The notes beneath the pieces are model-generated. The model ran no database searches. It saw nothing but the letters and a program-made list of their open reading frames with translations, and was not told the DNA's origin. The position numbers and the translations under genes were made by a program. Positions 1 through 64,000 of a stretch of 64,000 bases of DNA are shown in pieces. This stretch comes from Paramoeba atlantica (lineage: Eukaryota; Protista; Discosea). Numbering within the stretch: position 1 is the first letter of the stretch; the number at the start of each line of letters is the position of its first letter. The stretch covers positions 186,001-250,000 of the forward strand of contig CDRNVI010000049.1 in assembly GCA_977017575.1 (NCBI GenBank), read 5' to 3'.

Positions 1-1106
1 CTATGTGGTCTTGTTTTGGAAGCATCTTGGTTGCATTTTAATCCAGAAATTATTCACGAAATGGCTGAGAAGGGGAAACAGCTATGGACATATGGTAAAG
101 GTAACAATGCTGCCTCGTGGGTAATGCAGCAATATGATTTAGGAGTACATCGTGTCATTACCGACCTTACTGGACAATTAATTGGTGAGATTAGAGCAGT
201 GGGATTCTTAACATTTTAAATCAAGTCTTTGTCCAGAGATCTCATTTCTATTACTAGAATCATCCGACATTGGTGTTGTGATTCACCACAGAAGCCTAAT
301 GGAGCCTTCCTAATGAGGAACCTAATGTTCACAACTTGTGAACATTAACACAACTGTTCAATTTTTCTGATGATACAAGGTATAAAACGTATAATTTTGC
401 AATGGACTAACAACGCCGAGGAAATTATACGGAATTCTAATACAGAACGTGGCACTCTTCGAGCGAACTGATATCATATTGTCCGATAAGGTGATATGCA
501 TTCATCATTCACTATAAGCCAGATTTTTATATTCCAGCCGACGAGTAAGAAGAATACAGTATCACAAAAAAGTTAACCATCTTTTGAGCATTTTTTCAAA
601 GTTACGCACGGACTGATATTTCATAAATATTTATCTCACATTTTTTTGCAGGCGGTTGAAACGTCAGAACCTCGCACTGAACTTTTCGGAGGACCATCCT
701 TCAGTGTAGTCGAACACAACCGCGTTGACTTTTTTCTGTATACCCTTGGCAATATTCGCGAAACGGCATTAAATGATGCAGATTCGCGAATTGCAGCTGA
801 ATCTTTAGGAAGTTGCTTTTCCTCCGTTGAAGTCAGAAGATCACTTCGACCACTTCGACTGCCCACTACATGGAGAGTGGAAAACCATTTGTACTTTGCA
901 GGAGGAGCGTCTCGACGCCATGCAAATTATTACTCAAATTTCAGTAGAACAGGACCTCAATTCGCAAAAGGCCGCTACTTTTCCTCCTCAGTAAGGTCTG
1001 TTGGATGCAGTAATTTTGGAATCTTGAAAAACATAATGTATCTCAGAGAACAATTTCACCAATGTCCTCAATCTAGAAAGGTACAACAAGAATAATAATA
1101 ATAAAC

Positions 1107-1933
1107 GGTTAAACTGAAGCAAATTTAGCATTTTTCATATTTTTTGATATTTCCGATGAATCCTGGCTCTACTTCGAAGCTACTCTCTTCCAATACAATG
1201 AATTTAAATTGATTTCTTTCTTACTTCAATATCTTAAGACTTTCTTACATAACTCTGCGAACTTAAAGACGAATACAAGTGCAATGAGTCTGCAAGTTCT
1301 CGAGGATTCTCAGCATGACATCCCCGCCGTTCCTCTTCAAACTTCCGTTACATTTTTCAGGAATTGCTTGAACTCGGTCTGATCTTTTCCCTGGCTTGCC
1401 CCCCAAATATTTCCTTCACGTTTCAAACGCTTCTTAGCCATAGAGTTAGCACATTCAACAGTGTTTGTATGTACCCCGTCTGGGGTGACCCATTGCTGAC
1501 GATGATTTACACTTCGCCACTCGTACTTGGACCGAAGTTTTAGATTATGACGGGCGCCAAGAAGCGGACGGGCGCAATGAAGAAGCAAGTTCATCAATTT
1601 TTGAAACGAGCGTTGGTACACCACCACTTTGCTCCAATGAGCTTCATGTGTCGGGGTGACTTGTGTACTTTCCTGTAGCACACAACTTTCTGGGCTAACA
1701 GCTTGTGGCTTTTCATTCATTCGGCATATTCCTGCTCGCAAAGTGCAACTTTGCTTAATGTGAGGTCACCCCGACAAGAAAACCCAGCACACCCTTGACA
1801 AGGCATAACAAAATCACGAAAAATCCAAAAATCAACCTAGTAGAATAAAAAGAAGATTTTTTTGGGGGCAAAAAATAGGAAAAAAATTAATCAAGAGAAA
1901 AGCTAAATTTGCTTCAGTTTCACATAAAAAACC
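1107..1933 (-). mobile_element. Internally deleted Merlin (IS1016/ISXO2-like) DNA transposon remnant
   Basis: The minus strand encodes the Merlin C-terminal motif VNHRQQWVTPDGVHTNTVECANSMAKKRLK. Another frame gives an N-terminal Zn-ribbon piece, VCYRKVHKSPRHMKLIGAKWWC. A 24-bp inverted repeat AAACTGAAGCAAATTTAGC(A)TTTTC sits at 1111-1136 / 1897-1920. Confidence 0.7.
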
Positions 1934-2047
1934 CATACTTCTGCATTATTTTTGCTTGCTAATTAATATTTCGAAAAATTTTACGTTACGGTGCTTTTAC
2001 TAGGGCTGTACCCATTGTGCGTCTTAGTTTAAGATTGAGTGGTGTAC

Positions 2048-3109
2048 ATGTCTGACTATGAGTGGAAAACAGTTCAATCAAAAAGAAAAAAATCGCGTCG
2101 AAAACGGGTACCCCTTTTTCTTCAAGAGAAAGATTCCGGATTTGATCCAGGACTGATAGAACTGGAAGCATTACATTCGGGAACGGGAGTGGCACGAAAA
2201 ACGCTGATCGAACCTGAGTTGTGTGCGTTGAAGATGCAACGTGCGCACAGATTGCTACGCATCATTAAGCATATCGTAAACTGCACACCTCGATATCACC
2301 AAATGTCGAAGTCCCTTGACGAGGTTGCCCGTATTATATCGCATTCATGGAATTTGCTTTACCCTGATCAGGCTGTTTATGCACATATTCGTCATCTCGC
2401 GCTTGCTCTCGGTTCTATCGAAAAAAATAAGAATACTCTTCCACAATTATGTTTTTTCCTTTCGTTGCGAAATCAGCTTGCGATGCGTTTGCAGTCCTTC
2501 ATCACTGCATCTACCGATGTAGGGGATCGCTGCCCTCATCAGTGGCACACAGATGATTTAGCTCAGGCGTACGATCCGGATTCTACATCAATGGATCAGT
2601 TTGTACTTTCTCAATGCGGTTTGCATTCGCGTTTGAATCACCATTACTTTCGAGATGAAAGCAAGAACAAAGTCGAACCTTCAGTTTACGTAATATTTGC
2701 CCCTCACGCACCCTTGCAGCTCACTATAGAAATATGGAATCAATTGCGCATTTTCCGAAGTTCGATGAACAGCATTCCCCAGGAACCCTCAGCAAAAGAG
2801 AACAGATTGTATTCGATGCTCGTTTGGATAGGAAACCCTATGATATGCCCCACATTTGATTTTGAGGGAGCACCCCTATTAAAGGAGCACTTCATAGATA
2901 TTCCTTTAAAGATATTAAATCCTTTCGAGGAATCTCCGCTGGCGCTGGAGGACACTTGCATGTCTATTCTTCGAATTTCTCACCAGATATCCCCACCCAA
3001 CGAGGTATCTACACCGCCCCTTGCTTTTGATGAAACCAGGGTACAAAGCAACATGGCAGCACTATACAAATATTGCAAATGGAACGGTGCAGGTGAATTT
3101 CGTGTGTAG
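2048..3109 (+). CDS. SRR1/Ber1-like domain protein
   Basis: Open 350-aa ORF. Motifs follow SRR1 domain order: EWKTVQSKRKK, LALGS...QL.FF, AYDP...D..VL..CG, FAPHAP, WIGNP. Recognised from motif memory only. Confidence 0.6.
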   Translation: MSDYEWKTVQSKRKKSRRKRVPLFLQEKDSGFDPGLIELEALHSGTGVARKTLIEPELCALKMQRAHRLLRIIKHIVNCTPRYHQMSKSLDEVARIISHSWNLLYPDQAVYAHIRHLALALGSIEKNKNTLPQLCFFLSLRNQLAMRLQSFITASTDVGDRCPHQWHTDDLAQAYDPDSTSMDQFVLSQCGLHSRLNHHYFRDESKNKVEPSVYVIFAPHAPLQLTIEIWNQLRIFRSSMNSIPQEPSAKENRLYSMLVWIGNPMICPTFDFEGAPLLKEHFIDIPLKILNPFEESPLALEDTCMSILRISHQISPPNEVSTPPLAFDETRVQSNMAALYKYCKWNGAGEFRV

Positions 3110-3142
3110 ACAATTTCTTGCGTGGATCGCTTAATGGTACTA

Positions 3143-3631
3143 ATGTATCCCCCCCGGTTTATAATAGCCGCGCTTTTGCCCAATTGAACCTATAAAGGAG
3201 GGGAGGGCGATGGAAGATTAAAAGTTGGCACTGAAATAGCCCTACATTTGGGAGCGAGAAACCAGGAATTATCCAATCGCTAAGTAGGCCCCGGCTCTCT
3301 GGCAAAGCAAAGTGTCCAGCACCACCCCGTGCCATACCTCGAAGAACCACGTAAAAATAATACTAGTATCAAAATATTTAAGACGGTGCAAGAAAATTAA
3401 AAAAAAACTTCCTCGGTTTGCCAAAAAAAGAACCTATAAGCGGAAAGTGGAAAAGCGAAAAGTAGGCGTGGAAAGCTAAAAAGTGTACGAAAGCTCGAAA
3501 AGTAGATAAAATAATAATAATTAAATATTTAAATATACAAAACTAACATGTTATCACGCAATAGAATGAAAGAAACAAAAAAAAATATAAAGGGGGGAAG
3601 GGTCAAGGCTATTATAAACAGGGGGGTACAG
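3143..3631. mobile_element. MITE with (C/A)TGTA(C/T)CCCCC termini and TA TSD (Tc1/mariner-type)
   Basis: Left end atgtatcccccccggtttataatagcc; right end ggctattataaacaggggggtacag; TA on both flanks (3141-3142, 3632-3633). Confidence 0.7.
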
Positions 3632-3845
3632 TAATTGCCTCTGCACGGTGCAGACTCCACCCTCGATCATTGGCAACGATGAAAAACAGATTTACAGTGC
3701 TCGTAAATACCGCACGCTGCTCTCATGTGACTTCCGGGTGAAATTAAAGCAAAATTCACCTTTTTAAAAAGGAGAATAAAAGCCCTCCCCAAAAATAGGA
3801 TTTCGTGTCATTTTCGTATAATATCATGTGCTTCCATTTTAGGCT

Positions 3846-3932
3846 CTTCGTTAAACGCGGTGGTTGTTTTCAACTTAGAAGTCACTCATGCTGCGCGCTT
3901 CGCGTTGAAAACTACCTCCGCGTTTATCGAAG
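3846..3932. repeat. ~87-bp imperfect palindrome (29-bp arms), with homologues at ~43892-43972 and ~50667-50747
   Basis: Arms are cttcgttaaacgcggtggttgttttcaac / gttgaaaactacctccgcgtttatcgaag. The reverse complement aligns to ttcgttaagcgcggaggtaattttcaacgcaaggcgcgcagcagtggtgacttataagtcgaaaacaac. Confidence 0.8.
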
Positions 3933-4406
3933 GGACTAAAAACGAAAAATCGCCAAATCGTCATGAATAAACTATTTTTTTTGGGTGCAAAAGCCCGATT
4001 TTTAGGCGAAATTTGCGAAATTTTAACACGAATTTGGGCGGTTTATGATGCCTTGCCAATAGGGGTAGGAGGCGAATCTGACGAAACAAATGTCGTAGAA
4101 TGGTAGCTGGGGTCCCAAACTACTAAAAAAAGTTTTAGGAGTCGATTTTGGAAAAATAATGCTTTTACTTTTTTTTTTGGTCGCCCCAAAATTTTCGAAA
4201 ATTTTGACCTTGTCGGACTCCTCCTGCGCGTACCAGGGGGGGGGGGGTGGGGGAAATCATCGCCGCGGCATACTCTACCACTTCCCTGCGCTCAATTTCG
4301 AAAAGCAAAAAATTCGAAAAAGAAATCGCGACGTATGCCACCCGCCTGGACCCCCCTCCCCAATTTTAGACCATCGGAGCCCCCTTTTATACTTTTTTTT
4401 CTATTA

Positions 4407-5578
4407 TAAACCCCCCACAGCGAAAAGTCACCCCCCTCTAGCTTTTCAGCCAAGTGTCCGTTTGGGCTCATTTTTGTTGCATTTTGCTGTTCCCAACACA
4501 AAGACTTTGCCCGTTAAAGCATGGAACCAAAACTCCCAAATGCGTGCATCCGATAGATGGATTATCACTTTCTTCACATTCTTCAAGAGACCAATTTCTC
4601 ACACTTTAACTAATTAAATATTCTCCTCCCATGAGGAAATCAATTAAATTTCATTTTATTTCTGTCCGTTTTTGCTGATTTTTGTTGCAAACGAGAAATC
4701 TATTATTACTGTGTTCCTCTTTATATTTTCACTGTTTTTGTTCACTTTTTTTTCAATAATTGAGGGTAGAGCGGTAGTTATACAACCACCGCAATTTTTT
4801 CCTTTATTTTTCAGATGTTTTTGTTCAGGTCCAAATTTTTCTCAACTCCAACACACGTCCTGTAAAATATGTAAAGTCGTAGAGTTTCTTATCCCGCAAC
4901 GGCACCATTCTCAAAATGTAACGGAAGTATAAGATGTACGATACAATGGCAAATAAACCCCCGCTCGGTAGTACGTTGGGCACCAAGATGCCAAGTTTGG
5001 GGTGCTGTAGGAGTGGGGTGGAGGTATTTGGTTATTCTACGAAATGACACATCTATTACAAGCGAGACGTACATAGAAACATTAAAACAGGTAGATTTCC
5101 CCCCTAATAGTGTATTTCAACAGGAAGGGGTAACGGCACATACCGCCCGTGCCTCCAAAGAGTATATTGAGAATCGAATGAGTGATGTTTTAAGAAACTG
5201 GTCCCCCAACTCGCCCGACCTTTCCCCAATAGAAAACGTCTGGTCTATAGTCCAAGAGGCGGTAGACGAACAAACGCCATCGGACAAACCTTCACTTACC
5301 CGATGTGTACATAAAGCATAGTCTTCTTTAACTCAAAAAGTGATCGACAAAACAGTATTAAGTTTTGATTCTCGACTTAAGGAGTGTATAAGATTGAAGG
5401 GCGAAAAAGTGACAAAATGGTAATTCTTCTCTAAATTGTGCGTATTCGTTTTTTTTTGTCCCATTTCTTTACGCGCAAAGTCCTTGCGTTGAGTTCTGCA
5501 AAATGCAACAAAAATCAGCTCAAGCGGACATTTGTACGAAAAAAAAGAGGGGGGTCACTTTTCGTGAGCGGGGGTTTA
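4407..5578 (+). mobile_element. Tc1/mariner DNA transposon, defective
   Basis: TIRs TAAACCCCC(C)ACAGCGAAAAGTCACCCCCCTCT / AGAGGGGGGTCACTTTTCGTGAGCGGGGGTTTA, TA flanks. Transposase remnant FQQEGVTAHTA...WSPNSPDLSPIENVW (decayed DD34E signature). Confidence 0.85.
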
Positions 5579-6082
5579 TATACTGACGGTTCTAGAGAGA
5601 GTATGATAAAATCCCAAGAAATTCGCAGTGGTGCAGGGATTGTAATCATACCTCCGAAAAAAGAACCAATTGGATGCGGAATACCGCTAGCAGTTACGAC
5701 AATTGAGAGAGCAGAACTTCAATCTTTCTATTTGGCTCTGGGTAAATTACCTGAAAAATCTTGCGTTTGTTTATTTCTCACTGATTCGAATTATGTCTGG
5801 TAGTTTTTTTCACAATTTGCGCCATAAACGGCATACCCTGGACGGCAATAGGAGGTAATTACCTCCTATTACCTCCTATTACCACATATTTTAGTCTACA
5901 TTGTGACTTCTAAAAAGTCTTACGTTATCCTATCTAATTGTGTTCTAAGTGATAAAGGGGGCTTTTTTCGTTACTAATACAGAGTTTCTGCTTTCTTGTG
6001 GTGCAAAATACGGTGTTATTGTGCCTCTAGGACCTACGTAATGGCGTTCTTACCTTTTATCTAACTTCTTACTATTCCCCAT

Positions 6083-6444
6083 CAAAGTTTGAAGCACATG
6101 GTTCTCAGACGGCGAGTTCAAACCCGCTCATCGCAATATTCCTGGCGGCCTCACTCTAAGAGGCTGGGCTGAGAACCGACTAGGCCCAGTACTCGGAGGA
6201 CCGTCCCGGACCCTCCCCTCAGGGAACCAGCTCCCTTACCCGGCTTACACCTCTTTGGTAAGCCGTGTTGACGTACAGTTCGTTGACGCAGCGTGTTGCA
6301 ACAGCACTTTGGTGCCGCCTTGGAAAAGCGGAAACTGGTAGAGGACGTCGGCCTCGGAACTTCCAAATCTGTCTGTGAAGGGTCTGGCTTTCCAGTGACC
6401 ATCCGGAGCAATCCGGATTGATTTGGATATTTTTTTTGATTTGG
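6083..6444 (+). mobile_element. tRNA-derived SINE family 1 (head truncated) with 12-bp TSD
   Basis: TSD ACTATTCCCCAT at 6071-6082 and 6445-6456. B-box-like GAGTTCAAACCC. Body is shared with 9218-9592 and 18535-18937. T-rich GATTTGG tail. Confidence 0.85.
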
Positions 6445-6792
6445 ACTATTCCCCATACTTTTTCCCACGCTCTTATACTTTTAATGAAAGTCATAACTGT
6501 TAGTTACTTTAAACTGTTCATTAATCGAGTTAATATCCTGATATATCCTGATATGAAGAGGAAGATATTACTCCAAGGTCTCGAAAGCGAGCAGCGCGTC
6601 GTATTAGCAACGAAAGATTGCTGTCGTATTAGCAACGCGATGCTGTTAATCAGCGGGCGGCTGATGGACCAAGCCAATTAAGCTTGACCACAGTGAGAAA
6701 GGTCACGGATATTTCAAGCCATGCGAAGAAAGTTCGTTCTCGGAACGTTGAGGACCCACTTAAATTTGGAGATCTATCCTGTTATTTTTATT

Positions 6793-8210
6793 AGGTCTGG
6801 GCATACCTAGATGACGTCACCTTCACGGGTGAACCTAAGGTTTTCGCGGAAGCCCTGGGGGCCCTCCGCGAGGAGTTGAAATTCCTCGGACTACGGCTGA
6901 ACGCCGCCAAGCGTAAAGTGGCCACTAGGAACGATAAATTCTTCACGGAGTTCTTAGGGACTCGGATGATACATTCCCCAGGGGGGTTAAAACTCCTGGG
7001 GGCGTATATTGGGGAGTCCGAGGGCAAGGAGGATTGGGTTCTTTCCAGGGCCCCCAGGGCGATCTCCTTCCTTGAGAAATTGAAGGGGATCAGCAGACAA
7101 TGTGGCTCTCCCCTTCTGAGGCTCTGCGGAAGCCCCAGATGGAACTTCATTGTGAGGACGCACGAGCCTCCGGTAACAAAAAGGGGCAACGACCAGTTGG
7201 ATAAGGCCGTCATGGCATGTGCCGAGGCCCTGCTCGGCGGGATGGGTTCCTTGGGGAAAACACCGTTTACTAATAACCTCCTTAAGGCAGATTTCCTAGG
7301 GACCATCCCCTTCGAGCACAAGGCTCAGGACATGCAGGTGAAGTCGAAAAGCGCACCTCAAGGCATACCACCTGGCATTTCTGCCAAAGATCTGCGTAGC
7401 AACCTTTGTAGGGCAGCTCTGAGGAACGCCCCGACGTCTACCCAATTGGTCTGCATGCGTCAGATCCAGAATGTGCACTCCACCAAGTGGATGAGTGCCC
7501 TGCCGAACAGGCCGGAGTACTACATGCGGGGCCCGTAGTGGTAGACTGCGGCACGCCTCCGGTACCTGGTCGCCCCGATCTCGGAACCTGAGCCCCAGTT
7601 CGTGCGCGGTGCAACCCTCAGCAATGAGGAGTTTTGCGTACACGCACTGGGCTGCAAGAAGGTGAAGGGGAAAACTCAGGCCTCCGTCCATAAGGAGGTC
7701 AAAGAAACGTTTCGGAACCTCCTATTCCACTATGGGTTCAGCCTGGGCTACGAAACGAGGTTCGACAACGGACGGGGGCCAGACATCTGTTTCCCGCTGG
7801 GGCGTAAGATCTTCCTGGTTGACGTCACAGTTGTGAACCCACTGGCCCCGTCGAAGGAGGCCGCGGAGCCATCCCACACGTTGAGGATGGCTGAGGCCAA
7901 CAAAAGGCGCTCTCATGAGGAGATGGTTGAGGGGCATGGGTTTTCACCCCCTGGCCTTCTCCACGTAAGGGGCCCCGGGCCCAGAAACCTCGAACTTCCT
8001 CAACAAGGTGGCCCGGGCCCACTCTTCGGACGAGAACGGGTGTCTCGCCCATTTCTTGATGGCCGTCGGGGTGGCCATCCAGATAGGGAACGCCCAGATT
8101 GTTCAGGCGGCTTTATAGGACTGATGGCGCCGCGGGGTTAGGGGACAGGAGAACGCGGGGGAGGGGTGTAGGCTTCCGGTGGGCCTAGGTGGTGCACATA
8201 AAAAAAAATG
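6793..8210 (+). mobile_element. 5'-truncated CRE/SLACS/CZAR-like non-LTR retroposon (RT C-terminal half plus REL endonuclease), decayed
   Basis: Starts at WAYLDDVT. Contains LLGAYIG, a CCHC-like C..A.....H...C, and the REL motif GPDI...LVDVTVVNP...KRR. Ends in an A-run at ~8200. TAG stops at 7536-7544. Confidence 0.85.
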
Positions 8211-9217
8211 GTTTAGTTTTATTGATCTTTTAATATCAAAGATACCGTTTCTGTAAACATATGGTTTTTTCCTGAGCGTAAATTTCAGTCCAAGTTCTGT
8301 CATGTTAATTGGGTGATAGAAAAGTGGCAATTACCACATATCACCACGCATGTGGTAATTACCGCCTATTACCGTCCAGGGTATGAAACGGCGTAAAGTG
8401 GAATACAATGGAATAAAAAATGGTGATTTGATGCATGATGTGGGTCTTCAGCTCCGATTCCTAAAATTTAATTCTTATACCATATACTTGTGCAAAGTAA
8501 GGGCGCACATTTGAAATAAATGGAATGAAGAGGCAGATTGCCTAGCACTTTTGGCAGCGCGTAAAGTGGCTCGGCCTCCGATACCAAAAAGGAGAAAAAA
8601 AACTGACAACTCGGAAAATCAAGAGAATTCACAGCCTTTATGGTCCTTAAATGCCTTACTCAAAAGGAAATCCCTTGGAAATGCTTCGAGGTAAGGTTGC
8701 GAGAACTGGCTGGAATAGGAAACCGCCCAAGTAAGGAAAGAATTAATGGAATTGCATCTTTGTAAACTTGGAATACCTTGAGGATTGTGTATAGGTTATG
8801 GGGAAAATATTGTTTGTTTGTACCGTACCAGAAACATATAAACTCTGAACTTGGAAGTGATAGATGAAAGCTTCAAGGTGGAAGTGTTAAGTTTTTCAAC
8901 CAACTCTAAGTCGGTCTTATTGGATATGGATTCTTATTGGATACAAGGGCGGCGATGTAATGCTGCACATCCTAGATAATCTACAAGATCATTGTCGTTG
9001 TATTCATTTTAAGTTGAGAGCTAGAAGCGCAAAGTTTTAATTTCTTTACACAAATATTTTTATGAACAGAAACAAAATGCCTTTTTGAAAAGGCGAATTT
9101 TGCTTTAATTTAACCGACTTCCGTAACTCTGCGAATCAGCCCCAAACTCGGCACCGGTTGGGTGACCGAAGGAGGGGCGAAGTACTTTGACGTGGTATTA
9201 CTGTGACCTCCAAAAAA

Positions 9218-9592
9218 TACAAATCCAAATCATTCCGGATTGCTCCGGATGGCCACTGGAAAGCCAGACCCTTCACAGACAGATCTGGAAGTTCAGAGGC
9301 CGACGTCCTCTACCAGTTCCCGCTTGCCCAAGGCGGCACCAACCTGCTGTTACCAACACGATGAGCCCACGAATTGTACGTCAACACGGCTCACCCAAGA
9401 GGTGTGAGCCAGATAAGGGAGCTGGTTCCCTGATGGAAGGGTCTGGGACGGTCCTCCAAGTACTGGTCCTATTCGGTTCTCAGCCAAGCCTCTTAGAGTG
9501 AGGCCGCCGGCGTATCACGATGAGCGTTTGAACTCGCCGTCTGAGCACCATGTGCTTCAAACTTTGAATTCTTGCCACTCCGCCACCTCCGC
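9218..9592 (-). mobile_element. tRNA-derived SINE family 1, full head
   Basis: The minus strand head has A-box TGGCGGAGTGG and B-box GAGTTCAAAC. Body is closely similar to 6083-6444. Confidence 0.8.
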
Positions 9593-9849
9593 CCTAAGTG
9601 GTGGAAAGTGGTGGCGGTGGGGCGTCGTTGGGGTGTGGGAAGATGTGTGTGTGCGTGCGCGTATGTGAGGGTGTGTGATGATTCGGGGGCTCGTCGGTGA
9701 TGGGGCGCTTTGTATGTTTGTGCGGTGTTATCTGAGCAGCAGATCTTCTGACAAGTACCGTTTTTTATTTTCAATGTGCAACATATGCCCGAATTCAAGC
9801 TCGGAATGGGTTTCGGAAAAATGATTTTATTCAGCGCTAAACGACTAAT

Positions 9850-10560
9850 GCGGAGATGCTTCAAACGCTTCTTGGCCATAGAGTTAGCACATTCGACAGT
9901 GTTTGTATGTTATATGAGCTCTATCGGGAACAAGCGACCCCAAAGCACCATACCTTAAGTTCCAATTTGTTTTTATTTACATAGAGAAATCTTTGCCATA
10001 GTCGCTCCGACCTCCACCCGTTGTCCGACCGGCAGGCTTTTCTTGGCCCGATGAACCAGCCACGTTCCATTGGCCAGTTACGTGACTCGCATCACGTACC
10101 TCAGGGGAGACACCCAATTACAGGGCAGTGCGGGACCGCTCACCCGCTAAAACCCTACGGCTCCGGAAGGTTAGCCCGGGGCGTTCCTTGCTGGAGAAGT
10201 GAAGGCTGGAGGTGGGGTGGGATAAAACCACAGCTAGGACGAAATTCCGTTCCATCTCCACCGACGGGAAAAGGCTAGCGCGATCGCTAACGTCATGTAT
10301 GCCTCGGCGACGGATCTTGCCACGCCGTCCTTGCCGCGGAACGCGGTTAACGACGCCGCTAGCAGGGGGGAACAGGAATAGGAGTGGACAGTTCCCTCCT
10401 CGCTCGGGGCCCTTACTTCGGAAGGATGGGGCCGCCACGCACCATCACCGACAACGGTCCAATGCCGGGTTCCTGAACAATTTTTGGTACACCACCACTT
10501 CGCTCCAATGAGTTTCATGTGTTGGGGTGACTTTTGCACTTTCTTGTAGCACACAGCTTT
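9850..10560 (-). mobile_element. Second Merlin remnant (same family as 1107-1933) with its centre replaced by ~570 bp of foreign GC-rich DNA
   Basis: 10490-10560 matches 1612-1690 (KAVCYKKVQKSPQHMKLIGAKWWC). 9860-9910 matches 1420-1470 (HTNTVECANSMAKKRLK). Confidence 0.7.
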
Positions 10561-10562
10561 CT

Positions 10563-10620
10563 CCAAAATCCAATCCAAATCATTCCGGATTGCTCCGGAT
10601 GGTCACCGGCAAGCCAGACC
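10563..10620 (-). mobile_element. 3' fragment of SINE family 1
   Basis: ccaaaatccaatccaaatcattccggattgctccggatggtcaccggcaagccagacc matches the SINE1 3' end. Confidence 0.75.
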
Positions 10621-10630
10621 TATCCTATCC

Positions 10631-10635
10631 CACCA

Positions 10636-10666
<31 letters not shown>

Positions 10667-11117
10667 AAGAAGAAGAAGAAGAAGAAGAAGAAGAAGAAGA
10701 AGAAGACACGGAGGGCTCTGCAGCGCCAACCGTTAGGGTAGAGTCTCAGGCCATCGACCTTCATTGTCTTGTTACCCCCTTCCAAGACGGCACTCGACGC
10801 CTTGCGGCCAGAGCACGGCTACCCAACCATATCTACCAGGACGGGCTTCCACCCCGTTGCATCGTGTAGGCTGTGTCTCAAGCCTCCTTTGCGTAGGCAG
10901 CTCGCAGTTTAGCGGCTGCGCTGGGGCCTGATTCAGCTCGGCGGTCCCGGGTCGGTCTCCAGGGGAGCGGGGTTGGGTGTGGGCCTTGAAGGCACTCCTG
11001 ATCGCTTTCCCTTTGAAGTGAGGCCGCCAGGTTGCGAGTTTTGTCGATAGCGGTGGTCGAACCCACAACCTGCAGGTTGTAAGGCCCACCGTCTAACAAC
11101 TACGCACGCACCGCTCT
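10631..11117 (-). mobile_element. tRNA-derived SINE family 2 with (TTC)n tail and 12-bp flanking duplication
   Basis: tRNA-like head ...GCGTAGTTGTTAGACGGTGGGCCTTACAACCTGCAGGTTGTGGGTTCGACCAC. Shares CCTGGCGGCCTCACT with SINE1. CCTATCCTATCC at 10619-10630 and 11118-11129. Confidence 0.7.
10638..10706. repeat. (GAA)n microsatellite, the tail of SINE2
   Basis: Pure aagaag run of about 23 units. Confidence 0.95.
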
Positions 11118-11800
11118 CCTATCCTATCCTATAAGACCGATTTGCATCGGTTAAGAACACATCCGTTTTATTCGTCGCTTCGACGTCTTCTCTCAGGTGA
11201 ATTCGCCCTTTCATGCTCCTGGTCCGCTGAACCGGGCGTGGTACGTCTTTCATGCAACTTTGTATTTTTGGCATCACATTCCTCAGGCAAACACTCTTTC
11301 TTTTCAGGAGAATCCACTCCAGTCTCTACAGGTGGCGAGGTACCCTTTTTGGAGAGAGGATCACCTTCTGCAATCTTGAAGTAATCCCGTATTTTCCCTA
11401 ATGGCTTAGGTATTTGCCACAGTGTTTCCGAGGACGATTCATGTTTTGAACGGTTTCTGAGCTAACCCTTTGAGCTTCTGAGGCACTTGTCGCAGTCTTT
11501 CTCCTCTTTATTTCTGAGGCTGGGACTATTTTTCTCGACCCTGCAAGCGCCAAGGTGTCTGCCTTCTCATTGTAAATGTTCCCGTTGTGGAATTTCACTT
11601 TGCACACGTAACACCTTTTATCCATCGATTGGAGCGTTCGAATTTCCCGATCCAATTTCTCAAGGATACCCCCATTCGGTAGATTGTTATACCCAATGAT
11701 TCGCCGTCGTAGACGAGTATGATGGAAGAAATTCCATACATAGAACGAATCGGTGTGTATAACAACTGTTTGAGCCTCATTAGGTATCCTTTCCAGCGCT
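11118..11800 (-). mobile_element. 3' end of an RNase H-bearing LINE with (ATAGG)n tail
   Basis: CYVCKVKFHNGNIYNEKADTLALAG (RNase H C-terminus). The 3' end aagaccgatt..catcggttaag with cctat repeats is shared with 17815-17860. Confidence 0.7.
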
Positions 11801-12142
11801 TCCGAAGAAAAGAATGTCTAGTGGAAATGACGAAAATGAAGATGAGGAAAAAAAATCAAGGGGGTACGTCCCGGGTTCGTTGAGTACTCAACGAAGTGTC
11901 ACCACTTGGTTGAATAATCAACGAAGTGTTATACACTTTGTTGAGTACTCAACGAGTATTTTTGTGCGTGATCGTGAGTATTCTTTTTGATGATGATGAT
12001 GTATTCTTTTTACTTTTGTTAGGCCCAGGAAGTGCACATTTATATCAAATTTCAAAAGAAAATAATAGAAAACAAGAATAGCAAATATGTTCAAATTTAT
12101 CGTGTTTTCTTATCAACTATTCGCAAAAAAAATTAACGGTTC

Positions 12143-14254
12143 ATGGCGCGCGACAGCCCCAATCGAATTGAGGACGCGGAAGATTTGGTTCGCCGTTTTC
12201 TTTCTTATATTGATCGTCAGAATCGCAACAGTGAGCGCTTGAGTGGCAACAGTGAGCGCTTTAATCAGGGCGATGGTGATGGGCCTTGGGAAGATCAACG
12301 AGTTGAAATTCCATCTACGCAAGTTGCTCGTCGCACTTGTAGTGGATGTGTTGGGTTTGCGTGCGTTCGTTCGTGAAAAAACTTGCGCCACATTCCTCAA
12401 GGCGAGTCCGCCATCGAATGGATGTTAAACCATCATCTGCTTCGACACCCTCGTTGCGAAAAACATGGCCCTGACTACATGAGGGAAGTACGCGGAAGAC
12501 CGCACGTAGAAATATGTACGTATCGTGCTGACGATGCTCGCAACCCATGTCGTGCGCGAGCGTTTAGATTCTCCCCTTTTTTGAACAGTCGCCCTGGGGT
12601 GGATATAGACAAAGTAGTCAGCCCGAAAGTACCAATCAACGATGAAAGTTTCACTGCAGAAGAGCTCGAGGACGGCATCAGTAGACTAGCGCGCAACAAG
12701 GCACCTGGAATAGACCAAATTCCGGCGGAGGCACTCAGAATGATCACAGAACATGCTGAGCTGAGAAAATCCTTATTACATATTATAAACGAGGTTCATC
12801 GAACAGGGGTTTCGCCTGCGTCCTGGAAAATTGTCCTTCAGGTGCCTATTCCAAAAAAAGGCGACCTGACACAAATAGCGAATTGGCGGCCAATCTGTCT
12901 CGTGAACAGTGCGGTTAAATTGATGAATGCAATGATCCTGAAAAGAATCAGACCATCCATCGAGCCGCTCCTTCGCGACAGTCAATTTGGTTTTCGGCCA
13001 GAAAGTTCCACGGCAGGGGCGCAAATCATTTTGAATGATGCAAGAGTTCGTGCGACCAGGGGAAAGAAAGGCATTGCAGCGGCATTCATGGACTTCGCAA
13101 AAGCATTTCCCTCGGTATCGTTTCATGCCATCCGTGCTGCATTGAATGCCTTTCATGTCGGACCCGCGCTTACTAGGATGGTAATGTCCTTGTACTCGAA
13201 TTTAAAAGGAATAGTCCGCACACCATACGGAAATACGGATTCTTTTCCCATTGAAACAGGAATTCTTCAAGGGGACGTGCTTGCTCCTTACCTCTTTGTG
13301 CTTGTAATTGATAGGATTCTCAACAAAGCACTCGATAACAAGCCGCTCGGGATTCTTCTAAGGAGCAGCAGGACGAAAAGCAGGGGAATTCAAGAATTTA
13401 GACTAAAGGACATCGACTACGCAGACGACATAGCACTTTTAGCTTCCACGAAACATGAAATATCGCAAATGATCGAAGCTACGGCAAATGAGGCAAAACC
13501 AGCTAATCTGAGGATTGCCGTGGGGAAAACCAAGACTGCGTGGATGGCCTTTGGGAAAGTTCCGGGGGGGACGCGAGAACTTCGAGCAGGATCGCTTGGC
13601 AAAATTCCTCTTGTGGATTCCTACCGGCATCTTGGTCATCTTCAAGATGCTACAGCATCATCCCCCATCAAGGGCAGGCTAAGGCTCACATGGGCAGCAT
13701 TTCGTAAACTCAGTGGCATTTTGGCTTCTCCTCTGAGTGCTGCCACGAAAATACGCCTGTTTGACTGCTTGATCTACCCTATTTTAACGTTTGGTGCATC
13801 CTGTCTTTCTCTTTCTAACAAAATGCTTCGAAAAACGGAGGTTGAGGTAAATATGATGAGGAGATTCGCTTGTAACTCAGCAAAGCTTGACGATTTCGGA
13901 CACTGCTACAAGGGGTTTGTCACTTTGAGGGGCCACCATACCAATCACGCGGAAGCTGCGCATCGAACCATTAAACAATGGACGAAACAGCAACGCTGCA
14001 ACTATGGGGCGAAATCGATGGACCTTCGGCGAAACGTGGCTCTCCAATGCGTCAAATATGGCTACGGCAAAACAGAGCGCCGAAAAGCGTGGCAGACTCG
14101 GTTCATTAACATTCTCGAATGCATCTGCACTCATTACGGGTACGAGGCAAATGACGAGCAGTTGGATGTAAGCGATAGCCGCTGCTCATTCTACTTGAGC
14201 GAAGACGCATCAATTTCCAGCGAAGACATGCTAGGGAGTGATGAATCGGAATAA
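12143..14254 (+). CDS. Chimeric ORF: Merlin N-terminal Zn ribbon + complete RTE-like reverse transcriptase + Merlin C-terminus (one TGA at 12374-12376)
   Basis: N part: EWMLNHHLLRHPRCEKH...C...C. RT: NKAPGIDQIP, NWRPICL, QFGFRP, DFAKAFPSV, GILQGDVLAP, YADD, YRHLG. C part: GFVTLRGHHTNHAEAAHRTIKQW. ORFs 12143-12376 and 12383-14254 share one frame. Confidence 0.8.
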
Positions 14255-14651
14255 ATAAGCAGTCTTTTTCGTAGAGAAATACACACTACATACTATATCC
14301 CAGCGGCGTCCACAGCAACGGTTCTTGTACATAAAATCGTATCCAAGATTTTCTGTGGTTTTTCTTGGTGTCGCGCGGATTGATTCTTTTCGAATTATCC
14401 ATACCATAGTCAGCATTCAACAATTTATCCATAATATGGAGCAGATTTTGTGACATCCAATTCGTCCACAGCACCGGTTATTTGTACATAAAATCGCATC
14501 CAGGATTTTCTGTGGTTTTTCTTGGTGACACGCGTATTCTCTTTTTTCCGATATTCTAGAGCATAATAATCAGCTAAATGTTTGTGCATAACGTTTCTGG
14601 AGGAAACATCTCTCATTTAATTAGTTTCTTCGATGCAACGATTAATTGTAA

Positions 14652-14945
14652 ATCCTGCGGAAGGGGTAAACACAGGTTCTCACTGCGCGACCCGCGAGCT
14701 GGAGCGCAGGGGTCGCCAAAAAATATAATTATATCCCAGGGCTAAGCTCACAGTTTGGTCTTGCTCGCAAACGGGGGCCTTGCTGTGGACTTCGGCTTCG
14801 CTCACAGTTGGGCCTTGCCTCTGGATAATCCTGCGGAAGGGGTAAACACAGGTTCTCAGTGCGCGACCCGCGCGCTGGAGCGCGCGGGTCGCCGAAAAAT
14901 ATTATTATGTCCCAGGGCTAAGCTCACAGTTGGGCCTTGCTTGTG
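14652..14945. repeat. ~110-bp direct repeat with GC hairpin inside the Merlin element; a further ~75-bp repeat pair at 14310-14535
   Basis: atcctgcggaaggggtaaacacaggttctca... occurs twice; 13-bp stem gcgacccgcgcgc/gcgcgcgggtcgc. Confidence 0.85.
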
Positions 14946-16329
14946 GACTTGGGCTTCGCTCACAGTTGGACCTTGCCCCTGGAAGACAACCCTGGAAGTG
15001 GCAGACATAGGTTCTCAGTGCTTGACCCAGCGAAAACACACTCGTTGAGTACTCAAGCAAGTGTACAACAAGTCGTTGAGTACTCAACGAAGTGTCACCA
15101 CTTGGTTGAATAATCAACGAAGTGTTATACAGTTCGTTCAGTGCTCGTTGAGTTCAGTACAGTTCGTTCAGTTCGTTGAGTACTCAACGAACCCGGGACA
15201 TAGCCAATCAAGTTTTGTCTTTTGGGAAAAAAGTCCCTTTTCTATTTTATACACTTCTTAAGCCGAGAGTCAGAGCTTAATACCATACCTTGTCGGTTCA
15301 TGAAACAATGAAAAACCTTTGTACAGTGGTCGTCGGCATAACGTGCCCTTTCTCTAGAATGCGCCATTTTTTTTTGCTTATTTTTTTAGCAGTGAAGAGA
15401 TATTGGCGAGCATGTGCCAAAGATGGAGTCATTTCTCTAAAATGAACAATTTTTCCGAAATTTTTGCGAACGATAAAATATTCTTTTTTTGGAATCGTTT
15501 TTCGGTTTCTTCTATAGTTGATGTACTTACATAACACCGTGAGGTATTTTGTGTTCCTTGCTACACATTTTTACATGATACACTTTCCTATGGTACATAA
15601 ATCAAATCATTATTAGCCTTCTTGTAACACAAAGGAACAGGGCATTCCAATCCGGGTGCGCAAAGCAAATAACTTTCTTATGAGCCCCAGTGCGGGGATA
15701 GGGGTGTTGTTCTGCGCAAAACGTCCAATGCCGTTAGTATCTGTAGATATGTGCGGGTTTCAGTGAGTCGCTGTGGGCTGCTTTGATTCGTTGCGACTAG
15801 ATGTGAGTATCACGATGGACGAGTCAGAATCCAGAATAACCAAGTGTCTCCACCCCAAACTCCTATGGCACCCAAGGCTTGACATCTTGGAGCCCAGCGT
15901 ACTTTTTTCTTCAGGCAGGTTGTTGGACGGGATGAATCTTCCTCAATGAACTTCGGCTGAGCAGCTCAGCCAGATTCTCCTGAAAGGGAGTATGCCCCTC
16001 CTCTTACTCACTAAGTTGATGATGATGATGCTTTGAGTCTTTTGACTCCGAAAAGTTATGGCCCCTCAACTCCCCAAACGGGTAGTCCGAATACGTCTGG
16101 GCAGCAAGCTATGGCTGACCTCCGCTTGGAGAGGAATGAGGTTTCCAAATATTATTCTCCAATAAAGGAAGCCAATAATTAACAGCTCGGATAGGTGGGG
16201 CTCGCTACTCCCCAACATGGTTTAACATGTTAAGCCACGACCCTGCCTAACTTTAAATTGTTGTGTGGATACTACCCTAGTTTCTTGACGTCTTGTTTTA
16301 CTGACGCCGGGTAGTTCCCCAACATGGGA

Positions 16330-16700
16330 GATGGTGGCGACGAAGGGGTCGGCGAAAGGGGGCGCGGCCGAGAGCGCGATCGGAGAGAGAGCGCGGCGGG
16401 GAGCACGACGGGAAGCTCGGCGGGATCTGCGGCGGGGAGCGCGCGGAGAAGCGCGGCTGGGAGAGCGACGGGGAGCGGCGGAGAGGACGAGAAGGCGGGC
16501 GAGTAGGCGGCCAGCTGCTGGTGCGCAGGGGGCGAGCAGGGAGCAAGCAGGGTAGCGAGCAGTGCGGCCAGCAGGCGGCGAGCTGTGTGGCGAGCAGGGG
16601 GCGAGAAGGGCGGTGCACGGGGGGCCAGGAGGGCGGCGCACGATCGGGGGAGGGCGGCGCACAAGAGGGCAGGGAAGGGGGCGGGCGGGTGAGTTAGCTC
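16330..16700. repeat. GC-rich low-complexity degenerate repeats
   Basis: Runs of gcggcgggagc / gcgagcaggg units. The overlapping Arg/Pro/Ala ORFs carry no domain signal. Confidence 0.7.
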
Positions 16701-17099
16701 GGGAATCTGGTGTCGCTAAGCCCCATCATCCGACAAAAGTCGGATGCCCTGACTACCGCATACTTACAAGGATATATACAAGGCAGCAAGGTACACTCAC
16801 TAAGTTACTGGTTCATGCACCATTTCATGAAAAAAGTGGTTCATGAAATGGTTCATGAAGTGGTTCATTGGTTCATGAACTAACAATGTATGTAAGACCG
16901 TATTGTCGATTACGTTTTGCGGCAAACGAGACCACGCTTTTGGTACATATCGGATAATTTAAGGCTTATATATGAAGGCTTATATAGGCTATGGGCTAAT
17001 ATAGCACTCCGCCCCCTTTGCCACTCCGCCAACTCCGCCCCCCAAATATTATTAATATACTATTTAGTACTTATTAGTATATAGTATGTATGGTTCCAC

Positions 17100-17810
17100 T
17101 TGGCGTAACACAGTAGCGCAGCACGGCCCAAGCACATTGCTTGGAGAGAAGAGGAATCTTTGATATGAACTCTTCAAATTTCGGAATTTGATTCAAGGTC
17201 CAATTCGTCTCCCGGACAGGTTCGCAAGAGACGTATGCTCCCAGAAATTCAGGCCGAAAGGGCTATGTTGTACCCAAAAAGATTCCAGAAGCTGAAATTG
17301 ACACTTCTTCCTCGCGCTCACGTGACACTTGGTGCGGTTAATCAATAGATTGAGGCGTCAAAAGCGCTCTTCAAGTAAGAGGGAAGCGCGATGTACGAGT
17401 GCGGGAGGTCCGAGGAAACCTCAAAATTTCCGTGCTCCAAATATATCCGGAAGAGGCGGCCGGACTCTGCGGATGATGATGATACCAGCTATTTTCAGGA
17501 ACGCTTCCCCCATTGCGATAGGGCGACAGGCCGGGAGCTCGTCAGTAGGGGGGGATTCTCTTTTCGGATTAGCAAGAGTCGGGATGTCGTAAGTGCGTTT
17601 CGGAGATCAGGCTTTAATTTGTTGTTTAGAATGCCTTCCAGGGTCCACACCACGCATTCGATGACTTCCGGGATATCCAAGAAAGGGAAAACCAACTCCC
17701 GGGTCCATCCCGATGTACCGGGGGCGTCCCCCCGTGCCATGCGAGAAACTCCGTCTCGGACCTCTTCCTCGTTCAATTTAACATCCTTCGTTGGGCGGAT
17801 AGCTGGGTCT
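17100..17810 (-). mobile_element. CRE-like RT fragment, internally deleted
   Basis: RGDAPGTSGWTREL...SRLLLIRKE...RPVA (RT domains 0-2), then FLGAYV...AVLRYCVTP. Confidence 0.7.
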
Positions 17811-17814
17811 GGTA

Positions 17815-18290
17815 TAATCCCATCCTATTCTAATAGACCGATTTTCATCGGTTAAGAGTACTTCCGTTTTTGTTTTAAAAAAAAACGCAGGTTTTTTGTA
17901 CCTGCGAGAGCAAAGGTGTCTGCCTTATCATTGTGTATGTTCCCGTTGTGCGATTTCACTTTGCACAAGTAACACCTTTTATCTCTTGCCTGGGTAGTTC
18001 GTATTTCGAGATCTAATTTCTCTGGTATAAAGTAGCCTTTTTTGTGGAATTTTTCCGCTACCCGTAGCGCGACGTCCGGGGGAAGAGGAGTTCGTGAAGA
18101 GTCGAGCGCCCGTGCTGCTCTGCCAAGTGCGCGTGCTATTGCCAATCGATCAGCTCTCAGTGTGCTCGATATCGGGCTCTGCATCCTTTTCTCTGTTTGC
18201 TCGTGAAAAGTTGGTTCCATAGAAGTGCTTCGGTAGCGTATTTCATGTGCCATGGCTCTTTCACTCATACGCTGTCGAGTAAGTAACATA
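17815..18290 (-). mobile_element. LINE RNase H 3' fragment
   Basis: RCYLCKVKSHNGNIHNDKADTFALAG; 3' end shared with 11118-11165. Confidence 0.7.
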
Positions 18291-18534
18291 CAGCGTTTTA
18301 CAGCTTCAATAAATTTCCATACAAGCGCAATTTTCCCTTCTTGCGCGCTTTCGCGAAAAGGAAGACATATCTTCTTTCAGATCTCCTTCCACGGGGGTAT
18401 CTGCGCATGGGAGGAAGAGAAAGAAGCTCTATGAAAGGAAGTATTGCTTCTATATTTTCTGGTTCATGCGGCCTATTTACGTCGTTTACTATTCTTTCGA
18501 GCAATGTTCCTTCGGGGGACGCATCCTCCGTTCA

Positions 18535-18937
18535 AAACAAAAATCATTCCGGATTGCTCCGGATGTTCACTGGCAAGCCAGACCCTTCACAGACAGATTT
18601 GGAAGTTCCGAGGCCGACGTCCTCTACCAGTTCCCGCTTTCCCAAGGCGGCACCAACCTGCTGTTACCAACACGATGAGCCCACGAATTGTACGTCGACA
18701 CGGCTCACCCAAGAGGTGTGAGCCGGGTAAGGGAGCTGGTTCCATGAGGGGGGTCCAAAAATCCAAAACAAAAATCCATAATGGGGGGGGTCCGGGACGG
18801 TCCTCCAAGTACTGGGCCTAGTCGGTTCTCAGCCCAGCCTCTTAGAGTGGCCGCCGGGAATAATGCGATGAGCGGGTTTGAACTCGCCGTCTGAGCACCA
18901 TGTTCTTCCAACTTTGAATTCTTGCCACTCCGCCAAC
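18535..18937 (-). mobile_element. tRNA-derived SINE family 1
   Basis: A-box TGGCGGAGTGG, B-box GAGTTCAAACCC, body matches the other two copies. Confidence 0.8.
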
Positions 18938-18944
18938 ACAAAGG

Positions 18945-19655
18945 CTTTACGCGCTAAAAACCGTAATCAAAAAAATCATTCATGATAGTTTATATATTTA
19001 ACATTTACCATTTTTTCACTTTTTCGCCTCTCAATCTTATACACGCTTTGAGGCGAGCATCGAAACTCAAAACAGTTTTATCAATCATTTTGTGTGGCAA
19101 ACGAGACCACGCATTCCGTATGCATCGGATGAGTGAGGATTTGTCTGATGGGGTCTTCTCGTCCACCACCTCTTGGACCATAGACCAGGCGTTTTCTGTG
19201 GGGGAAAGGTCTGGTGAATTGGGGGGCCAATTTTTCAATAGATCTTTCATTCTATTCCAAGTTTTGCTCCAATTTCTTCGAGATTCAATACATTTTTTTC
19301 GTTCAGGGCTCAAAGTGTATTCTGGGGTCAAGTTTTCTTCGCTAAGGTATTTTCTTACAATCTTTACTGAGAGGTTAAAATCACGAGACAATTGCTTTTT
19401 TGATACACCTCGACTGTATCTCATCCTCAATAGAACTTTTCCACTGTTTGTAAGTCCCCCTTTCGGCAACCGAAATGCGGATTTAGGGATTTTTGGGAAA
19501 AAGTGAAGTCTTTTTTTTTGAAGTTTTTAAAATGAGCTGAAAACATCGGGAACGTGGAGATCTCAAAATTTTGAACGACAAAGCGGTACCGTAACCACCT
19601 TTACTCCCGCTGTACAAAAAAAAGAGGGGGGTGACTTATTCGCTGTGGGGGGTTT
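18945..19655 (-). mobile_element. Internally deleted Tc1/mariner copy (same family as 4407-5578)
   Basis: An HTH-like N-terminus is fused to NWPPNSPDLSPTENAW...DKTVLSFDARLKACIRLRG. The left TIR is at 19622-19655. Confidence 0.8.
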
Positions 19656-20447
19656 ATAATAGAAGAAAAAAATATAACAGGGGGCTCCGGTGGTCGAAAA
19701 CTGAAAAAAAAATTGAAAAAAATGGGGGGTCCATGTGGGGGGCATACGTCGCGATTTTTTTTTTCGAATTTTTTGCTTTTCGAAATCGAGCGCAGGGAAG
19801 TGGTAGAGTATGCCGCGGCGATAACCCCCCCCCCCTGGTACGCGCAGGAAGGGTCCGACAAGGTCAAAATTTGGAGCATTTGCGCACTCGAAAAATTCGA
19901 TTTTTCGAAAAACGTTCGAAAACGTTCGTTGAATCTTCAACGAACGGGCCCTCAAGCCGGTTTGTATTTCGTATGAAATACAAATTTATATAGGATAGCG
20001 AGGGAGTAGTATCTCCCTCAGCAAGTAATATACTTGTAAGTGTATAAGTAACACTCTTTTTTCTAAAAGGAAAAGAAATATTTTTTTGTTTTCAAAAATG
20101 ATCCAAAATAGCGGGAAGGTAGATTCAGAGGCCCTAACTACCCAATACTAAAAATAAAACCAATACCAGCGAACTACCCAATACTAAAAAAAGCACGTTG
20201 TGCAGCAAGAGGTTAACTAAAGGAGGCAGCAAGCATACAGCAAAAGAAAAAACTACATCAGCGAACAATACTGAAGGAAAATCAAGACAACTCGACAAAG
20301 TCAAGTAGTGAAGAAAGAGCATCAGATTCATATAAAAGATGCGCAAGACGTGTGAAGCTTAACTAAAATTTGGAAATAGTGTTTCTAAATATTTTTTGCA
20401 TTACGGTTCTTTTGTTTAATGGTGTCTCCATACTGTTATGGCAAAAA

Positions 20448-21707
20448 TTACCAAGCAAGGAAAGTAGATTTTCTTGGGAAATTGTGAGCAACACTCCTCG
20501 TTAAGTTAGCTTGAGAGTTTCCCTTTATATTCTTCATAGACCTAGGGAAAAGGATTGAGCGGAAACAAAAAGACATATACTGAAGGTCCGCATACTTGGA
20601 ATACATGTCAACAAAATAATTGGATTGCATGAATCGTTGATTTACACTGGTATGTGCTTGTGGGTATTCGTAATTGAGAATCGAATTTATTGAAAGCCAG
20701 TTGAACCTCCAACAGCGAAGAAAGCAGTGTGGACGTGGGCGTCTAGATATTTGAAAATAATTTCTGCATGTATATTTCCAAACGGATGCCATTAAAGTAC
20801 CCCTCGATATACGCAAGGTTGGATTAACTTCGTCCATAGGCGGAGCAGAAACTACAGAAGAGGTATCAACAAAAGTTCTCTGAATCGGCTTGGGAACGAA
20901 ATACGGTCGCGGAGAGAAGTTTAAGCTGCTTAAATTAGGACGTGGATCCGAGCGCCTCGCCCGAGAAAAGTTGTTGTTGACGCTTGCCACATGGTGGCAT
21001 TCCTGCTCTAAGGAAGTACAGGTTGCAGTTCTTCTACGGTGCTCAATTTCCTTGTATGTGGTTTGCTCGATGTTAAACCACTCAACTGGGGGCCCAAGAA
21101 AAATAACAGGTAGAGGCACAGAGGGAAGACTCAAAGGTAACTTGTGCAGAGATGCATCCTTTACACTTATAAAACATTTTTTCGTAGGTGCATAGTATTG
21201 CACGTGCCTTGCTGCAAAGACTAGCAAGCGGCTTTTCGAGACCGCATCGTGAACGCGTCGCCACTTGGAGTTGTAATACACTGAAGGGGAGGAGGAAGCA
21301 CATGTTACTGGATGATGCTTTAGAAAGGCCGCGATGTGCTCTTCTGTGGTATAGTTCAGTGGGGCCGCAATGGTCGTCGGACGAAAAAGGATTCCGCGTT
21401 CCCCAGATTTTATAACTGCATCATTGTTTTCAAAAAACCTCCTCGTGCCCCATTTTTGGGATGAAAAAGACTTTGTGGAGGGAGATTGCTCAAGCAAGTC
21501 ACACAATTCTGCGTTAACCGGAGATTTCGTCCTTATATTAATGTAAATTGACATTGCCTGGGTTAGTTGCACTAGGCTAGATACAACATGTACGATAACA
21601 AGGTACAACGTAACAGTAAATCGAGGTTTTATACATGAAGTTTTAATCATGAAGCACAATTTCTGGTTACGTGAATAATTCAGAATTTTTTTACTTTGAC
21701 AATTCAA
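20448..21707 (-). CDS. Hypothetical protein (start uncertain; Met at 21653 or 21557)
   Basis: 419-codon ORF co-oriented with the gene cluster; no recognisable domain. Confidence 0.55.
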   Translation of the reverse strand: MNCQSKKILNYSRNQKLCFMIKTSCIKPRFTVTLYLVIVHVVSSLVQLTQAMSIYINIRTKSPVNAELCDLLEQSPSTKSFSSQKWGTRRFFENNDAVIKSGERGILFRPTTIAAPLNYTTEEHIAAFLKHHPVTCASSSPSVYYNSKWRRVHDAVSKSRLLVFAARHVQYYAPTKKCFISVKDASLHKLPLSLPSVPLPVIFLGPPVEWFNIEQTTYKEIEHRRRTATCTSLEQECHHVASVNNNFSRARRSDPRPNLSSLNFSPRPYFVPKPIQRTFVDTSSVVSAPPMDEVNPTLRISRGTLMASVWKYTCRNYFQISRRPRPHCFLRCWRFNWLSINSILNYEYPQAHTSVNQRFMQSNYFVDMYSKYADLQYMSFCFRSILFPRSMKNIKGNSQANLTRSVAHNFPRKSTFLAW

Positions 21708-22057
21708 CGTGAATATTCCTGATGAGTCCTGTCCCCATGTTTTCTGCAGTTCCCTACTACTACGCTACTATACTAGCTCAGTGAAATATTTTGAACTGCT
21801 ACATTTTAACGGTCGATAATTCGAATTGATACATGTATGTCTGTCTAGTGTTTGAACATTTAATTCTGCTTCGTTTACTAAAATTTCGAAAGCGGCCTAA
21901 TGAGCAACGTTTTCTAATGGAGCCGACTAAAGAACACAGCCGCTGTTGTGAAACCCAGGTGAAGGGTATGTCATGTGGTGAAAGGTCGACTTTTCGTCCT
22001 GACTCTGCCGATTAACGTTAAGTAAACGTAAATCCAGCCATGAGCATACTCCACACG

Positions 22058-24259
22058 CTAAAGAAGTAGCAATTTTTCGATTACTGCGTGTATTTGTAGA
22101 AATAGAGCTTTCGTTAACATTTTCGATTCACTCTGAAACAATAAAAACTCTTGCAGCAATGCGCCTACTGTCTCATAAGTTAATTCACATGAACGCAGTC
22201 GTGTACGAATTGATCTCAAAAGTGCTTCGTCTGATTTCAATTCGTTCAATTCTGTGCTAATCGTCGCTAATAGCAAACTACTGTATGCAGCCACAAGACA
22301 ATGCGCGGTGCTAAGATAAGACTTTTCGGTGGACGTAAAATATAATGATATCTGACACAGCAAGGAATTGATAAAGTTTATGTGACGCCCTAGGTATCGA
22401 GATGACTTCATATTCCGTTCTCTATCGGAAAGACGAGTACACAAATCATTAATCGTCGTAGGTGATTTGCATAGGTTGCAGAGGGTTCCTAAAACAAGAG
22501 CTTTGACTTCAACGGCCTCTTCTATCAGGCCAGAAATTTTTCTACCAAAAAGATCATGAATATTGCAAAACAAATCAAGATATACATCCTGACTCATCAA
22601 TTCAGCGCAAACATGATTATTGGAGAGGTTAAGAAGAATTTTAGCACAGCTTAAGTGCCTTTCCACTTCTCGCGTGTTGAAAGGCTTATCGACCAATATC
22701 GCCTTAATCGCACGACATATATCTAGCAATGCGCCGTTAGTGTCTACATTCGTACTCTGTCGTATGATCTTCTCCGATATTCTACTCTCGGCGCTATCTT
22801 TACTATCACTTATCAAACACGTTAAACTTAGCTCCTCAATACACGAAAGAGAGGCAAGAATTATGGAACGAAGGTTTGAATCCAAATCTTTAGAAATATA
22901 CTCTTCAACAATTTTCATAAAGGACTCGGAGTGCAGAAGTTGAAAACATGTTGTCTGTGCCACACTCAGTGCCCTTGGACTTGAAATATCCGTCGTGACG
23001 TGAGGCGACGATAAGCTGTGCTCTTCTGGACATGAAAAACTTAGAAAAGAACGCTGTGAATTTGGACTACCCTCTCCTTGACTTTGTGATACTTTAATAT
23101 CACTCTCTTCCTCATCCAAAGCTTCAGGATTTTGAGCCCAAGATGGTTGAAGAATTATGGTGAGCAACTTTAAATACCCGAATAGGGTTCTGTGCGAGGT
23201 TTTCCATGCTTCGTATACGTGCTGTGAGATGTGACTTGAAGATACGAGAATCGATGTATTTTCTTGATCAGTGCCTTGATCCATTCCAGACCGACGCTCT
23301 ATGGGAAGAGATAGTTCATGTGAACGTGTACTTTGATCAACTTTCTTCATGTTCAATTGAGTTTCTACTCTTTTACCAAGCTGTAACCAACTACCTTTTC
23401 TATAATTTGAGCGCTGTGCATTAAACTCTGAGCGAATAGAATTAGCGCTTGAGGGGTGATTTTCCGGTCTGGACGATATTTCGGATTCTTTCTCTACTGA
23501 TTCGCAGATCCTATCGAGTACCATTCTAAGGCATCCATCAGTAAAATACGTATGGTTCGCGTAATCTCGAAAAAGAAGAAACAAAATTTCAAAGAAATAC
23601 TCTTTGTCGTCGTTCTTCGCCCATTCAGACTCGGTGTTGCATGACGTAATTGCTTCAACAAAGCTTTTAAAATTTCCGTTCCTGCGCAGGCCGTTCGTTA
23701 CCGCGTTTGGCGATTCACGCACTAAAGTATGAAGCTCCTTTAATGTGCTTCGCTTATTTGAAGAGTTTGCAAGCATCGCCGATAAGAAAAGACAATGCTC
23801 TACGACCGGTGCACATCTATTACTCTGTATGTGAAGTTGACTAGGAAAAACTTCAGAATTTGTTGAAAGAGCAGCAACGGTTTCCTCAACTTCATTAGAC
23901 ATTTTCTCTATTTTTTCCCGCGGGGAATGCTTTTCTTTGCCGTTACCCTGATGTACGGAGCCAGTCTCAGAATAAATTCGTTTCGTTCTTGAATATGAGT
24001 TTGTGTATGTGGATGCATAACGTTCATCAGAAAAGGAAGAGAAAAAAGAGCGATGCTCGGAATCTTCTTCTTCTAACAAGGAAGTCCCTTTATTCTGTGT
24101 GGGTAACTTAACATCGCCTAAATGAAAAGGAGGAGTGTATGATTCTTTATTTGTGGTTCCATTCGACATAGGCAAGTCTCTAGAGTTTACGCACCGCGCA
24201 GCAAAGCTATCTATTTTATCTACTAAATTCCGAGTACTCACGGGACGTCTCTTTGGCAT
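22058..24259 (-). CDS. WAPL: WAPL-like cohesin release factor (divergent ARM/HEAT C-terminal domain)
   Basis: The C-terminus LLNLSNNH...LGTLCNL...LVAAYSSLLLATISTE...LLQEFLLFQ...IHAVIEKL parallels the WAPL domain (plant AYSALLLAFLSTES; animal IVASYTALLLGCL...KFLSF...SRVIEYL). Confidence 0.65.
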   Translation of the reverse strand: MPKRRPVSTRNLVDKIDSFAARCVNSRDLPMSNGTTNKESYTPPFHLGDVKLPTQNKGTSLLEEEDSEHRSFFSSFSDERYASTYTNSYSRTKRIYSETGSVHQGNGKEKHSPREKIEKMSNEVEETVAALSTNSEVFPSQLHIQSNRCAPVVEHCLFLSAMLANSSNKRSTLKELHTLVRESPNAVTNGLRRNGNFKSFVEAITSCNTESEWAKNDDKEYFFEILFLLFRDYANHTYFTDGCLRMVLDRICESVEKESEISSRPENHPSSANSIRSEFNAQRSNYRKGSWLQLGKRVETQLNMKKVDQSTRSHELSLPIERRSGMDQGTDQENTSILVSSSHISQHVYEAWKTSHRTLFGYLKLLTIILQPSWAQNPEALDEEESDIKVSQSQGEGSPNSQRSFLSFSCPEEHSLSSPHVTTDISSPRALSVAQTTCFQLLHSESFMKIVEEYISKDLDSNLRSIILASLSCIEELSLTCLISDSKDSAESRISEKIIRQSTNVDTNGALLDICRAIKAILVDKPFNTREVERHLSCAKILLNLSNNHVCAELMSQDVYLDLFCNIHDLFGRKISGLIEEAVEVKALVLGTLCNLCKSPTTINDLCTRLSDRERNMKSSRYLGRHINFINSLLCQISLYFTSTEKSYLSTAHCLVAAYSSLLLATISTELNELKSDEALLRSIRTRLRSCELTYETVGALLQEFLLFQSESKMLTKALFLQIHAVIEKLLLL

Positions 24260-24948
24260 GAACTAATATGCGGTGCAAACTACGAAAACATGGATGTATC
24301 TGTTTTAAAAACTCATAAAGTAAAACTTTTTCAAGGTACTAAAGATTATATCGCCTGGGAAATTTAGTTTTCCGGCAACTCGCTTACAAGGATCGTGCGC
24401 GAGATCCTGTACCGATAAACGTGATCAAAAAAGATAATGTGACGTGTTCAGCCTCGCAATACACGCTACTATTCTCGTATCTCTCCAAGGTACAATCCTT
24501 GGACGGCGACCTGTGCAAATACTGTCCCCCCCCACTTAAGCGCAACCAGGTTTTGGCCTAAAATTGCGCATAAGTAGCCGGGTCAAAAAAAGGGGTGAAA
24601 AAAAATCATGAGTTCTGTACGCGGGGTACCCTGGGGGGCTGCTTTTTACATACTCCCCCTGTCATTAAATTTTATAAATTATATTTTATAACAAAAATTG
24701 AAATACACCCAAGCCAAAAATTATTATCGCTAAATTTCATGGCACAAAAAATATTTTTTTTTAGTTAAAAGTTGTCAATTTTTGGCGAGAAACATTTTTT
24801 TTATTTTTTTGTTCAATTTTACGATATGCAGAATTCTAAAGATACAAGGCTACATCGAGTATTATCTGAATGTTAATTTTCGATACCTTCTGAGGTGCTC
24901 TTTCATGACGTTTTCATGCAAACTGCTTTATTGGTGCCTACTAATCTC

Positions 24949-25530
24949 TCATTTTCCTTTCTCCACTTTTATCTTTGTGCCTTCCACCCATTCCTTCTTT
25001 ATGACCAACGGTGCTCGAAAATCAACACTCCCAACGAGATCGCTATTCCAAGAAATATCGAAGCAGGTTAATTGTAACGGTAAGGTGTGAAAGAGAACTT
25101 CTCCTGAAAACTTGTTTCGATTCAGATCGATCAAACTTAGGAAGGGAGGCAAACCGCTTAATGAAATTGGCCCCGAAAACTCATTTTTAGAGAGATTCAA
25201 GAACCTCAGCTGATTTGGCAAAGACGCAAACTCAACCGGGCCCGAGAGCCTATTCATTGTTAAATCGAGGTACGTGACAGTGTGAGGCACACTTCCCCAT
25301 GTAGGGCTTCCGCTCAACGATGCCTCGTGCCACAACACATAGGCGACCTCCCCCGGGGTGGTGCATACGACCTGGGCCCACGAACATGCGGGGTTGTGAA
25401 CCGTCCACGTGTGGTGTATGTTGTGCATGTCCTGCGTGAAGCGCACGAGGTCATATTCCTGGGGTAGGGCGAAATTTCGTACACGGCCGGCCCGGACGGT
25501 GTCACGAGTGAAACAAGGAGAAATGGTCAT
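24949..25530 (-). CDS. Small leucine-rich repeat protein
   Basis: Repeats LxLxxNxLSGP: LDLTMNRLSGP, LNLSKNEFSGP, IDLNRNKFSGE, FDISWN. Confidence 0.85.
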   Translation of the reverse strand: MTISPCFTRDTVRAGRVRNFALPQEYDLVRFTQDMHNIHHTWTVHNPACSWAQVVCTTPGEVAYVLWHEASLSGSPTWGSVPHTVTYLDLTMNRLSGPVEFASLPNQLRFLNLSKNEFSGPISLSGLPPFLSLIDLNRNKFSGEVLFHTLPLQLTCFDISWNSDLVGSVDFRAPLVIKKEWVEGTKIKVEKGK

Positions 25531-25767
25531 GGGGTTACGAAGTTAAAAAGCTTCTGAAAAGGAAAACGACCACTACACCAGGGGTAAAGGATTAGAGGTC
25601 ACGATTAGAAATGGATTCAATAAAAGATTCAAAAAATGTTGCTTTCAATTAAATTTTGTTCTCACAGTGCAATCTACAACATTAGGGAACGATGAATCAT
25701 ATATGTATGCGAGGTGAATAAGCCTTTCCCCTCTCGTTGGGATTACGCATGACAGCGAATGCGAAAC

Positions 25768-26700
25768 CTATTCCCTCTGAAGATTTTCTGTGTCATTATA
25801 TTCTTGGTGCGTTGCAAATCGAAACGAAATGTTGTACTCTTTTGCCAAGTCCAGCAATACGCGCGGATCCGATAAAAAGCCTGACCCATATTTCCCATTC
25901 TGCGGCGAATACGCCGCCCTCGTCGCGTCCAACACAATACAAACCTCATATCCCGCAGCCGCGATCGTCAACGCGCTGTCCATTACACAGAAATCAAGCG
26001 CCACGCCACAAACGTACACCCGTCTTAACTTTTCTTTACGAAAAAACTCCGCAAGCGAGACACGTTCCAGTACCGCACAAACATCCGGGGGAGCATTCAC
26101 ATTGTCTCCCCCCGCACTACACTGCAGCACAAACGACCCCGTCCACTCTAACGAACCGTTCTTCCTTCGTGGGAGTACCCTCTGCCCCTCACCCCGCTTT
26201 ACCAACGCCTCGGTGTAGGGAAACGCCCCGAAAGAGTCCATATCGGTATGAATCCCTTTATGCGCCACCACGACGTGCCGAGGGGCTTGCGCTCGTAAGG
26301 CTTGCAACTTTAAGCCCAGAGGTTTGGTAAACTCAGCCCCATAGGAACCCTGAACGCAATGGGGGGGAAAGCCTCCCCCATGGTTGACAAAACTACAATG
26401 GTCTTGGGGATGGTAATCTTTCGTGGCCACGACATGGGCTCCAGAGTCTATTGCTTTTTCGGAGAGCTCCATAATCAAATCCACAATTTCGTGGGCTTCA
26501 GGAATGGCCAACGAACCGCCGGGCATAAAGTCGTTTTGCATATCAACAATAAGGAAGGCGTCATGGGGGGTAAAGGTCAGGGGGGAGGGAAGATTAATAT
26601 TTTTGTTTAAGGGGAAGAGGGAGGGGAGGAGGGGGGGGAGTTTATTTTCGGGGGCGTATAGCAGGGTGAGGTATTCGTGGAAGAGAGGGGATGTGGGCAT
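25768..26700 (-). CDS. PNC1: Nicotinamidase/pyrazinamidase (isochorismatase family)
   Basis: LIVDMQNDF, KDYHPQDHCSF, PPHCVQG, HKG, CGVALDFCV (D-K-C triad). Likely ATG at 26700; the ORF extends upstream to 27021. Confidence 0.92.
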   Translation of the reverse strand: MPTSPLFHEYLTLLYAPENKLPPLLPSLFPLNKNINLPSPLTFTPHDAFLIVDMQNDFMPGGSLAIPEAHEIVDLIMELSEKAIDSGAHVVATKDYHPQDHCSFVNHGGGFPPHCVQGSYGAEFTKPLGLKLQALRAQAPRHVVVAHKGIHTDMDSFGAFPYTEALVKRGEGQRVLPRRKNGSLEWTGSFVLQCSAGGDNVNAPPDVCAVLERVSLAEFFRKEKLRRVYVCGVALDFCVMDSALTIAAAGYEVCIVLDATRAAYSPQNGKYGSGFLSDPRVLLDLAKEYNISFRFATHQEYNDTENLQRE

Positions 26701-27148
26701 GGGGGAGGGGGGGAAAGAGCAAAGACGGGTAAAGAAACAGGTAGGTTTCAGGTTGTGTCGGATTACAAAGGGGAAAGGGTTGTGGACCAACTCATCATAA
26801 TAAGAGAAAAATCCTGTGAAAATATGTTGAGAAATAGTAAAGGTAGTCTTGACCACTAGAAATGCTCTCGGGCGGGCGTACATAATTCTAAAGGCGTGTT
26901 CCGGAAGAGCAAACTTTCTTTTGGGGTGTCTGTACACCTGAACAAAAATGCAAGGAACCTGTCGTGTAAAAATGAAGGGAACCTGTCGTGTGAAAAGAGT
27001 AACGGGGTAGACCTCAAGCATTGTAGTGTATATTTGATCACTGAACGTGATTCAGGAAAGCAGACGAGGAGAAATGGGGCCAATGAGTCGTACCTTCTAC
27101 AGCGGTCGAAACGACTACACCGCTATGAATCGCTCTTTCCTTAAGTAA

Positions 27149-27466
27149 TTACCCTCTACGTTCCTTGGTGCGCTTTCTTTGCTCTTTTCTCCTGGAAAAT
27201 TCTGCAGCTATTTCATCAGAATCAGAGCCATACAAAGGGTAAATGGTATGGTAAAATTCACTCAAGACGTCTTTACCATCGTCAAAATTGTTTGTGCCTT
27301 GTTTGTTGCGCGCCTTCTCTAAGTCCGAATCCGAGAGAGGCAAATAATGGAGATCAATACCCTTTTTTGCATCAACAAAAACTCCCGGCGAATCAGTCAC
27401 CATATTTTTGAATACCTCTACACCATTTTCCAAGTCTTCAGCGGTGATTGAGCTCGGCCAAGGCAT
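27149..27466 (-). CDS. Small hypothetical protein (105 aa)
   Basis: ATG-initiated ORF co-oriented in the cluster, with protein-like composition. Confidence 0.5.
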   Translation of the reverse strand: MPWPSSITAEDLENGVEVFKNMVTDSPGVFVDAKKGIDLHYLPLSDSDLEKARNKQGTNNFDDGKDVLSEFYHTIYPLYGSDSDEIAAEFSRRKEQRKRTKERRG

Positions 27467-27746
27467 TTAAACAATCTACAAGTAATAGTCTGCATAAAAA
27501 ATAATACGTTGCCCGTCACATCTTAATGAGAGGAAATAAATTAATGTACGGGCGAATGCCTCATGCATAAGAAATACACGACTTTAGATATTCTCGATAC
27601 ATGTCCGTATATCAAATTAATTCCGTATATCAAGTTAAATACGAATCCAGTAAGGATATCGGAATAATTTCGTATTCGATCAAAGTTGGATAAGTTCACA
27701 AACTTTACATTACTATAAACACTATAACAAACTATTGTATGATCTT

Positions 27747-30170
27747 CTATTGTCTACGATATACATAAGCCCGCGAGGAACGAAACTCAATGTCCCCTTT
27801 GCGCGTCATGGCGTACAAAGCAAGTTGCACCCACTTTCGGTCGTGGCCTTGTGAGCGCAACAGGTTCGTCAGGCGAACAGTTTTCATTCCGAACCCTACA
27901 CTACAGTTGTGGCGAATCGCTGCCTCGACACGGTGCACACGGGCTTGCTCCGCGGGTGTGAGCGTCGAGATCGGAGTAGCACCCGCCTTGCTCGCTTCAA
28001 CTGTACTGACCTGGAACAGTCGTATCGCCTCCTCGGCATGCGTTGCTGTGGCGACTTTGGAGAGTGTCATCTTTGCTAAGGCCTCCGTCATGCGTACCAG
28101 ACTTTCAAGCTGCCGCACGGTGAGATGGATGACACTATCGGAGGGATTGTCCCCGAAGAGGGCCTCGGTGGCCTCCGCTCGGATTTTGGTGAAGTAATTT
28201 TGCAGAACTTCCTTGGCTTGTGGACTGATCAATGGGGTGCATGAGGCTTTGGCAAAAGCAATGTATTTTTGTAACAATGCGGGCTCGATAATATTAGGAT
28301 TCGTGTGCGCCGCTCCAGAGTCAATGACTCCCGGACGTGAACGTTTGTGTCCTTGTTTGTGCAGCGACATTACGTGAGAGGCAATCCGAACATCTCTTTG
28401 AAAATCCTTCACGTCAACCAGACGAAAGATACAATCAAAACGAGAAAGGATACTTGCCTGAAAACTAATTTGTTCGTCATCCGACTTGGTAGGGTCAAAG
28501 CTTCCCATTAACGGATTCGCCGCAGCTAACACACTACATCGCGCGTTGAGTACCGTAGAGATATTCGCTTTTGAGACCGAGATGGTTTGCTGTTCCATCG
28601 CTTCATGAATCGCAACCTGGTCTTGGATTCGCATCTTGTCAAATTCATCAATACACACCACCCCGCCGTCAGCCAGCACCAGCGAGCCCGCCTCCAGCCA
28701 CCACTCCCCACCCTCCCCACGGACCACCGCCGCCGTGAGCCCTGCCGCGCTCCCGCCTTTCCCCGAGGTATACAACCCCACCGGAGCGACCTTCTCCACA
28801 TACTTCAATAGCTGACTCTTCGCCGTGGACGGATCCCCCATCAACAGCACATTCATATCTCCGCGAAGAATCGACCCGTCCTTAATCCGCTTCCTCGTCC
28901 CCCCAAACAGCAAACACGCAATCGCCTTTTTAATATCCAGTGCCCCAAACACCGCAGGGTCAATACTCGTGGCAATATCCTCATACAGATGCGGTCGTTT
29001 CGCCAGAGCTTCAAAAATCTTCTCCTCCCTCGGTTGCCAAATCGGTAGCCGCAACATTGCATTCATCCCTTTACCCCACGAAGACGACGACGACGACGAC
29101 GACGACGAACCCGGACTCCACCACGAAATCGCGCCCCCCCTCCCCTCCCCCCCTCCCTCCCCCTCCCTCCCCCCCTCCTGCGACAACCCCATCCACCCCA
29201 CCCCCTTTAAATACGCCGTCCGTAGCCCCACCCCGTTTCGCGACCCATGATTTCCTTTGCCTCCCCCGCCCCCTCCCCCTCCTCCCCCTCTCTCCATCAC
29301 TGCGTTCACCGCCACCACCCCCACCCGGTCCCCCGGCGCCACGCGGTCGGTGAGGCCCCGGTCCACGAGCACCTCCACGCAGCGGGGCATCTCCCCCGGC
29401 GGGACCCCCTGCGGGAGCTCCTGGAGCCTCACCCGCTGCGCGTCCTCGTAGGCGCAGCTCTGGGCGAGCAGCGTGTAGGGCGCGGGGCGGCAGGGCGGGG
29501 TCCCGGGGAGGGGGCTGACGTTGGAGACGCAGCGCCGGGGGAGCTCCAGGTCGTTACTGAGGGGGAGGGCCACGACGGTTTTACAGGACTGGCACTGGAG
29601 GAGGGCGCGGACGCAACGGAGACGGGTCTTGCCGACTTTGATCACCAGGCCGGGGACGCAGAGGAGGTGGGCGACGGGGACGTGGCTGAGGTCGCGGAGG
29701 GGGGTGAGTGGGGAGGCCCAGAGGATTTGGAGTTGGATGTCGTGGGAGGGGGTGGGGGTGGGGGAGACGGGGAAGTAGTGCTCGGCTTCGGCGATCTCGC
29801 GGAGGGCTTCTTCGAAGAGGAAGATACATTGTGTGGCGCGATCCCGTAGGGCGATGCCTAAATCCTGACTGAAGCAGATGGCATCTTCCCAGTTGATTTC
29901 TAAGAAGTTTCGACCAGAGTAGAGATTCGATTGTAGCTGCTTCATGTAGTCAAGCACGATGGCGTTCCGAGAGGATGCCCGATACGAGGAGATAAATTCT
30001 TTAAACATTCGCTTCAGACCTTCCGGTGAAGCTTGCCATCGAGGCAGGTCATTGGAAACACTCTCACCTTGAGAAGCACGGTCGGTTGTAACGTCCCAGC
30101 TGTAAGGTGCTTCACTAGGATCACCTTCGGTCGGTGACAGCACAGATACACGTCCTAGATCGTGTTGCAT
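27747..30170 (-). CDS. MCM5: DNA replication licensing factor MCM5
   Basis: Zn finger CQSC...C..C, Walker A GDPSTAKSQ, Walker B CIDEFDKM, arginine finger SRFD, VRQLESLVR. The LFGG.RK...DG..LRGD context is MCM5-type. Confidence 0.92.
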   Translation of the reverse strand: MQHDLGRVSVLSPTEGDPSEAPYSWDVTTDRASQGESVSNDLPRWQASPEGLKRMFKEFISSYRASSRNAIVLDYMKQLQSNLYSGRNFLEINWEDAICFSQDLGIALRDRATQCIFLFEEALREIAEAEHYFPVSPTPTPSHDIQLQILWASPLTPLRDLSHVPVAHLLCVPGLVIKVGKTRLRCVRALLQCQSCKTVVALPLSNDLELPRRCVSNVSPLPGTPPCRPAPYTLLAQSCAYEDAQRVRLQELPQGVPPGEMPRCVEVLVDRGLTDRVAPGDRVGVVAVNAVMERGGGGGGGGGGKGNHGSRNGVGLRTAYLKGVGWMGLSQEGGREGEGGGEGRGGAISWWSPGSSSSSSSSSSWGKGMNAMLRLPIWQPREEKIFEALAKRPHLYEDIATSIDPAVFGALDIKKAIACLLFGGTRKRIKDGSILRGDMNVLLMGDPSTAKSQLLKYVEKVAPVGLYTSGKGGSAAGLTAAVVRGEGGEWWLEAGSLVLADGGVVCIDEFDKMRIQDQVAIHEAMEQQTISVSKANISTVLNARCSVLAAANPLMGSFDPTKSDDEQISFQASILSRFDCIFRLVDVKDFQRDVRIASHVMSLHKQGHKRSRPGVIDSGAAHTNPNIIEPALLQKYIAFAKASCTPLISPQAKEVLQNYFTKIRAEATEALFGDNPSDSVIHLTVRQLESLVRMTEALAKMTLSKVATATHAEEAIRLFQVSTVEASKAGATPISTLTPAEQARVHRVEAAIRHNCSVGFGMKTVRLTNLLRSQGHDRKWVQLALYAMTRKGDIEFRSSRAYVYRRQ

Positions 30171-30819
30171 GGACCATGAAAATTGGTTTTTTCGAGTCGA
30201 TAAAAAATCGTATATTTTCTGGAAAAAACTGTGATCTGCCTTATAAATACACACAAGTGTATGTGTAAGTGTGTGATAAAGTAAGTCGAACTTGGGAAGA
30301 AACGCTCCTCAAAGGTAAAGTTTGTACTTAAACCGAGAGTATCATTGAATCTCTTTCTTGAGAAACTACACTTTCTCAAAGCCTTTTTCTAAATCGTAAA
30401 CGCCATATGACCTACAAATAACGACACTCCCACACGACAATATAAAAGTGTTTTTCATTTCATTCAAGCTGCTCGTTTCAAGTTGTTGATATACACCGGC
30501 ACAAGCGAAACAAAAATACTACCTTTTCTCTCCATCACTTAATCAAAGCATAAGATTCGGATATGTTTCCTAAAAATAATTCTTCAAAAAAATACCAAAA
30601 ACTAAAAACAACACATGACGCAAATGTGATTCGCGTTCGAACACCTCTAAAGTAATCTGAGTATAACTGAAACCTCATTTCCAAAACTAAATCCAAAAAA
30701 CTATTCACCAGCGCGCCAACAAAACTAACACATAAAATAAAATAAAATATTAGTATTCTATCGCACGTGCCAATCAAAGAAACCCACTACTCAACTCATC
30801 AGACCTTATTCGCGCAGTT

Positions 30820-33732
30820 CTACAAATAGTACGGCAATTGTCGCAGTTCCATTCCCACATTTGGCTTGGCAGCGGAGGAGGTTCCGTGGAAGAATGCCAA
30901 CTTGCTTGCGCATTGCAGGACAAAGGGTGCCTTGATGGATCCGGGCCAGTTCGTGTACATCCAGCACAGGTGGTAGGACATGTTCTCAATAGCTTGCAAG
31001 GACAAACCGCCATCACGGAGCACAAAGTACTTGACCGGTTTCGAGGTAGCCAGGGTGCAGTCGACAGCGATTTGGGAGAAGGAGTGGGAGCTGTGCTCGA
31101 CAACATGTCCACGAGGAATGTTGTGCCACTCCACCCGTCCGCCCTTTGATACTGGCGCTGCGTAGCGATCATGAATACGTTTCTGGACTACCATGAAGGT
31201 AAGTTCAACGTTTTTGCTTCCGAGGAATTTTTCACAGTCCGCCATCTCTTCAACGCGCACACGGTCCATCATGCTGTCTCCCACACCGTCGCGGTACACT
31301 ACAACGCGTCCGACATTGGAACCTTTCACGAGCACCTCGAACACTTCTTCGAGAAATTCCTTCAATGTAGTCATGCTCATGCGATCCATCACTGGGTTAC
31401 GTCCGTCAGTCTGCTCACTCGCGGCTCCAGCATTGCGGCGGCTTTCAGTCGATGATCCTCCCATCATCTTCTGTCGGGACACCTGCATGTCTGTGTTGCA
31501 CAAATGGCTCCACTTTCGAGTCTCCGCATTGTAGTACCAGGCTACGAAACCAGCGAGGTTGCGACGTTGATTTTCGAAGGATCCGGATTCACTTGCTTCG
31601 CTTTTGCGATCGCTATAGATATCGTAGCCCACGTAGATGGTGCCATTTGCTCCAAGCTCCGGAACGTTGCTCGGAATATCAACCAGCCACAATGGCGTAC
31701 CCATCTTAGCAGTCACATTCTTCGCAATGTTGTGAACATAGGGTCCTGCCGTTTTTGCCTTGCTCATCTTGTCAAAGTCTACGAATTGAGAGACGATGCC
31801 CATAGACCCCAGTTCGCTCTTCAACGTGCCGTAGGCATCCTGACCACGTGTGCTGTGGCCGTTGCTGAGGACGCATAGCACAAGGGCGGGTGTACCTTCC
31901 GCCATGGCCTGGCGTACGGCATCGGTTCGCACCGAGTCCAAGCATTTGTCGATAAAGTCGCGGTCGTCTTCACCACTATCGACGAAGGTAACAGGTCCTT
32001 TCGCCTTCCATACGCCACGAATGCGTTCGTTGACATCCATAATTTGACGCACTAAGTCACGAGCCTTAGCACCCCAACCAAAGACTTGGTATTCTTTGCG
32101 TTCCTCGTTGAACTGAATCCGCATGGTCTGGGGAGCGAAATCTTGATTAGGGCGGAGAGTCTCTGGAGAGCCAACGATCTGAACTTTGACGGTCTTGATT
32201 TCTTTCGGTTGTATGGTTTCCAATGCCGCATTCTTGATCTGAAGGCCGTATCCGCTCAGGAGCTGTTTCGGTTCCTGTTCATCGAATCTCTTCACCAACT
32301 TGATGCACTGATCTTGCATTTCCTCGGGCATCTTGGAGCATCGCGTCGGAAGGAAGCGTCGTGCTTCAGTGCTTAATTGGTCCACAAGGACGAATTCAGG
32401 AATGAGGCGGACGCGGCCGGAGCGCTCACCCCAGATAAGAGGCTGATCCGTCTTTGTAACCTCCAACCCATACGTCTCCTTGTAGTAATCCGCATAAGAG
32501 ATTGTTCGTCCGCTCTTAAGCTCGAAGACGGACTCCACCGTCGTCCCCTTGTCCACTTTGTAGACCATGTAGTTGCGCTTCCTCGTTCCGTAAGACGTCA
32601 TCACCTTGAGACCCAGCAGACTGCGCGGCCCGTTCTTGTTGAGGTAGTCCAGCGCAGTTACACGTGCTTCCACATGACTTCGAGGATGAACAATGAGAAC
32701 AACACCGTTGTCTGTCAACTGGAATGTTGCAAAGTAACCAGGTACCACAATCATATCGCGATACACACGTTGCCGAGTGAAATCGCAGTATATTTTTCCT
32801 GTTCGGCGAAGATCTAATGATTCCAGAATTCGGCATAACACATGATTGTACACTTGCATCGTTTGTTCCTCATTAGAGCGGGGGTTGAGTTGCACCTTAG
32901 TGATGTCTTCCTTGCGTAGTTCCATTGTGGTCTTGAAAGATCCAAGGGAGACTTCACGTGAAAGCGGTTCTTGCAAATGTTCGGAGATATCCTCAAGGCA
33001 ATAAAAGTTAGTTCCAGAGATGATCAAATCGAGCTTCTTGAGGTATTCCTTTTCTAAGACTTGGCGAAGATATCCGAATAGGAGCTTCTTACGTTGAATT
33101 TCGCTGATGTTTTCATTTTTCTCGATGCTGAGGGGATACATGTAGACCTCCGCCTTACTGATGGAGACACTGACAGCATTCCACATTACGTCGCGGCATG
33201 GTGCACGCTGACGGAGGGCGTCACGTTCGGATGCCATCAAACGACCACGTTCCGTCTTGTCTTTGTCAGCCCAGAAACGATCCCAACAGCCACTGCAACA
33301 GCGTTTATTGGGGACGTCCGCATGCTTTCCTACTCGGCATAACTTACCACAGCTGTCGCATTTGGCGTACTCGCTCCCAATGAAGGGCATCATGCTTCCG
33401 GTGCCCGGACCACCTCCCATGGGACCGCCCATCGGACGGGGACCACCGGGTGCACCACCCGGAGGGCCACCTGGTCGTCCTCCAGGAGCTGGGCCACGAT
33501 CGTCTCTTCGGTAGTTGTCGTTTCGGCGATCATCGCGGCGGTTGTCATCCCGGCGATAGTCTTGGCGCTGGTCACGCGAGCGATCGTCCCTGCGATAGTC
33601 GTCGCGACGGTCATCGCGTCGATAATCATCACGACGGTCATCGCGTCGATAATCATCACGACGATCATCGCGCCGATAATCATCGCGCCGGTAATCGTCA
33701 CGTCGGTAGTCGTCGCGTCGATTGTAACTCAT
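30820..33732 (-). CDS. Argonaute/PIWI-like protein, copy 1
   Basis: PAZ (ISYADYYKETYG...DQPLI...LIPEF), MID (YGTLK...GIVSQ...K), PIWI (VGYD, YRDG, VQKRIH, LCWMYTNWPGSIKAP, C-terminal YYL). Confidence 0.95.
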   Translation of the reverse strand: MSYNRRDDYRRDDYRRDDYRRDDRRDDYRRDDRRDDYRRDDRRDDYRRDDRSRDQRQDYRRDDNRRDDRRNDNYRRDDRGPAPGGRPGGPPGGAPGGPRPMGGPMGGGPGTGSMMPFIGSEYAKCDSCGKLCRVGKHADVPNKRCCSGCWDRFWADKDKTERGRLMASERDALRQRAPCRDVMWNAVSVSISKAEVYMYPLSIEKNENISEIQRKKLLFGYLRQVLEKEYLKKLDLIISGTNFYCLEDISEHLQEPLSREVSLGSFKTTMELRKEDITKVQLNPRSNEEQTMQVYNHVLCRILESLDLRRTGKIYCDFTRQRVYRDMIVVPGYFATFQLTDNGVVLIVHPRSHVEARVTALDYLNKNGPRSLLGLKVMTSYGTRKRNYMVYKVDKGTTVESVFELKSGRTISYADYYKETYGLEVTKTDQPLIWGERSGRVRLIPEFVLVDQLSTEARRFLPTRCSKMPEEMQDQCIKLVKRFDEQEPKQLLSGYGLQIKNAALETIQPKEIKTVKVQIVGSPETLRPNQDFAPQTMRIQFNEERKEYQVFGWGAKARDLVRQIMDVNERIRGVWKAKGPVTFVDSGEDDRDFIDKCLDSVRTDAVRQAMAEGTPALVLCVLSNGHSTRGQDAYGTLKSELGSMGIVSQFVDFDKMSKAKTAGPYVHNIAKNVTAKMGTPLWLVDIPSNVPELGANGTIYVGYDIYSDRKSEASESGSFENQRRNLAGFVAWYYNAETRKWSHLCNTDMQVSRQKMMGGSSTESRRNAGAASEQTDGRNPVMDRMSMTTLKEFLEEVFEVLVKGSNVGRVVVYRDGVGDSMMDRVRVEEMADCEKFLGSKNVELTFMVVQKRIHDRYAAPVSKGGRVEWHNIPRGHVVEHSSHSFSQIAVDCTLATSKPVKYFVLRDGGLSLQAIENMSYHLCWMYTNWPGSIKAPFVLQCASKLAFFHGTSSAAKPNVGMELRQLPYYL

Positions 33733-34238
33733 AGAATTCGTTAAAAGTAGTTAAATTTTCAGGTTCTTTTTTTTCGGAGTTTTTCAGGTACACGACTTTT
33801 CCGTTGTATGTCCTTGTTGTATGTGACATACAACAATTAGGACATAATGTCCGAGAAACGACTTATTGATGTTTCATGTGATTAAACAGAGAAACTATGG
33901 GAGACTTTTATACATTCAGCGAATTGTGGGTTAAGTTGTTTCATATCAGCGAATCACTACAAGAGTAATCATCATGTAATTTTCTGGAGATACGTGGAAA
34001 CAGTGTTTCATTGTGACAACCGGTCATCTACAGACTCTCCATTTCATTTTTATCCCCCCAGACCCTTTTTTCATTCATTCTCGAGCCAGCAATCCTTCAG
34101 AGGTTTCACCTGCTTCGGATTTCGCTCCTTCGATTTCAAGTCCTTCAATCGAGACTTCCCCAAGTCAACGAGCTCGTATTGCAATCCCTGGACATAGCTA
34201 CAATAATAATTTTTGTAATAATAATTATTATTAATAAT

Positions 34239-34726
34239 TGGCCGCGTCTATGCCCTTGATGGATGGCGCGGGGTTTGGCCACTTCCATGCCTTTGGTGGA
34301 TGGAGCGGAGTTTGGTCGCGTCCATGCCCTTTGCGGATGGAGCGGAGTTTGGCCGCGTCTATGCCCTTGATGGATGGCGCGGGGTTTGGCCTCTTCCATG
34401 CCTTTGGTGGATGGAGCGGAGTATTGGCCGCGTCCATGTCCTTAGTTGATGGAGCGGAGTTTTGACCGCGTCCGTGGCCTTGGTGAATAGGACGTGGTTA
34501 GGCTGTGGTCATGTCCTTGGTGGTTAGAGCGAGGTTTGGCTGCGGTCATATCCGTGGTGGGTGGAGCCTAGTTTTGGCGACGTCCATGCCCTTGATGAAT
34601 GGAGCGTGATTAAGCTGTGGTCATGCCCTTGATGGGAGCGAGGTTTGGCTGCGGTCATACCCGTGGTGGGTAGAGCCGAGGTTTGGCGGCGTCCATGCCC
34701 GTGATGGATGGAGCGGAGTTTGGCCA
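34239..34726. repeat. Tandem array of ~13 degenerate 37-bp units with trimer higher-order structure
   Basis: Consensus tggccgcgtccatgcccttgatggatggagcggagtt. Confidence 0.9.
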
Positions 34727-34909
34727 CTAGCATTGTACTAGTGTGTGTTGCATTGAATTGATATTTTATTGGGGGATTTTCACTAGTTAAGGTACTGGGA
34801 TGCATTGGCTTTACGGGTCTTAGTTCAGGAGCCTGGATTTGTATTGGGATCCGACATTCAGCACGGACTGGAAACTAGGAGTTATGAAGCCTTGATCGCA
34901 ACACATAAA

Positions 34910-36719
34910 GTATAATTTATGGCCTTGGGACATAAATGACATTTTATGAGTTGTGAATGCGTAGCATTTTGCCTGGATCACTTTTGCGGTTTGGGTTGGA
35001 TGAAAACTCACGGTGGAGCATAACCTGTGGTCATGGCTCTCATCGATTTTGTTTTTTTTATGGCCTTGATTGGATTGATGTAAGAATAGAGCATGTAAGA
35101 AAAGGGGAAACGTAAAGCAAGAAAAGGGAATAAAAACAATTCACTTTGCACGAAACGAAAAAGCGAATGTTGTGATGAATCTCGAATATCGTTGTATAAT
35201 ATTGATTGGGTTTCGTGGGACTCATCCTTTGGTATCTTTTGGATCATTTGTTTAAGATGCTCTTGTCTATTGTTCGGATTCTTTAAAATCTGTTCTTTGG
35301 GATCTTTGTGATCAACTCTTGTCTTAAGATTTTGATGATACATTCTTGTGATCTTCGCGATTGTGTGTCTGTGGTTTTCGTGATCGGTTTTTAATATCTT
35401 TAAATCTGTTATTAGATCTTCGGGATCTAACCTGAGGCAAAGGGATCCATTCTTTGGGGTCTTCGTTTCTTTTACATCTTTGCGATCAGTTATTTAAGTA
35501 ACTTGTATCGTTTATTTGTGTTCTTCGGAATCCTTATTTCTGATTCTCCTTTTTGGATCCTTGTGATCCGTTCTTCGTGATCTTTGTGATCGGTTGTTCA
35601 GCTGTGACTTGTTTAAGATCAGTTGTTTATTCGGTCAAACAGAAGCATTATTTCACATTATAAAAAATACCATTTTTTTATGTGATCTAAATGTTTTCTT
35701 ATTACTGTACCCCCCCTAGTTATCTGTCGCTACTTTTCGAGAATAGGTGACAGATAACTAGGGGGGGTAGGGGTGCGACAGATAACTAGGGGGGGTAGGG
35801 GTGCGACAGATAACTAGGGGGGTCAAAGTGCGACAGATAACTAGGGGGGTCCGTCGCCAAAAAAAGAGAGGGAACGAAATGTTACAGAAACGGTATCTCT
35901 ATTGCCTAGGAAAATTCGTTTCTACCCCAATGGGAGCTCTTCTCTAGGGGAACGAGATTTCTCCAATGCCGCACAGATGAGCAAAAACGGATAAAAAATC
36001 AAAATTCCGAGCGGGGGCAATATCAACTGAAACCACTGTATATGGGTTAAAGTAGAACATCGGGAGCTATCGGACTCCAATTTTCACAAAGGTCACGACG
36101 GGAAAGAATGTCAATATCACGGTTTTCAAATAAGGTGCGATACACATTATTTACCACGTGAATTGCACAACTGTTTTCACCAGAACGATCTTTGAATTTG
36201 AATTCACCAGATGATCTTTAAATTGAATGAAGGGAATGATGAAGGGGATGATGGAGGGGACAACGAGCTCCTACTTCTGTTTTCCAATTTTGACCGTAGA
36301 GCTCCACGCAAAACCATTAGCCCTAAAGCAGAACAGAAAAAAAATGAAGTTTCGCTTCTAATTTTATAAATTTTTCATTTTGTTTAGAAAGGCGACAGAT
36401 AACTAGGGGGGGGGGGTGGGAGGGCGACAGATAACTAGGGGGGTACAGTATATTTTACGTACATTGAAAGTGTTTTTCTGACATTGTTTTGCATACATCT
36501 GTACTTTTTGCCGCGAAAAAGTTTCGGGGTGATGGTACGCTTGATAGTGGGCAGCCGGAGAAGGTAAACAAATCGATGAGAGCCATGACCACAGGTTATG
36601 CTCCACCGTGAGTTTTCTTCCAACCCAAACCGCAAAAGTGATCCAGGCAAAATGCTACGCATTCATCCTTGGTCACAACTCATAAAATGTCATTTATGTC
36701 CCAAGGCCATAAATTATAC
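34910..36719. repeat. ~150-bp inverted repeat pair (34910-35055 / 36566-36719)
   Basis: gtataatttatggccttgggac...ctctcatcgattt versus its reverse complement aaatcgatgagagcc...ggccataaattatac. Confidence 0.85.
35705..36448. mobile_element. MITE with CTGTACCCCCC TIRs, TA TSD and repeated GACAGATAACTAGGGG motifs
   Basis: ctgtacccccccctagttatctgtcgc / gcgacagataactaggggggtacag; TA flanks; at least 6 internal motif copies. Confidence 0.85.
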
Positions 36720-36736
36720 ATTATTAATAATTCAAT

Positions 36737-37227
36737 ATGCATTTACACGAGGGGCTGCGAGTGACACATGCGGAGCCCCTCGCATGTAGACATATATGCG
36801 TATTGACCGACCCAGTATGGTCGGCGCGTCCCTGGACGCGGATTGTTTCATCCCGCCAGGGAACATGGGACACGCTATACACAGATGCATCTCTGTCGGG
36901 ATGGGGTGCTGTACTGATTCTTCCGCATGGTTCAGTTTACGCCACGGGTGCGGCATGGACCCGACAAATGGAGATTAACGAAGGAGAAACACATGCAGTT
37001 GAGAATGCTTTGGAAGCGTTTCGAGAACATTGGGATGCTATTGCGGGCATAAATCCCGTATTGATAACACCAGTGCGGCTGCAGCTTTACAAAAGAAGTG
37101 GAGCAATTATTTTCGGTTATCCGAAATACTCCTCCGTATACTTCGCTTTGCAAAAAGTAATAATTTACGAATCATCCCATCATACATACGATCTAAGGAA
37201 AGCTTGGCAGACGCCTGGAGTAGATAA
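36737..37227 (+). mobile_element. DIRS/TATE-type RNase H fragment
   Basis: LYTDASLSGWGAV...EINEGET.AV, and a frameshifted YIRSKESLADAWSR. Confidence 0.75.
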
Positions 37228-37642
37228 CCAAAGGAGGACAGACGTGAGACGAATGATTTTGTGGGGTGTTAGGGCACCCTACATTAACTATGCGATTGGA
37301 GAGACTAGCGAACGGGGAGTATACTGAAAGGTACTTTCCCATTCGCTAGTGTGTCATAAGGGAAAAAGGATGCTTGTTACATACATATGTTTAGTTTATC
37401 ACTCAACATCGCAGACATAGGAAAATACTTAGAATCCGATATAAAACTAGTTGACAACATTCTGAAAGCAAATTTGGATAATGTTTGTGCGCATCAAAAT
37501 TATTAGTTTATTTTAAGTATTACAGATTTTATGATATGCACCAATTATCACACTTTGGAACCAATTTGAAGGAAACAAACACTTAATCACTGGGACGAGC
37601 ACCTACCACGAAAACCTTTACACGACGCCTGTTATCAGACAA

Positions 37643-38250
37643 GTGACACCCGCAAAGAAGTCGAAAGATGCTTTATATGCTACGCGGAATCTAAGAACAC
37701 CTCTCAAAACTGCTTTATCCGCCCAAGAACGTAGGAATGAGGACAGTAAAGGTCACCCCAAGAAAACCCCTACTCCACGGAGAAATAGGCTCATCCGATA
37801 CCGGGTAGACCCAGAGACGCCTCCACTCACGGATCCTAATGAACCCATTCCAGGCCCATCTCAAGAGCAACCAGGAAGAGGACACGAAACCCAGTATATT
37901 GAAAACGCTGACGTTACACTCCCCGAGCCCAACTCAATGTCCCAAGGAAAGTCTGCCGCACTCCGAGAGTGCCAGGCCCAGGGATGTTCATGGCGCAGTT
38001 CATCGCACGGCGGATCCTGGCAAGCCTTCTACAACCACCTTCTACAACCACAAAGCTTGCGGAAATTTGTCGTCGAAGTCTGATGCAGACCGCCCTTCGA
38101 GGCAGTTTCATCATCTGGCAGAATCGAGAATCTGCCATGTGGACAGAAGCGCGTGTCTAGCGTTTGTAAAAGATGAGTCTGCGGAGCGTCATATGCGCCC
38201 CCCGGATTTATCTACGTATTCTCTGCCTTATGAAGGCATGATCAAATAAA
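37643..38250 (+). pseudogene. Frameshifted Cys/His-rich ORF fragment, possibly a retroposon N-terminal Zn-finger region
   Basis: CQAQGCSW...FYNHL and further C/H motifs; weak. Confidence 0.3.
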
Positions 38251-38699
38251 AGCCGCATGCCGGCACGGCAACAGCACCCCCAATGAATGGTGGTACAGAG
38301 AAGGCTGCTTTCCATGCACCTCATGCGGAGGTCACTATGACAACCACAAACGATCGTCACACACACAGCTGCAAAGGAACAAAAACCGCCGCGCTCCTTT
38401 CTCCCGAACCTCCTACTCCGTCCAACGAAGTGAGCACCGCACCAACACCTCTATCTTCTGTCTGCTCCCACCTTTATCTTCTGTCTGCTCACTTCAGCTT
38501 AACACCTGCAAAGACGTGCCTTATCGATGCCGCCAGATTTGGGAAGAAATTCTCACCTCCGCCATTCGGAATGCGGTCTCAAATTCATTCTACCAGCTCC
38601 GCATCGAGGGGACCGCAAATGCCACATGGCGTATGCCTCACACGCATATAAATGCGTGCAACGTTGGCTGTGTGACTACTCGTGGCTGTGTAGAAGTAC

Positions 38700-39230
38700 T
38701 CGTGTGAGTTTATTTGTCTGTGTGACAAGAGTCTGTGTGTGTTTAGTTGTCTGTGTGACTAGATGAGTCTGTGTAAGTTTGGGTGTCTGTGTGACTAGAT
38801 GAGCCTGTGTGAGTTAGGCGTCTGGGTTACTAGATGAGCCTGTTAGTTTGAGTGTCTGTGTGACTAGATGACTCTGTGTGAGTTTTGAGTGTCTGTGTGA
38901 CTAGATGACTCTGTGTGAGTTTTGAGTGTGTCTGTGTGACTAGATGACTCTGTGTGAGTTTTGAGTGTGTCCGTGTGACTAGATGACTCTGTGAGGATGG
39001 GTCTGTGTGAGTTAGCTGTCTGTGTGACTATACGAGTTTGAGTTAGCTGTCTGTGTGACTAGGTGAATCTGTTGAGTTTGGGTGGCTGTGTGACGAGATG
39101 AGACTGTGAGTCTAATTGTCTGTGTGAGTAGGTGAGTCTGTGTAAGTTAGGTGCCTGTGTGACTGGATGAGTCTGTGTATTTGTTTCTCGGTGTGATCGG
39201 ATGTGTCTATGTGACTGGATAGGTGAGAAT
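38700..39230. repeat. Degenerate ~30-bp minisatellite
   Basis: Repeats of gtctgtgtgactagatga(g/c)tctgtgtgagtt. Confidence 0.85.
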
Positions 39231-39859
39231 TTGGGTGAACTTTCCGTATGACGAAAGTTGTGCGAGTTATATAGAGGCATGAATAATAGAAAACTCATGC
39301 GAAGACTGAAAACCCGACTGATTAAAGAGAGAAGAATGAAGGCGGAGGTGGAGATAAGTAGGGGCAGGTGATAAAGTTAACAAGAAAGAGTCGAAGGAGG
39401 TATGTGATTGAGCTGATAGCCGTGAATAAATTGGGACACTAGGTGGAGGATTGGGACACTAAGGTGTAGAAATATGGTGGCCACATATTTGACACAGCAT
39501 AGTTGCGTGCCATGCGAATTGAGTTGATGAGCTCAGTCGGTGAACGCGTGACAGTGGTATTAAGTGTCCATGTCCTGTAACCGCTTACGAGTAGTACAGT
39601 GAATGTTTGGGGCTGAGTAATGAGGAGTTATGGAGCGCCCTTCACCTAAGCAATAAATCGTTGTTTGATGGCTCGGCCGTTAAACAGTGGTTTTGTTGCT
39701 TGTTGAAGAGCGTAACCAGCGACGCATGCTCATAATGGTGCATTGGTTTGGTCGGGAGCTCCAAGGATTGTTGAAGTACCGGCAGAGGTTCTTAGCGTAA
39801 TGGTGGATCACAGCGAATTAAGACGATCACTCCTCAGCATAATCAACGAAGTTCACGGT

Positions 39860-40715
39860 TGCATTTCGTATCGCGGTTGCATTTCTTGACTTTGCGAAAG
39901 TTTTTCCGTCTGTTTCTTTTAATGCGATTCGGGCTGCTCTCAACGCTTTCCAAGTGGGAAATTCTTTGACGCGAACAATAATGTGGATCTACGAAGGTTT
40001 GAGTGGTATTGTTCGTACTCCTTACGGAAATACAGATCCATTTCCTATAAACAGTGGAATTCTATAAGGGGATGTTCTGGCTCCTTATCTTTTTGTGCTT
40101 GTGGTTGATCGAATTCTTTATCAAGACTTAGAGGGGTGACTCTGGGTGGGAGCGCCTGGGAGTGCCTAGGATATCTTTCGTCGAAAATTTCTTCCTTAGT
40201 TTCTTAATATTTTTTTCTTCTATCGGAAGATACAGAAATCATGTTACTGGAATTCTATTCCAGTAGGATTTTTTCCAACTTTGTTCGTGCAAAATCCGAA
40301 CTTGGCGGGCCCATCCTGCGGATACCAGGGGGGGGTCACCCCCACGTGGGGTTGTAAAATTTGTTCAATTTTTTTTAACAATCAAGGGTACAGCGGTAGT
40401 TAAACAACCACAGCAATACGCCTAACGTTAAGACCGTCCAAGCGGTGGGCTTTTCTTGGTCGAATGAGCAGAGCGTCCCATCCAAGGGCCATTGAGGATT
40501 CTGGACCTCTTTGCGAAAATCATTTCACCAAGTCGGATCTCCGTAGAAGTTTACTGGGAGCGCCTGGGAGCGCCCGGGCAGGAGTCACCCCTCTTAGATA
40601 ACAAATCACTGGGCATCGTTCTACGGAGCAGCGGTACTTAGAACAGGGGAATTCAGGAAGTTAGGATACGGGATATCAACTACGCCGATGACATTGCTCT
40701 ACTCGCTTCTACCAC
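39860..40715 (+). mobile_element. Decayed RTE-like RT fragment (paralogue of the RT in 12143-14254), interrupted by a MITE
   Basis: FLDFAKVFPSVSFNAIRAAL...GIL*GDVLAPYLFVLVVDRIL | LDNKSLGIVLRS...INYADDIALLAST. Confidence 0.85.
40131..40593. mobile_element. PIF/Harbinger-type (Tourist-like) MITE, TTA TSD
   Basis: TIR GAGGGGTGACTC / GAGTCACCCCTC; TTA at 40128-40130 and 40594-40596; removal rejoins the RT fragment. Confidence 0.8.
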
Positions 40716-40799
40716 TTTGGGCCAAAGATCAGTACCTCTCTTTAAGATTAGACGTCGATCCAGCTGAGTAGGCTGAGGCCGAATCGTTTCATGAGGCCC

Positions 40800-41437
40800 T
40801 TAAACGGATACCGGAGGGAGTAGAAATTGCTGTGATGTATACCGATTCGTTCTATGTTTAGAATTTCTTCCATCATGTACGTTCGCAACGCCGCATTATT
40901 GGATATCACAAGGTGGCAAATGGGGTTCTACTACAAGCTATTGACTGCGAGGTTCGATTGTTGAAATCAAGAAACTTTATTTGTTACGTATGCAAGGTAA
41001 GGGCACATAATGGGAATAAACACAATGAAAAAGCTGATGCTCTGGCTACAGCGGGCGCGCGAAAACCAGCTCCATTACCAGAAAGTAACAGGAAGAAAAC
41101 GTGCAATGTAAAGTGTAATGAACTCCTGACCTCGCGAAAAATGAATAGACTAATGTGTTCGAGAACTAATGTGAGCAAACATGTTAGCACCAAACGCCAG
41201 ATGTCACATTCTGCATGTAGAACAATGCCCAAAAAGGGTACCTCACTAACTATAAAGCCCGGAGTGGGTTTATCTGATAAGAACGAATGCCTATTCTTGA
41301 AGGGTCATGATATTGATAAAGAGAAAGTCCCTAAAGGAACAAGGGTGCTAAAGGAAACAGTGGTTTCCAAGAGAGAAGACTCACCCAAAAGAAAAGGGTT
41401 GTCAATTCTGTTATTACTCTATTGTACGCAGTGCTAG
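40800..41437 (+). mobile_element. LINE RNase H fragment
   Basis: YTDSFYV...CYVCKVRAHNGNKHNEKADALATAG. Confidence 0.7.
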
Positions 41438-41519
41438 ATCAGAAGCTATCCCGAGAAAAAACATGTAGTTTGTATAACCAGTCATCATTATCAAAATAAA
41501 TGGGTACGAAAGGGCGTCT

Positions 41520-42790
41520 TGAAGAAGCGAGCAGGAGTTCAGTGTCACCTGATAGTTCGGAAAAAGAAGCAAGTAACGTTAATGACATAATTCGTGAAAT
41601 TGTGAAGGTTGTGAACCGCGAACATAAACTTGGTGACTTGTGTGGGATGGTGTTGACAGAAGTGGAGGAATGATTGGGTTCTGTGAATAACCCTAACAAG
41701 GTATTTTCGGTTGTCTTTCGGAAAAAGCTGGACGACTTGTTTATTGAAGGACGACTTGGAACATGTGACAAGGCGAATCGGGAAGTACTTGAGACCAGAG
41801 TGAATTTCATCAAAGGAGATCCATACTACCGTACACCCCCCAGTAATAGAATCGATTTAAAATCGATTCTATTCCCAAAATCCTTTTGAGTCCAAATCTC
41901 TGTTACTGGGAGGTATGCTTTTTTGGTGGGAAAATATCTTTTTTGTTCATGGATGCATTGATTTTCTGCCAAGACAACCCCGCAACCACGGCATTCGCTC
42001 CCGCGCAACCACCCTCACCCAGCCCAGCGACCCCCACCCGCTCAAACGCCCCCTCCCCCCTCCAAGCACCCTGTCCAATCTCTGTTACTGCAGGTCAGCC
42101 CAAAAATGGCCAGATCTCTGTTACTGGGGGGGTCTATTACTGGGGGGAGCATACGGTTCATGTCAGTTGTGGAGGACATGGTGGGCGGTGAAAGTGGAAA
42201 ACACCAGTGGGAAGAGCTCCACGAGGCGGATCACCGCCACCTGTACTCCGTACTTGTCGAATTTGCTGTGCTTTTACAGTTACAAGCATTACCTAAAGGC
42301 TTCGCGCACCAATGCCCGGATGGGATGTACTACGCGATAAAGACTACTGCCGCTCGCGCATTGACTACTGCCGCTCCTGCATTGGAAAAGACGGTTTTAA
42401 GAAGAGTACCCCATCCCCCGTTGAGGAACGTGCTTTTGCGAAAAAGATTTACGAAAAGATGGGCTCCGATGAGAATGTGTCCGCGTATGTGAACACATCC
42501 ACTCCCGTGTCATTTCGATTATCAGGAAATAGTTCCACGCCATATGACATTCGGAACAGCGAGTTCTCTTTTGGATTGGATGCCACGGTCGCCCCATGGT
42601 GTCGGCTTCAGCCCCTGTGTCCGGATGGGAACGTACTTGTGTGGGATGCAAGGGAAAGGGACACAATGCCTTATCCAACTGGGCGTGTCCCGCATGGGCT
42701 CCCCTCCCAACCAAACCAATACACCATTATGAACATGCGTCGCTGGCTACGCTGTTCAACAAGCAACGAACCTCTGTTTAACGGCTGAGC
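41520..42790 (+). pseudogene. Decayed ORF of an unidentified multicopy family, split by a MITE
   Basis: Frame restores across the MITE (KGDPYY|MSVVED). The 3' end 42700-42800 has an inverted homologue at 39660-39770. Confidence 0.5.
41829..42156. mobile_element. MITE with CCGTA...CCCCCAGTAATAGA TIRs
   Basis: ccgtacaccccccagtaataga / tctattactggggggagcatacgg; internal ATCTCTGTTACTG repeats; flanks TA/TT. Confidence 0.7.
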
Positions 42791-43751
42791 CGTCAAACAC
42801 CGATTTTCCCCACGTCACGAAGGAGCGGTGGTGGACTTCATGGAGAACGTGTGGCGTTCTGTTTCAGGAAAGCGTTCCAGATCATGTACACTGGCGAAAG
42901 CGCAAAGGAGGCCACCAGCTAGATAGTGCCACAGAGGAGCCCTTTCTTCTACAACAAGCATGTCATACAGCTCGATCACGCGGCTTGCAGATGGGGAAGC
43001 GACTTGCAAGCCACTCTCCTCTTGCGTGATGCGTTTCCATTCGTTGTGAAGATCAAGGAGGTAAGATCTGTTGTTAAATTCAGAAGTTTGTTTGAAGTTC
43101 GAAGCATGAAGTCCGTACCCTCTATTCGTGACATTTTTAGTTTTTTGAACTATCCTCTTCTTATCTAGCTCATATTTATCCTGCAATTCCCTACATGTAG
43201 GGCATCAATAGAGATCAGCTAAATGACTTTCGTTGAACCTCGGCGAGCAAACCCCCTTGTTATTACGCATACAGATCTCGGACGCCTCAGCTCTTTGCCT
43301 TTAGCCGGTAGTTTCGACGACCAATGATATTGGACCGACACGCAGGTCATCAATAATTTCTGGGTGGACTATGGTGAAAATGTACCCTAAAAAATATATT
43401 TTTGAAAAAACATTCTAACAAAAAACAAATGTGATTCGGCATTATTCTAAGATATTCTAAGACACTGCGACAGTTTTCCCTGATATACACAATAAAATTT
43501 ATCGATGCCCTGTAAGATCATCAGTGGTAATCTCAGATTTCAAATGAACCGGTTGATCTTCGTCGAGAGGAAGTTCCCTCACTAAACAAGATAAATGGAT
43601 TACCTCATTCGCATGCTGAGACTATGTGGAACGAGACTATGTGGAACGTCAAAAATTAACGCAGGTTTCATAATATCGGAGTGCATCTGAAAAAAGCGGC
43701 GACATTTGCTGAGTAATATCTGTAGTGTCCTATAGCTTCGGAATCTGTTTT

Positions 43752-44329
43752 GTCCCCTCTACCCCTCTAACCTTTGTTTCGAGCATGGGGTACCTTGGAT
43801 GTCTAACGTGACATGCACGATGGACGCCACGACAATCCCATGTCGTTTAAGGAAACCGCCTGAAACTTTGCAAAAATTACTTTCTAGGCATTTCGTTAAG
43901 CGCGGAGGTAATTTTCAACGCAAGGCGCGCAGCAGTGGTGACTTATAAGTCGAAAACAACAACTGCTTTTGAGGAATCGACAAAAAAAACAAAAATTTCA
44001 GGATAGTATGCTTAAAAAGTTCATAAGACTCAAACTGCACTTATCTCTACTTGCGAGCGACGACGAAATCCGTTTCAGTAAAGCGAACGATAGAATCCTT
44101 GTTGGTAGGCGACTGGAAGAATCTACTTGTACATGCATGAATAGCTGTTTACACTGTACTGTTTCAATGACGTGATGCACTATGGATTTACTTTTCAAGG
44201 TTAAAATATGAAATGAAAAGTACAGAGTTTATTGCGATTATTTTTTGACAAAATTTTGTTTAATCGAATAGCATCGAACCGTGCACTAAATACTGATGAA
44301 ACTTATACAGGTTTGGTGACATGTGCTTC
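43752..44329 (+). repeat. ~590-bp direct repeat A1 (pairs with 50509-51104)
   Basis: Near-identical from gtcc(c)ctctacccctctaacc to gtgacatgtgcttc. Confidence 0.92.
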
Positions 44330-44404
44330 CTGTTGGAGGTTCGGGGTCTCCTCCCGCGCGACGGGAGCGCGGCGGGAGCGCGGCGGGAGCGCGGCGGGAG
44401 CGCG

Positions 44405-44911
44405 GTACGACACATGAAATATGCGCATACTTCGTCGCTCACTCTCCAAGAACGCGTGAAACTTGCATGGAAAGCTTTTCACAGACTTAAGCCTCTCTGG
44501 AATCACCAGATAAATGTTCTGCTTCGCTTGCGATTGTTCGAAGCCCTTGTCGGAAGTGTGTTGTCATACGGATCAGCGTCGCTTGTTCCGACACTAACCG
44601 AACTGAGAGAAACGGATGTCGAGGTAAATAAGATGAGACGTTTAGCAAAAGGCACACCACTATGGAACGGGCACGAAAATACACCGACAACTGCGCTTTA
44701 TAGAGGCGACTCCAAGTTTTCTACGCAGTTACGCGTCAGCAGGGCAAAGCTTGTAGGACATTTATTGTGGCACGACTCGCCATTTCAAGAACTAATTCTT
44801 TGGAATGTGGACGAAAATGCGAGAAAGAAGTCTCTTTCTGAGATCTGCGCTGATGATTTGGGCATCGACATTTTGGAGATGAGCGAAGCAGCCTCGAACA
44901 GGGAACTGTAG
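44405..44911 (+). mobile_element. RTE-like retroposon post-RT C-terminal fragment
   Basis: RVKLAWKAFHRL..LW...RLFEALVGSVLSYGS...RAKLVGHLL. Confidence 0.75.
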
Positions 44912-45268
44912 CGCTCTCTTGTGGCCAATCTGAAAACCAAACTTGATGGTGTACCAAGGTACCAAGGTTGGTGTACTAAGGTACTTACGTACCTTACACT
45001 AGTAAAGCACACAATGCTCATCGCATACTAAGCACAAGAATCAATGAACATGACAAATGGGCTAGACTCCAATTTCAGGAAAAAAGTGTCGCAGTATGGC
45101 TTGAAGGAGATTTGACACACGTGTCTTGCGATGGTTCCGTGCAAAAATCGGGAACTTTGTACGTCAGTGGGGCAGGCGTCGCCCTGTTTCAGGGTGGGAG
45201 CTGCGTACTCCAAGAAAGCGTAAAACTGGACTCTGTGAATAACACTTCCTGTTGGAGGTTCGGGGTCT

Positions 45269-45338
45269 CCTTTAACCCTGCTAAACCGGTCCAAAGCCCG
45301 GGGCTATGTAAAAAAATACATAGAAAGGTGATGGAAGG
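45269..45338 (+). ncRNA. Twister ribozyme (type P1 with P5 stem)
   Basis: P1 CCTT/AAGG; U|AA at 45273-45275; P2 CCCT/AGGT; T2 GC/GC; P4 CCGG/CCGG with loop TCCAAAGC; T1 CCA/TGG; conserved GA at 45330-45331; P5 CTATGTA/TACATAG. Confidence 0.85.
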
Positions 45339-45642
45339 ATTTGCAACCTTATGAAAAGTGTAAAATTGAAAATTGTTGTAGCTGTTTTGCTCTGTATCAC
45401 TTTATTTATACATGTATGATGATTCAAGGTCGTGCAGCGCGGACATTGTAGCCGTAAACGAAAATATACTTTATGTTGTACTTTAAATGTGCTTTATATT
45501 GTGTGTGGATGATATACAGTTACGTGTAGTATACTGTATATTATAGTGTATTTACATGCATATGAAGATACATACATACATGTATATACACGTATGTACA
45601 CATGTGAGTTAAAGAAAAAGGAGGAGGGGGGGACGCGTCCGA

Positions 45643-45779
45643 CCCAAGGAATTTGTCCCTAGCAGGGTTAAAGGAGACCCCGAACCTCCAACAGGAAGTA
45701 CCGCGTATGGAGCCGATTGTGCGCCCGCACTTCGAGCGAGATGCGCACACTTCCTGCTGAGGGCAGGGGTCGGACACCA
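45643..45779 (-). repeat. Inverted second copy of the 40-nt core ACTTCCTGTTGGAGGTTCGGGGTCTCCTTTAACCCTGCTA inside a multibranch fold
   Basis: Core is identical to 45244-45283; a truncated third copy is at 44326-44351. Closing helix GTCCGACCC/GGGTCGGAC. Confidence 0.8.
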
Positions 45780-45959
45780 CAAAGATGCAGCGCGGTTGCT
45801 ACGTTACTAGGTAAACATACAGTTTTTAGAAACATAGAGTTTTTGTTTTCTACAACTCAGTTCAAATAATAAATTGAATTATGATAAATTGAATTAATTG
45901 AATAATTTGCAGTTTAATGAATAAACTAGATTCCAGCAGGGTATGAAACTTGATGTAGA

Positions 45960-46345
45960 GTTAGTTCTTGTCTCATATAGCTTTGAATCCTGCAACGCAG
46001 GTGACCATAGATTTCATAGTTAGATCTTAAGACATCTTGTCTCACGTAGCACTTTTAAATCCTGCAAAACAGGTACTTTAGATTCAAAGTTAGATCTTTG
46101 GCACATCGTGTCTTGCATAGACTTTTAAAACCCTGCAAGGCAGGTAACGTACATTTAGATTCATAGTTTATCTTGAGACGTCTTGTCTCACACAGAAGAA
46201 GTCCTTACTTCCTCCAAGGCAAGCTCATTAGATTCATAATCTTTGAGACGTCTTGTCTCGCATAGCCTAAAAATCCTGCGACTCTCATAGAAAGCCTGCA
46301 ATGCAAGCATAGATTCAGAGTTAGATCTTTTGAGAGGTTCTCATA
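45960..46345. repeat. ~70-bp degenerate tandem repeat (about 5-6 units) with two small inverted motifs
   Basis: Units contain (GA)GACRTCTTGTCTC and CCTGCAANNCAGG. Confidence 0.75.
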
Positions 46346-46390
46346 GTTCAGTTTTCTTAAAATTTACATTTATTAGTCGCACTACTTGAT

Positions 46391-46436
<46 letters not shown>

Positions 46437-46501
46437 CAGTTAGTTAGTTAGTCAGTCAGTTAGTTAGTTAGTTAGTTAGTCAGTTAGTTAGTTAGTCAGT
46501 C

Positions 46502-46536
<35 letters not shown>

Positions 46537-46627
46537 CAGTCAGTCAGTTAGTTAGACAGTCAGTTAGTTAGTAAGTTAGTTAGTTACTTACTTACTTAGT
46601 CGCTTAGTTAGTTAGTTAGTTGGTTAG

Positions 46628-46683
<56 letters not shown>

Positions 46684-46704
46684 CAGTCAGTTAGTTAGTT
46701 AGTC

Positions 46705-46747
<43 letters not shown>

Positions 46748-46834
46748 CAGTCAGTTAGTTAGTTAGACAGTCAGGTAGTTAGTAAGCTAGTTAGTTACTT
46801 ACTTACTTAGTTAGTCGCTTAGTTAGTTAGTTAA

Positions 46835-46905
<71 letters not shown>

Positions 46906-47035
46906 ATGAGTTAGATAGTTAGTTAGTCAGTTAGTTAGTTAGTTGGTCAGTCGGTTAGTTAGTTAGTTAGTGAGTTAGTTAGTTAGTTAGTTAGTTAGTC
47001 AGTCAGTTAGTTAGTTAGTTAGTTAGTTTGTTAGA
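46391..47035. repeat. (TTAG)n array with TCAG variants
   Basis: About 640 bp of gttagttag. Confidence 0.97.
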
Positions 47036-47248
47036 TGCTAAATTAAGTTACTAAGTTAGTAAAGATCGTGGTTTGGTTAGTGAAAGAAGTTGGTTAGTGG
47101 GTTAGATTATAAACTTGCGAATATTGGTTCAATTTAACCGATTGTTCATTAATTTCCTAGTAATATTACTTTAAGCACTTGATGAATCTAGGTATTTACT
47201 GACACAGTTGTCTACTTATTCCCTAACTCCATTACCAAGTTATAGTCT

Positions 47249-48334
47249 ATGGTTGACGCCATTCCAGAAGTCGTTCCCGCGCAAACGACTCTTTCAGAAG
47301 CCCGATCTGCTTTTAATGAGCTGTGCTCCATGAAGCGCATGGGATTGACGCTCCGGGACAAACTCGTACAACTCCTTCCTAACGCGCTTGAATGCGTAAA
47401 GGCACATGTGCCTACGACGCCTTTGCTGGAAGAGGCTTCCTCAACGGCAGGAAGTGGAGACACCGAACGCGGAGCACAAGCAATCCTTCGGGCCGTGAGT
47501 GCACTAAAAATTGGCAATTTCTCTAGCCGCGAGGTCCCGCAGTCAGTTCTTGTCGCTCTACGCGATCTCTTATGTGCGCACGAGGGCAGCCTCACCTCCC
47601 GAGACACCCCACCTTCATCCCCCCACTCAGAAGAACAGCGTAAAAGGGGCCGCGTGCCTAAAGAGATGCAAGAGGCATTTTGCGCCGTGATAGGGACACG
47701 CGAGGATCCTCGTTGCTCTGAAGTACTGCACCAGTGTCTGACGCACACTGGTTTCAGCGCTGCAACCTGGCTTACTCCAGGGGTGAAGGAGGCGGTGCGC
47801 AACGCCGTCGGTACCCGCCCTGATGCGGTGTACTACGCGAAACTCCTCTGCGAATCCCCTCCGGACTCACGACTTACCGCCTTAGAGTCAGAGGGCGTGC
47901 GCCTGGGAGTTTGGGCACTCCTATGCAAGTTGGGCGTCGTGCTTTTATCTTTTCAGTTAAAGCACGAAAATGCCTATGTACCAGCCGAAACGCTGGTGAA
48001 ATTAATGTTGGACGACGTGTCTGATCGTTCCAATCAGCCAATCGTTTCTTTTTTGGCGGGGCACACGCGAGCTCTGAGCGTCATTACTGGCGCGCAAACA
48101 AAAGTTATGCACCCTCGCCCCTTCCCTGGCCTAGTAATCCCATTGAAAGGAGCGAATATGAAGAAGACTTGGCACTTCCCGAATGCCCCAGCAGGCACAT
48201 GTCGTCATTGTGGCAAGCGCGGCCACCGCATAAGTGACTGTCGTGTTCCCGAGACTAGTGTCCTTCGCTCCCTAAATCGTGACAAAGGGAAAACTCGACC
48301 CGGAACCAAGAGTCAAAACCTAGTCCAATTATAG
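47249..48334 (+). CDS. Gag-like protein with CCHC zinc knuckle (VIPER-like element)
   Basis: Open 361 aa; CRHCGKRGHRISDC; lies upstream of a tyrosine recombinase. Confidence 0.75.
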   Translation: MVDAIPEVVPAQTTLSEARSAFNELCSMKRMGLTLRDKLVQLLPNALECVKAHVPTTPLLEEASSTAGSGDTERGAQAILRAVSALKIGNFSSREVPQSVLVALRDLLCAHEGSLTSRDTPPSSPHSEEQRKRGRVPKEMQEAFCAVIGTREDPRCSEVLHQCLTHTGFSAATWLTPGVKEAVRNAVGTRPDAVYYAKLLCESPPDSRLTALESEGVRLGVWALLCKLGVVLLSFQLKHENAYVPAETLVKLMLDDVSDRSNQPIVSFLAGHTRALSVITGAQTKVMHPRPFPGLVIPLKGANMKKTWHFPNAPAGTCRHCGKRGHRISDCRVPETSVLRSLNRDKGKTRPGTKSQNLVQL

Positions 48335-48952
48335 GGCAACATGATTTTAGCAAGAAACGGATTTTACTATAGCGAAAATGTGCACGATTTCATACTCTTC
48401 TTTAATTCTGAGATACTCTAATTCTGAGACATAATCTTTTAGCTAAGCGAAAAATTCTGGTTTCGTCCTATTTTTTTCGTCCTATTATTATCCTATTAGC
48501 GGCGTTTTCTTTGCAATGTTAGTTTCATTGTTCGTGCAGCCAATTTCATATTAACTTTCTGTTCAAGTTGATGCTTACACATGAGTTTTCATTACATACC
48601 AGTAGTATTTATAATAACTAAAAGAAAAACACTTTCAATAGCGGGGTTTTGTTTCCTTTCTTATTCAAATTTCTTAAGCATTCCGGCGGAGGAAAAATTC
48701 TCTATAGTAGTACTTTTACATACGTATCAAATACAAAGTAGTTGTTCTACAGTTCACTTCTAGTCATGAAAGGTTACAAGTATAGTGCAAGTATAGCATC
48801 ACGAAATATAGCGTAGAAGGCATAGAAGATACCTCTTTACGGGGTGTTTGGCGTTACAGCCAGGTAGATCTGAGTGAGATTACGTAACCTTATGGGTTAT
48901 TAGTTTATCAAGAATTATTGATATTTATTATTAAATTGCACTACACGTACTG

Positions 48953-49800
48953 ATGGTACGACAAAGAACACAGCACGTACAAGACTCAGAAATTCGAGAA
49001 GGATACGAAAGATACCTTTTTCTCGACGTGCACCGCCACCTTGCTCAGCTTTCAGCTACGAGACAAACTGCTGCGAGACGAGAATGTTACTTCGCAAGGC
49101 TGGAAAGCCTCTTGCAGGTCCACGGCGTGTTTAATATACTTGAGGAACAATTTTAAGCCTTGTGCGCAAGTCTAGCGCGTTTCTATCGTGCCTCAACATT
49201 AGAATCATTTCGTGCCGCCCTCGTGTGGCGCCAGGTAGAAGATATGCCCATAGAGGCATGCTGGACGCAATCTATTCGGTTCCGTAGACGATTTAGAGGC
49301 GCAATGAAGCTTTGTTTGGATCCCGTGCCCCGGGGATCTGTAACGTTCAGTCAGTTGCGAACATTAACAAGTCGCTGCTCTGAGCGAGGGGAAATAGACT
49401 ATGCCAGAGGTTTTATCGTCGCCTTTTACGGTTTGCTGCGACATAGCGAAATCACTTCCTTAAGACGAAGCGATATAGAGGTTAGTCACACGGAGGCTTT
49501 GTTGCGCATCCGCGGGGGTAAAGGGCGGAGAAACAATGTCGTAGATATAGTTGAAGTCCCGGAAGCTCACGATCTATTGGTCTACTTAAAGACATCGAGC
49601 AGCCACTAGTTACTCTTTCCTGGGTGGCAGAAGAAAAGGCCAACATATTAATCAGTAATGAAGCGAGAAACCTACAATGGAATGTTCACCAGACTTGGTC
49701 TTTCCACTCACTGCGCCATGGAGGTGCCGGACACCTTACTAGACAAGGAGTAGATCCTTCAACTCGTCTCCGACGAGGACGCTGGATGTCTATTTCAGTT
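48953..49800 (+). pseudogene. Tyrosine recombinase of a YR retrotransposon, with stops and truncated before the catalytic Tyr
   Basis: YGLLRHSE (R), GGKG (K), FHSLRHGGA (HxxR), GRW. In-frame TAA and TAG stops. Confidence 0.85.
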
Positions 49801-50488
49801 TGCGGGCTACCTTCGACATGCACATACAATATTAGGTATCGCTCCTCGGGAGCTCGGGCGCATCTCAAAGCTACAAAGTGATCAGGGAAAAATTGAGAAT
49901 TGGGATGCAAGAATACTCCCCGAATCTGTATCTGCTCTTGTTATTCGCATGGTGCAACACGTTGCTCATGTCAACGAAAAAGCACGAGACTGACAAATGT
50001 TTTCCAAGCCCACATTAAATAAAAGAGTTTACTTTGCAGCAGTAGATGCGACACCCACGCGATGGGCTGTTTGGCCAATGAAAAAGGGCGAAGTTTCACG
50101 AGATGAAATTATATATCAAGCTTGTAAACTCGAAATTGTGTTAGCGGAAGCCACAGCCATAGCTAATGCTATTCAAAGCGCCCACAGCAAAGGTTTCCAA
50201 TTTATTGTAATTGCCAATGATAATACGGCCGCATGTCACTCGTTTGTTAAGGGATACTCCCCACTAGATGCGCTTGATCATATAATAAAAGGTTGTCAGA
50301 ATTTCAAAGGGAAGTTGATTCTATGTGATATTCCTAGCGAGGAAAACATCGCGGATGTTGGAACTCGACCAGAGAAGATATACTCTGAATCAGAATACAC
50401 CTTTAGGAGCTATCAGTCTTGGAATCGACTATGCATTGCGTGGGATAATTATAGGATTTTGGGCACGACATTCACCAGTCGAAAATAA
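49800..50488 (+). pseudogene. RT thumb/connection plus DIRS/VIPER-type RNase H; RT palm deleted
   Basis: YLRHAHTILGI...NWDA then AVDATPTRWAV...IVLAEA.AI...IANDNTAA...IPSEENIADVGTR. Confidence 0.8.
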
Positions 50489-50508
50489 GGATATAAATAT
50501 TGAATCCA

Positions 50509-51104
50509 GTCCTCTACCCCTCTAACCTTTGTTTCGAGCATGGGGTACCTTGGATGTCTAACGTGACATGCACGTGCAAGGAAACCATGGTCGTGCAAGG
50601 AAACCGTCGTGCCCATGTCGTGCAAGGAAACCGCCTGAAACTTTGCAAAAATTACTTTCTAGGCATTTCGTTAAGCGCGGAGGTAATTTTCAACGCAAGG
50701 CGCGCAGCAGTGGTGACTTATAAGTCGAAAACAACAACTGCTTTTGAGGAATCGACAAAAAAAACAAAAATTTCAGGATGGTATGCTTAAAAAATTCATA
50801 AGACTCAAACTGCACTTATCTCTACTTGCGAGCGACGACGAAATCCGTTTCAGTAAAGCGAACGATAGAATCCTTGTTGGTAGGCGACTGGAAGAATCTA
50901 CTTGTACATGCATGAATAGCTGTTTACACTGTACTGTTTCAATGACGTGGTGCACTATGGATTTACTTTTCAAGGTTAAAATATGAAATGAAAAGTACAG
51001 AGTATATTGCGATTATTTTTTGACAAAATTTTGTTTAATCGAATAGCATCGAACCGTGCACTAAATACTGATGAAACTTATACAGGTTTGGTGACATGTG
51101 CTTC
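50509..51104 (+). repeat. ~590-bp direct repeat A2
   Basis: Pairs with 43752-44329; begins 21 bp after the RNase H stop. Confidence 0.92.
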
Positions 51105-51559
51105 TTAGATAATGATATGATATGATCTACAGATTCCTTAAAAACAATCAGCTACAGGACTATACATACGAAAAGAAATAGCATAACAGATACAGCATAA
51201 ACAGCATAACAGGTGTAGTAGCTAATAGTAAGAAACAACGAGTAGCTCTCACAACAAGACAGTACAAATACACTTATTTCAGAAACTTAATTAGATCACA
51301 TCAAGAGATATATTCTGGATTCCAATTCCAAAACACATGAATATTTTCAGTTAGATATAGTTGTATGCAGTGCATCACTTTTTCTGTTTCACTACACAAA
51401 AGAGATTCGAAGTAAAAATATAGTTGAATATCAAACATAAATTCTGATTCACCAGAAAAACAGAACGAAGCTAGACTACAGAAATAAGTATGTCAAAAAA
51501 ATCTATTAAGGCCTAACGTTTCTCCCTAGATATTCACTTCAACGGCGTTCTCAACACTT

Positions 51560-54472
51560 TTACAAATAGTACGGCAATTGTCGCAGTTCCATTCCCACAT
51601 TTGGCTTGGCAGCGGAGGAGGTTCCGTGGAAGAATGCCAACTTGCTTGCGCATTGCAGGACAAAGGGTGCCTTGATGGATCCGGGCCAGTTCGTGTACAT
51701 CCAGCACAGGTGGTAGGACATGTTCTCAATAGCTTGCAAGGACAAACCGCCATCACGGAGCACAAAGTACTTGACCGGTTTCGAGGTAGCCAGGGTGCAG
51801 TCGACAGCGATTTGGGAGAAGGAGTGGGAGCTGTGCTCGACAACATGTCCACGAGGAATGTTGTGCCACTCCACCCGTCCGCCCTTTGATACTGGCGCTG
51901 CGTAGCGATCATGAATACGTTTCTGGACTACCATGAAGGTAAGTTCAACGTTTTTGCTTCCGAGGAATTTTTCACAGTCCGCCATCTCTTCAACGCGCAC
52001 ACGGTCCATCATGCTGTCTCCCACACCGTCGCGGTACACTACAACGCGTCCGACATTGGAACCTTTCACGAGCACCTCGAACACTTCTTCGAGAAATTCC
52101 TTCAATGTAGTCATGCTCATGCGATCCATCACTGGGTTACGTCCGTCAGTCTGCTCACTCGCGGCTCCAGCATTGCGGCGGCTTTCAGTCGATGATCCTC
52201 CCATCATCTTCTGTCGGGACACCTGCATGTCTGTGTTGCACAAATGGCTCCACTTTCGAGTCTCCGCATTGTAGTACCAGGCTACGAAACCAGCGAGGTT
52301 GCGACGTTGATTTTCGAAGGATCCGGATTCACTTGCTTCGCTTTTGCGATCGCTATAGATATCGTAGCCCACGTAGATGGTGCCATTTGCTCCAAGCTCC
52401 GGAACGTTGCTCGGAATATCAACCAGCCACAATGGCGTACCCATCTTAGCAGTCACATTCTTCGCAATGTTGTGAACATAGGGTCCTGCCGTTTTTGCCT
52501 TGCTCATCTTGTCAAAGTCTACGAATTGAGAGACGATGCCCATAGACCCCAGTTCGCTCTTCAACGTGCCGTAGGCATCCTGACCACGTGTGCTGTGGCC
52601 GTTGCTGAGGACGCATAGCACAAGGGCGGGTGTACCTTCCGCCATGGCCTGGCGTACGGCATCGGTTCGCACCGAGTCCAAGCATTTGTCGATAAAGTCG
52701 CGGTCGTCTTCACCACTATCGACGAAGGTAACAGGTCCTTTCGCCTTCCATACGCCACGAATGCGTTCGTTGACATCCATAATTTGACGCACTAAGTCAC
52801 GAGCCTTAGCACCCCAACCAAAGACTTGGTATTCTTTGCGTTCCTCGTTGAACTGAATCCGCATGGTCTGGGGAGCGAAATCTTGATTAGGGCGGAGAGT
52901 CTCTGGAGAGCCAACGATCTGAACTTTGACGGTCTTGATTTCTTTCGGTTGTATGGTTTCCAATGCCGCATTCTTGATCTGAAGGCCGTATCCGCTCAGG
53001 AGCTGTTTCGGTTCCTGTTCATCGAATCTCTTCACCAACTTGATGCACTGATCTTGCATTTCCTCGGGCATCTTGGAGCATCGCGTCGGAAGGAAGCGTC
53101 GTGCTTCAGTGCTTAATTGGTCCACAAGGACGAATTCAGGAATGAGGCGGACGCGGCCGGAGCGCTCACCCCAGATAAGAGGCTGATCCGTCTTTGTAAC
53201 CTCCAACCCATACGTCTCCTTGTAGTAATCCGCATAAGAGATTGTTCGTCCGCTCTTAAGCTCGAAGACGGACTCCACCGTCGTCCCCTTGTCCACTTTG
53301 TAGACCATGTAGTTGCGCTTCCTCGTTCCGTAAGACGTCATCACCTTGAGACCCAGCAGACTGCGCGGCCCGTTCTTGTTGAGGTAGTCCAGCGCAGTTA
53401 CACGTGCTTCCACATGACTTCGAGGATGAACAATGAGAACAACACCGTTGTCTGTCAACTGGAATGTTGCAAAGTAACCAGGTACCACAATCATATCGCG
53501 ATACACACGTTGCCGAGTGAAATCGCAGTATATTTTTCCTGTTCGGCGAAGATCTAATGATTCCAGAATTCGGCATAACACATGATTGTACACTTGCATC
53601 GTTTGTTCCTCATTAGAGCGGGGGTTGAGTTGCACCTTAGTGATGTCTTCCTTGCGTAGTTCCATTGTGGTCTTGAAAGATCCAAGGGAGACTTCACGTG
53701 AAAGCGGTTCTTGCAAATGTTCGGAGATATCCTCAAGGCAATAAAAGTTAGTTCCAGAGATGATCAAATCGAGCTTCTTGAGGTATTCCTTTTCTAAGAC
53801 TTGGCGAAGATATCCGAATAGGAGCTTCTTACGTTGAATTTCGCTGATGTTTTCATTTTTCTCGATGCTGAGGGGATACATGTAGACCTCCGCCTTACTG
53901 ATGGAGACACTGACAGCATTCCACATTACGTCGCGGCATGGTGCACGCTGACGGAGGGCGTCACGTTCGGATGCCATCAAACGACCACGTTCCGTCTTGT
54001 CTTTGTCAGCCCAGAAACGATCCCAACAGCCACTGCAACAGCGTTTATTGGGGACGTCCGCATGCTTTCCTACTCGGCATAACTTACCACAGCTGTCGCA
54101 TTTGGCGTACTCGCTCCCAATGAAGGGCATCATGCTTCCGGTGCCCGGACCACCTCCCATGGGACCGCCCATCGGACGGGGACCACCGGGTGCACCACCC
54201 GGAGGGCCACCTGGTCGTCCTCCAGGAGCTGGGCCACGATCGTCTCTTCGGTAGTTGTCGTTTCGGCGATCATCGCGGCGGTTGTCATCCCGGCGATAGT
54301 CTTGGCGCTGGTCACGCGAGCGATCGTCCCTGCGATAGTCGTCGCGACGGTCATCGCGTCGATAATCATCACGACGGTCATCGCGTCGATAATCATCACG
54401 ACGATCATCGCGCCGATAATCATCGCGCCGGTAATCGTCACGTCGGTAGTCGTCGCGTCGATTGTAACTCAT
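51560..54472 (-). CDS. Argonaute/PIWI-like protein, copy 2 (protein identical to copy 1)
   Basis: Identical 970-aa translation; stop is TAA versus TAG in copy 1. Confidence 0.95.
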   Translation of the reverse strand: MSYNRRDDYRRDDYRRDDYRRDDRRDDYRRDDRRDDYRRDDRRDDYRRDDRSRDQRQDYRRDDNRRDDRRNDNYRRDDRGPAPGGRPGGPPGGAPGGPRPMGGPMGGGPGTGSMMPFIGSEYAKCDSCGKLCRVGKHADVPNKRCCSGCWDRFWADKDKTERGRLMASERDALRQRAPCRDVMWNAVSVSISKAEVYMYPLSIEKNENISEIQRKKLLFGYLRQVLEKEYLKKLDLIISGTNFYCLEDISEHLQEPLSREVSLGSFKTTMELRKEDITKVQLNPRSNEEQTMQVYNHVLCRILESLDLRRTGKIYCDFTRQRVYRDMIVVPGYFATFQLTDNGVVLIVHPRSHVEARVTALDYLNKNGPRSLLGLKVMTSYGTRKRNYMVYKVDKGTTVESVFELKSGRTISYADYYKETYGLEVTKTDQPLIWGERSGRVRLIPEFVLVDQLSTEARRFLPTRCSKMPEEMQDQCIKLVKRFDEQEPKQLLSGYGLQIKNAALETIQPKEIKTVKVQIVGSPETLRPNQDFAPQTMRIQFNEERKEYQVFGWGAKARDLVRQIMDVNERIRGVWKAKGPVTFVDSGEDDRDFIDKCLDSVRTDAVRQAMAEGTPALVLCVLSNGHSTRGQDAYGTLKSELGSMGIVSQFVDFDKMSKAKTAGPYVHNIAKNVTAKMGTPLWLVDIPSNVPELGANGTIYVGYDIYSDRKSEASESGSFENQRRNLAGFVAWYYNAETRKWSHLCNTDMQVSRQKMMGGSSTESRRNAGAASEQTDGRNPVMDRMSMTTLKEFLEEVFEVLVKGSNVGRVVVYRDGVGDSMMDRVRVEEMADCEKFLGSKNVELTFMVVQKRIHDRYAAPVSKGGRVEWHNIPRGHVVEHSSHSFSQIAVDCTLATSKPVKYFVLRDGGLSLQAIENMSYHLCWMYTNWPGSIKAPFVLQCASKLAFFHGTSSAAKPNVGMELRQLPYYL

Positions 54473-55200
54473 AGAATTCGTTAAAAGTAGTTAAATTTTC
54501 AGGTTCTTTTTTTTCGGAGTTTTTCAGGTACACGACTTTTCCGTTGTATGTCCTTGTTGTATGTGACATACAACAATTAGGACATAATGTCCGAGAAACG
54601 ACTTATTGATGTTTCATGTGATTAAACAGAGAAACTATGGGAGACTTTTATACATTCAGCGAATTGTGGGTTAAGTTGTTTCATATCAGCGAATCACTAC
54701 AAGAGTAATCATCATGTAATTTTCTGGAGATACGTGGAAACAGTGTTTCATTGTGACAACCGGTCATCTACAGACTCTCCATTTCATTTTTATCCCCCCA
54801 GACCCTTTTCTCGAGCCAGAAATCCTTCGGAGGTTTCACCTGCTTCGGATTCCGCTTCGCCGATTTTAAGTTCTTCAATCGAGACTTCCCCAAGTCAACG
54901 AGCTCGTATTGCAATCCCTGGACATAGCTACAATAATAATTTTTGTAATAATAATTGGTTAAAAGTAGCTAAGAAGAAAGAAATTAGTGACAAAGTTTAT
55001 TGAAATTGTTCATGAGACGAAACCACAGGACCATTTGACGCTGAGTGAGCCGGCATAAAATATGGGAAATACATGTATGTATAGACCATGAGGCTGGTAT
55101 AGAAGGACGAGTGTGCACTGTTTGGATGTAGTGCGTGAGTTTTTATTGTAGTGGCATGGGCGAAATGAATCTTCGGGAAATGTACAGAAGTTCCATGCAG

Positions 55201-57156
55201 TTATTCGACCCATCCCGTTAGCCACGTTAATGAATCACTTTGTGATGAAACTGAAGGTTCATCAGAACCGCTTCGTGTTGCATCATCAGAAAGCTTTCGA
55301 TTAGGAGCTTGTGACGGTTCTTTTTTAAGCAAAGGAGGCGGAACGACATGATTAAATCCCTTTAAGATTTCTGGGTGCCAGGGCAACTGTGATGTTGCTA
55401 TGCGTCGACGATTAATGGGAAAAGGGAGGCCATGAGTTGATTGGCCTATACTTGTGTCATTCCTGGGAGAATGAGATTCTGTGATTCCTGATTCTTTTGA
55501 AACTTGCGCAGAATTAAACTTTTCCCAATTAAGGTAAGATCCTGCGCTCCATTGTCTAGTGAATAGATCATCACTAAAAGACAAGTTAAACGAGTTGGTA
55601 GTTTGACATGTATGTGATTCAGGTGGGTAGAAGTCAGCGGTGTCTGGATAAGTGTCGATGGGACCCAAACAGTGAATGTCTAGCTCCAGACAAGGATTCA
55701 CGTGTTGTTCTGGTGGCGTACTGACTTCGACCCCGTCTTCACTGACAAGAAAGGTACAATTTTGTAACACAGAAGAGCTTGTATCCTGTTCGCTAGAATC
55801 TTTGGGAATGGATCTGTCTGCTTCGGTACAAGGTAACAGCTGTGTGCGAACAGGATCTGGTAAGCACTCGGGATATGTTACATAGCGTGCTAGCGTTGGA
55901 TCCAATTTTATAATATATCGATACATAGAATGATCAATGGACTCTGGAGCAAGCACACAGTTCCTACCGCCGCCCGATACATTATTACTATTACCGTTTA
56001 AGACGTCCAAAGCGCCCAGAGTTTCTTGTCTTTTGAGTTGCAGGGAGGTATGTATTCCCTTTGACTTCAGATAGTTACCTTCTGATTCCATGTTTTTGAA
56101 TGCTCGATTCAACAAAGGGTCTTGGCGTTTCGCATAACTCTCAAAGAAAAGGAGTACATGAAGCACTACCATAGTATATTGACAATGTAACGCAAGAAGA
56201 CGTAGCCCATTGATTTCTTGTGAAGAATATCGAAGCCAAGTTCGATGTTGAAGTTCAACTTCCTGAGACCATAGAAAATGCTGCAACTCCCCAATAATAG
56301 CTTCGAAAATATCTGGCCTTGTAAAAACAGAACCACTTTTGTTCGCCGTCAAAACCTGGTCTAGGTCCAAAAACCGATACGCAGTTTCAAACGCTGCGTT
56401 GCTGGTTATTCTAGAACACAGGTCGATACATAAAGACGGATCCGAGCCTATTAGTGCGCTGATAATTTCAAAGCTAATGCAGTAGATTGTTTGATCACCA
56501 ATCCACTCCATTCGGTCGAACGCATGACGCTCGTCATCGTAGCTCACGGAAAAGTTAAGGATACCGTAGCGAATGAGGAGGCTCAACGCTTTTCGAAGGT
56601 TCAAACCAGTGAGAACAAGGTCTGTAGGATCGCATAAATCGGGAATGAGCGGAAAAGGTGATGCAGTAGTGCAGCGCCTTTCGGATGATACATGACAATA
56701 AAGATTTACTGGATATCTACCAAAAGCGAGGAAAGCCCATCTACGTAGAACGCTCTCTCTGCGATGATACGGATATAGTGATAAGAAAGTTTTATACATT
56801 ATACGAGATGTATCGTGTCCTCCAGTTGTCAGATGCTCTCTCAAACCTTTATCTGCCATTGAGTTGCACATCCAACACCAATCTCGTTCAGATTCGTACC
56901 AGAATTCCTTCGAAAAAAAGTAGCAATCAGGGTGCGGATAGGCTTCAAGAAAATCCTCTATGAAAACTTTACCATCAATTGATCTTCTGTCATCAAATTT
57001 AGAACTCGTTGTATCTGTTCTTGTGTAAGGCTGAGATTCACAATTTCCATCAATTGAAAAATTGTTTCGCTTACCTTCAGCGAAAGGAGAATTTCGATTA
57101 TCACTCTTTTCTTCAAGCTTAGAAGCCAGCAGCCCTCTCGAAGTGCTGAGTAACAT
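55201..57156 (-). CDS. U1-like ZnF + RNase III protein (mRPN1/KREN-related)
   Basis: WCWMC...REHLTTGGH (C2H2); RNase III signature FDRMEWIGDQ and PDIFEAIIGEL. Likely start MLLSTSRGLL at 57156; the ORF extends upstream to 57384. Confidence 0.7.
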   Translation of the reverse strand: MLLSTSRGLLASKLEEKSDNRNSPFAEGKRNNFSIDGNCESQPYTRTDTTSSKFDDRRSIDGKVFIEDFLEAYPHPDCYFFSKEFWYESERDWCWMCNSMADKGLREHLTTGGHDTSRIMYKTFLSLYPYHRRESVLRRWAFLAFGRYPVNLYCHVSSERRCTTASPFPLIPDLCDPTDLVLTGLNLRKALSLLIRYGILNFSVSYDDERHAFDRMEWIGDQTIYCISFEIISALIGSDPSLCIDLCSRITSNAAFETAYRFLDLDQVLTANKSGSVFTRPDIFEAIIGELQHFLWSQEVELQHRTWLRYSSQEINGLRLLALHCQYTMVVLHVLLFFESYAKRQDPLLNRAFKNMESEGNYLKSKGIHTSLQLKRQETLGALDVLNGNSNNVSGGGRNCVLAPESIDHSMYRYIIKLDPTLARYVTYPECLPDPVRTQLLPCTEADRSIPKDSSEQDTSSSVLQNCTFLVSEDGVEVSTPPEQHVNPCLELDIHCLGPIDTYPDTADFYPPESHTCQTTNSFNLSFSDDLFTRQWSAGSYLNWEKFNSAQVSKESGITESHSPRNDTSIGQSTHGLPFPINRRRIATSQLPWHPEILKGFNHVVPPPLLKKEPSQAPNRKLSDDATRSGSDEPSVSSQSDSLTWLTGWVE

Positions 57157-57887
57157 TTCTCGTAACGCCGAATTTGAAGACAAAGAAACTGAGTAAGAAG
57201 GGACAGGAGAATTTATAAAGTGACAAGGTTGGGCAACATTACTGTCGTCCTGCACCCCGGAAATATGTGTGGAATATCGAATTCGTCTGGTATCAAAAAT
57301 ATAGCTCACTTCAAAAGGCACCAGAAAACATATTCGGTTTCTAATGGCGGCTTGATAAGCCCATGACTGCACCGTCAACTTCATTTCTTAAAATCGAGTC
57401 TGTAGAGTCTGGAAACGAGTTGCCAAAGGATCATTTTTTGAAGGTTTAGCTCTGGCAACTTTTGTACGTGAACGTGCTTACATACCTCAAACTTTCGCTT
57501 ACGTGCATCAAACTTTGCAAAACGGATAAAGACAGCTATTCGAACAGTTCTTTCGATATTGCGGGATCGATATTGCACGTACGATATCTTATATTGTACA
57601 CATATTAAAAAAATGGCCTGTTGTATACCTACAGTGCCGGTTTCATTCTCAAAATACATCGAAACACATGTTTCGGCATTGTGCGATATTGACTGCATTA
57701 GTAATATACAGGTATACTTATGCAGGTGTATATTCGTACATGTGAATTTACACATTTTGCGGAACATATTTACAATTTACGAAACAAATATCCTGACGTT
57801 GCTGAAGTTCTAGATTAGAAGTTTGGTCGTTGTGTGATAGTGAAAATGTGCATTTTCATTGGCAACACGAAAGTGAACTCAGATGAA

Positions 57888-58985
57888 TTAATAATCCGTC
57901 CTCCTTAAGTCACTACCTTCGCTGAGGAAGAGCTCTCCGACACATGAAATTTTGTTATCCCTCCACGTACCCGTAAATCGAGTTCCATCGGGAAGCGTCA
58001 CTGTGGCCTTCCCTTCCTTGCACCCCTTCACCCATTCACCGTCATAGACGCTGCCATCGGGGAGGTACAGCTTCCCACTTCCATGTCTTAACTCGTCCTT
58101 ACACTGCCCCTCATATCGAGCCTTGTTGTTATACACCGTGACCCCTTTGCCATAAGGTGCATCATCGCGCCACTCCCCTTCATAGCGGTTGCCGTTCGCG
58201 TAGCGCAACACGCCGCGGCCATGCTTTTTCCCCTCGACCCAGTTTCCGCGGTAGGTATCCCCCTCCGCGTAGGCAAGCGTTCCAGTGCCATGAGCCTTGT
58301 CCTCCCGCCACTCCCCTTCGTAGCGCTGTCCGTTGGCATAGAACAACGTCCCGGTACCGTGCTTGGCATCCGCACGCCACTCCCCCTCATAGACGTTTCC
58401 GTTCGGAAACCGGTACACCCCCTTCCCCTGCATCTTATCCTCCACCCAATCCCCATCATAGACCCCACCATCGGCGTAGTGATAAACTCCACGACCATGC
58501 ATCTTTCCCTCTCGCCACATCCCCTCATAGTACTCCACAACTGTCCCCGCACGGGTACTACCACCACCACCGCGGCTGCCATAACTCACCTTCCCCTTTC
58601 CATGTCTCTTATCCTCCCGCCACTCCCCCTCATACCGGTCCCCGTTCGCGTAGAGGTAGCTCCCGGTGCCGTGCATCTTCCCGTCCCGCCACTCCCCCTC
58701 ATAGACATCCCCGTCGGCGTGCTCGAGTGTGCCGTTGCCGTTAATCCGGCCAAAGACCCAGGTTCCGGAGTACCGATTGCCGCTGGCGTAGCGACACACC
58801 CCGGTGCCATGGACTTTGTCCTCGACCCAGTCCCCGGTGTAGACGGAGCCGTCGGCGTACTCGTACCGGCCGTTGCCGTGACGCTTGCCGTAGACCCACT
58901 GGCCGTTGTACTTTTCCTTGTTCGGGTAGACCAGACACCCGGAGCCGTGCATCTGACCGTTTTCAATCTCCCCTTGGTAGTGCAT
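57888..58985 (-). CDS. MORN1: MORN-repeat protein, MORN1 orthologue-like
   Basis: About 15 tandem YxGxWxxGxxHGxG repeats; N-terminus MHYQGEIENGQMHGSGCLVYPNKEKY resembles TbMORN1. Confidence 0.88.
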   Translation of the reverse strand: MHYQGEIENGQMHGSGCLVYPNKEKYNGQWVYGKRHGNGRYEYADGSVYTGDWVEDKVHGTGVCRYASGNRYSGTWVFGRINGNGTLEHADGDVYEGEWRDGKMHGTGSYLYANGDRYEGEWREDKRHGKGKVSYGSRGGGGSTRAGTVVEYYEGMWREGKMHGRGVYHYADGGVYDGDWVEDKMQGKGVYRFPNGNVYEGEWRADAKHGTGTLFYANGQRYEGEWREDKAHGTGTLAYAEGDTYRGNWVEGKKHGRGVLRYANGNRYEGEWRDDAPYGKGVTVYNNKARYEGQCKDELRHGSGKLYLPDGSVYDGEWVKGCKEGKATVTLPDGTRFTGTWRDNKISCVGELFLSEGSDLRRTDY

Positions 58986-59273
58986 GCGAAATGGGGAGGG
59001 TTGTAGGGGATGAGAAAGAACTTGAATGAGAAGAGGGTAAAGGGGTCATTTGCAAAGGTAAAGGATGGAGGGTATATACAATATACATGTATGTAAGTTG
59101 GAGAAAAGTGATAGTGACAAATCAAATGAAGAGATATGCTTTCTTTAATGCTGGATGGTTACGCATAGCAAACAAAAATGAGCCAGCCTGCCTTATGATA
59201 GGAACATAGAAAAGAGGCCGTCGTTAAAATCATTGTTACTAAGTGGAGGCGAAACGTGTTTTAAGGCACCTAA

Positions 59274-60521
59274 TCATGTGGATGGATGAGCCTTCAGAAC
59301 CCCGTCTTGCAAAGCAAAAGGAGAATCTTGAAAAATCGTTTCTGATTTATGCTCTGACTTTGGTGTTTTGATTTGCGTCACTTTTTTCGAAGCTTGATTT
59401 TGCTGTTCACGGTTATAGTCCATTATACGGCGGAGCAACTTGGACAGCATTTCGGTCCAGTTAAAATCCTTTGTTGTGTAGTCCACAAATTTACCCTCAG
59501 GATCCATTAGGTAGTGAATAATGCTGTGATCAACAAGGTAATCAGTGGGACTTGTGCTTTCATCCGAAATAGAAAAATAGACACGATAGGCTCTTGCTAC
59601 TCTTTCAATGTCTTCTAAATTCCCAGTCAACGCCAATATACGTGGATGGAAGTCGCTGATATATTCTTTTAGTACATCAGGTGTGTCTCGTTCAGGATCT
59701 ACCGTAATAAATACAGGCTGCCATATTTCTTTTCCGATCTTTTTATCGAGTTGAGTAATCATGCGGGTCAGTTTCTGCATCTCGTTCGGACATATGTCTG
59801 GACAGTTCGAGAAGCCAAAATAGATGTACAGCCATTTCCCCCTGAGATCTGTGTCCTTAACTATTTTTCCGTTCGTATCAATCAATTCAAACGGACCCCC
59901 TATAGAAGGACCTCCTGGTTGATCAAAGGTTCGTATTTGTCGAATTCGTGGATCAAATCTACGGCGTTCGTTACGTAAACGAAAGCACACTATAACATAT
60001 CCCACTGTGGCAGCAAGAAAAAGGAGTGCATAGAGCATCCAAATAGGATTATCGGTAAACTCGTCCAATGCAGTGAAGATTTTTTGTACTGATGTCTTCA
60101 TTGCACTGTCCTCTCGGTCAAGGTATTCTTGCAAAGTATACACCGTGTAGGGCCTATCCTGTACAGAACCTTTTTGTGCATCATATAGCTCCAATTCATC
60201 GTCCCCGGCATCTGTGCGCCGTGCCCATCGTACGGAAGTTCTCCACAGGGAAAAAGACGCGAAATGGGGCCTGTATCGGCCTGGCACCTCACCAGAGGAT
60301 TGCGTCAAGATCTGTGGGGTGTGAGATCTAAAAGAGAAATTAGCAGGGGTAGATGAATATACACGATCTTTCAACTTGCCGTAACTCAAACCAAAAAGTA
60401 AATTTCGTTTGCTTACGGAAGTTGAGCATCCTTTCTTGAAAGCTTTGTCTACAAAACAGATCCCATCAGACTGACCACACTGCCCATTAGGAAGGCCAGA
60501 TCTTCTAGCAAGAAGATTCAT
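59274..60521 (-). CDS. SCO1: Cytochrome c oxidase assembly protein SCO1/SenC
   Basis: TM helix, IGGPFELID, FGFSNCPDIC (CxxxC), DYLVDHS. Likely start MNLLARRS at 60521. Confidence 0.92.
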   Translation of the reverse strand: MNLLARRSGLPNGQCGQSDGICFVDKAFKKGCSTSVSKRNLLFGLSYGKLKDRVYSSTPANFSFRSHTPQILTQSSGEVPGRYRPHFASFSLWRTSVRWARRTDAGDDELELYDAQKGSVQDRPYTVYTLQEYLDREDSAMKTSVQKIFTALDEFTDNPIWMLYALLFLAATVGYVIVCFRLRNERRRFDPRIRQIRTFDQPGGPSIGGPFELIDTNGKIVKDTDLRGKWLYIYFGFSNCPDICPNEMQKLTRMITQLDKKIGKEIWQPVFITVDPERDTPDVLKEYISDFHPRILALTGNLEDIERVARAYRVYFSISDESTSPTDYLVDHSIIHYLMDPEGKFVDYTTKDFNWTEMLSKLLRRIMDYNREQQNQASKKVTQIKTPKSEHKSETIFQDSPFALQDGVLKAHPST

Positions 60522-60789
60522 CTTATGGGAACACCAAATATTATGGCAACGCTGTATTAAGACATTACTGTAAACAACCGCAACAGGAAAGTGATAAAAG
60601 GCTAAGAAAAAAAGAAATAGCATAATTTTAACAAAAAAAATCCAATATTTCAAAAAATTAGGAGTTTTTTATCAAATATAGTTTCTTATTTTTTGAATAT
60701 ATCCAATCCTCACATGATGTGCGGGAACCAAGTGTCGCGCAACGTACTTCAAAAACAGAACAATACATTTTGTTCACTACATAAAGAGC

Positions 60790-61740
60790 ACTTTTTTTTC
60801 CTTCAGCCCCCGAGCCCATTAGCGCACGCCCCTACGGTACCAATTTTGTACCGCGGCATGCGCTATCTGGGCGTTCCCCTTTTGGATGGCTACCCCGATT
60901 GCCATGATAAAGTGGCTGAGGCAACCATTCTTCTCGCCTGTGGCCTTCCGAGCGACCAGATTTAGAAACTGGGGGGTCTCGGGGACGGGGACACCGTACG
61001 TGGTGAAGGCCAGCGGGAAGAAATCCATCTTCCTGGCCCCCGCCATTTCTTCGTGAGTACGCCTTTTGAGGCGTTCGGCCTGTCTCACGGTGAAGGAGGG
61101 GTCTGCTGCCTCCTTGTCCACATAAGACTGTGCCAGTGGGTTCACCACCGTCACGTCTACGAGGACGAGCTTCCGCCCCAAAAGGAAACAGATGTCCGGT
61201 CCCCGCCCGTTGTCGAACCTAGGTTCGACTAGGTCCGGGGAGAATCCGTACTGGGTCAGTAGGTTCCTGAAGGTTTCCTTAACCCCCTTATGGCGAGAGG
61301 CCTGTGTCTTGCCACGAAACTTTTTGCAATCCGTGGCATGGACGCAGAAATCCTCGTTTTTGAGGGCTGCGCCACACACACATTGGATCTCAGGTTCGGA
61401 GGTGGGGGCCACCATGTACCGGAGCCTAGCGGCGGTCTCCTATTCGGGATCCCGCATGTAGTACTCCGGCCTGTTCGGCCACGCGTTCATCCACTTGGTG
61501 GAGTGGGTGTTCTGGATCTGTCGCATGCAGACCAGATGCGTGGCCGACGGTGCCTTGTCCATAGCCGCCGCCCCATAAGCGCGTCGCTGCTCCCTGGCTG
61601 GGGTGCCAGGGGATCGGCCTTGTAAGGCCTTGACGGCTTTGGCCTGCATGTCCTCCGCCTTGTCTTCGAAGGGGATGGTGCCCAGGAAGTCCGCCGTAAA
61701 AAGTTTGTTTGCGAACGGCGTCGTTCCTATTGCACCCATC
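60790..61740 (-). mobile_element. 5'-truncated CRE/SLACS-like retroposon (REL endonuclease), paralogue of 6793-8210
   Basis: CVCGA...HATDC, GPDICF...LVDVTVVNP, FFPLAFTTYG; short A tail at ~60790; one TAG stop. Confidence 0.85.
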
Positions 61741-62989
61741 CCCCCTATAGTTTATAGTGTTTCAAGAAAATGTGTAGTACTATTAACCTCGTTTATAGTA
61801 CTATAAACACTATGTAGTACTATAAAAACTATATGGTGTTTATCAGTGTTTCATGTCCAGAAAGGCGCGCGGTAGACAGATCGGTCGATGGACCTGGAGG
61901 AATTTCGCGGGGCAGGAGAGAGCCGATGGAGGTGTAGAGGCTTAGAGGGGTCACGTGATGTCAGGTGGAGCAAGTGGTGTGGATACGCTGACGCGTAGAA
62001 AAACGTGAAAAGAGTTGTAGTTTTTGTGCAGAAATGGAAAAAGACGGGATCCTATAGCTCACAACACGCATTACAGTTGTCCTTCAACGAGTTCCCGTTA
62101 GATCACTCGTTGAATCCTAGACGTGGCGTATTCAATGGCAAGATAAAACACAAAAACACATCGCAGAGCCTGCAAGATTCAATATCTGCAAAATTCATAA
62201 TCTTTTGAAGAAATTTGAAGAATCACTTACCCGCTATTTCACATTTACACATTATATTTCGGCAGGAAAGGCGACCTAAAAAGACAAGGCGTTTGGGCTG
62301 GAACACATCTGAAATTAAAGTAGGCGGACTTCCCCATCGACCTCAACGAAGTGTGAAACCACGACGCTTGTTGAGCATAATGATGAGAAAAATAGTGAGA
62401 AATCTTTCAAGAAAACGGGAGGGATAAAAATAAATTGCGTCGAGTCGGCATTTCAAGCAAAACGTTCAGAAAAAATTTACTAAGAAAAATAGTAAAAAAT
62501 ATAGTTTTTATATATAGTGTTTCAAAGTTTATAGTACTATAATAGTACTATAAAATAGTTTTTGTAGTTTTACGGACCTCTGGATGAAACCATTCAGGTT
62601 CGGGGTCGGTTCGCCTGGGTTCGCCTGGCGCAATCTATTCCCCTTCTACTAATTCTTATTTATTACTTTTTTATTAATTCGTCCTTTTTATTCGTTTTTC
62701 TGTTTTTTAATGTATGTATTGAATACATACCTTATTCTAATATATCTATCATATTAAATGTTGCAAGACAGCGACAACTGCAACATCATTAAGGAACTGT
62801 ACGGAGTTCCTATTGATGGGACTATTCTTCTTGAAGCATTAGTGCTCATGTCACAGGCTCGTGATACAGGGCTATTGTTTCATGAAAATGCGTCCAAAAC
62901 GTCGCTTTGTCGGGTGAAGGAGAAGAATCTTACAAACACTTGCATGCATCCGTACCATCACCGGTACCTCCGACCCCTTTTTATAACAA

Positions 62990-63560
62990 GAATATAACAT
63001 AAAAAGATCAACAACATCTCCCTAAAGCTCCTGGCTCAAAGCTTGAATGCGAAGCAACAATACGCAATCCGCGTACACACACCTTCAGAGACAGGTGAAG
63101 CTGTAAAATTGTTTGTTAAAAAGGTGGAGGAGGTTATTCAGACGTGGCTGGGTCTGCTTACGGCAGAGAAAATCGAGCCGGCTCGCCTTCCTATTAAGAA
63201 AGGGGGATTGCGATTGACTTCGCGTACTAACATTAGAGAGGCGGCATATACTTGTAATACTTCGCTTCATATGACAAAAGAGCGCCAAAATTCCTTTTCT
63301 GCTCGTGCCAATGGAGTGAGGGGAAACGGAATTCTCAACGCCGGTAACTCCCACGATCTAGTACCACCAACACACGACAAGAACAATCGCAGCGATATAC
63401 CACGACGAAGTACTAAAGATCATAGAGAAGGACCCATTCATCTCCAAGATCCTAAGGGCAACGACGATAAATGGGCCAGAGCGAGATATTCCTGCATCCA
63501 AGCGCGAAGCTGAGGTACGAAGTGTGCTTCGAGGAAAGGTTGCGAGAACTGGCGGTAATT
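62990..63560 (+). mobile_element. Highly decayed CRE-like RT C-terminal fragment
   Basis: YAIRVH.P...ARLPIKKGGLRL...EAAY. GCTTCGAGG.AAGGTTGCGAGAACTGGC is shared with ~8685-8712. Confidence 0.55.
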
Positions 63561-64000
63561 TTTTTTCTCCACCCTCAAAAGATAGAGTGGTTTTTTTGGT
63601 CAAGGGGCACCTTATTGCATTACCTAAGGTGCAGGGGCATGGCACACCCCACCTCCCTATCTTAGTGCTGCTGCTGTGACGTCAGTAGGGCACCTAGGCT
63701 CACCTCCGTAGGGCACCGCAAAAGCTATATTTTTGTAGCTGGCTCACGCAGCGAAAAGCACTCTTTTTGGAACCTTTCGAGGTATTTTTTTCGTGTCTGT
63801 GTAGATGACTCGTCATCTTCATGGGCGCCTACGTCCCGCTGATACAGGCTTCGGTACCAGAGAGGGATGAGACCACATCGCTTCGGCGACAAACAGTCCA
63901 TTTTGAACATTGAACCGGCACCTCCATACTGCAAAGAAATTTTCCATGATACTGGAGGTTTTCTCCGTCTTCCAGTAAAGACTTCACTTCTCAGAGCCAG

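Follow-up and report, generated by a model that had tools for sequence, protein, structure and literature searches.

Merlin elements make up a superfamily of transposons with IS1595/IS1016-related DDE transposases and are characterised, in the summary of Feschotte 2004 given in PMC8101967, by terminal 5′-GG and an 8- or 9-bp target-site duplication. Merlin elements have been described without a zinc-ribbon domain, and in kinetoplastids only a few degenerate copies without ends have been reported (PMC8101967). For the retrotransposon L1, non-classical (endonuclease-independent) insertions are recognised by 3′ truncation, the absence of a tail, the absence of a target duplication, and an off-consensus site, and are usually accompanied by target deletion and microhomology (PMC1920257). 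Internal rearrangement of DNA transposons has likewise been documented: maize Ds and Ds-like elements contain filler DNA from genes, retrotransposons, and other transposons (PMC3260210), and microhomology-mediated miniaturisation is known from Tc1/mariner (PMC3814204).

The window (the whole stretch of 64,000 nucleotides of Paramoeba atlantica contig C49 that was analysed) contains a Merlin element at 11862-15205, with inverted repeats and a target duplication at its borders (Table 1). Its single frame, 12143-14254, leads from a Merlin N-terminus through a LINE reverse transcriptase (RT) into a Merlin C-terminus and is in frame at both joints. A hybrid of class I and class II elements would, if true, be remarkable; the evidence points to a repair scar. 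The locus is almost certainly a dead chimera without function that arose by break repair, and LINE sequence filling a chromosomal break is an event of a known kind.

Table 1. Features of the chimeric Merlin element and its surroundings (positions in the window)
Feature	Position	Strand	Basis or remark
Separate 5′-truncated copy of the same young LINE, nt 4278-4969 plus TAGGA-repeat tail	11114-11803	-	Not in C29
Left target-site duplication AATCAAG	11854-11860	.	Same as 15206-15212; also present at C29
Left terminal inverted repeat, 5′-GG start	11862-11895	+	Inverted-repeat pair I2
Left subterminal palindromic repeats, 3 copies, ~30-bp spacing	11875-11956	.	Repeat family D1
Merlin transposase N-terminal coding part, ~155 codons, conserved Cys/His pattern	12143-12607	+	Alignment to intact Merlin ORFs of the genome
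In-frame TGA at invariant Trp codon	12374-12376	+	TGG in C29 and all intact relatives
Left joint, 4-bp microhomology GACA common to Merlin and LINE	12608-12611	+	Three-way comparison: element, Merlin C29, LINE copy L006
Internal LINE fragment, 1302 bp, RT domain with YADD	12608-13909	+	LINE nt 2416-3717 of ~4970; ORF codons 693-1126 of 1530
Right joint, 1-bp microhomology C	13909	+	Same three-way comparison
Merlin transposase C-terminal coding part, 114 codons plus TAA, third catalytic block HTNHAE then Lys	13910-14254	+	Alignment with relatives
Merlin 3′ non-coding part, tandem modules 14325-14591 and 14651-14960, GC-rich hairpins	14255-15171	.	D2, D3, I3, I16
Right terminal inverted repeat	15172-15205	-	GG start at 15205
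Right target-site duplication AATCAAG	15206-15212	.	Matches left duplication

The Merlin element and its sister copy

A sequence-only reading of this DNA had proposed an element bounded by inverted repeats and target duplications, and both kinds of boundary were recovered. The inverted repeats start with 5′-GG; the left one reads GGGTACGTCCCGGG and the right one, taken as reverse complement, GGCTATGTCCCGGG. Of the outermost 14 bp, 12 agree between the two ends, and the next 20 or so bases match without exception. The duplication AATCAAG is exact over 7 bp or, with one mismatch, extends to 8 bp, a length typical of Merlin. Subterminal palindromic repeats with the core TTGAGTACTCAA occur three times at the left end and five times at the right. 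Family copies on C29, C54, and C84 have the left terminus too, and the flanks of other family copies differ from those at this site. Elsewhere on the same contig, the sequence at C49:179186-181978 is unrelated to the Merlin element and to its LINE piece.

Of these copies, the one at C29:761504-764272 represents the same Merlin insertion: its flanks agree with those in the window over 54 bp at the left and 1571 bp at the right, and the AATCAAG duplication is shared, so that a single insertion event lies behind both. Collinearity between the C29 region and the window extends for no less than 62 kb, at an identity of 92-100%, and the region is presumably either the other haplotype or a recent duplicate. 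Its Merlin copy still holds the 435-bp DDE core (DDE_Tnp_IS1595, 7.5e-12), and the swap therefore occurred in place, on the C49 copy only. As the comparison of the two copies shows, the Merlin insertion predates the divergence of the collinear regions, with the core lost later and on C49 alone, where 435 bp including both catalytic Asp codons were exchanged for 1302 bp from the middle of a LINE. Between C49 and C29 the Merlin copies have diverged by 2-8%, while the private change of the LINE patch amounts to only 0.4%. The 3′ non-coding part, which shows very high k-mer depth over 14744-15005, is about 91% identical to C29.

The reading frame agrees with what had been claimed from the sequence: the ORFs 12143-12376 and 12383-14254 lie in one common frame, interrupted only by the TGA, and both junctions are in frame. 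About 155 N-terminal and 115 C-terminal residues align to intact Merlin transposases of the same genome, which upholds the proposed Merlin identity of the flanking peptides. The N-terminal part is 97-99% identical to C29, with eight of nine differences altering the protein, and the C-terminal part differs from it by 13 replacement changes and one silent change. Pfam gave no match on the Merlin flanks alone, and their identity was therefore shown through the sister copy and the intact relatives, which carry DDE_Tnp_IS1595. The proposed C-terminal motif is present as the HTNHAE block with its Lys. The proposed N-terminal zinc ribbon survives in part: the Merlin N-terminus aligns with its relatives and has seven conserved Cys/His positions, but beyond this pattern no ribbon was found, Zn_Tnp_IS1595 giving no match at E up to 1 in the window copy, C29, or three intact relatives.

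The missing centre comprises 145 codons. Both Asp blocks of the relatives, QVDETF and VVTDEW, lie inside the deleted 435 bp, and only the Glu block of the D, D, E triad is retained. DDE_Tnp_IS1595 was not found by Pfam in the window copy because 145 codons of the domain are deleted. The TGA, downstream of the first conserved Cys cluster and upstream of the remaining conserved Cys/His positions, further deprives the fusion of an uninterrupted ORF. Reassignment of TGA to Trp was considered and rejected, as long ORFs are without internal stops and TGA ends ORFs at the expected C-termini. The window copy is evidently a defective derivative of a Merlin element. More than 130 Merlin matches were detected in the genome, many with intact ORFs. 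No intact transposase of the element's own family was found, every close copy being broken. A related family on C8 and C51 encodes intact 396-codon transposases (72% identity), and its termini share the first 9 bp with the element and have a similar palindrome.

The LINE fragment and its joints

The inserted piece gives a clear RVT_1 match (Pfam, 4.6e-30) with a YADD motif, and is 97-99% identical to more than 22 genomic LINE copies, every one matching exactly that span. The source LINE is about 5 kb long with a single ORF of about 1530 codons encoding, in this order, an AP endonuclease (codons 199-481), RT, and RNase H (codons 1259-1401), and it ends in a TAGGA-repeat tail. Frames that stay open for over 1300 codons are found in many of its copies, at 97-99% identity; the LINE is young and abundant and was highly active. 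The fragment had been described as a complete RTE-like RT with YADD. Domain and motif hold, but it is not a complete LINE RT gene: endonuclease and RNase H are missing, together with the LINE 3′ 1253 bp and the TAGGA-repeat tail, into which free copies continue. RTE elements lack RNase H. The label RTE-like is therefore unfitting, as the source LINE encodes this domain after its RT (RNase_H, 6e-15 in free copies).

No LINE tail and no duplication around the fragment were found in the comparison of the joints, which, with 435 bp of target gone, confirms the earlier view that the transposase centre was replaced and not simply interrupted. That both joints are in frame is a matter of chance: the odds of the right orientation together with two fitting frames are roughly 1 in 18. 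When all candidates are scored, neither joint recurs in the 45.7-Mb assembly; the further copies with both junctions for which a search had been proposed are not there. In Logan contigs from four public runs over 11600-15500, no listed contig bridges 12608 or 13909. No RNA run was among those containing the stretch. From the LINE side the contigs continue as LINE, and from the Merlin side as the Merlin copy keeping its core. Because these contigs break at both repeat borders, the backing for the assembly at the joints is its internal logic only.

The substitutions in the fragment give no sign of constraint. It has 11 differences from the LINE family majority, typical of free copies, and five strictly private changes, of which all five are non-synonymous and none synonymous; the tests draw on few substitutions, 5 to 8 for the RT fragment. 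R133S, G255R, and W372L replace residues that all aligned relatives share (44/44, 22/22, and 39/39, respectively). In the Merlin coding parts, 21 non-synonymous and two synonymous differences separate the window copy from C29. On these small counts the pattern is neutral or worse in both the RT and the Merlin parts, contrary to the purifying selection expected of a maintained fusion. The openness of the fragment's frame had been set against the decay of a paralogous RT in the window; the contrast falls away, as that sequence (39870-40712) comes from another LINE family, which is older and shows 70-74% nucleotide identity, and it is therefore uninformative on selection here. The open frame is explained by the youth of the fragment, given the more than 22 LINE copies at 97-99% identity.

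Origin of the chimera

The chance capture during repair that had been offered as one explanation is borne out by truncation at both ends, microhomology at the joints, the loss of 435 bp, and the absence of a tail or duplication. As to its route, patching of the break by an endonuclease-independent process templated by LINE RNA is tentatively preferred, with a probability somewhat short of even. Briefly, a double-strand break would have formed within the Merlin copy, the free 3′ end on its right side (13910) would have primed on LINE RNA through 1 bp of homology, and reverse transcription would have proceeded for 1.3 kb before the 4-bp GACA served to connect the cDNA with the left side. Such an endonuclease-independent, non-classical LINE insertion would be expected to leave a 3′-truncated, tailless piece without target duplication and usually with a target deletion. 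The fragment shows three of the four defining features of these insertions, namely 3′ truncation (1253 bp), no tail, and no duplication, together with their usual companions, the 435-bp target deletion relative to C29 and microhomology at the joints. LINE activity close to the site is recorded in the second piece of the source LINE, which is present on the C49 copy only and ends 58 bp left of the Merlin end, 0.8 kb from the patch and in opposite orientation. At the corresponding site (11113/11804), C29 has 4.3 kb where C49 has this 692-bp LINE piece. Variant sharing between the two pieces is ambiguous as to a common source, and it is unlikely, though worth considering, that both came from one complex LINE-mediated repair event causing two target deletions. 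Twin priming as a simple explanation of the pair was rejected, since the pieces are separated by 804 bp of target DNA.

No feature of the fragment discriminates between an RNA and a DNA template, and DNA-templated repair is a real, if less probable, possibility. The Merlin copy would have been excised by transposase acting in trans, or broken, and refilled from the sister chromatid or homologue by abortive synthesis, with the growing strand switching by microhomology into a genomic LINE copy, copying 1.3 kb, and switching back; the product would be equally dead. Abortive gap repair with filler DNA yields Ds-type and other internally deleted elements. The intact inverted repeats and ends, the internal position of the deletion, and the short microhomologies at both joints all agree with such an origin, as do the filler DNA of maize Ds (PMC3260210), the more than 22 near-identical LINE copies that could serve as templates, and the intact transposases of the C8/C51 family with their similar termini. 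Against it, no LINE copy has the variant set of the fragment (the nearest, L002 and L003, differ at 12 sites), close copies of the element's own family are all broken, and the patch entered a family that was old by then, as judged from the 2-8% divergence between copies against the 0.4% of private patch change. A sequence of two steps, in which a target-primed, 5′-truncated LINE inserted into the core and a later deletion removed its 3′ 1.25 kb, the tail, one duplication, and adjoining Merlin sequence, is considerably less probable still. The left joint does resemble a normal LINE 5′ junction, with a 5′-truncated LINE and 4-bp microhomology, and the source LINE commonly occurs in truncated or interrupted form. 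Nevertheless, two events are required where one suffices, the deletion must restore the reading frame by chance, and there is no trace of a target duplication or tail.

Two readings would dispense with break repair, and both are assigned a very low probability. A misjoin of repeat-containing reads could have placed the LINE piece inside the Merlin copy during assembly, and the public runs, with no bridging contig and with contigs following LINE or the Merlin core, would fit this. Short-read contig breaks are, however, expected at repeat borders, whereas a misjoin requires shared sequence and the joints share just 4 bp and 1 bp. On either side of the piece, moreover, lie the halves of a single Merlin copy, correctly ordered and oriented and with ends and target duplication that match, and in run X1 element-specific parts to the left and to the right are covered by contigs that match exactly; an artefact is thus highly improbable. 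The working class I/class II hybrid put forward from the sequence, in which the DNA-binding Merlin N-terminus and the C-terminus tether an active RT to an inverted-repeat vehicle, draws on the in-frame joints, the RT motifs including YADD, and the intact element ends. It fails every suggested check that could be run, and the following speak against it: the fusion exists as a single copy in the assembly, with a stop at an invariant Trp, private replacement of three invariant RT residues, a neutral substitution pattern in the Merlin parts, and no endonuclease, RNase H, or two of the three catalytic transposase residues, while C29 shows the swap to be recent and private to the C49 copy. A search of 5.8 billion proteins yielded RT relatives and nothing comparable to the fusion; in the close relatives the aligned portion, the RT part, reaches 70% of the query at the most, and PF12762 is absent from all of them. 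That such a hybrid operates is exceedingly improbable, and hardly any weight can be given to the idea that the fusion protein works, or did so for a short time until the TGA appeared, or to its weaker version, that a related Merlin transposase still moves the element in trans and so lets it ferry an RT gene by cut-and-paste.

Taken together, the C49 and C29 copies show, as a clean natural pair, one Merlin insertion before and after the event, with its DDE core on C29 and with a LINE patch on C49; breakpoints are therefore fixed to the base, the size of the target deletion is known, and the microhomologies are visible. In a protist whose LINEs and Merlin elements are very active, the locus is a further example of a chromosomal break filled with LINE sequence, and it is a warning that young retroelement fragments within other genes can pass for intact fusion proteins.

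Comparison with described systems

The element shares with the Merlin superfamily its 5′-GG inverted repeats, a duplication of about 8 bp, and a single ORF for a transposase, with DDE_Tnp_IS1595 in its relatives. The third catalytic block is also kept, with Glu followed by Lys seven residues on. Unlike a typical member, the window copy is without the two catalytic Asp residues and has a stop codon, and is non-autonomous and dead for these reasons. In contrast to the few, degenerate kinetoplastid Merlin copies without ends (PMC8101967), more than 130 matches exist in this genome. The source LINE has the single ORF, the AP endonuclease-RT-RNase H order, and the length of about 5 kb of LINE clades with RNase H (I/ingi-type), a likeness in domain architecture.

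In common with non-classical LINE-1 insertions (PMC1920257), the fragment is truncated at both ends, tailless, and without duplication, and is associated with target deletion and microhomology. It differs in that the LINE is a protist element with an AP endonuclease-RT-RNase H single ORF and a TAGGA-repeat tail, and in that an RNA origin is here a proposal. As in internally deleted transposons with filler (PMC3260210, PMC3814204), the ends are retained, the transposase centre is lost, and foreign DNA has been joined in. There is no sign that this Merlin derivative ever transposed, which sets it apart from those elements, and its filler is in frame and nearly intact and thus has the look of a fusion protein.

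Structure of the element and its joints

The sequence-only reading had placed the Merlin copy and described its reading frame correctly, and its ends, target duplication and single TGA were all located. Both ends start with GG; the terminal 14 bp of the inverted repeats match at 12 of 14 positions and are followed by about 20 perfect bases, and palindromic subterminal repeats with the core TTGAGTACTCAA occur at about 30-bp spacing, three at the left end and five at the right. The GG ends and the duplication match the definition of the Merlin superfamily, namely terminal 5'-GG and target duplications of 8-9 bp (PMC8101967).

Features of the element, the neighbouring LINE piece and the source LINE (positions in the window unless marked as LINE codons)
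Feature	Position	Strand	Details
5'-truncated copy of the young source LINE	11114-11803	minus	LINE nt 4278-4969, with tail
Target duplication AATCAAG	11854-11860 and 15206-15212		exact over 7 bp; 8 bp if one mismatch is allowed
Merlin element	11862-15205		3344 bp, inverted repeats at both ends
Reading frame	ATG 12143 to TAA 14252-14254		623-codon ORF; sole break TGA 12374-12376
Exo_endo_phos (AP endonuclease)	LINE codons 199-481		Pfam 1e-8
RVT_1	LINE codons 773-1003		Pfam 4e-30
RNase_H	LINE codons 1259-1401		Pfam 6e-15

Pfam finds RVT_1 in the centre of the ORF (4.6e-30, with YADD present) and no match of their own for the Merlin flanking peptides. Alignment of the frame, with the stop written as X, to intact Merlin ORFs of the same genome revealed that about 155 N-terminal residues are kept, including seven conserved Cys/His positions, together with about 115 C-terminal residues that start at KGFVTLRGHHTNHAE and hold the third catalytic block, a Glu with a Lys seven residues on. 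The 145 transposase residues absent from the element comprise both catalytic Asp blocks (QVDETF and VVTDEW in relatives), which bears out the earlier claim of a missing transposase centre. The proposed Merlin-type zinc ribbon is not an established feature: Pfam finds no IS1595 zinc ribbon in the element, which has the conserved Cys/His pattern only, and described Merlin elements are without this domain (PMC8101967). The in-frame TGA lies at a Trp position in every aligned relative and reads TGG in the Merlin copy on contig C29; since other ORFs of this genome end in TGA at their expected C-termini, it is a true stop.

The joints were mapped by base-by-base comparison of the element, the C29 Merlin copy and a free LINE copy. 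GACA (12608-12611) at the left joint and a single C (13909) at the right are common to all three sequences. With the joints set between 12607 and 12608 and between 13909 and 13910, the element has lost 435 bp of Merlin (3 x 145) and gained 1302 bp of LINE (3 x 434) in their place, so that both junctions are in frame as first read. The LINE tail and an internal duplication had been reported absent, and this comparison agrees, with no duplication around the LINE piece. A randomly chosen piece would lie in this orientation and fit both frames with a probability of 1/2 x 1/3 x 1/3, about 1/18, which is unremarkable given the scan of many windows.

Copy number and the second copy of the region

In a DNA search of the element's own genome (45.7 Mb, 248 contigs), element positions 747-2048 (window 12608-13909, 1302 bp) matched more than 22 loci at 97-99% identity, each over exactly that span, and the two arms matched a few further loci, situated on contigs C29, C54 and C84, at 91-97%. 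Probes of 80 bases centred on the joints, with all candidates scored, matched across a joint at the window alone, all other matches ending at the joint. The check for further copies with both junctions thus returned a single copy.

The C29 Merlin copy (L031:2005-4773, in a fetched piece of C29) has 430-435 bp where the element has the 1302 bp, and carries a 327-codon ORF with DDE_Tnp_IS1595 at 7.5e-12. Its flanks are those of the element, over 54 bp on the left and 1571 bp on the right, with the same AATCAAG. Window 1226-24704 is collinear with C29:750000-775000 at 92-98.5% identity, and window 60000-63000 is about 100% identical to C29:813711-816706. These long collinear stretches show that the region as a whole exists twice, C29 being the other haplotype or a recent large duplicate; with flanks, AATCAAG and region-wide collinearity in common, both Merlin copies descend from one insertion. 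Since their divergence, C29 has acquired a 391-bp SINE-like insertion in the N-terminal coding part, with a 10-bp duplication, and a 1-bp deletion near the C-terminus, and the window's contig (C49) has gained the TGA and the LINE patch. Core replacement occurred in place and is private to one copy of the region. Between window 1226-63000 and C29:750000-816706, which are 92-100% identical, the differences are mainly transposon insertions and deletions. Matches came as pairs of equal score in many genome searches, and much of the genome thus seems to be present in the assembly as two haplotypes (or a recent large duplication).

Misassembly of the LINE piece into a Merlin copy is unlikely, given how little sequence the joints share (4 bp and 1 bp) and that the piece lies between the two halves of one Merlin copy, in correct order and with matching ends and duplication. 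Comparison of four DNA runs, as Logan contigs, with 3901 bases gave exact-match contigs on element-specific parts on both sides. None of those listed bridges either joint; there the contigs continue as LINE from one side and as a Merlin copy with its core from the other. Since contigs built from short reads end at repeat borders, the missing bridges do not count against the joints. Among RNA runs, none was found that contains the stretch.

A protein search of the genome with the 327-codon ORF gave more than 130 Merlin transposase matches, many of them intact ORFs of 396-451 codons carrying DDE_Tnp_IS1595. The matches fall into several families (e.g., C8:66771-67715, C51:122099-123043 and C40:81942-82877). 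The element's family, at least, has ends and target duplications; from kinetoplastids, just a few degenerate Merlin copies lacking ends were reported (PMC8101967). Family members on C54, C84, C21, C30 and C41 likewise keep core sequence, and the genome protein search found no intact transposase left within this family. A related family with intact transposase is 72% identical, with termini alike in the first 9 bp.

Source LINE, neighbouring repeats and selection

The source LINE, defined by two full copies (in fetched pieces L048 and L049), is about 4970 bp long, with one ORF of 1530 codons and a TAGGA repeat as its 3' end. Many copies are open over all fetched sequence, for more than 1300 codons, so the family is young and probably active. 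The captured piece (LINE nt 2416-3717, codons 693-1126) includes the RT domain and excludes the endonuclease, RNase H and tail, a further 1253 bp of LINE being missing 3'. The label RTE-like was not upheld, as this LINE bears RNase H. Directly 5' of the full-length copy in L048 (reverse strand, about nt 1-3400; G000:C50 of the window's assembly) lies a long tandem repeat in which two frames stay open beyond 1000 codons, with the peptide repeat FCKTIV.

The second LINE piece, at 11114-11803, borders directly on a SINE-like repeat (window 10690-11113, about 425 bp) at the end formed by its tRNA-like head (GGTTCGA box). At least 40 copies of this repeat exist, 93-95% identical, and C40 and C65 have clusters of them. 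Neither LINE piece is present on C29: at the site of the 11114-11803 piece there are 4.3 kb of other DNA, part of it from a different LINE family, and the site of the captured piece is occupied by the 435-bp Merlin core. The two pieces (11114-11803 on the minus strand, 12608-13909 on the plus strand) have opposite orientations and successive LINE coordinates, a twin priming geometry except for the 804 bp of target DNA between them. They may stem from one complex LINE-mediated event; their variant sharing does not separate this from two independent insertions.

Other repeats surround the element. Another SINE-like repeat (about 390 bp) forms the C29 N-terminal insertion (L031:2558-2948) and recurs at window 6082-6445, 9209-9593 and 18541-18935. 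Within the Merlin 3' non-coding part (14651-14960), a module of about 176 bp that includes a GC-rich hairpin (GCGACCCGCGCGCTGGAGCGCGCGGGTCGC) is repeated in tandem; k-mer depth in public runs, especially over 14744-15005, is 10-100x that of neighbouring sequence, so the module is very abundant in the genome. The DNA right of the Merlin (15288-16539) is itself repetitive, with 87% identical copies at C59:376428-377716 and C26:505860-507148 and many further partial copies at 72-81%, and the element thus sits in a nest of repeats. A neighbouring element on the contig, L035:1686-4481 (G000:C49:179186-181981), is bounded by 19-bp inverted ends (TACTCCCCCTCTCAT) and contains a frameshifted RT (YLDD); in sequence it is related neither to the Merlin nor to the LINE described here. 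As some recombinase retrotransposons natively have inverted ends, this element is not necessarily an RT-bearing DNA transposon.

The RT had been noted as open, in contrast to a decayed paralogue. At 11 of its 1302 sites the captured piece departs from the majority state of 22 free LINE copies, which is typical (5-30 in free copies). All five strictly private changes alter the protein (R to S, G to R, D to G, W to L, A to S); with three changes each shared with one, different copy, there are six replacement and two silent changes, a near neutral ratio. Among relatives of 28 to 96% identity, R133S alters an Arg found in 44/44 (GFRPxRS motif), W372L a Trp found in 39/39, and G255R a Gly found in 22/22 aligned. 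The Merlin coding parts differ from C29 by 21 replacement and 2 silent changes where site counts alone predict about 18 to 5, and so show no sign of constraint. The 1.9-kb open frame reflects a private divergence of about 0.4% rather than selection. The RT at 39870-40712 has 70-74% nucleotide identity to the source LINE and belongs to a different, older family, its decay thus reflecting age.

Origin of the LINE patch

Of the two original readings, the capture accident is supported, and the class I/class II hybrid is not, in view of the single copy, the TGA and the neutral decay. A word-based search with the 623-codon ORF in a set of 5.8 billion proteins, restricted to lengths of 343-1090 residues, returned only RT relatives and no comparable fusion; close relatives span at most 70% of the query, the RT share, and none has an IS1595 domain.

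Any account starts from an old Merlin insertion that, on one copy of the region, lost 435 bp and gained an internal LINE piece, with microhomology at both joints, no tail, no duplication and neutral decay. We tentatively favour a route in which LINE cDNA would have been patched into a DNA break within the Merlin copy, because the source LINE was clearly active, a second piece of it lies 0.8 kb away in this copy of the region only, and the element's own family is without intact transposase, though the related family has one. That related family speaks for a DNA-templated origin, in which abortive gap repair or strand invasion switched into a genomic LINE copy, as likened to the filler DNA carried by Ds elements (PMC3260210); given the lack of intact transposase in the element's own family, this is a possible but lesser candidate. 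Two steps, an ordinary LINE insertion followed by deletion, are improbable. All three routes lead to the same dead product.

The cDNA patch would resemble non-classical L1 insertions, which show 3' truncation, no duplication, no tail, mostly target deletion, and microhomology (PMC1920257), and the piece is alike in all of these respects. The element is a new case of an event type already known; it can be described as a defective DNA transposon with retroelement filler or, just as well, as a break patched with LINE sequence.

Follow-up and report, generated by a model that had tools for sequence, protein, structure and literature searches.

The window, that is, the whole stretch of 64,000 nucleotides of DNA that was analysed, contains genes coding for MCM5, two Argonautes, SCO1 and a MORN protein, all of them long, uninterrupted and free of introns. 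The MCM5 protein is 63% identical to its counterpart in PhF_6, 61% to that in PhM_4 and 58% to that in Perkinsela, as against 42-45% for trypanosomatids. The first two labels stand for free-living prokinetoplastids, PhF-6 being Apiculatamorpha spiralis and PhM-4 Papus ankaliazontas (PMC7859406). Both the closeness of MCM5 to the prokinetoplastids and the long genes without introns bear out the kinetoplastid source that a first-pass annotation of this DNA had proposed, and the host is a relative of the Prokinetoplastina that is identical to neither A. spiralis nor P. ankaliazontas.

The two Argonaute genes (PAZ and Piwi domains, 970 aa; 30820-33732 and 51560-54472, both on the minus strand) code for proteins that are 100% identical, lie 20.7 kb apart and enclose a mosaic of retroelements. 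The duplication that they represent is short, since the ORFs of about 730 aa next to the two genes show no relationship to one another. Elsewhere in the window (12383-14254, plus strand), a 623-aa ORF with an RVT_1 match of 105 bits codes for a non-LTR reverse transcriptase (RT), related to a fragment that adjoins the ribozyme motif described below.

The twister motif and its relatives in the genome

A twister ribozyme motif occupies positions 45269-45338 of the retroelement mosaic and consists of the following elements:

45269..45338 (+): type-P1 twister ribozyme motif that lacks P3 and has a P5 of 7 bp (full-length RF03160 match, covariation)
45269-72 CCTT / 45335-38 AAGG (+): P1 (sequence)
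U45273-A-A: L1 (UAA)
45273..45274 (+): predicted scissile U|A bond (UAA L1 position in the Rfam alignment; rule from PMC8501958)
45276-79 CCCT / 45326-29 AGGT: P2, with a single C.U mismatch (C45276/U45329) in the pair adjoining L1
G45280-C45281 (L2) with G45296-C45297: T2 pseudoknot
45286-89 CCGG / 45298-301 CCGG: P4, enclosing the loop UCCAAAGC
C45291-C-A45293 with U45332-G-G45334: T1 pseudoknot
45304-10 / 45317-23: P5, 7 bp
GAUGG, including G45330-A45331: 3' strand of L1

Every twister element listed in the first-pass annotation was retrieved in the sequence at its proposed position, and the site of P3 is taken by a 4-nt linker. The alignment with the Rfam twister-P1 model (RF03160) spans exactly 45269-45338 and covers model positions 1-68 of 68, with a score of 29.1 bits; its E-value is 3.5e-4 when 601 bp are scanned and 0.0063 when the search covers the complete genome of 45.7 Mb. 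A scan of the window at the Rfam gathering threshold gave no match, the twister appearing only in E-value mode. Indeed, both the window copy and the best copy of the genome (39.1 bits) stay under the gathering score of 67.2 bits, which is an operational cut-off and not a structural feature; the alignment shows that the window score is low because P3 is deleted and the P5 hairpin is scored as an insertion. With a covariance model of our own (R1), the same interval scores 68.9 bits. The minimum-free-energy fold of the motif alone has an unremarkable z of -1.44; as the pseudoknotted fold is not recovered by this type of folding, the value counts neither for nor against a twister.

The genome-wide search with the Rfam twister-P1 model that the first-pass annotation had suggested was performed on an assembly of 45.7 Mb in 248 contigs and returned 56 matches at E<=10, nearly all of them full length. 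From these, 26 aligned copies were used to build the covariance model mentioned above, which yielded at least 145 full-length twister matches in the genome (150 of the 10,583 first-look candidates scored). Many matches form pairs of equal score on separate contigs, which is why the assembly may hold both haplotypes. At least three subfamilies were found, differing in the sequences of P1, P2, P4 and P5.

The 26-copy alignment provides several lines of evidence for the fold. First, standard pairs fill 94.1% of the pair cells, compared with 39-59% when partners are slid by one to three columns, these and the following counts being made on sequences that were chosen by a structure-aware model and are thereby biased toward pairing. 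Second, both sides have changed in 10 of the 17 pairs, namely in all four pairs of P1, as the first-pass annotation had supposed for this helix, all four of P2, and one of P4. Third, T1 is paired in 98.7% of cases; at the third pair, 20 copies have C-G and six have A-U, the window copy (CCA/UGG) being one of the latter, with zero mismatches, so that this difference, too, is compensatory within the genome, as had been claimed. Fourth, T2 is invariant in 26 of 26 copies, and the same holds for the AA, GC, GUC..AAGCC and GA.GG positions of L1, L2 and L4, which agree with the segment table of the Schistosoma mansoni twisters (PMC8501958). Lastly, the interval between P4 and P2 folds as a hairpin of 4-13 bp (P5) in all 26 copies, its sequence being unrelated between subfamilies, and P3 is replaced by a linker of 4-6 nt in all copies. 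The original description of twister reportedly treated both P3 and P5 as optional. The motif is thus a structurally complete and genuine twister fold, with a full-length model match and covariation in 26 copies, as had been proposed for it.

Twisters are cut between U and A, one nucleotide after P1 (PMC8501958). At the present locus, a cut at U45273|A45274 is predicted to separate the element from its first 29 nt, which would stay attached to the upstream RNA.

Architecture and coding content of the element

Homology between copies begins 13-37 nt upstream of the twister and extends downstream, the upstream flanks all being unrelated; this indicates that the twister lies near the 5' end of a repeat. 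The element in the window could be aligned from 45245 to about 50511 with L057, a near-complete copy on contig C53, and is laid out as follows:

45244..45283 (+): left terminal arm a, made up of a 25-nt leader and the first 15 nt of the twister; copies begin here, about 24 nt before P1; partner of 45660-45699
45339..45659 (+): variable AT-rich spacer between the twister and a', unconserved between otherwise related copies
45660..45699 (+): arm a', exact reverse complement of the first 40 nt of the element; left half of an ICR-like splint
45696..45847 (+): segment B, forming the right half of the splint; complete copies have its complement, B', at their right terminus
46013..47158 (+): internal leader repeats, namely tandem repeats of 70-75 bp and, after these, a (TTAG)n microsatellite; also in the C53 copy
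47249..48334 (+): gag-like ORF, 361 aa, with a CCHC zinc knuckle (Pfam zf-CCHC E 9.4e-4)
48935..49755 (+): tyrosine-recombinase gene with a frameshift near 49630-49645 (the intact L057 ORF, searched by tblastn, matches in two pieces that lie in different frames, at 93-95% identity)
49760..50485 (+): RT-like ORF, C-terminal part (residues 209-450), the first 208 residues being deleted

Three genes lie downstream of the twister. The gag-like ORF of the window is 68% identical to the single ORF of L058, a short copy on C30. The recombinase ORF of L057 matches Pfam Phage_integrase with 42.4 bits (cut-off 27.1; E 8.4e-11), and weaker tyrosine-recombinase matches occur in L052, L054, L055 and L056. 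In subfamilies A, B and C alike, recombinase ORFs were found downstream of the twister and on its strand; those of subfamilies B and C are homologous, and so are their RT-like ORFs. A single RT-like ORF used as query retrieved no PDB match and two homologues in a word-indexed protein search. When five RT-like ORFs, taken from subfamilies A, B and C, were combined in a profile, the PDB matches were all reverse transcriptases (Ty3 4ol8, E 1.5e-7). In addition, P0122, a relative of the RT-like ORF with 38% identity, carries both RVT_1 (28.5 bits) and the RNase-H-like RVT_3 (22.2 bits, cut-off 21.6). For at least 31 of 77 RT matches, a twister match is present within 10 kb upstream on the same strand, chance alone being expected to give about 1.2. 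The ORF order gag-like, tyrosine recombinase, RT/RNase H was seen in L052 together with L004, in L057 and in the window. The twister thus belongs, as its head, to a DIRS/VIPER-like tyrosine-recombinase retrotransposon that lies downstream of the motif. The window copy itself is defective, with a frameshifted recombinase, an RT without N-terminus, no B' and a non-LTR insertion in its leader. At L057 3134-4009, the retroelement contains an insertion of 876 bp bounded by inverted repeats of 33 and 85 nt, which the window copy lacks and which resembles a MITE-like DNA transposon.

The termini of the element are mirrored inside it. In the window, a and a' form a perfect inverted repeat of 40 nt (45244-45283 versus 45660-45699), and a' covers the predicted cut U45273|A45274, extending 10 nt past it. 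Similarly, a' spans the predicted cut in all of the about 20 copies compared, reaching 8-18 nt beyond. The a/a' pairs of subfamilies A, B and C have unrelated sequences, each leader matching its own a'. Upstream of the predicted cut, a and a' show perfect identity in subfamily B and in L005, and after it their identity is degraded. As for the right half of the splint, a' adjoins a 157-nt segment B in L057, and a B' that is 100% complementary lies 6.2 kb further on, past the ORFs. This B' (L057 7275-7431) aligns in reverse with window positions 45847-45696 at 96.8%, and its counterpart is not present in the window copy according to the alignment with L057. The same layout of a', B and B' was found in L058 and in L054 and L055 of subfamily A, the sequences being unrelated to those of the window type. 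The splint layout with a' abutting B therefore occurs in four full elements (L057, L058, L054 and L055) from three diverged lineages, and the order of a full element is a, the rest of the twister, the spacer, a'B, gag-CCHC, tyrosine recombinase, RT/RNase H and B'. The left and right termini are not inverted copies of each other, and the splint sits in the 5' leader. The fused a'B equals the reverse complement of the joined ends B'.a, that is, of a circle junction in which the right end runs straight into the left end. The two ends of an element have 3-7 nt in common (CTT, CGGTAC, ATTTA or TACTTTA), each present as a single copy in a'B, and the junction trinucleotide of DIRS is described in the same way (PMC7192593).

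Inverted repeats of the B/B' type were also retrieved outside the assembly. On the ENA contig ctg3751l (L059), repeats of 126 nt (1383-1508 and 6481-6606) surround an element coding for a 38% relative of the RT. No twister was found in L059 at E<=1; no more than 1.4 kb of contig precede B, and the source may be the same organism.

About 20 same-strand twister matches are clustered on C54 (573-702 kb, plus strand) and C99 (43-78 kb, minus strand), some of them spaced regularly, about 6.53 kb apart. At these loci (L011, L017-L024 and L053), homology continues on both sides of the twister, inside longer repeats, and the twisters show an internal C.U mismatch in P2 (GUAG for GGAG). No a' was found within reach of them, and the downstream ORFs code for leucine-rich-repeat proteins, with neither recombinase nor RT. 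This indicates that not every twister in this genome heads an intact element. The clustered twisters may be decayed copies carried in a tandemly amplified gene array.

A proposed replication cycle and its alternatives

The motif is probably a type-P1 twister, lacking P3 and bearing P5, that heads a retrotransposon of the DIRS order in a prokinetoplastid-like kinetoplastid, where the ribozyme would free the RNA of the element and the a'B splint would rebuild its ends. The fold, the covariation, the architecture and the coding content are observations, to which the proposed cycle adds putative co-transcription, cleavage and templated repair. In a first step, the element would be transcribed within a polycistron of the host. 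The twister would then fold and cut at U45273|A45274 before a' is made, which takes place about 380 nt later in the window copy. The freed RNA would start at A45274, the initial 29 nt of the element being lost. First-strand cDNA would then carry at its 3' end the complement of the 10 nt after the cut, so that this end could anneal to the internal copy on the same cDNA. Extension would run across the leader into the right-end sequence, whereby the termini would be both restored and bridged, as is done by the ICR in the Cappello model of DIRS-1. Finally, the recombinase would integrate the resulting circle at a site having a core of 3-7 nt in common with the junction. As to the origin of this arrangement, the balance tips slightly toward a twister that has replaced the DIRS-type internal promoter in one lineage of recombinase retrotransposons, the splint re-templating the 19-37 nt that would be lost in each cycle.

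The 40-bp duplex of a and a' could also act in the RNA, masking the ribozyme, either as an alternative to templated repair or as an added role. Taken as the sole function, this would make a/a' an RNA switch and no repair template: a', once transcribed, would block the twister by pairing with the leader and with the 5' strands of both P1 and P2, and the co-transcriptionally cleaved RNA would serve as messenger. Arm a does cover the 5' strands of both P1 and P2, so that a duplex of 40 bp would outcompete the ribozyme fold, and cleaved twisters allowed translation of a downstream reporter in S. mansoni constructs (PMC8501958). However, such a switch leaves unexplained why a' is constantly fused to B, so that a'B equals the circle junction, and why a and a' agree perfectly before the cut and less well beyond it; moreover, it gives uncleaved RNA no defined 5' end. 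A switch without repair is therefore considered rather unlikely, although the two roles could coexist.

That the motif is an inactive relic or a non-catalytic chance look-alike is very improbable. Such a reading is favoured by a score under the Rfam cut-off, by the dead state of the window element and by the P2 mismatch, which adjoins the active site and may slow or abolish cleavage in the window-type subfamily. This mismatch is common to a young subfamily (L025-L027, L042 and L048), an older relative (L028) having a perfect P2. However, the ribozyme core of the window is that of the C53 copy (L057), save for one extra A in the P5 loop, and the latter copy has an open recombinase ORF and a 157-nt B/B' pair that is 100% identical, pointing to recent activity of this very ribozyme sequence. 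As a copy with the same core has perfect terminal repeats, the P2 mismatch has not blocked recent spread. In addition, a genome-wide E of 0.0063, the presence of at least 145 relatives, compensatory changes affecting four helices, and catalytic-loop nucleotides that stay invariant in subfamilies differing elsewhere all argue against a relic.

The first-pass annotation had assigned the twister to the end of an RTE-like or SINE-like transcript, with an RTE fragment about 350 bp upstream. In favour of this, a non-LTR RT fragment does precede the twister, and in S. mansoni it is an RTE-clade element, Perere-3, that begins with twister variants (PMC8501958). The sequence upstream of the twister is composed of two parts:

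44326..44352 (+): second 27-nt copy of the leader, 100% identical to 45245-45271, a probable target-site duplication
44353..45244 (+): 5'-truncated non-LTR retrotransposon fragment (RT C-terminus and 3' tail), inserted in the leader of the twister element

The ORF at 44321-44911 is 29% identical to residues 391-540 of the RVT_1 ORF of the window (E 5e-15), and the last 49 nt of the fragment recur in five other loci with 98% identity. Its end at about 45244 is 24 nt before the twister and not at the distance that had been given. The fragment looks like a later insertion, because it is bracketed by the 27-nt direct duplication of the leader of the twister element. Five reasons in all make processing of this retroposon extremely unlikely, as it lies upstream, whereas a 5'-processing ribozyme belongs at the 5' end of its own element; the bracketing leader is that of the twister element; other copies of the latter have unrelated upstream flanks; other copies of the non-LTR tail are without twister; and recombinase and RT genes sit downstream of the twisters. 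The earlier assignment is thus abandoned in favour of the downstream recombinase retrotransposon, the non-LTR fragment being a separate insertion. At the junction of the duplicated leader and the fragment (44356-44410), four tandem GC-rich units of 11 nt (GCGCGGCGGGA) were found, which may represent untemplated or template-switch sequence from the insertion.

Finally, to read 45244-45699, a unit of 456 bp, as a MITE-like DNA transposon that has the 40-bp arms for terminal inverted repeats and carries a twister-like sequence by chance is hardly credible: the unit is bounded by perfect 40-nt inverted repeats, and DNA transposons and MITE-like insertions are present in the genome (e.g., L057 3134-4009), but segment B directly follows the unit in every case examined, its partner B' lies 2-6 kb further on, past the gag, recombinase and RT genes, the downstream sequence recurs together with the unit, and the layout is conserved across lineages with unrelated arm sequences.

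Significance and comparison with known systems

Twister is among the most widespread self-cleaving RNAs. In the literature searched, no substantive paper joining twister ribozymes and kinetoplastids was found, in keeping with the statement of the first-pass annotation that twisters are undescribed in this group, and no paper was found that ties self-cleaving ribozymes to DIRS or to tyrosine-recombinase retrotransposons. The only role for twister proposed in that literature is the 5' processing of Perere-3 in a flatworm (PMC8501958). In the present, distantly related eukaryote, this fold stands at the head of another class of retrotransposon and is accompanied by an internal complement lying exactly across the predicted cut. 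If the reading of a freeing ribozyme and a repairing splint is true, this would be the first ribozyme tied to the DIRS order, a second biological role for twister, and the first case of twisters in Euglenozoa. It would also provide a testable, sequence-defined model of DIRS replication, in which the 5' end of the RNA is predictable to the nucleotide, the part that is lost is known, and the repair template is marked by lineage-specific differences. Furthermore, it would offer a way for a mobile element to gain RNA ends of its own in hosts with long polycistronic transcription. At least 145 natural twister variants without P3 are available for structure-function study.

As a ribozyme, the motif corresponds to twister type P1 (RF03160, clan CL00120) in the order of its elements (P1-L1(UAA)-P2-L2(GC)-P4/L4-L2-P2-L1-P1), in the presence of both T1 and T2, and in the conserved loops. 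It differs from that family in that the copies of this genome lack P3, have a variable P5 and fall under the gathering score, the subfamily of the window having in addition CCA/UGG in T1 and the C.U mismatch in P2.

The closest precedent in the literature searched is Perere-3, an RTE-clade non-LTR element of S. mansoni, which carries twister variants at its 5' end (PMC8501958). The element described here resembles Perere-3 in having its twister at the 5' end of a promoterless retroelement, with release from a host co-transcript as the proposed role (PMC8501958). Copies of Perere-3 start at the cut, the 5' strand of P1 coming from the target-site duplication (PMC8501958). Such a start with a P1 strand supplied by the target site was not found here; instead, the leader is encoded by the element, the 19-37 nt upstream of the cut being conserved and mirrored by an internal complement. 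Moreover, Perere-3 relies on an APE endonuclease and target-primed reverse transcription, whereas the present element encodes a tyrosine recombinase.

In kinetoplastids, L1Tc carries an HDV-like ribozyme at its 5' end. R2 (PMC8501958) and other non-LTR elements have HDV-like ribozymes at their 5' ends, with which the present motif shares the predicted 5' self-processing of retroelement RNA from within a longer transcript. Unlike in the R2-type cases, both the ribozyme family and the class of element are different here, and those elements need no internal repair template.

In terms of ORF content, the element can be likened to VIPER and TATE of kinetoplastids (PMC6681497), which belong to the same host group and have gag-like, tyrosine-recombinase and RT/RNase H ORFs. 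VIPER and TATE possess split direct repeats (A1 ... B1 A2 B2), and their survey makes no mention of a ribozyme anywhere (PMC6681497). In contrast to these direct repeats, the junction copy of the present element is inverted.

In the mode of replication proposed, the element resembles DIRS-1 of Dictyostelium and DIRS1-like elements with regard to being a recombinase retrotransposon, to a transcript without the element ends (predicted here), to an internal complement of the circle junction and to a core common to both ends (PMC7192593). The ICR of DIRS-1 is exactly complementary to both extremities side by side and is essential for retrotransposition; similarly, a short junction core is present at both ends after integration, in the form of the DIRS junction trinucleotide (PMC7192593). 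The two systems differ in three respects. First, the ICR of DIRS-1 lies near the right LTR, between long inverted LTRs, whereas the present element has its splint in the 5' leader, at a distance of 0.2-1.3 kb from the start. Second, long inverted LTRs are absent here, except for B/B'. Third, the missing 5' end of DIRS-1 RNA results from an internal transcription start, whereas in the present element it is a ribozyme that would define the 5' end.
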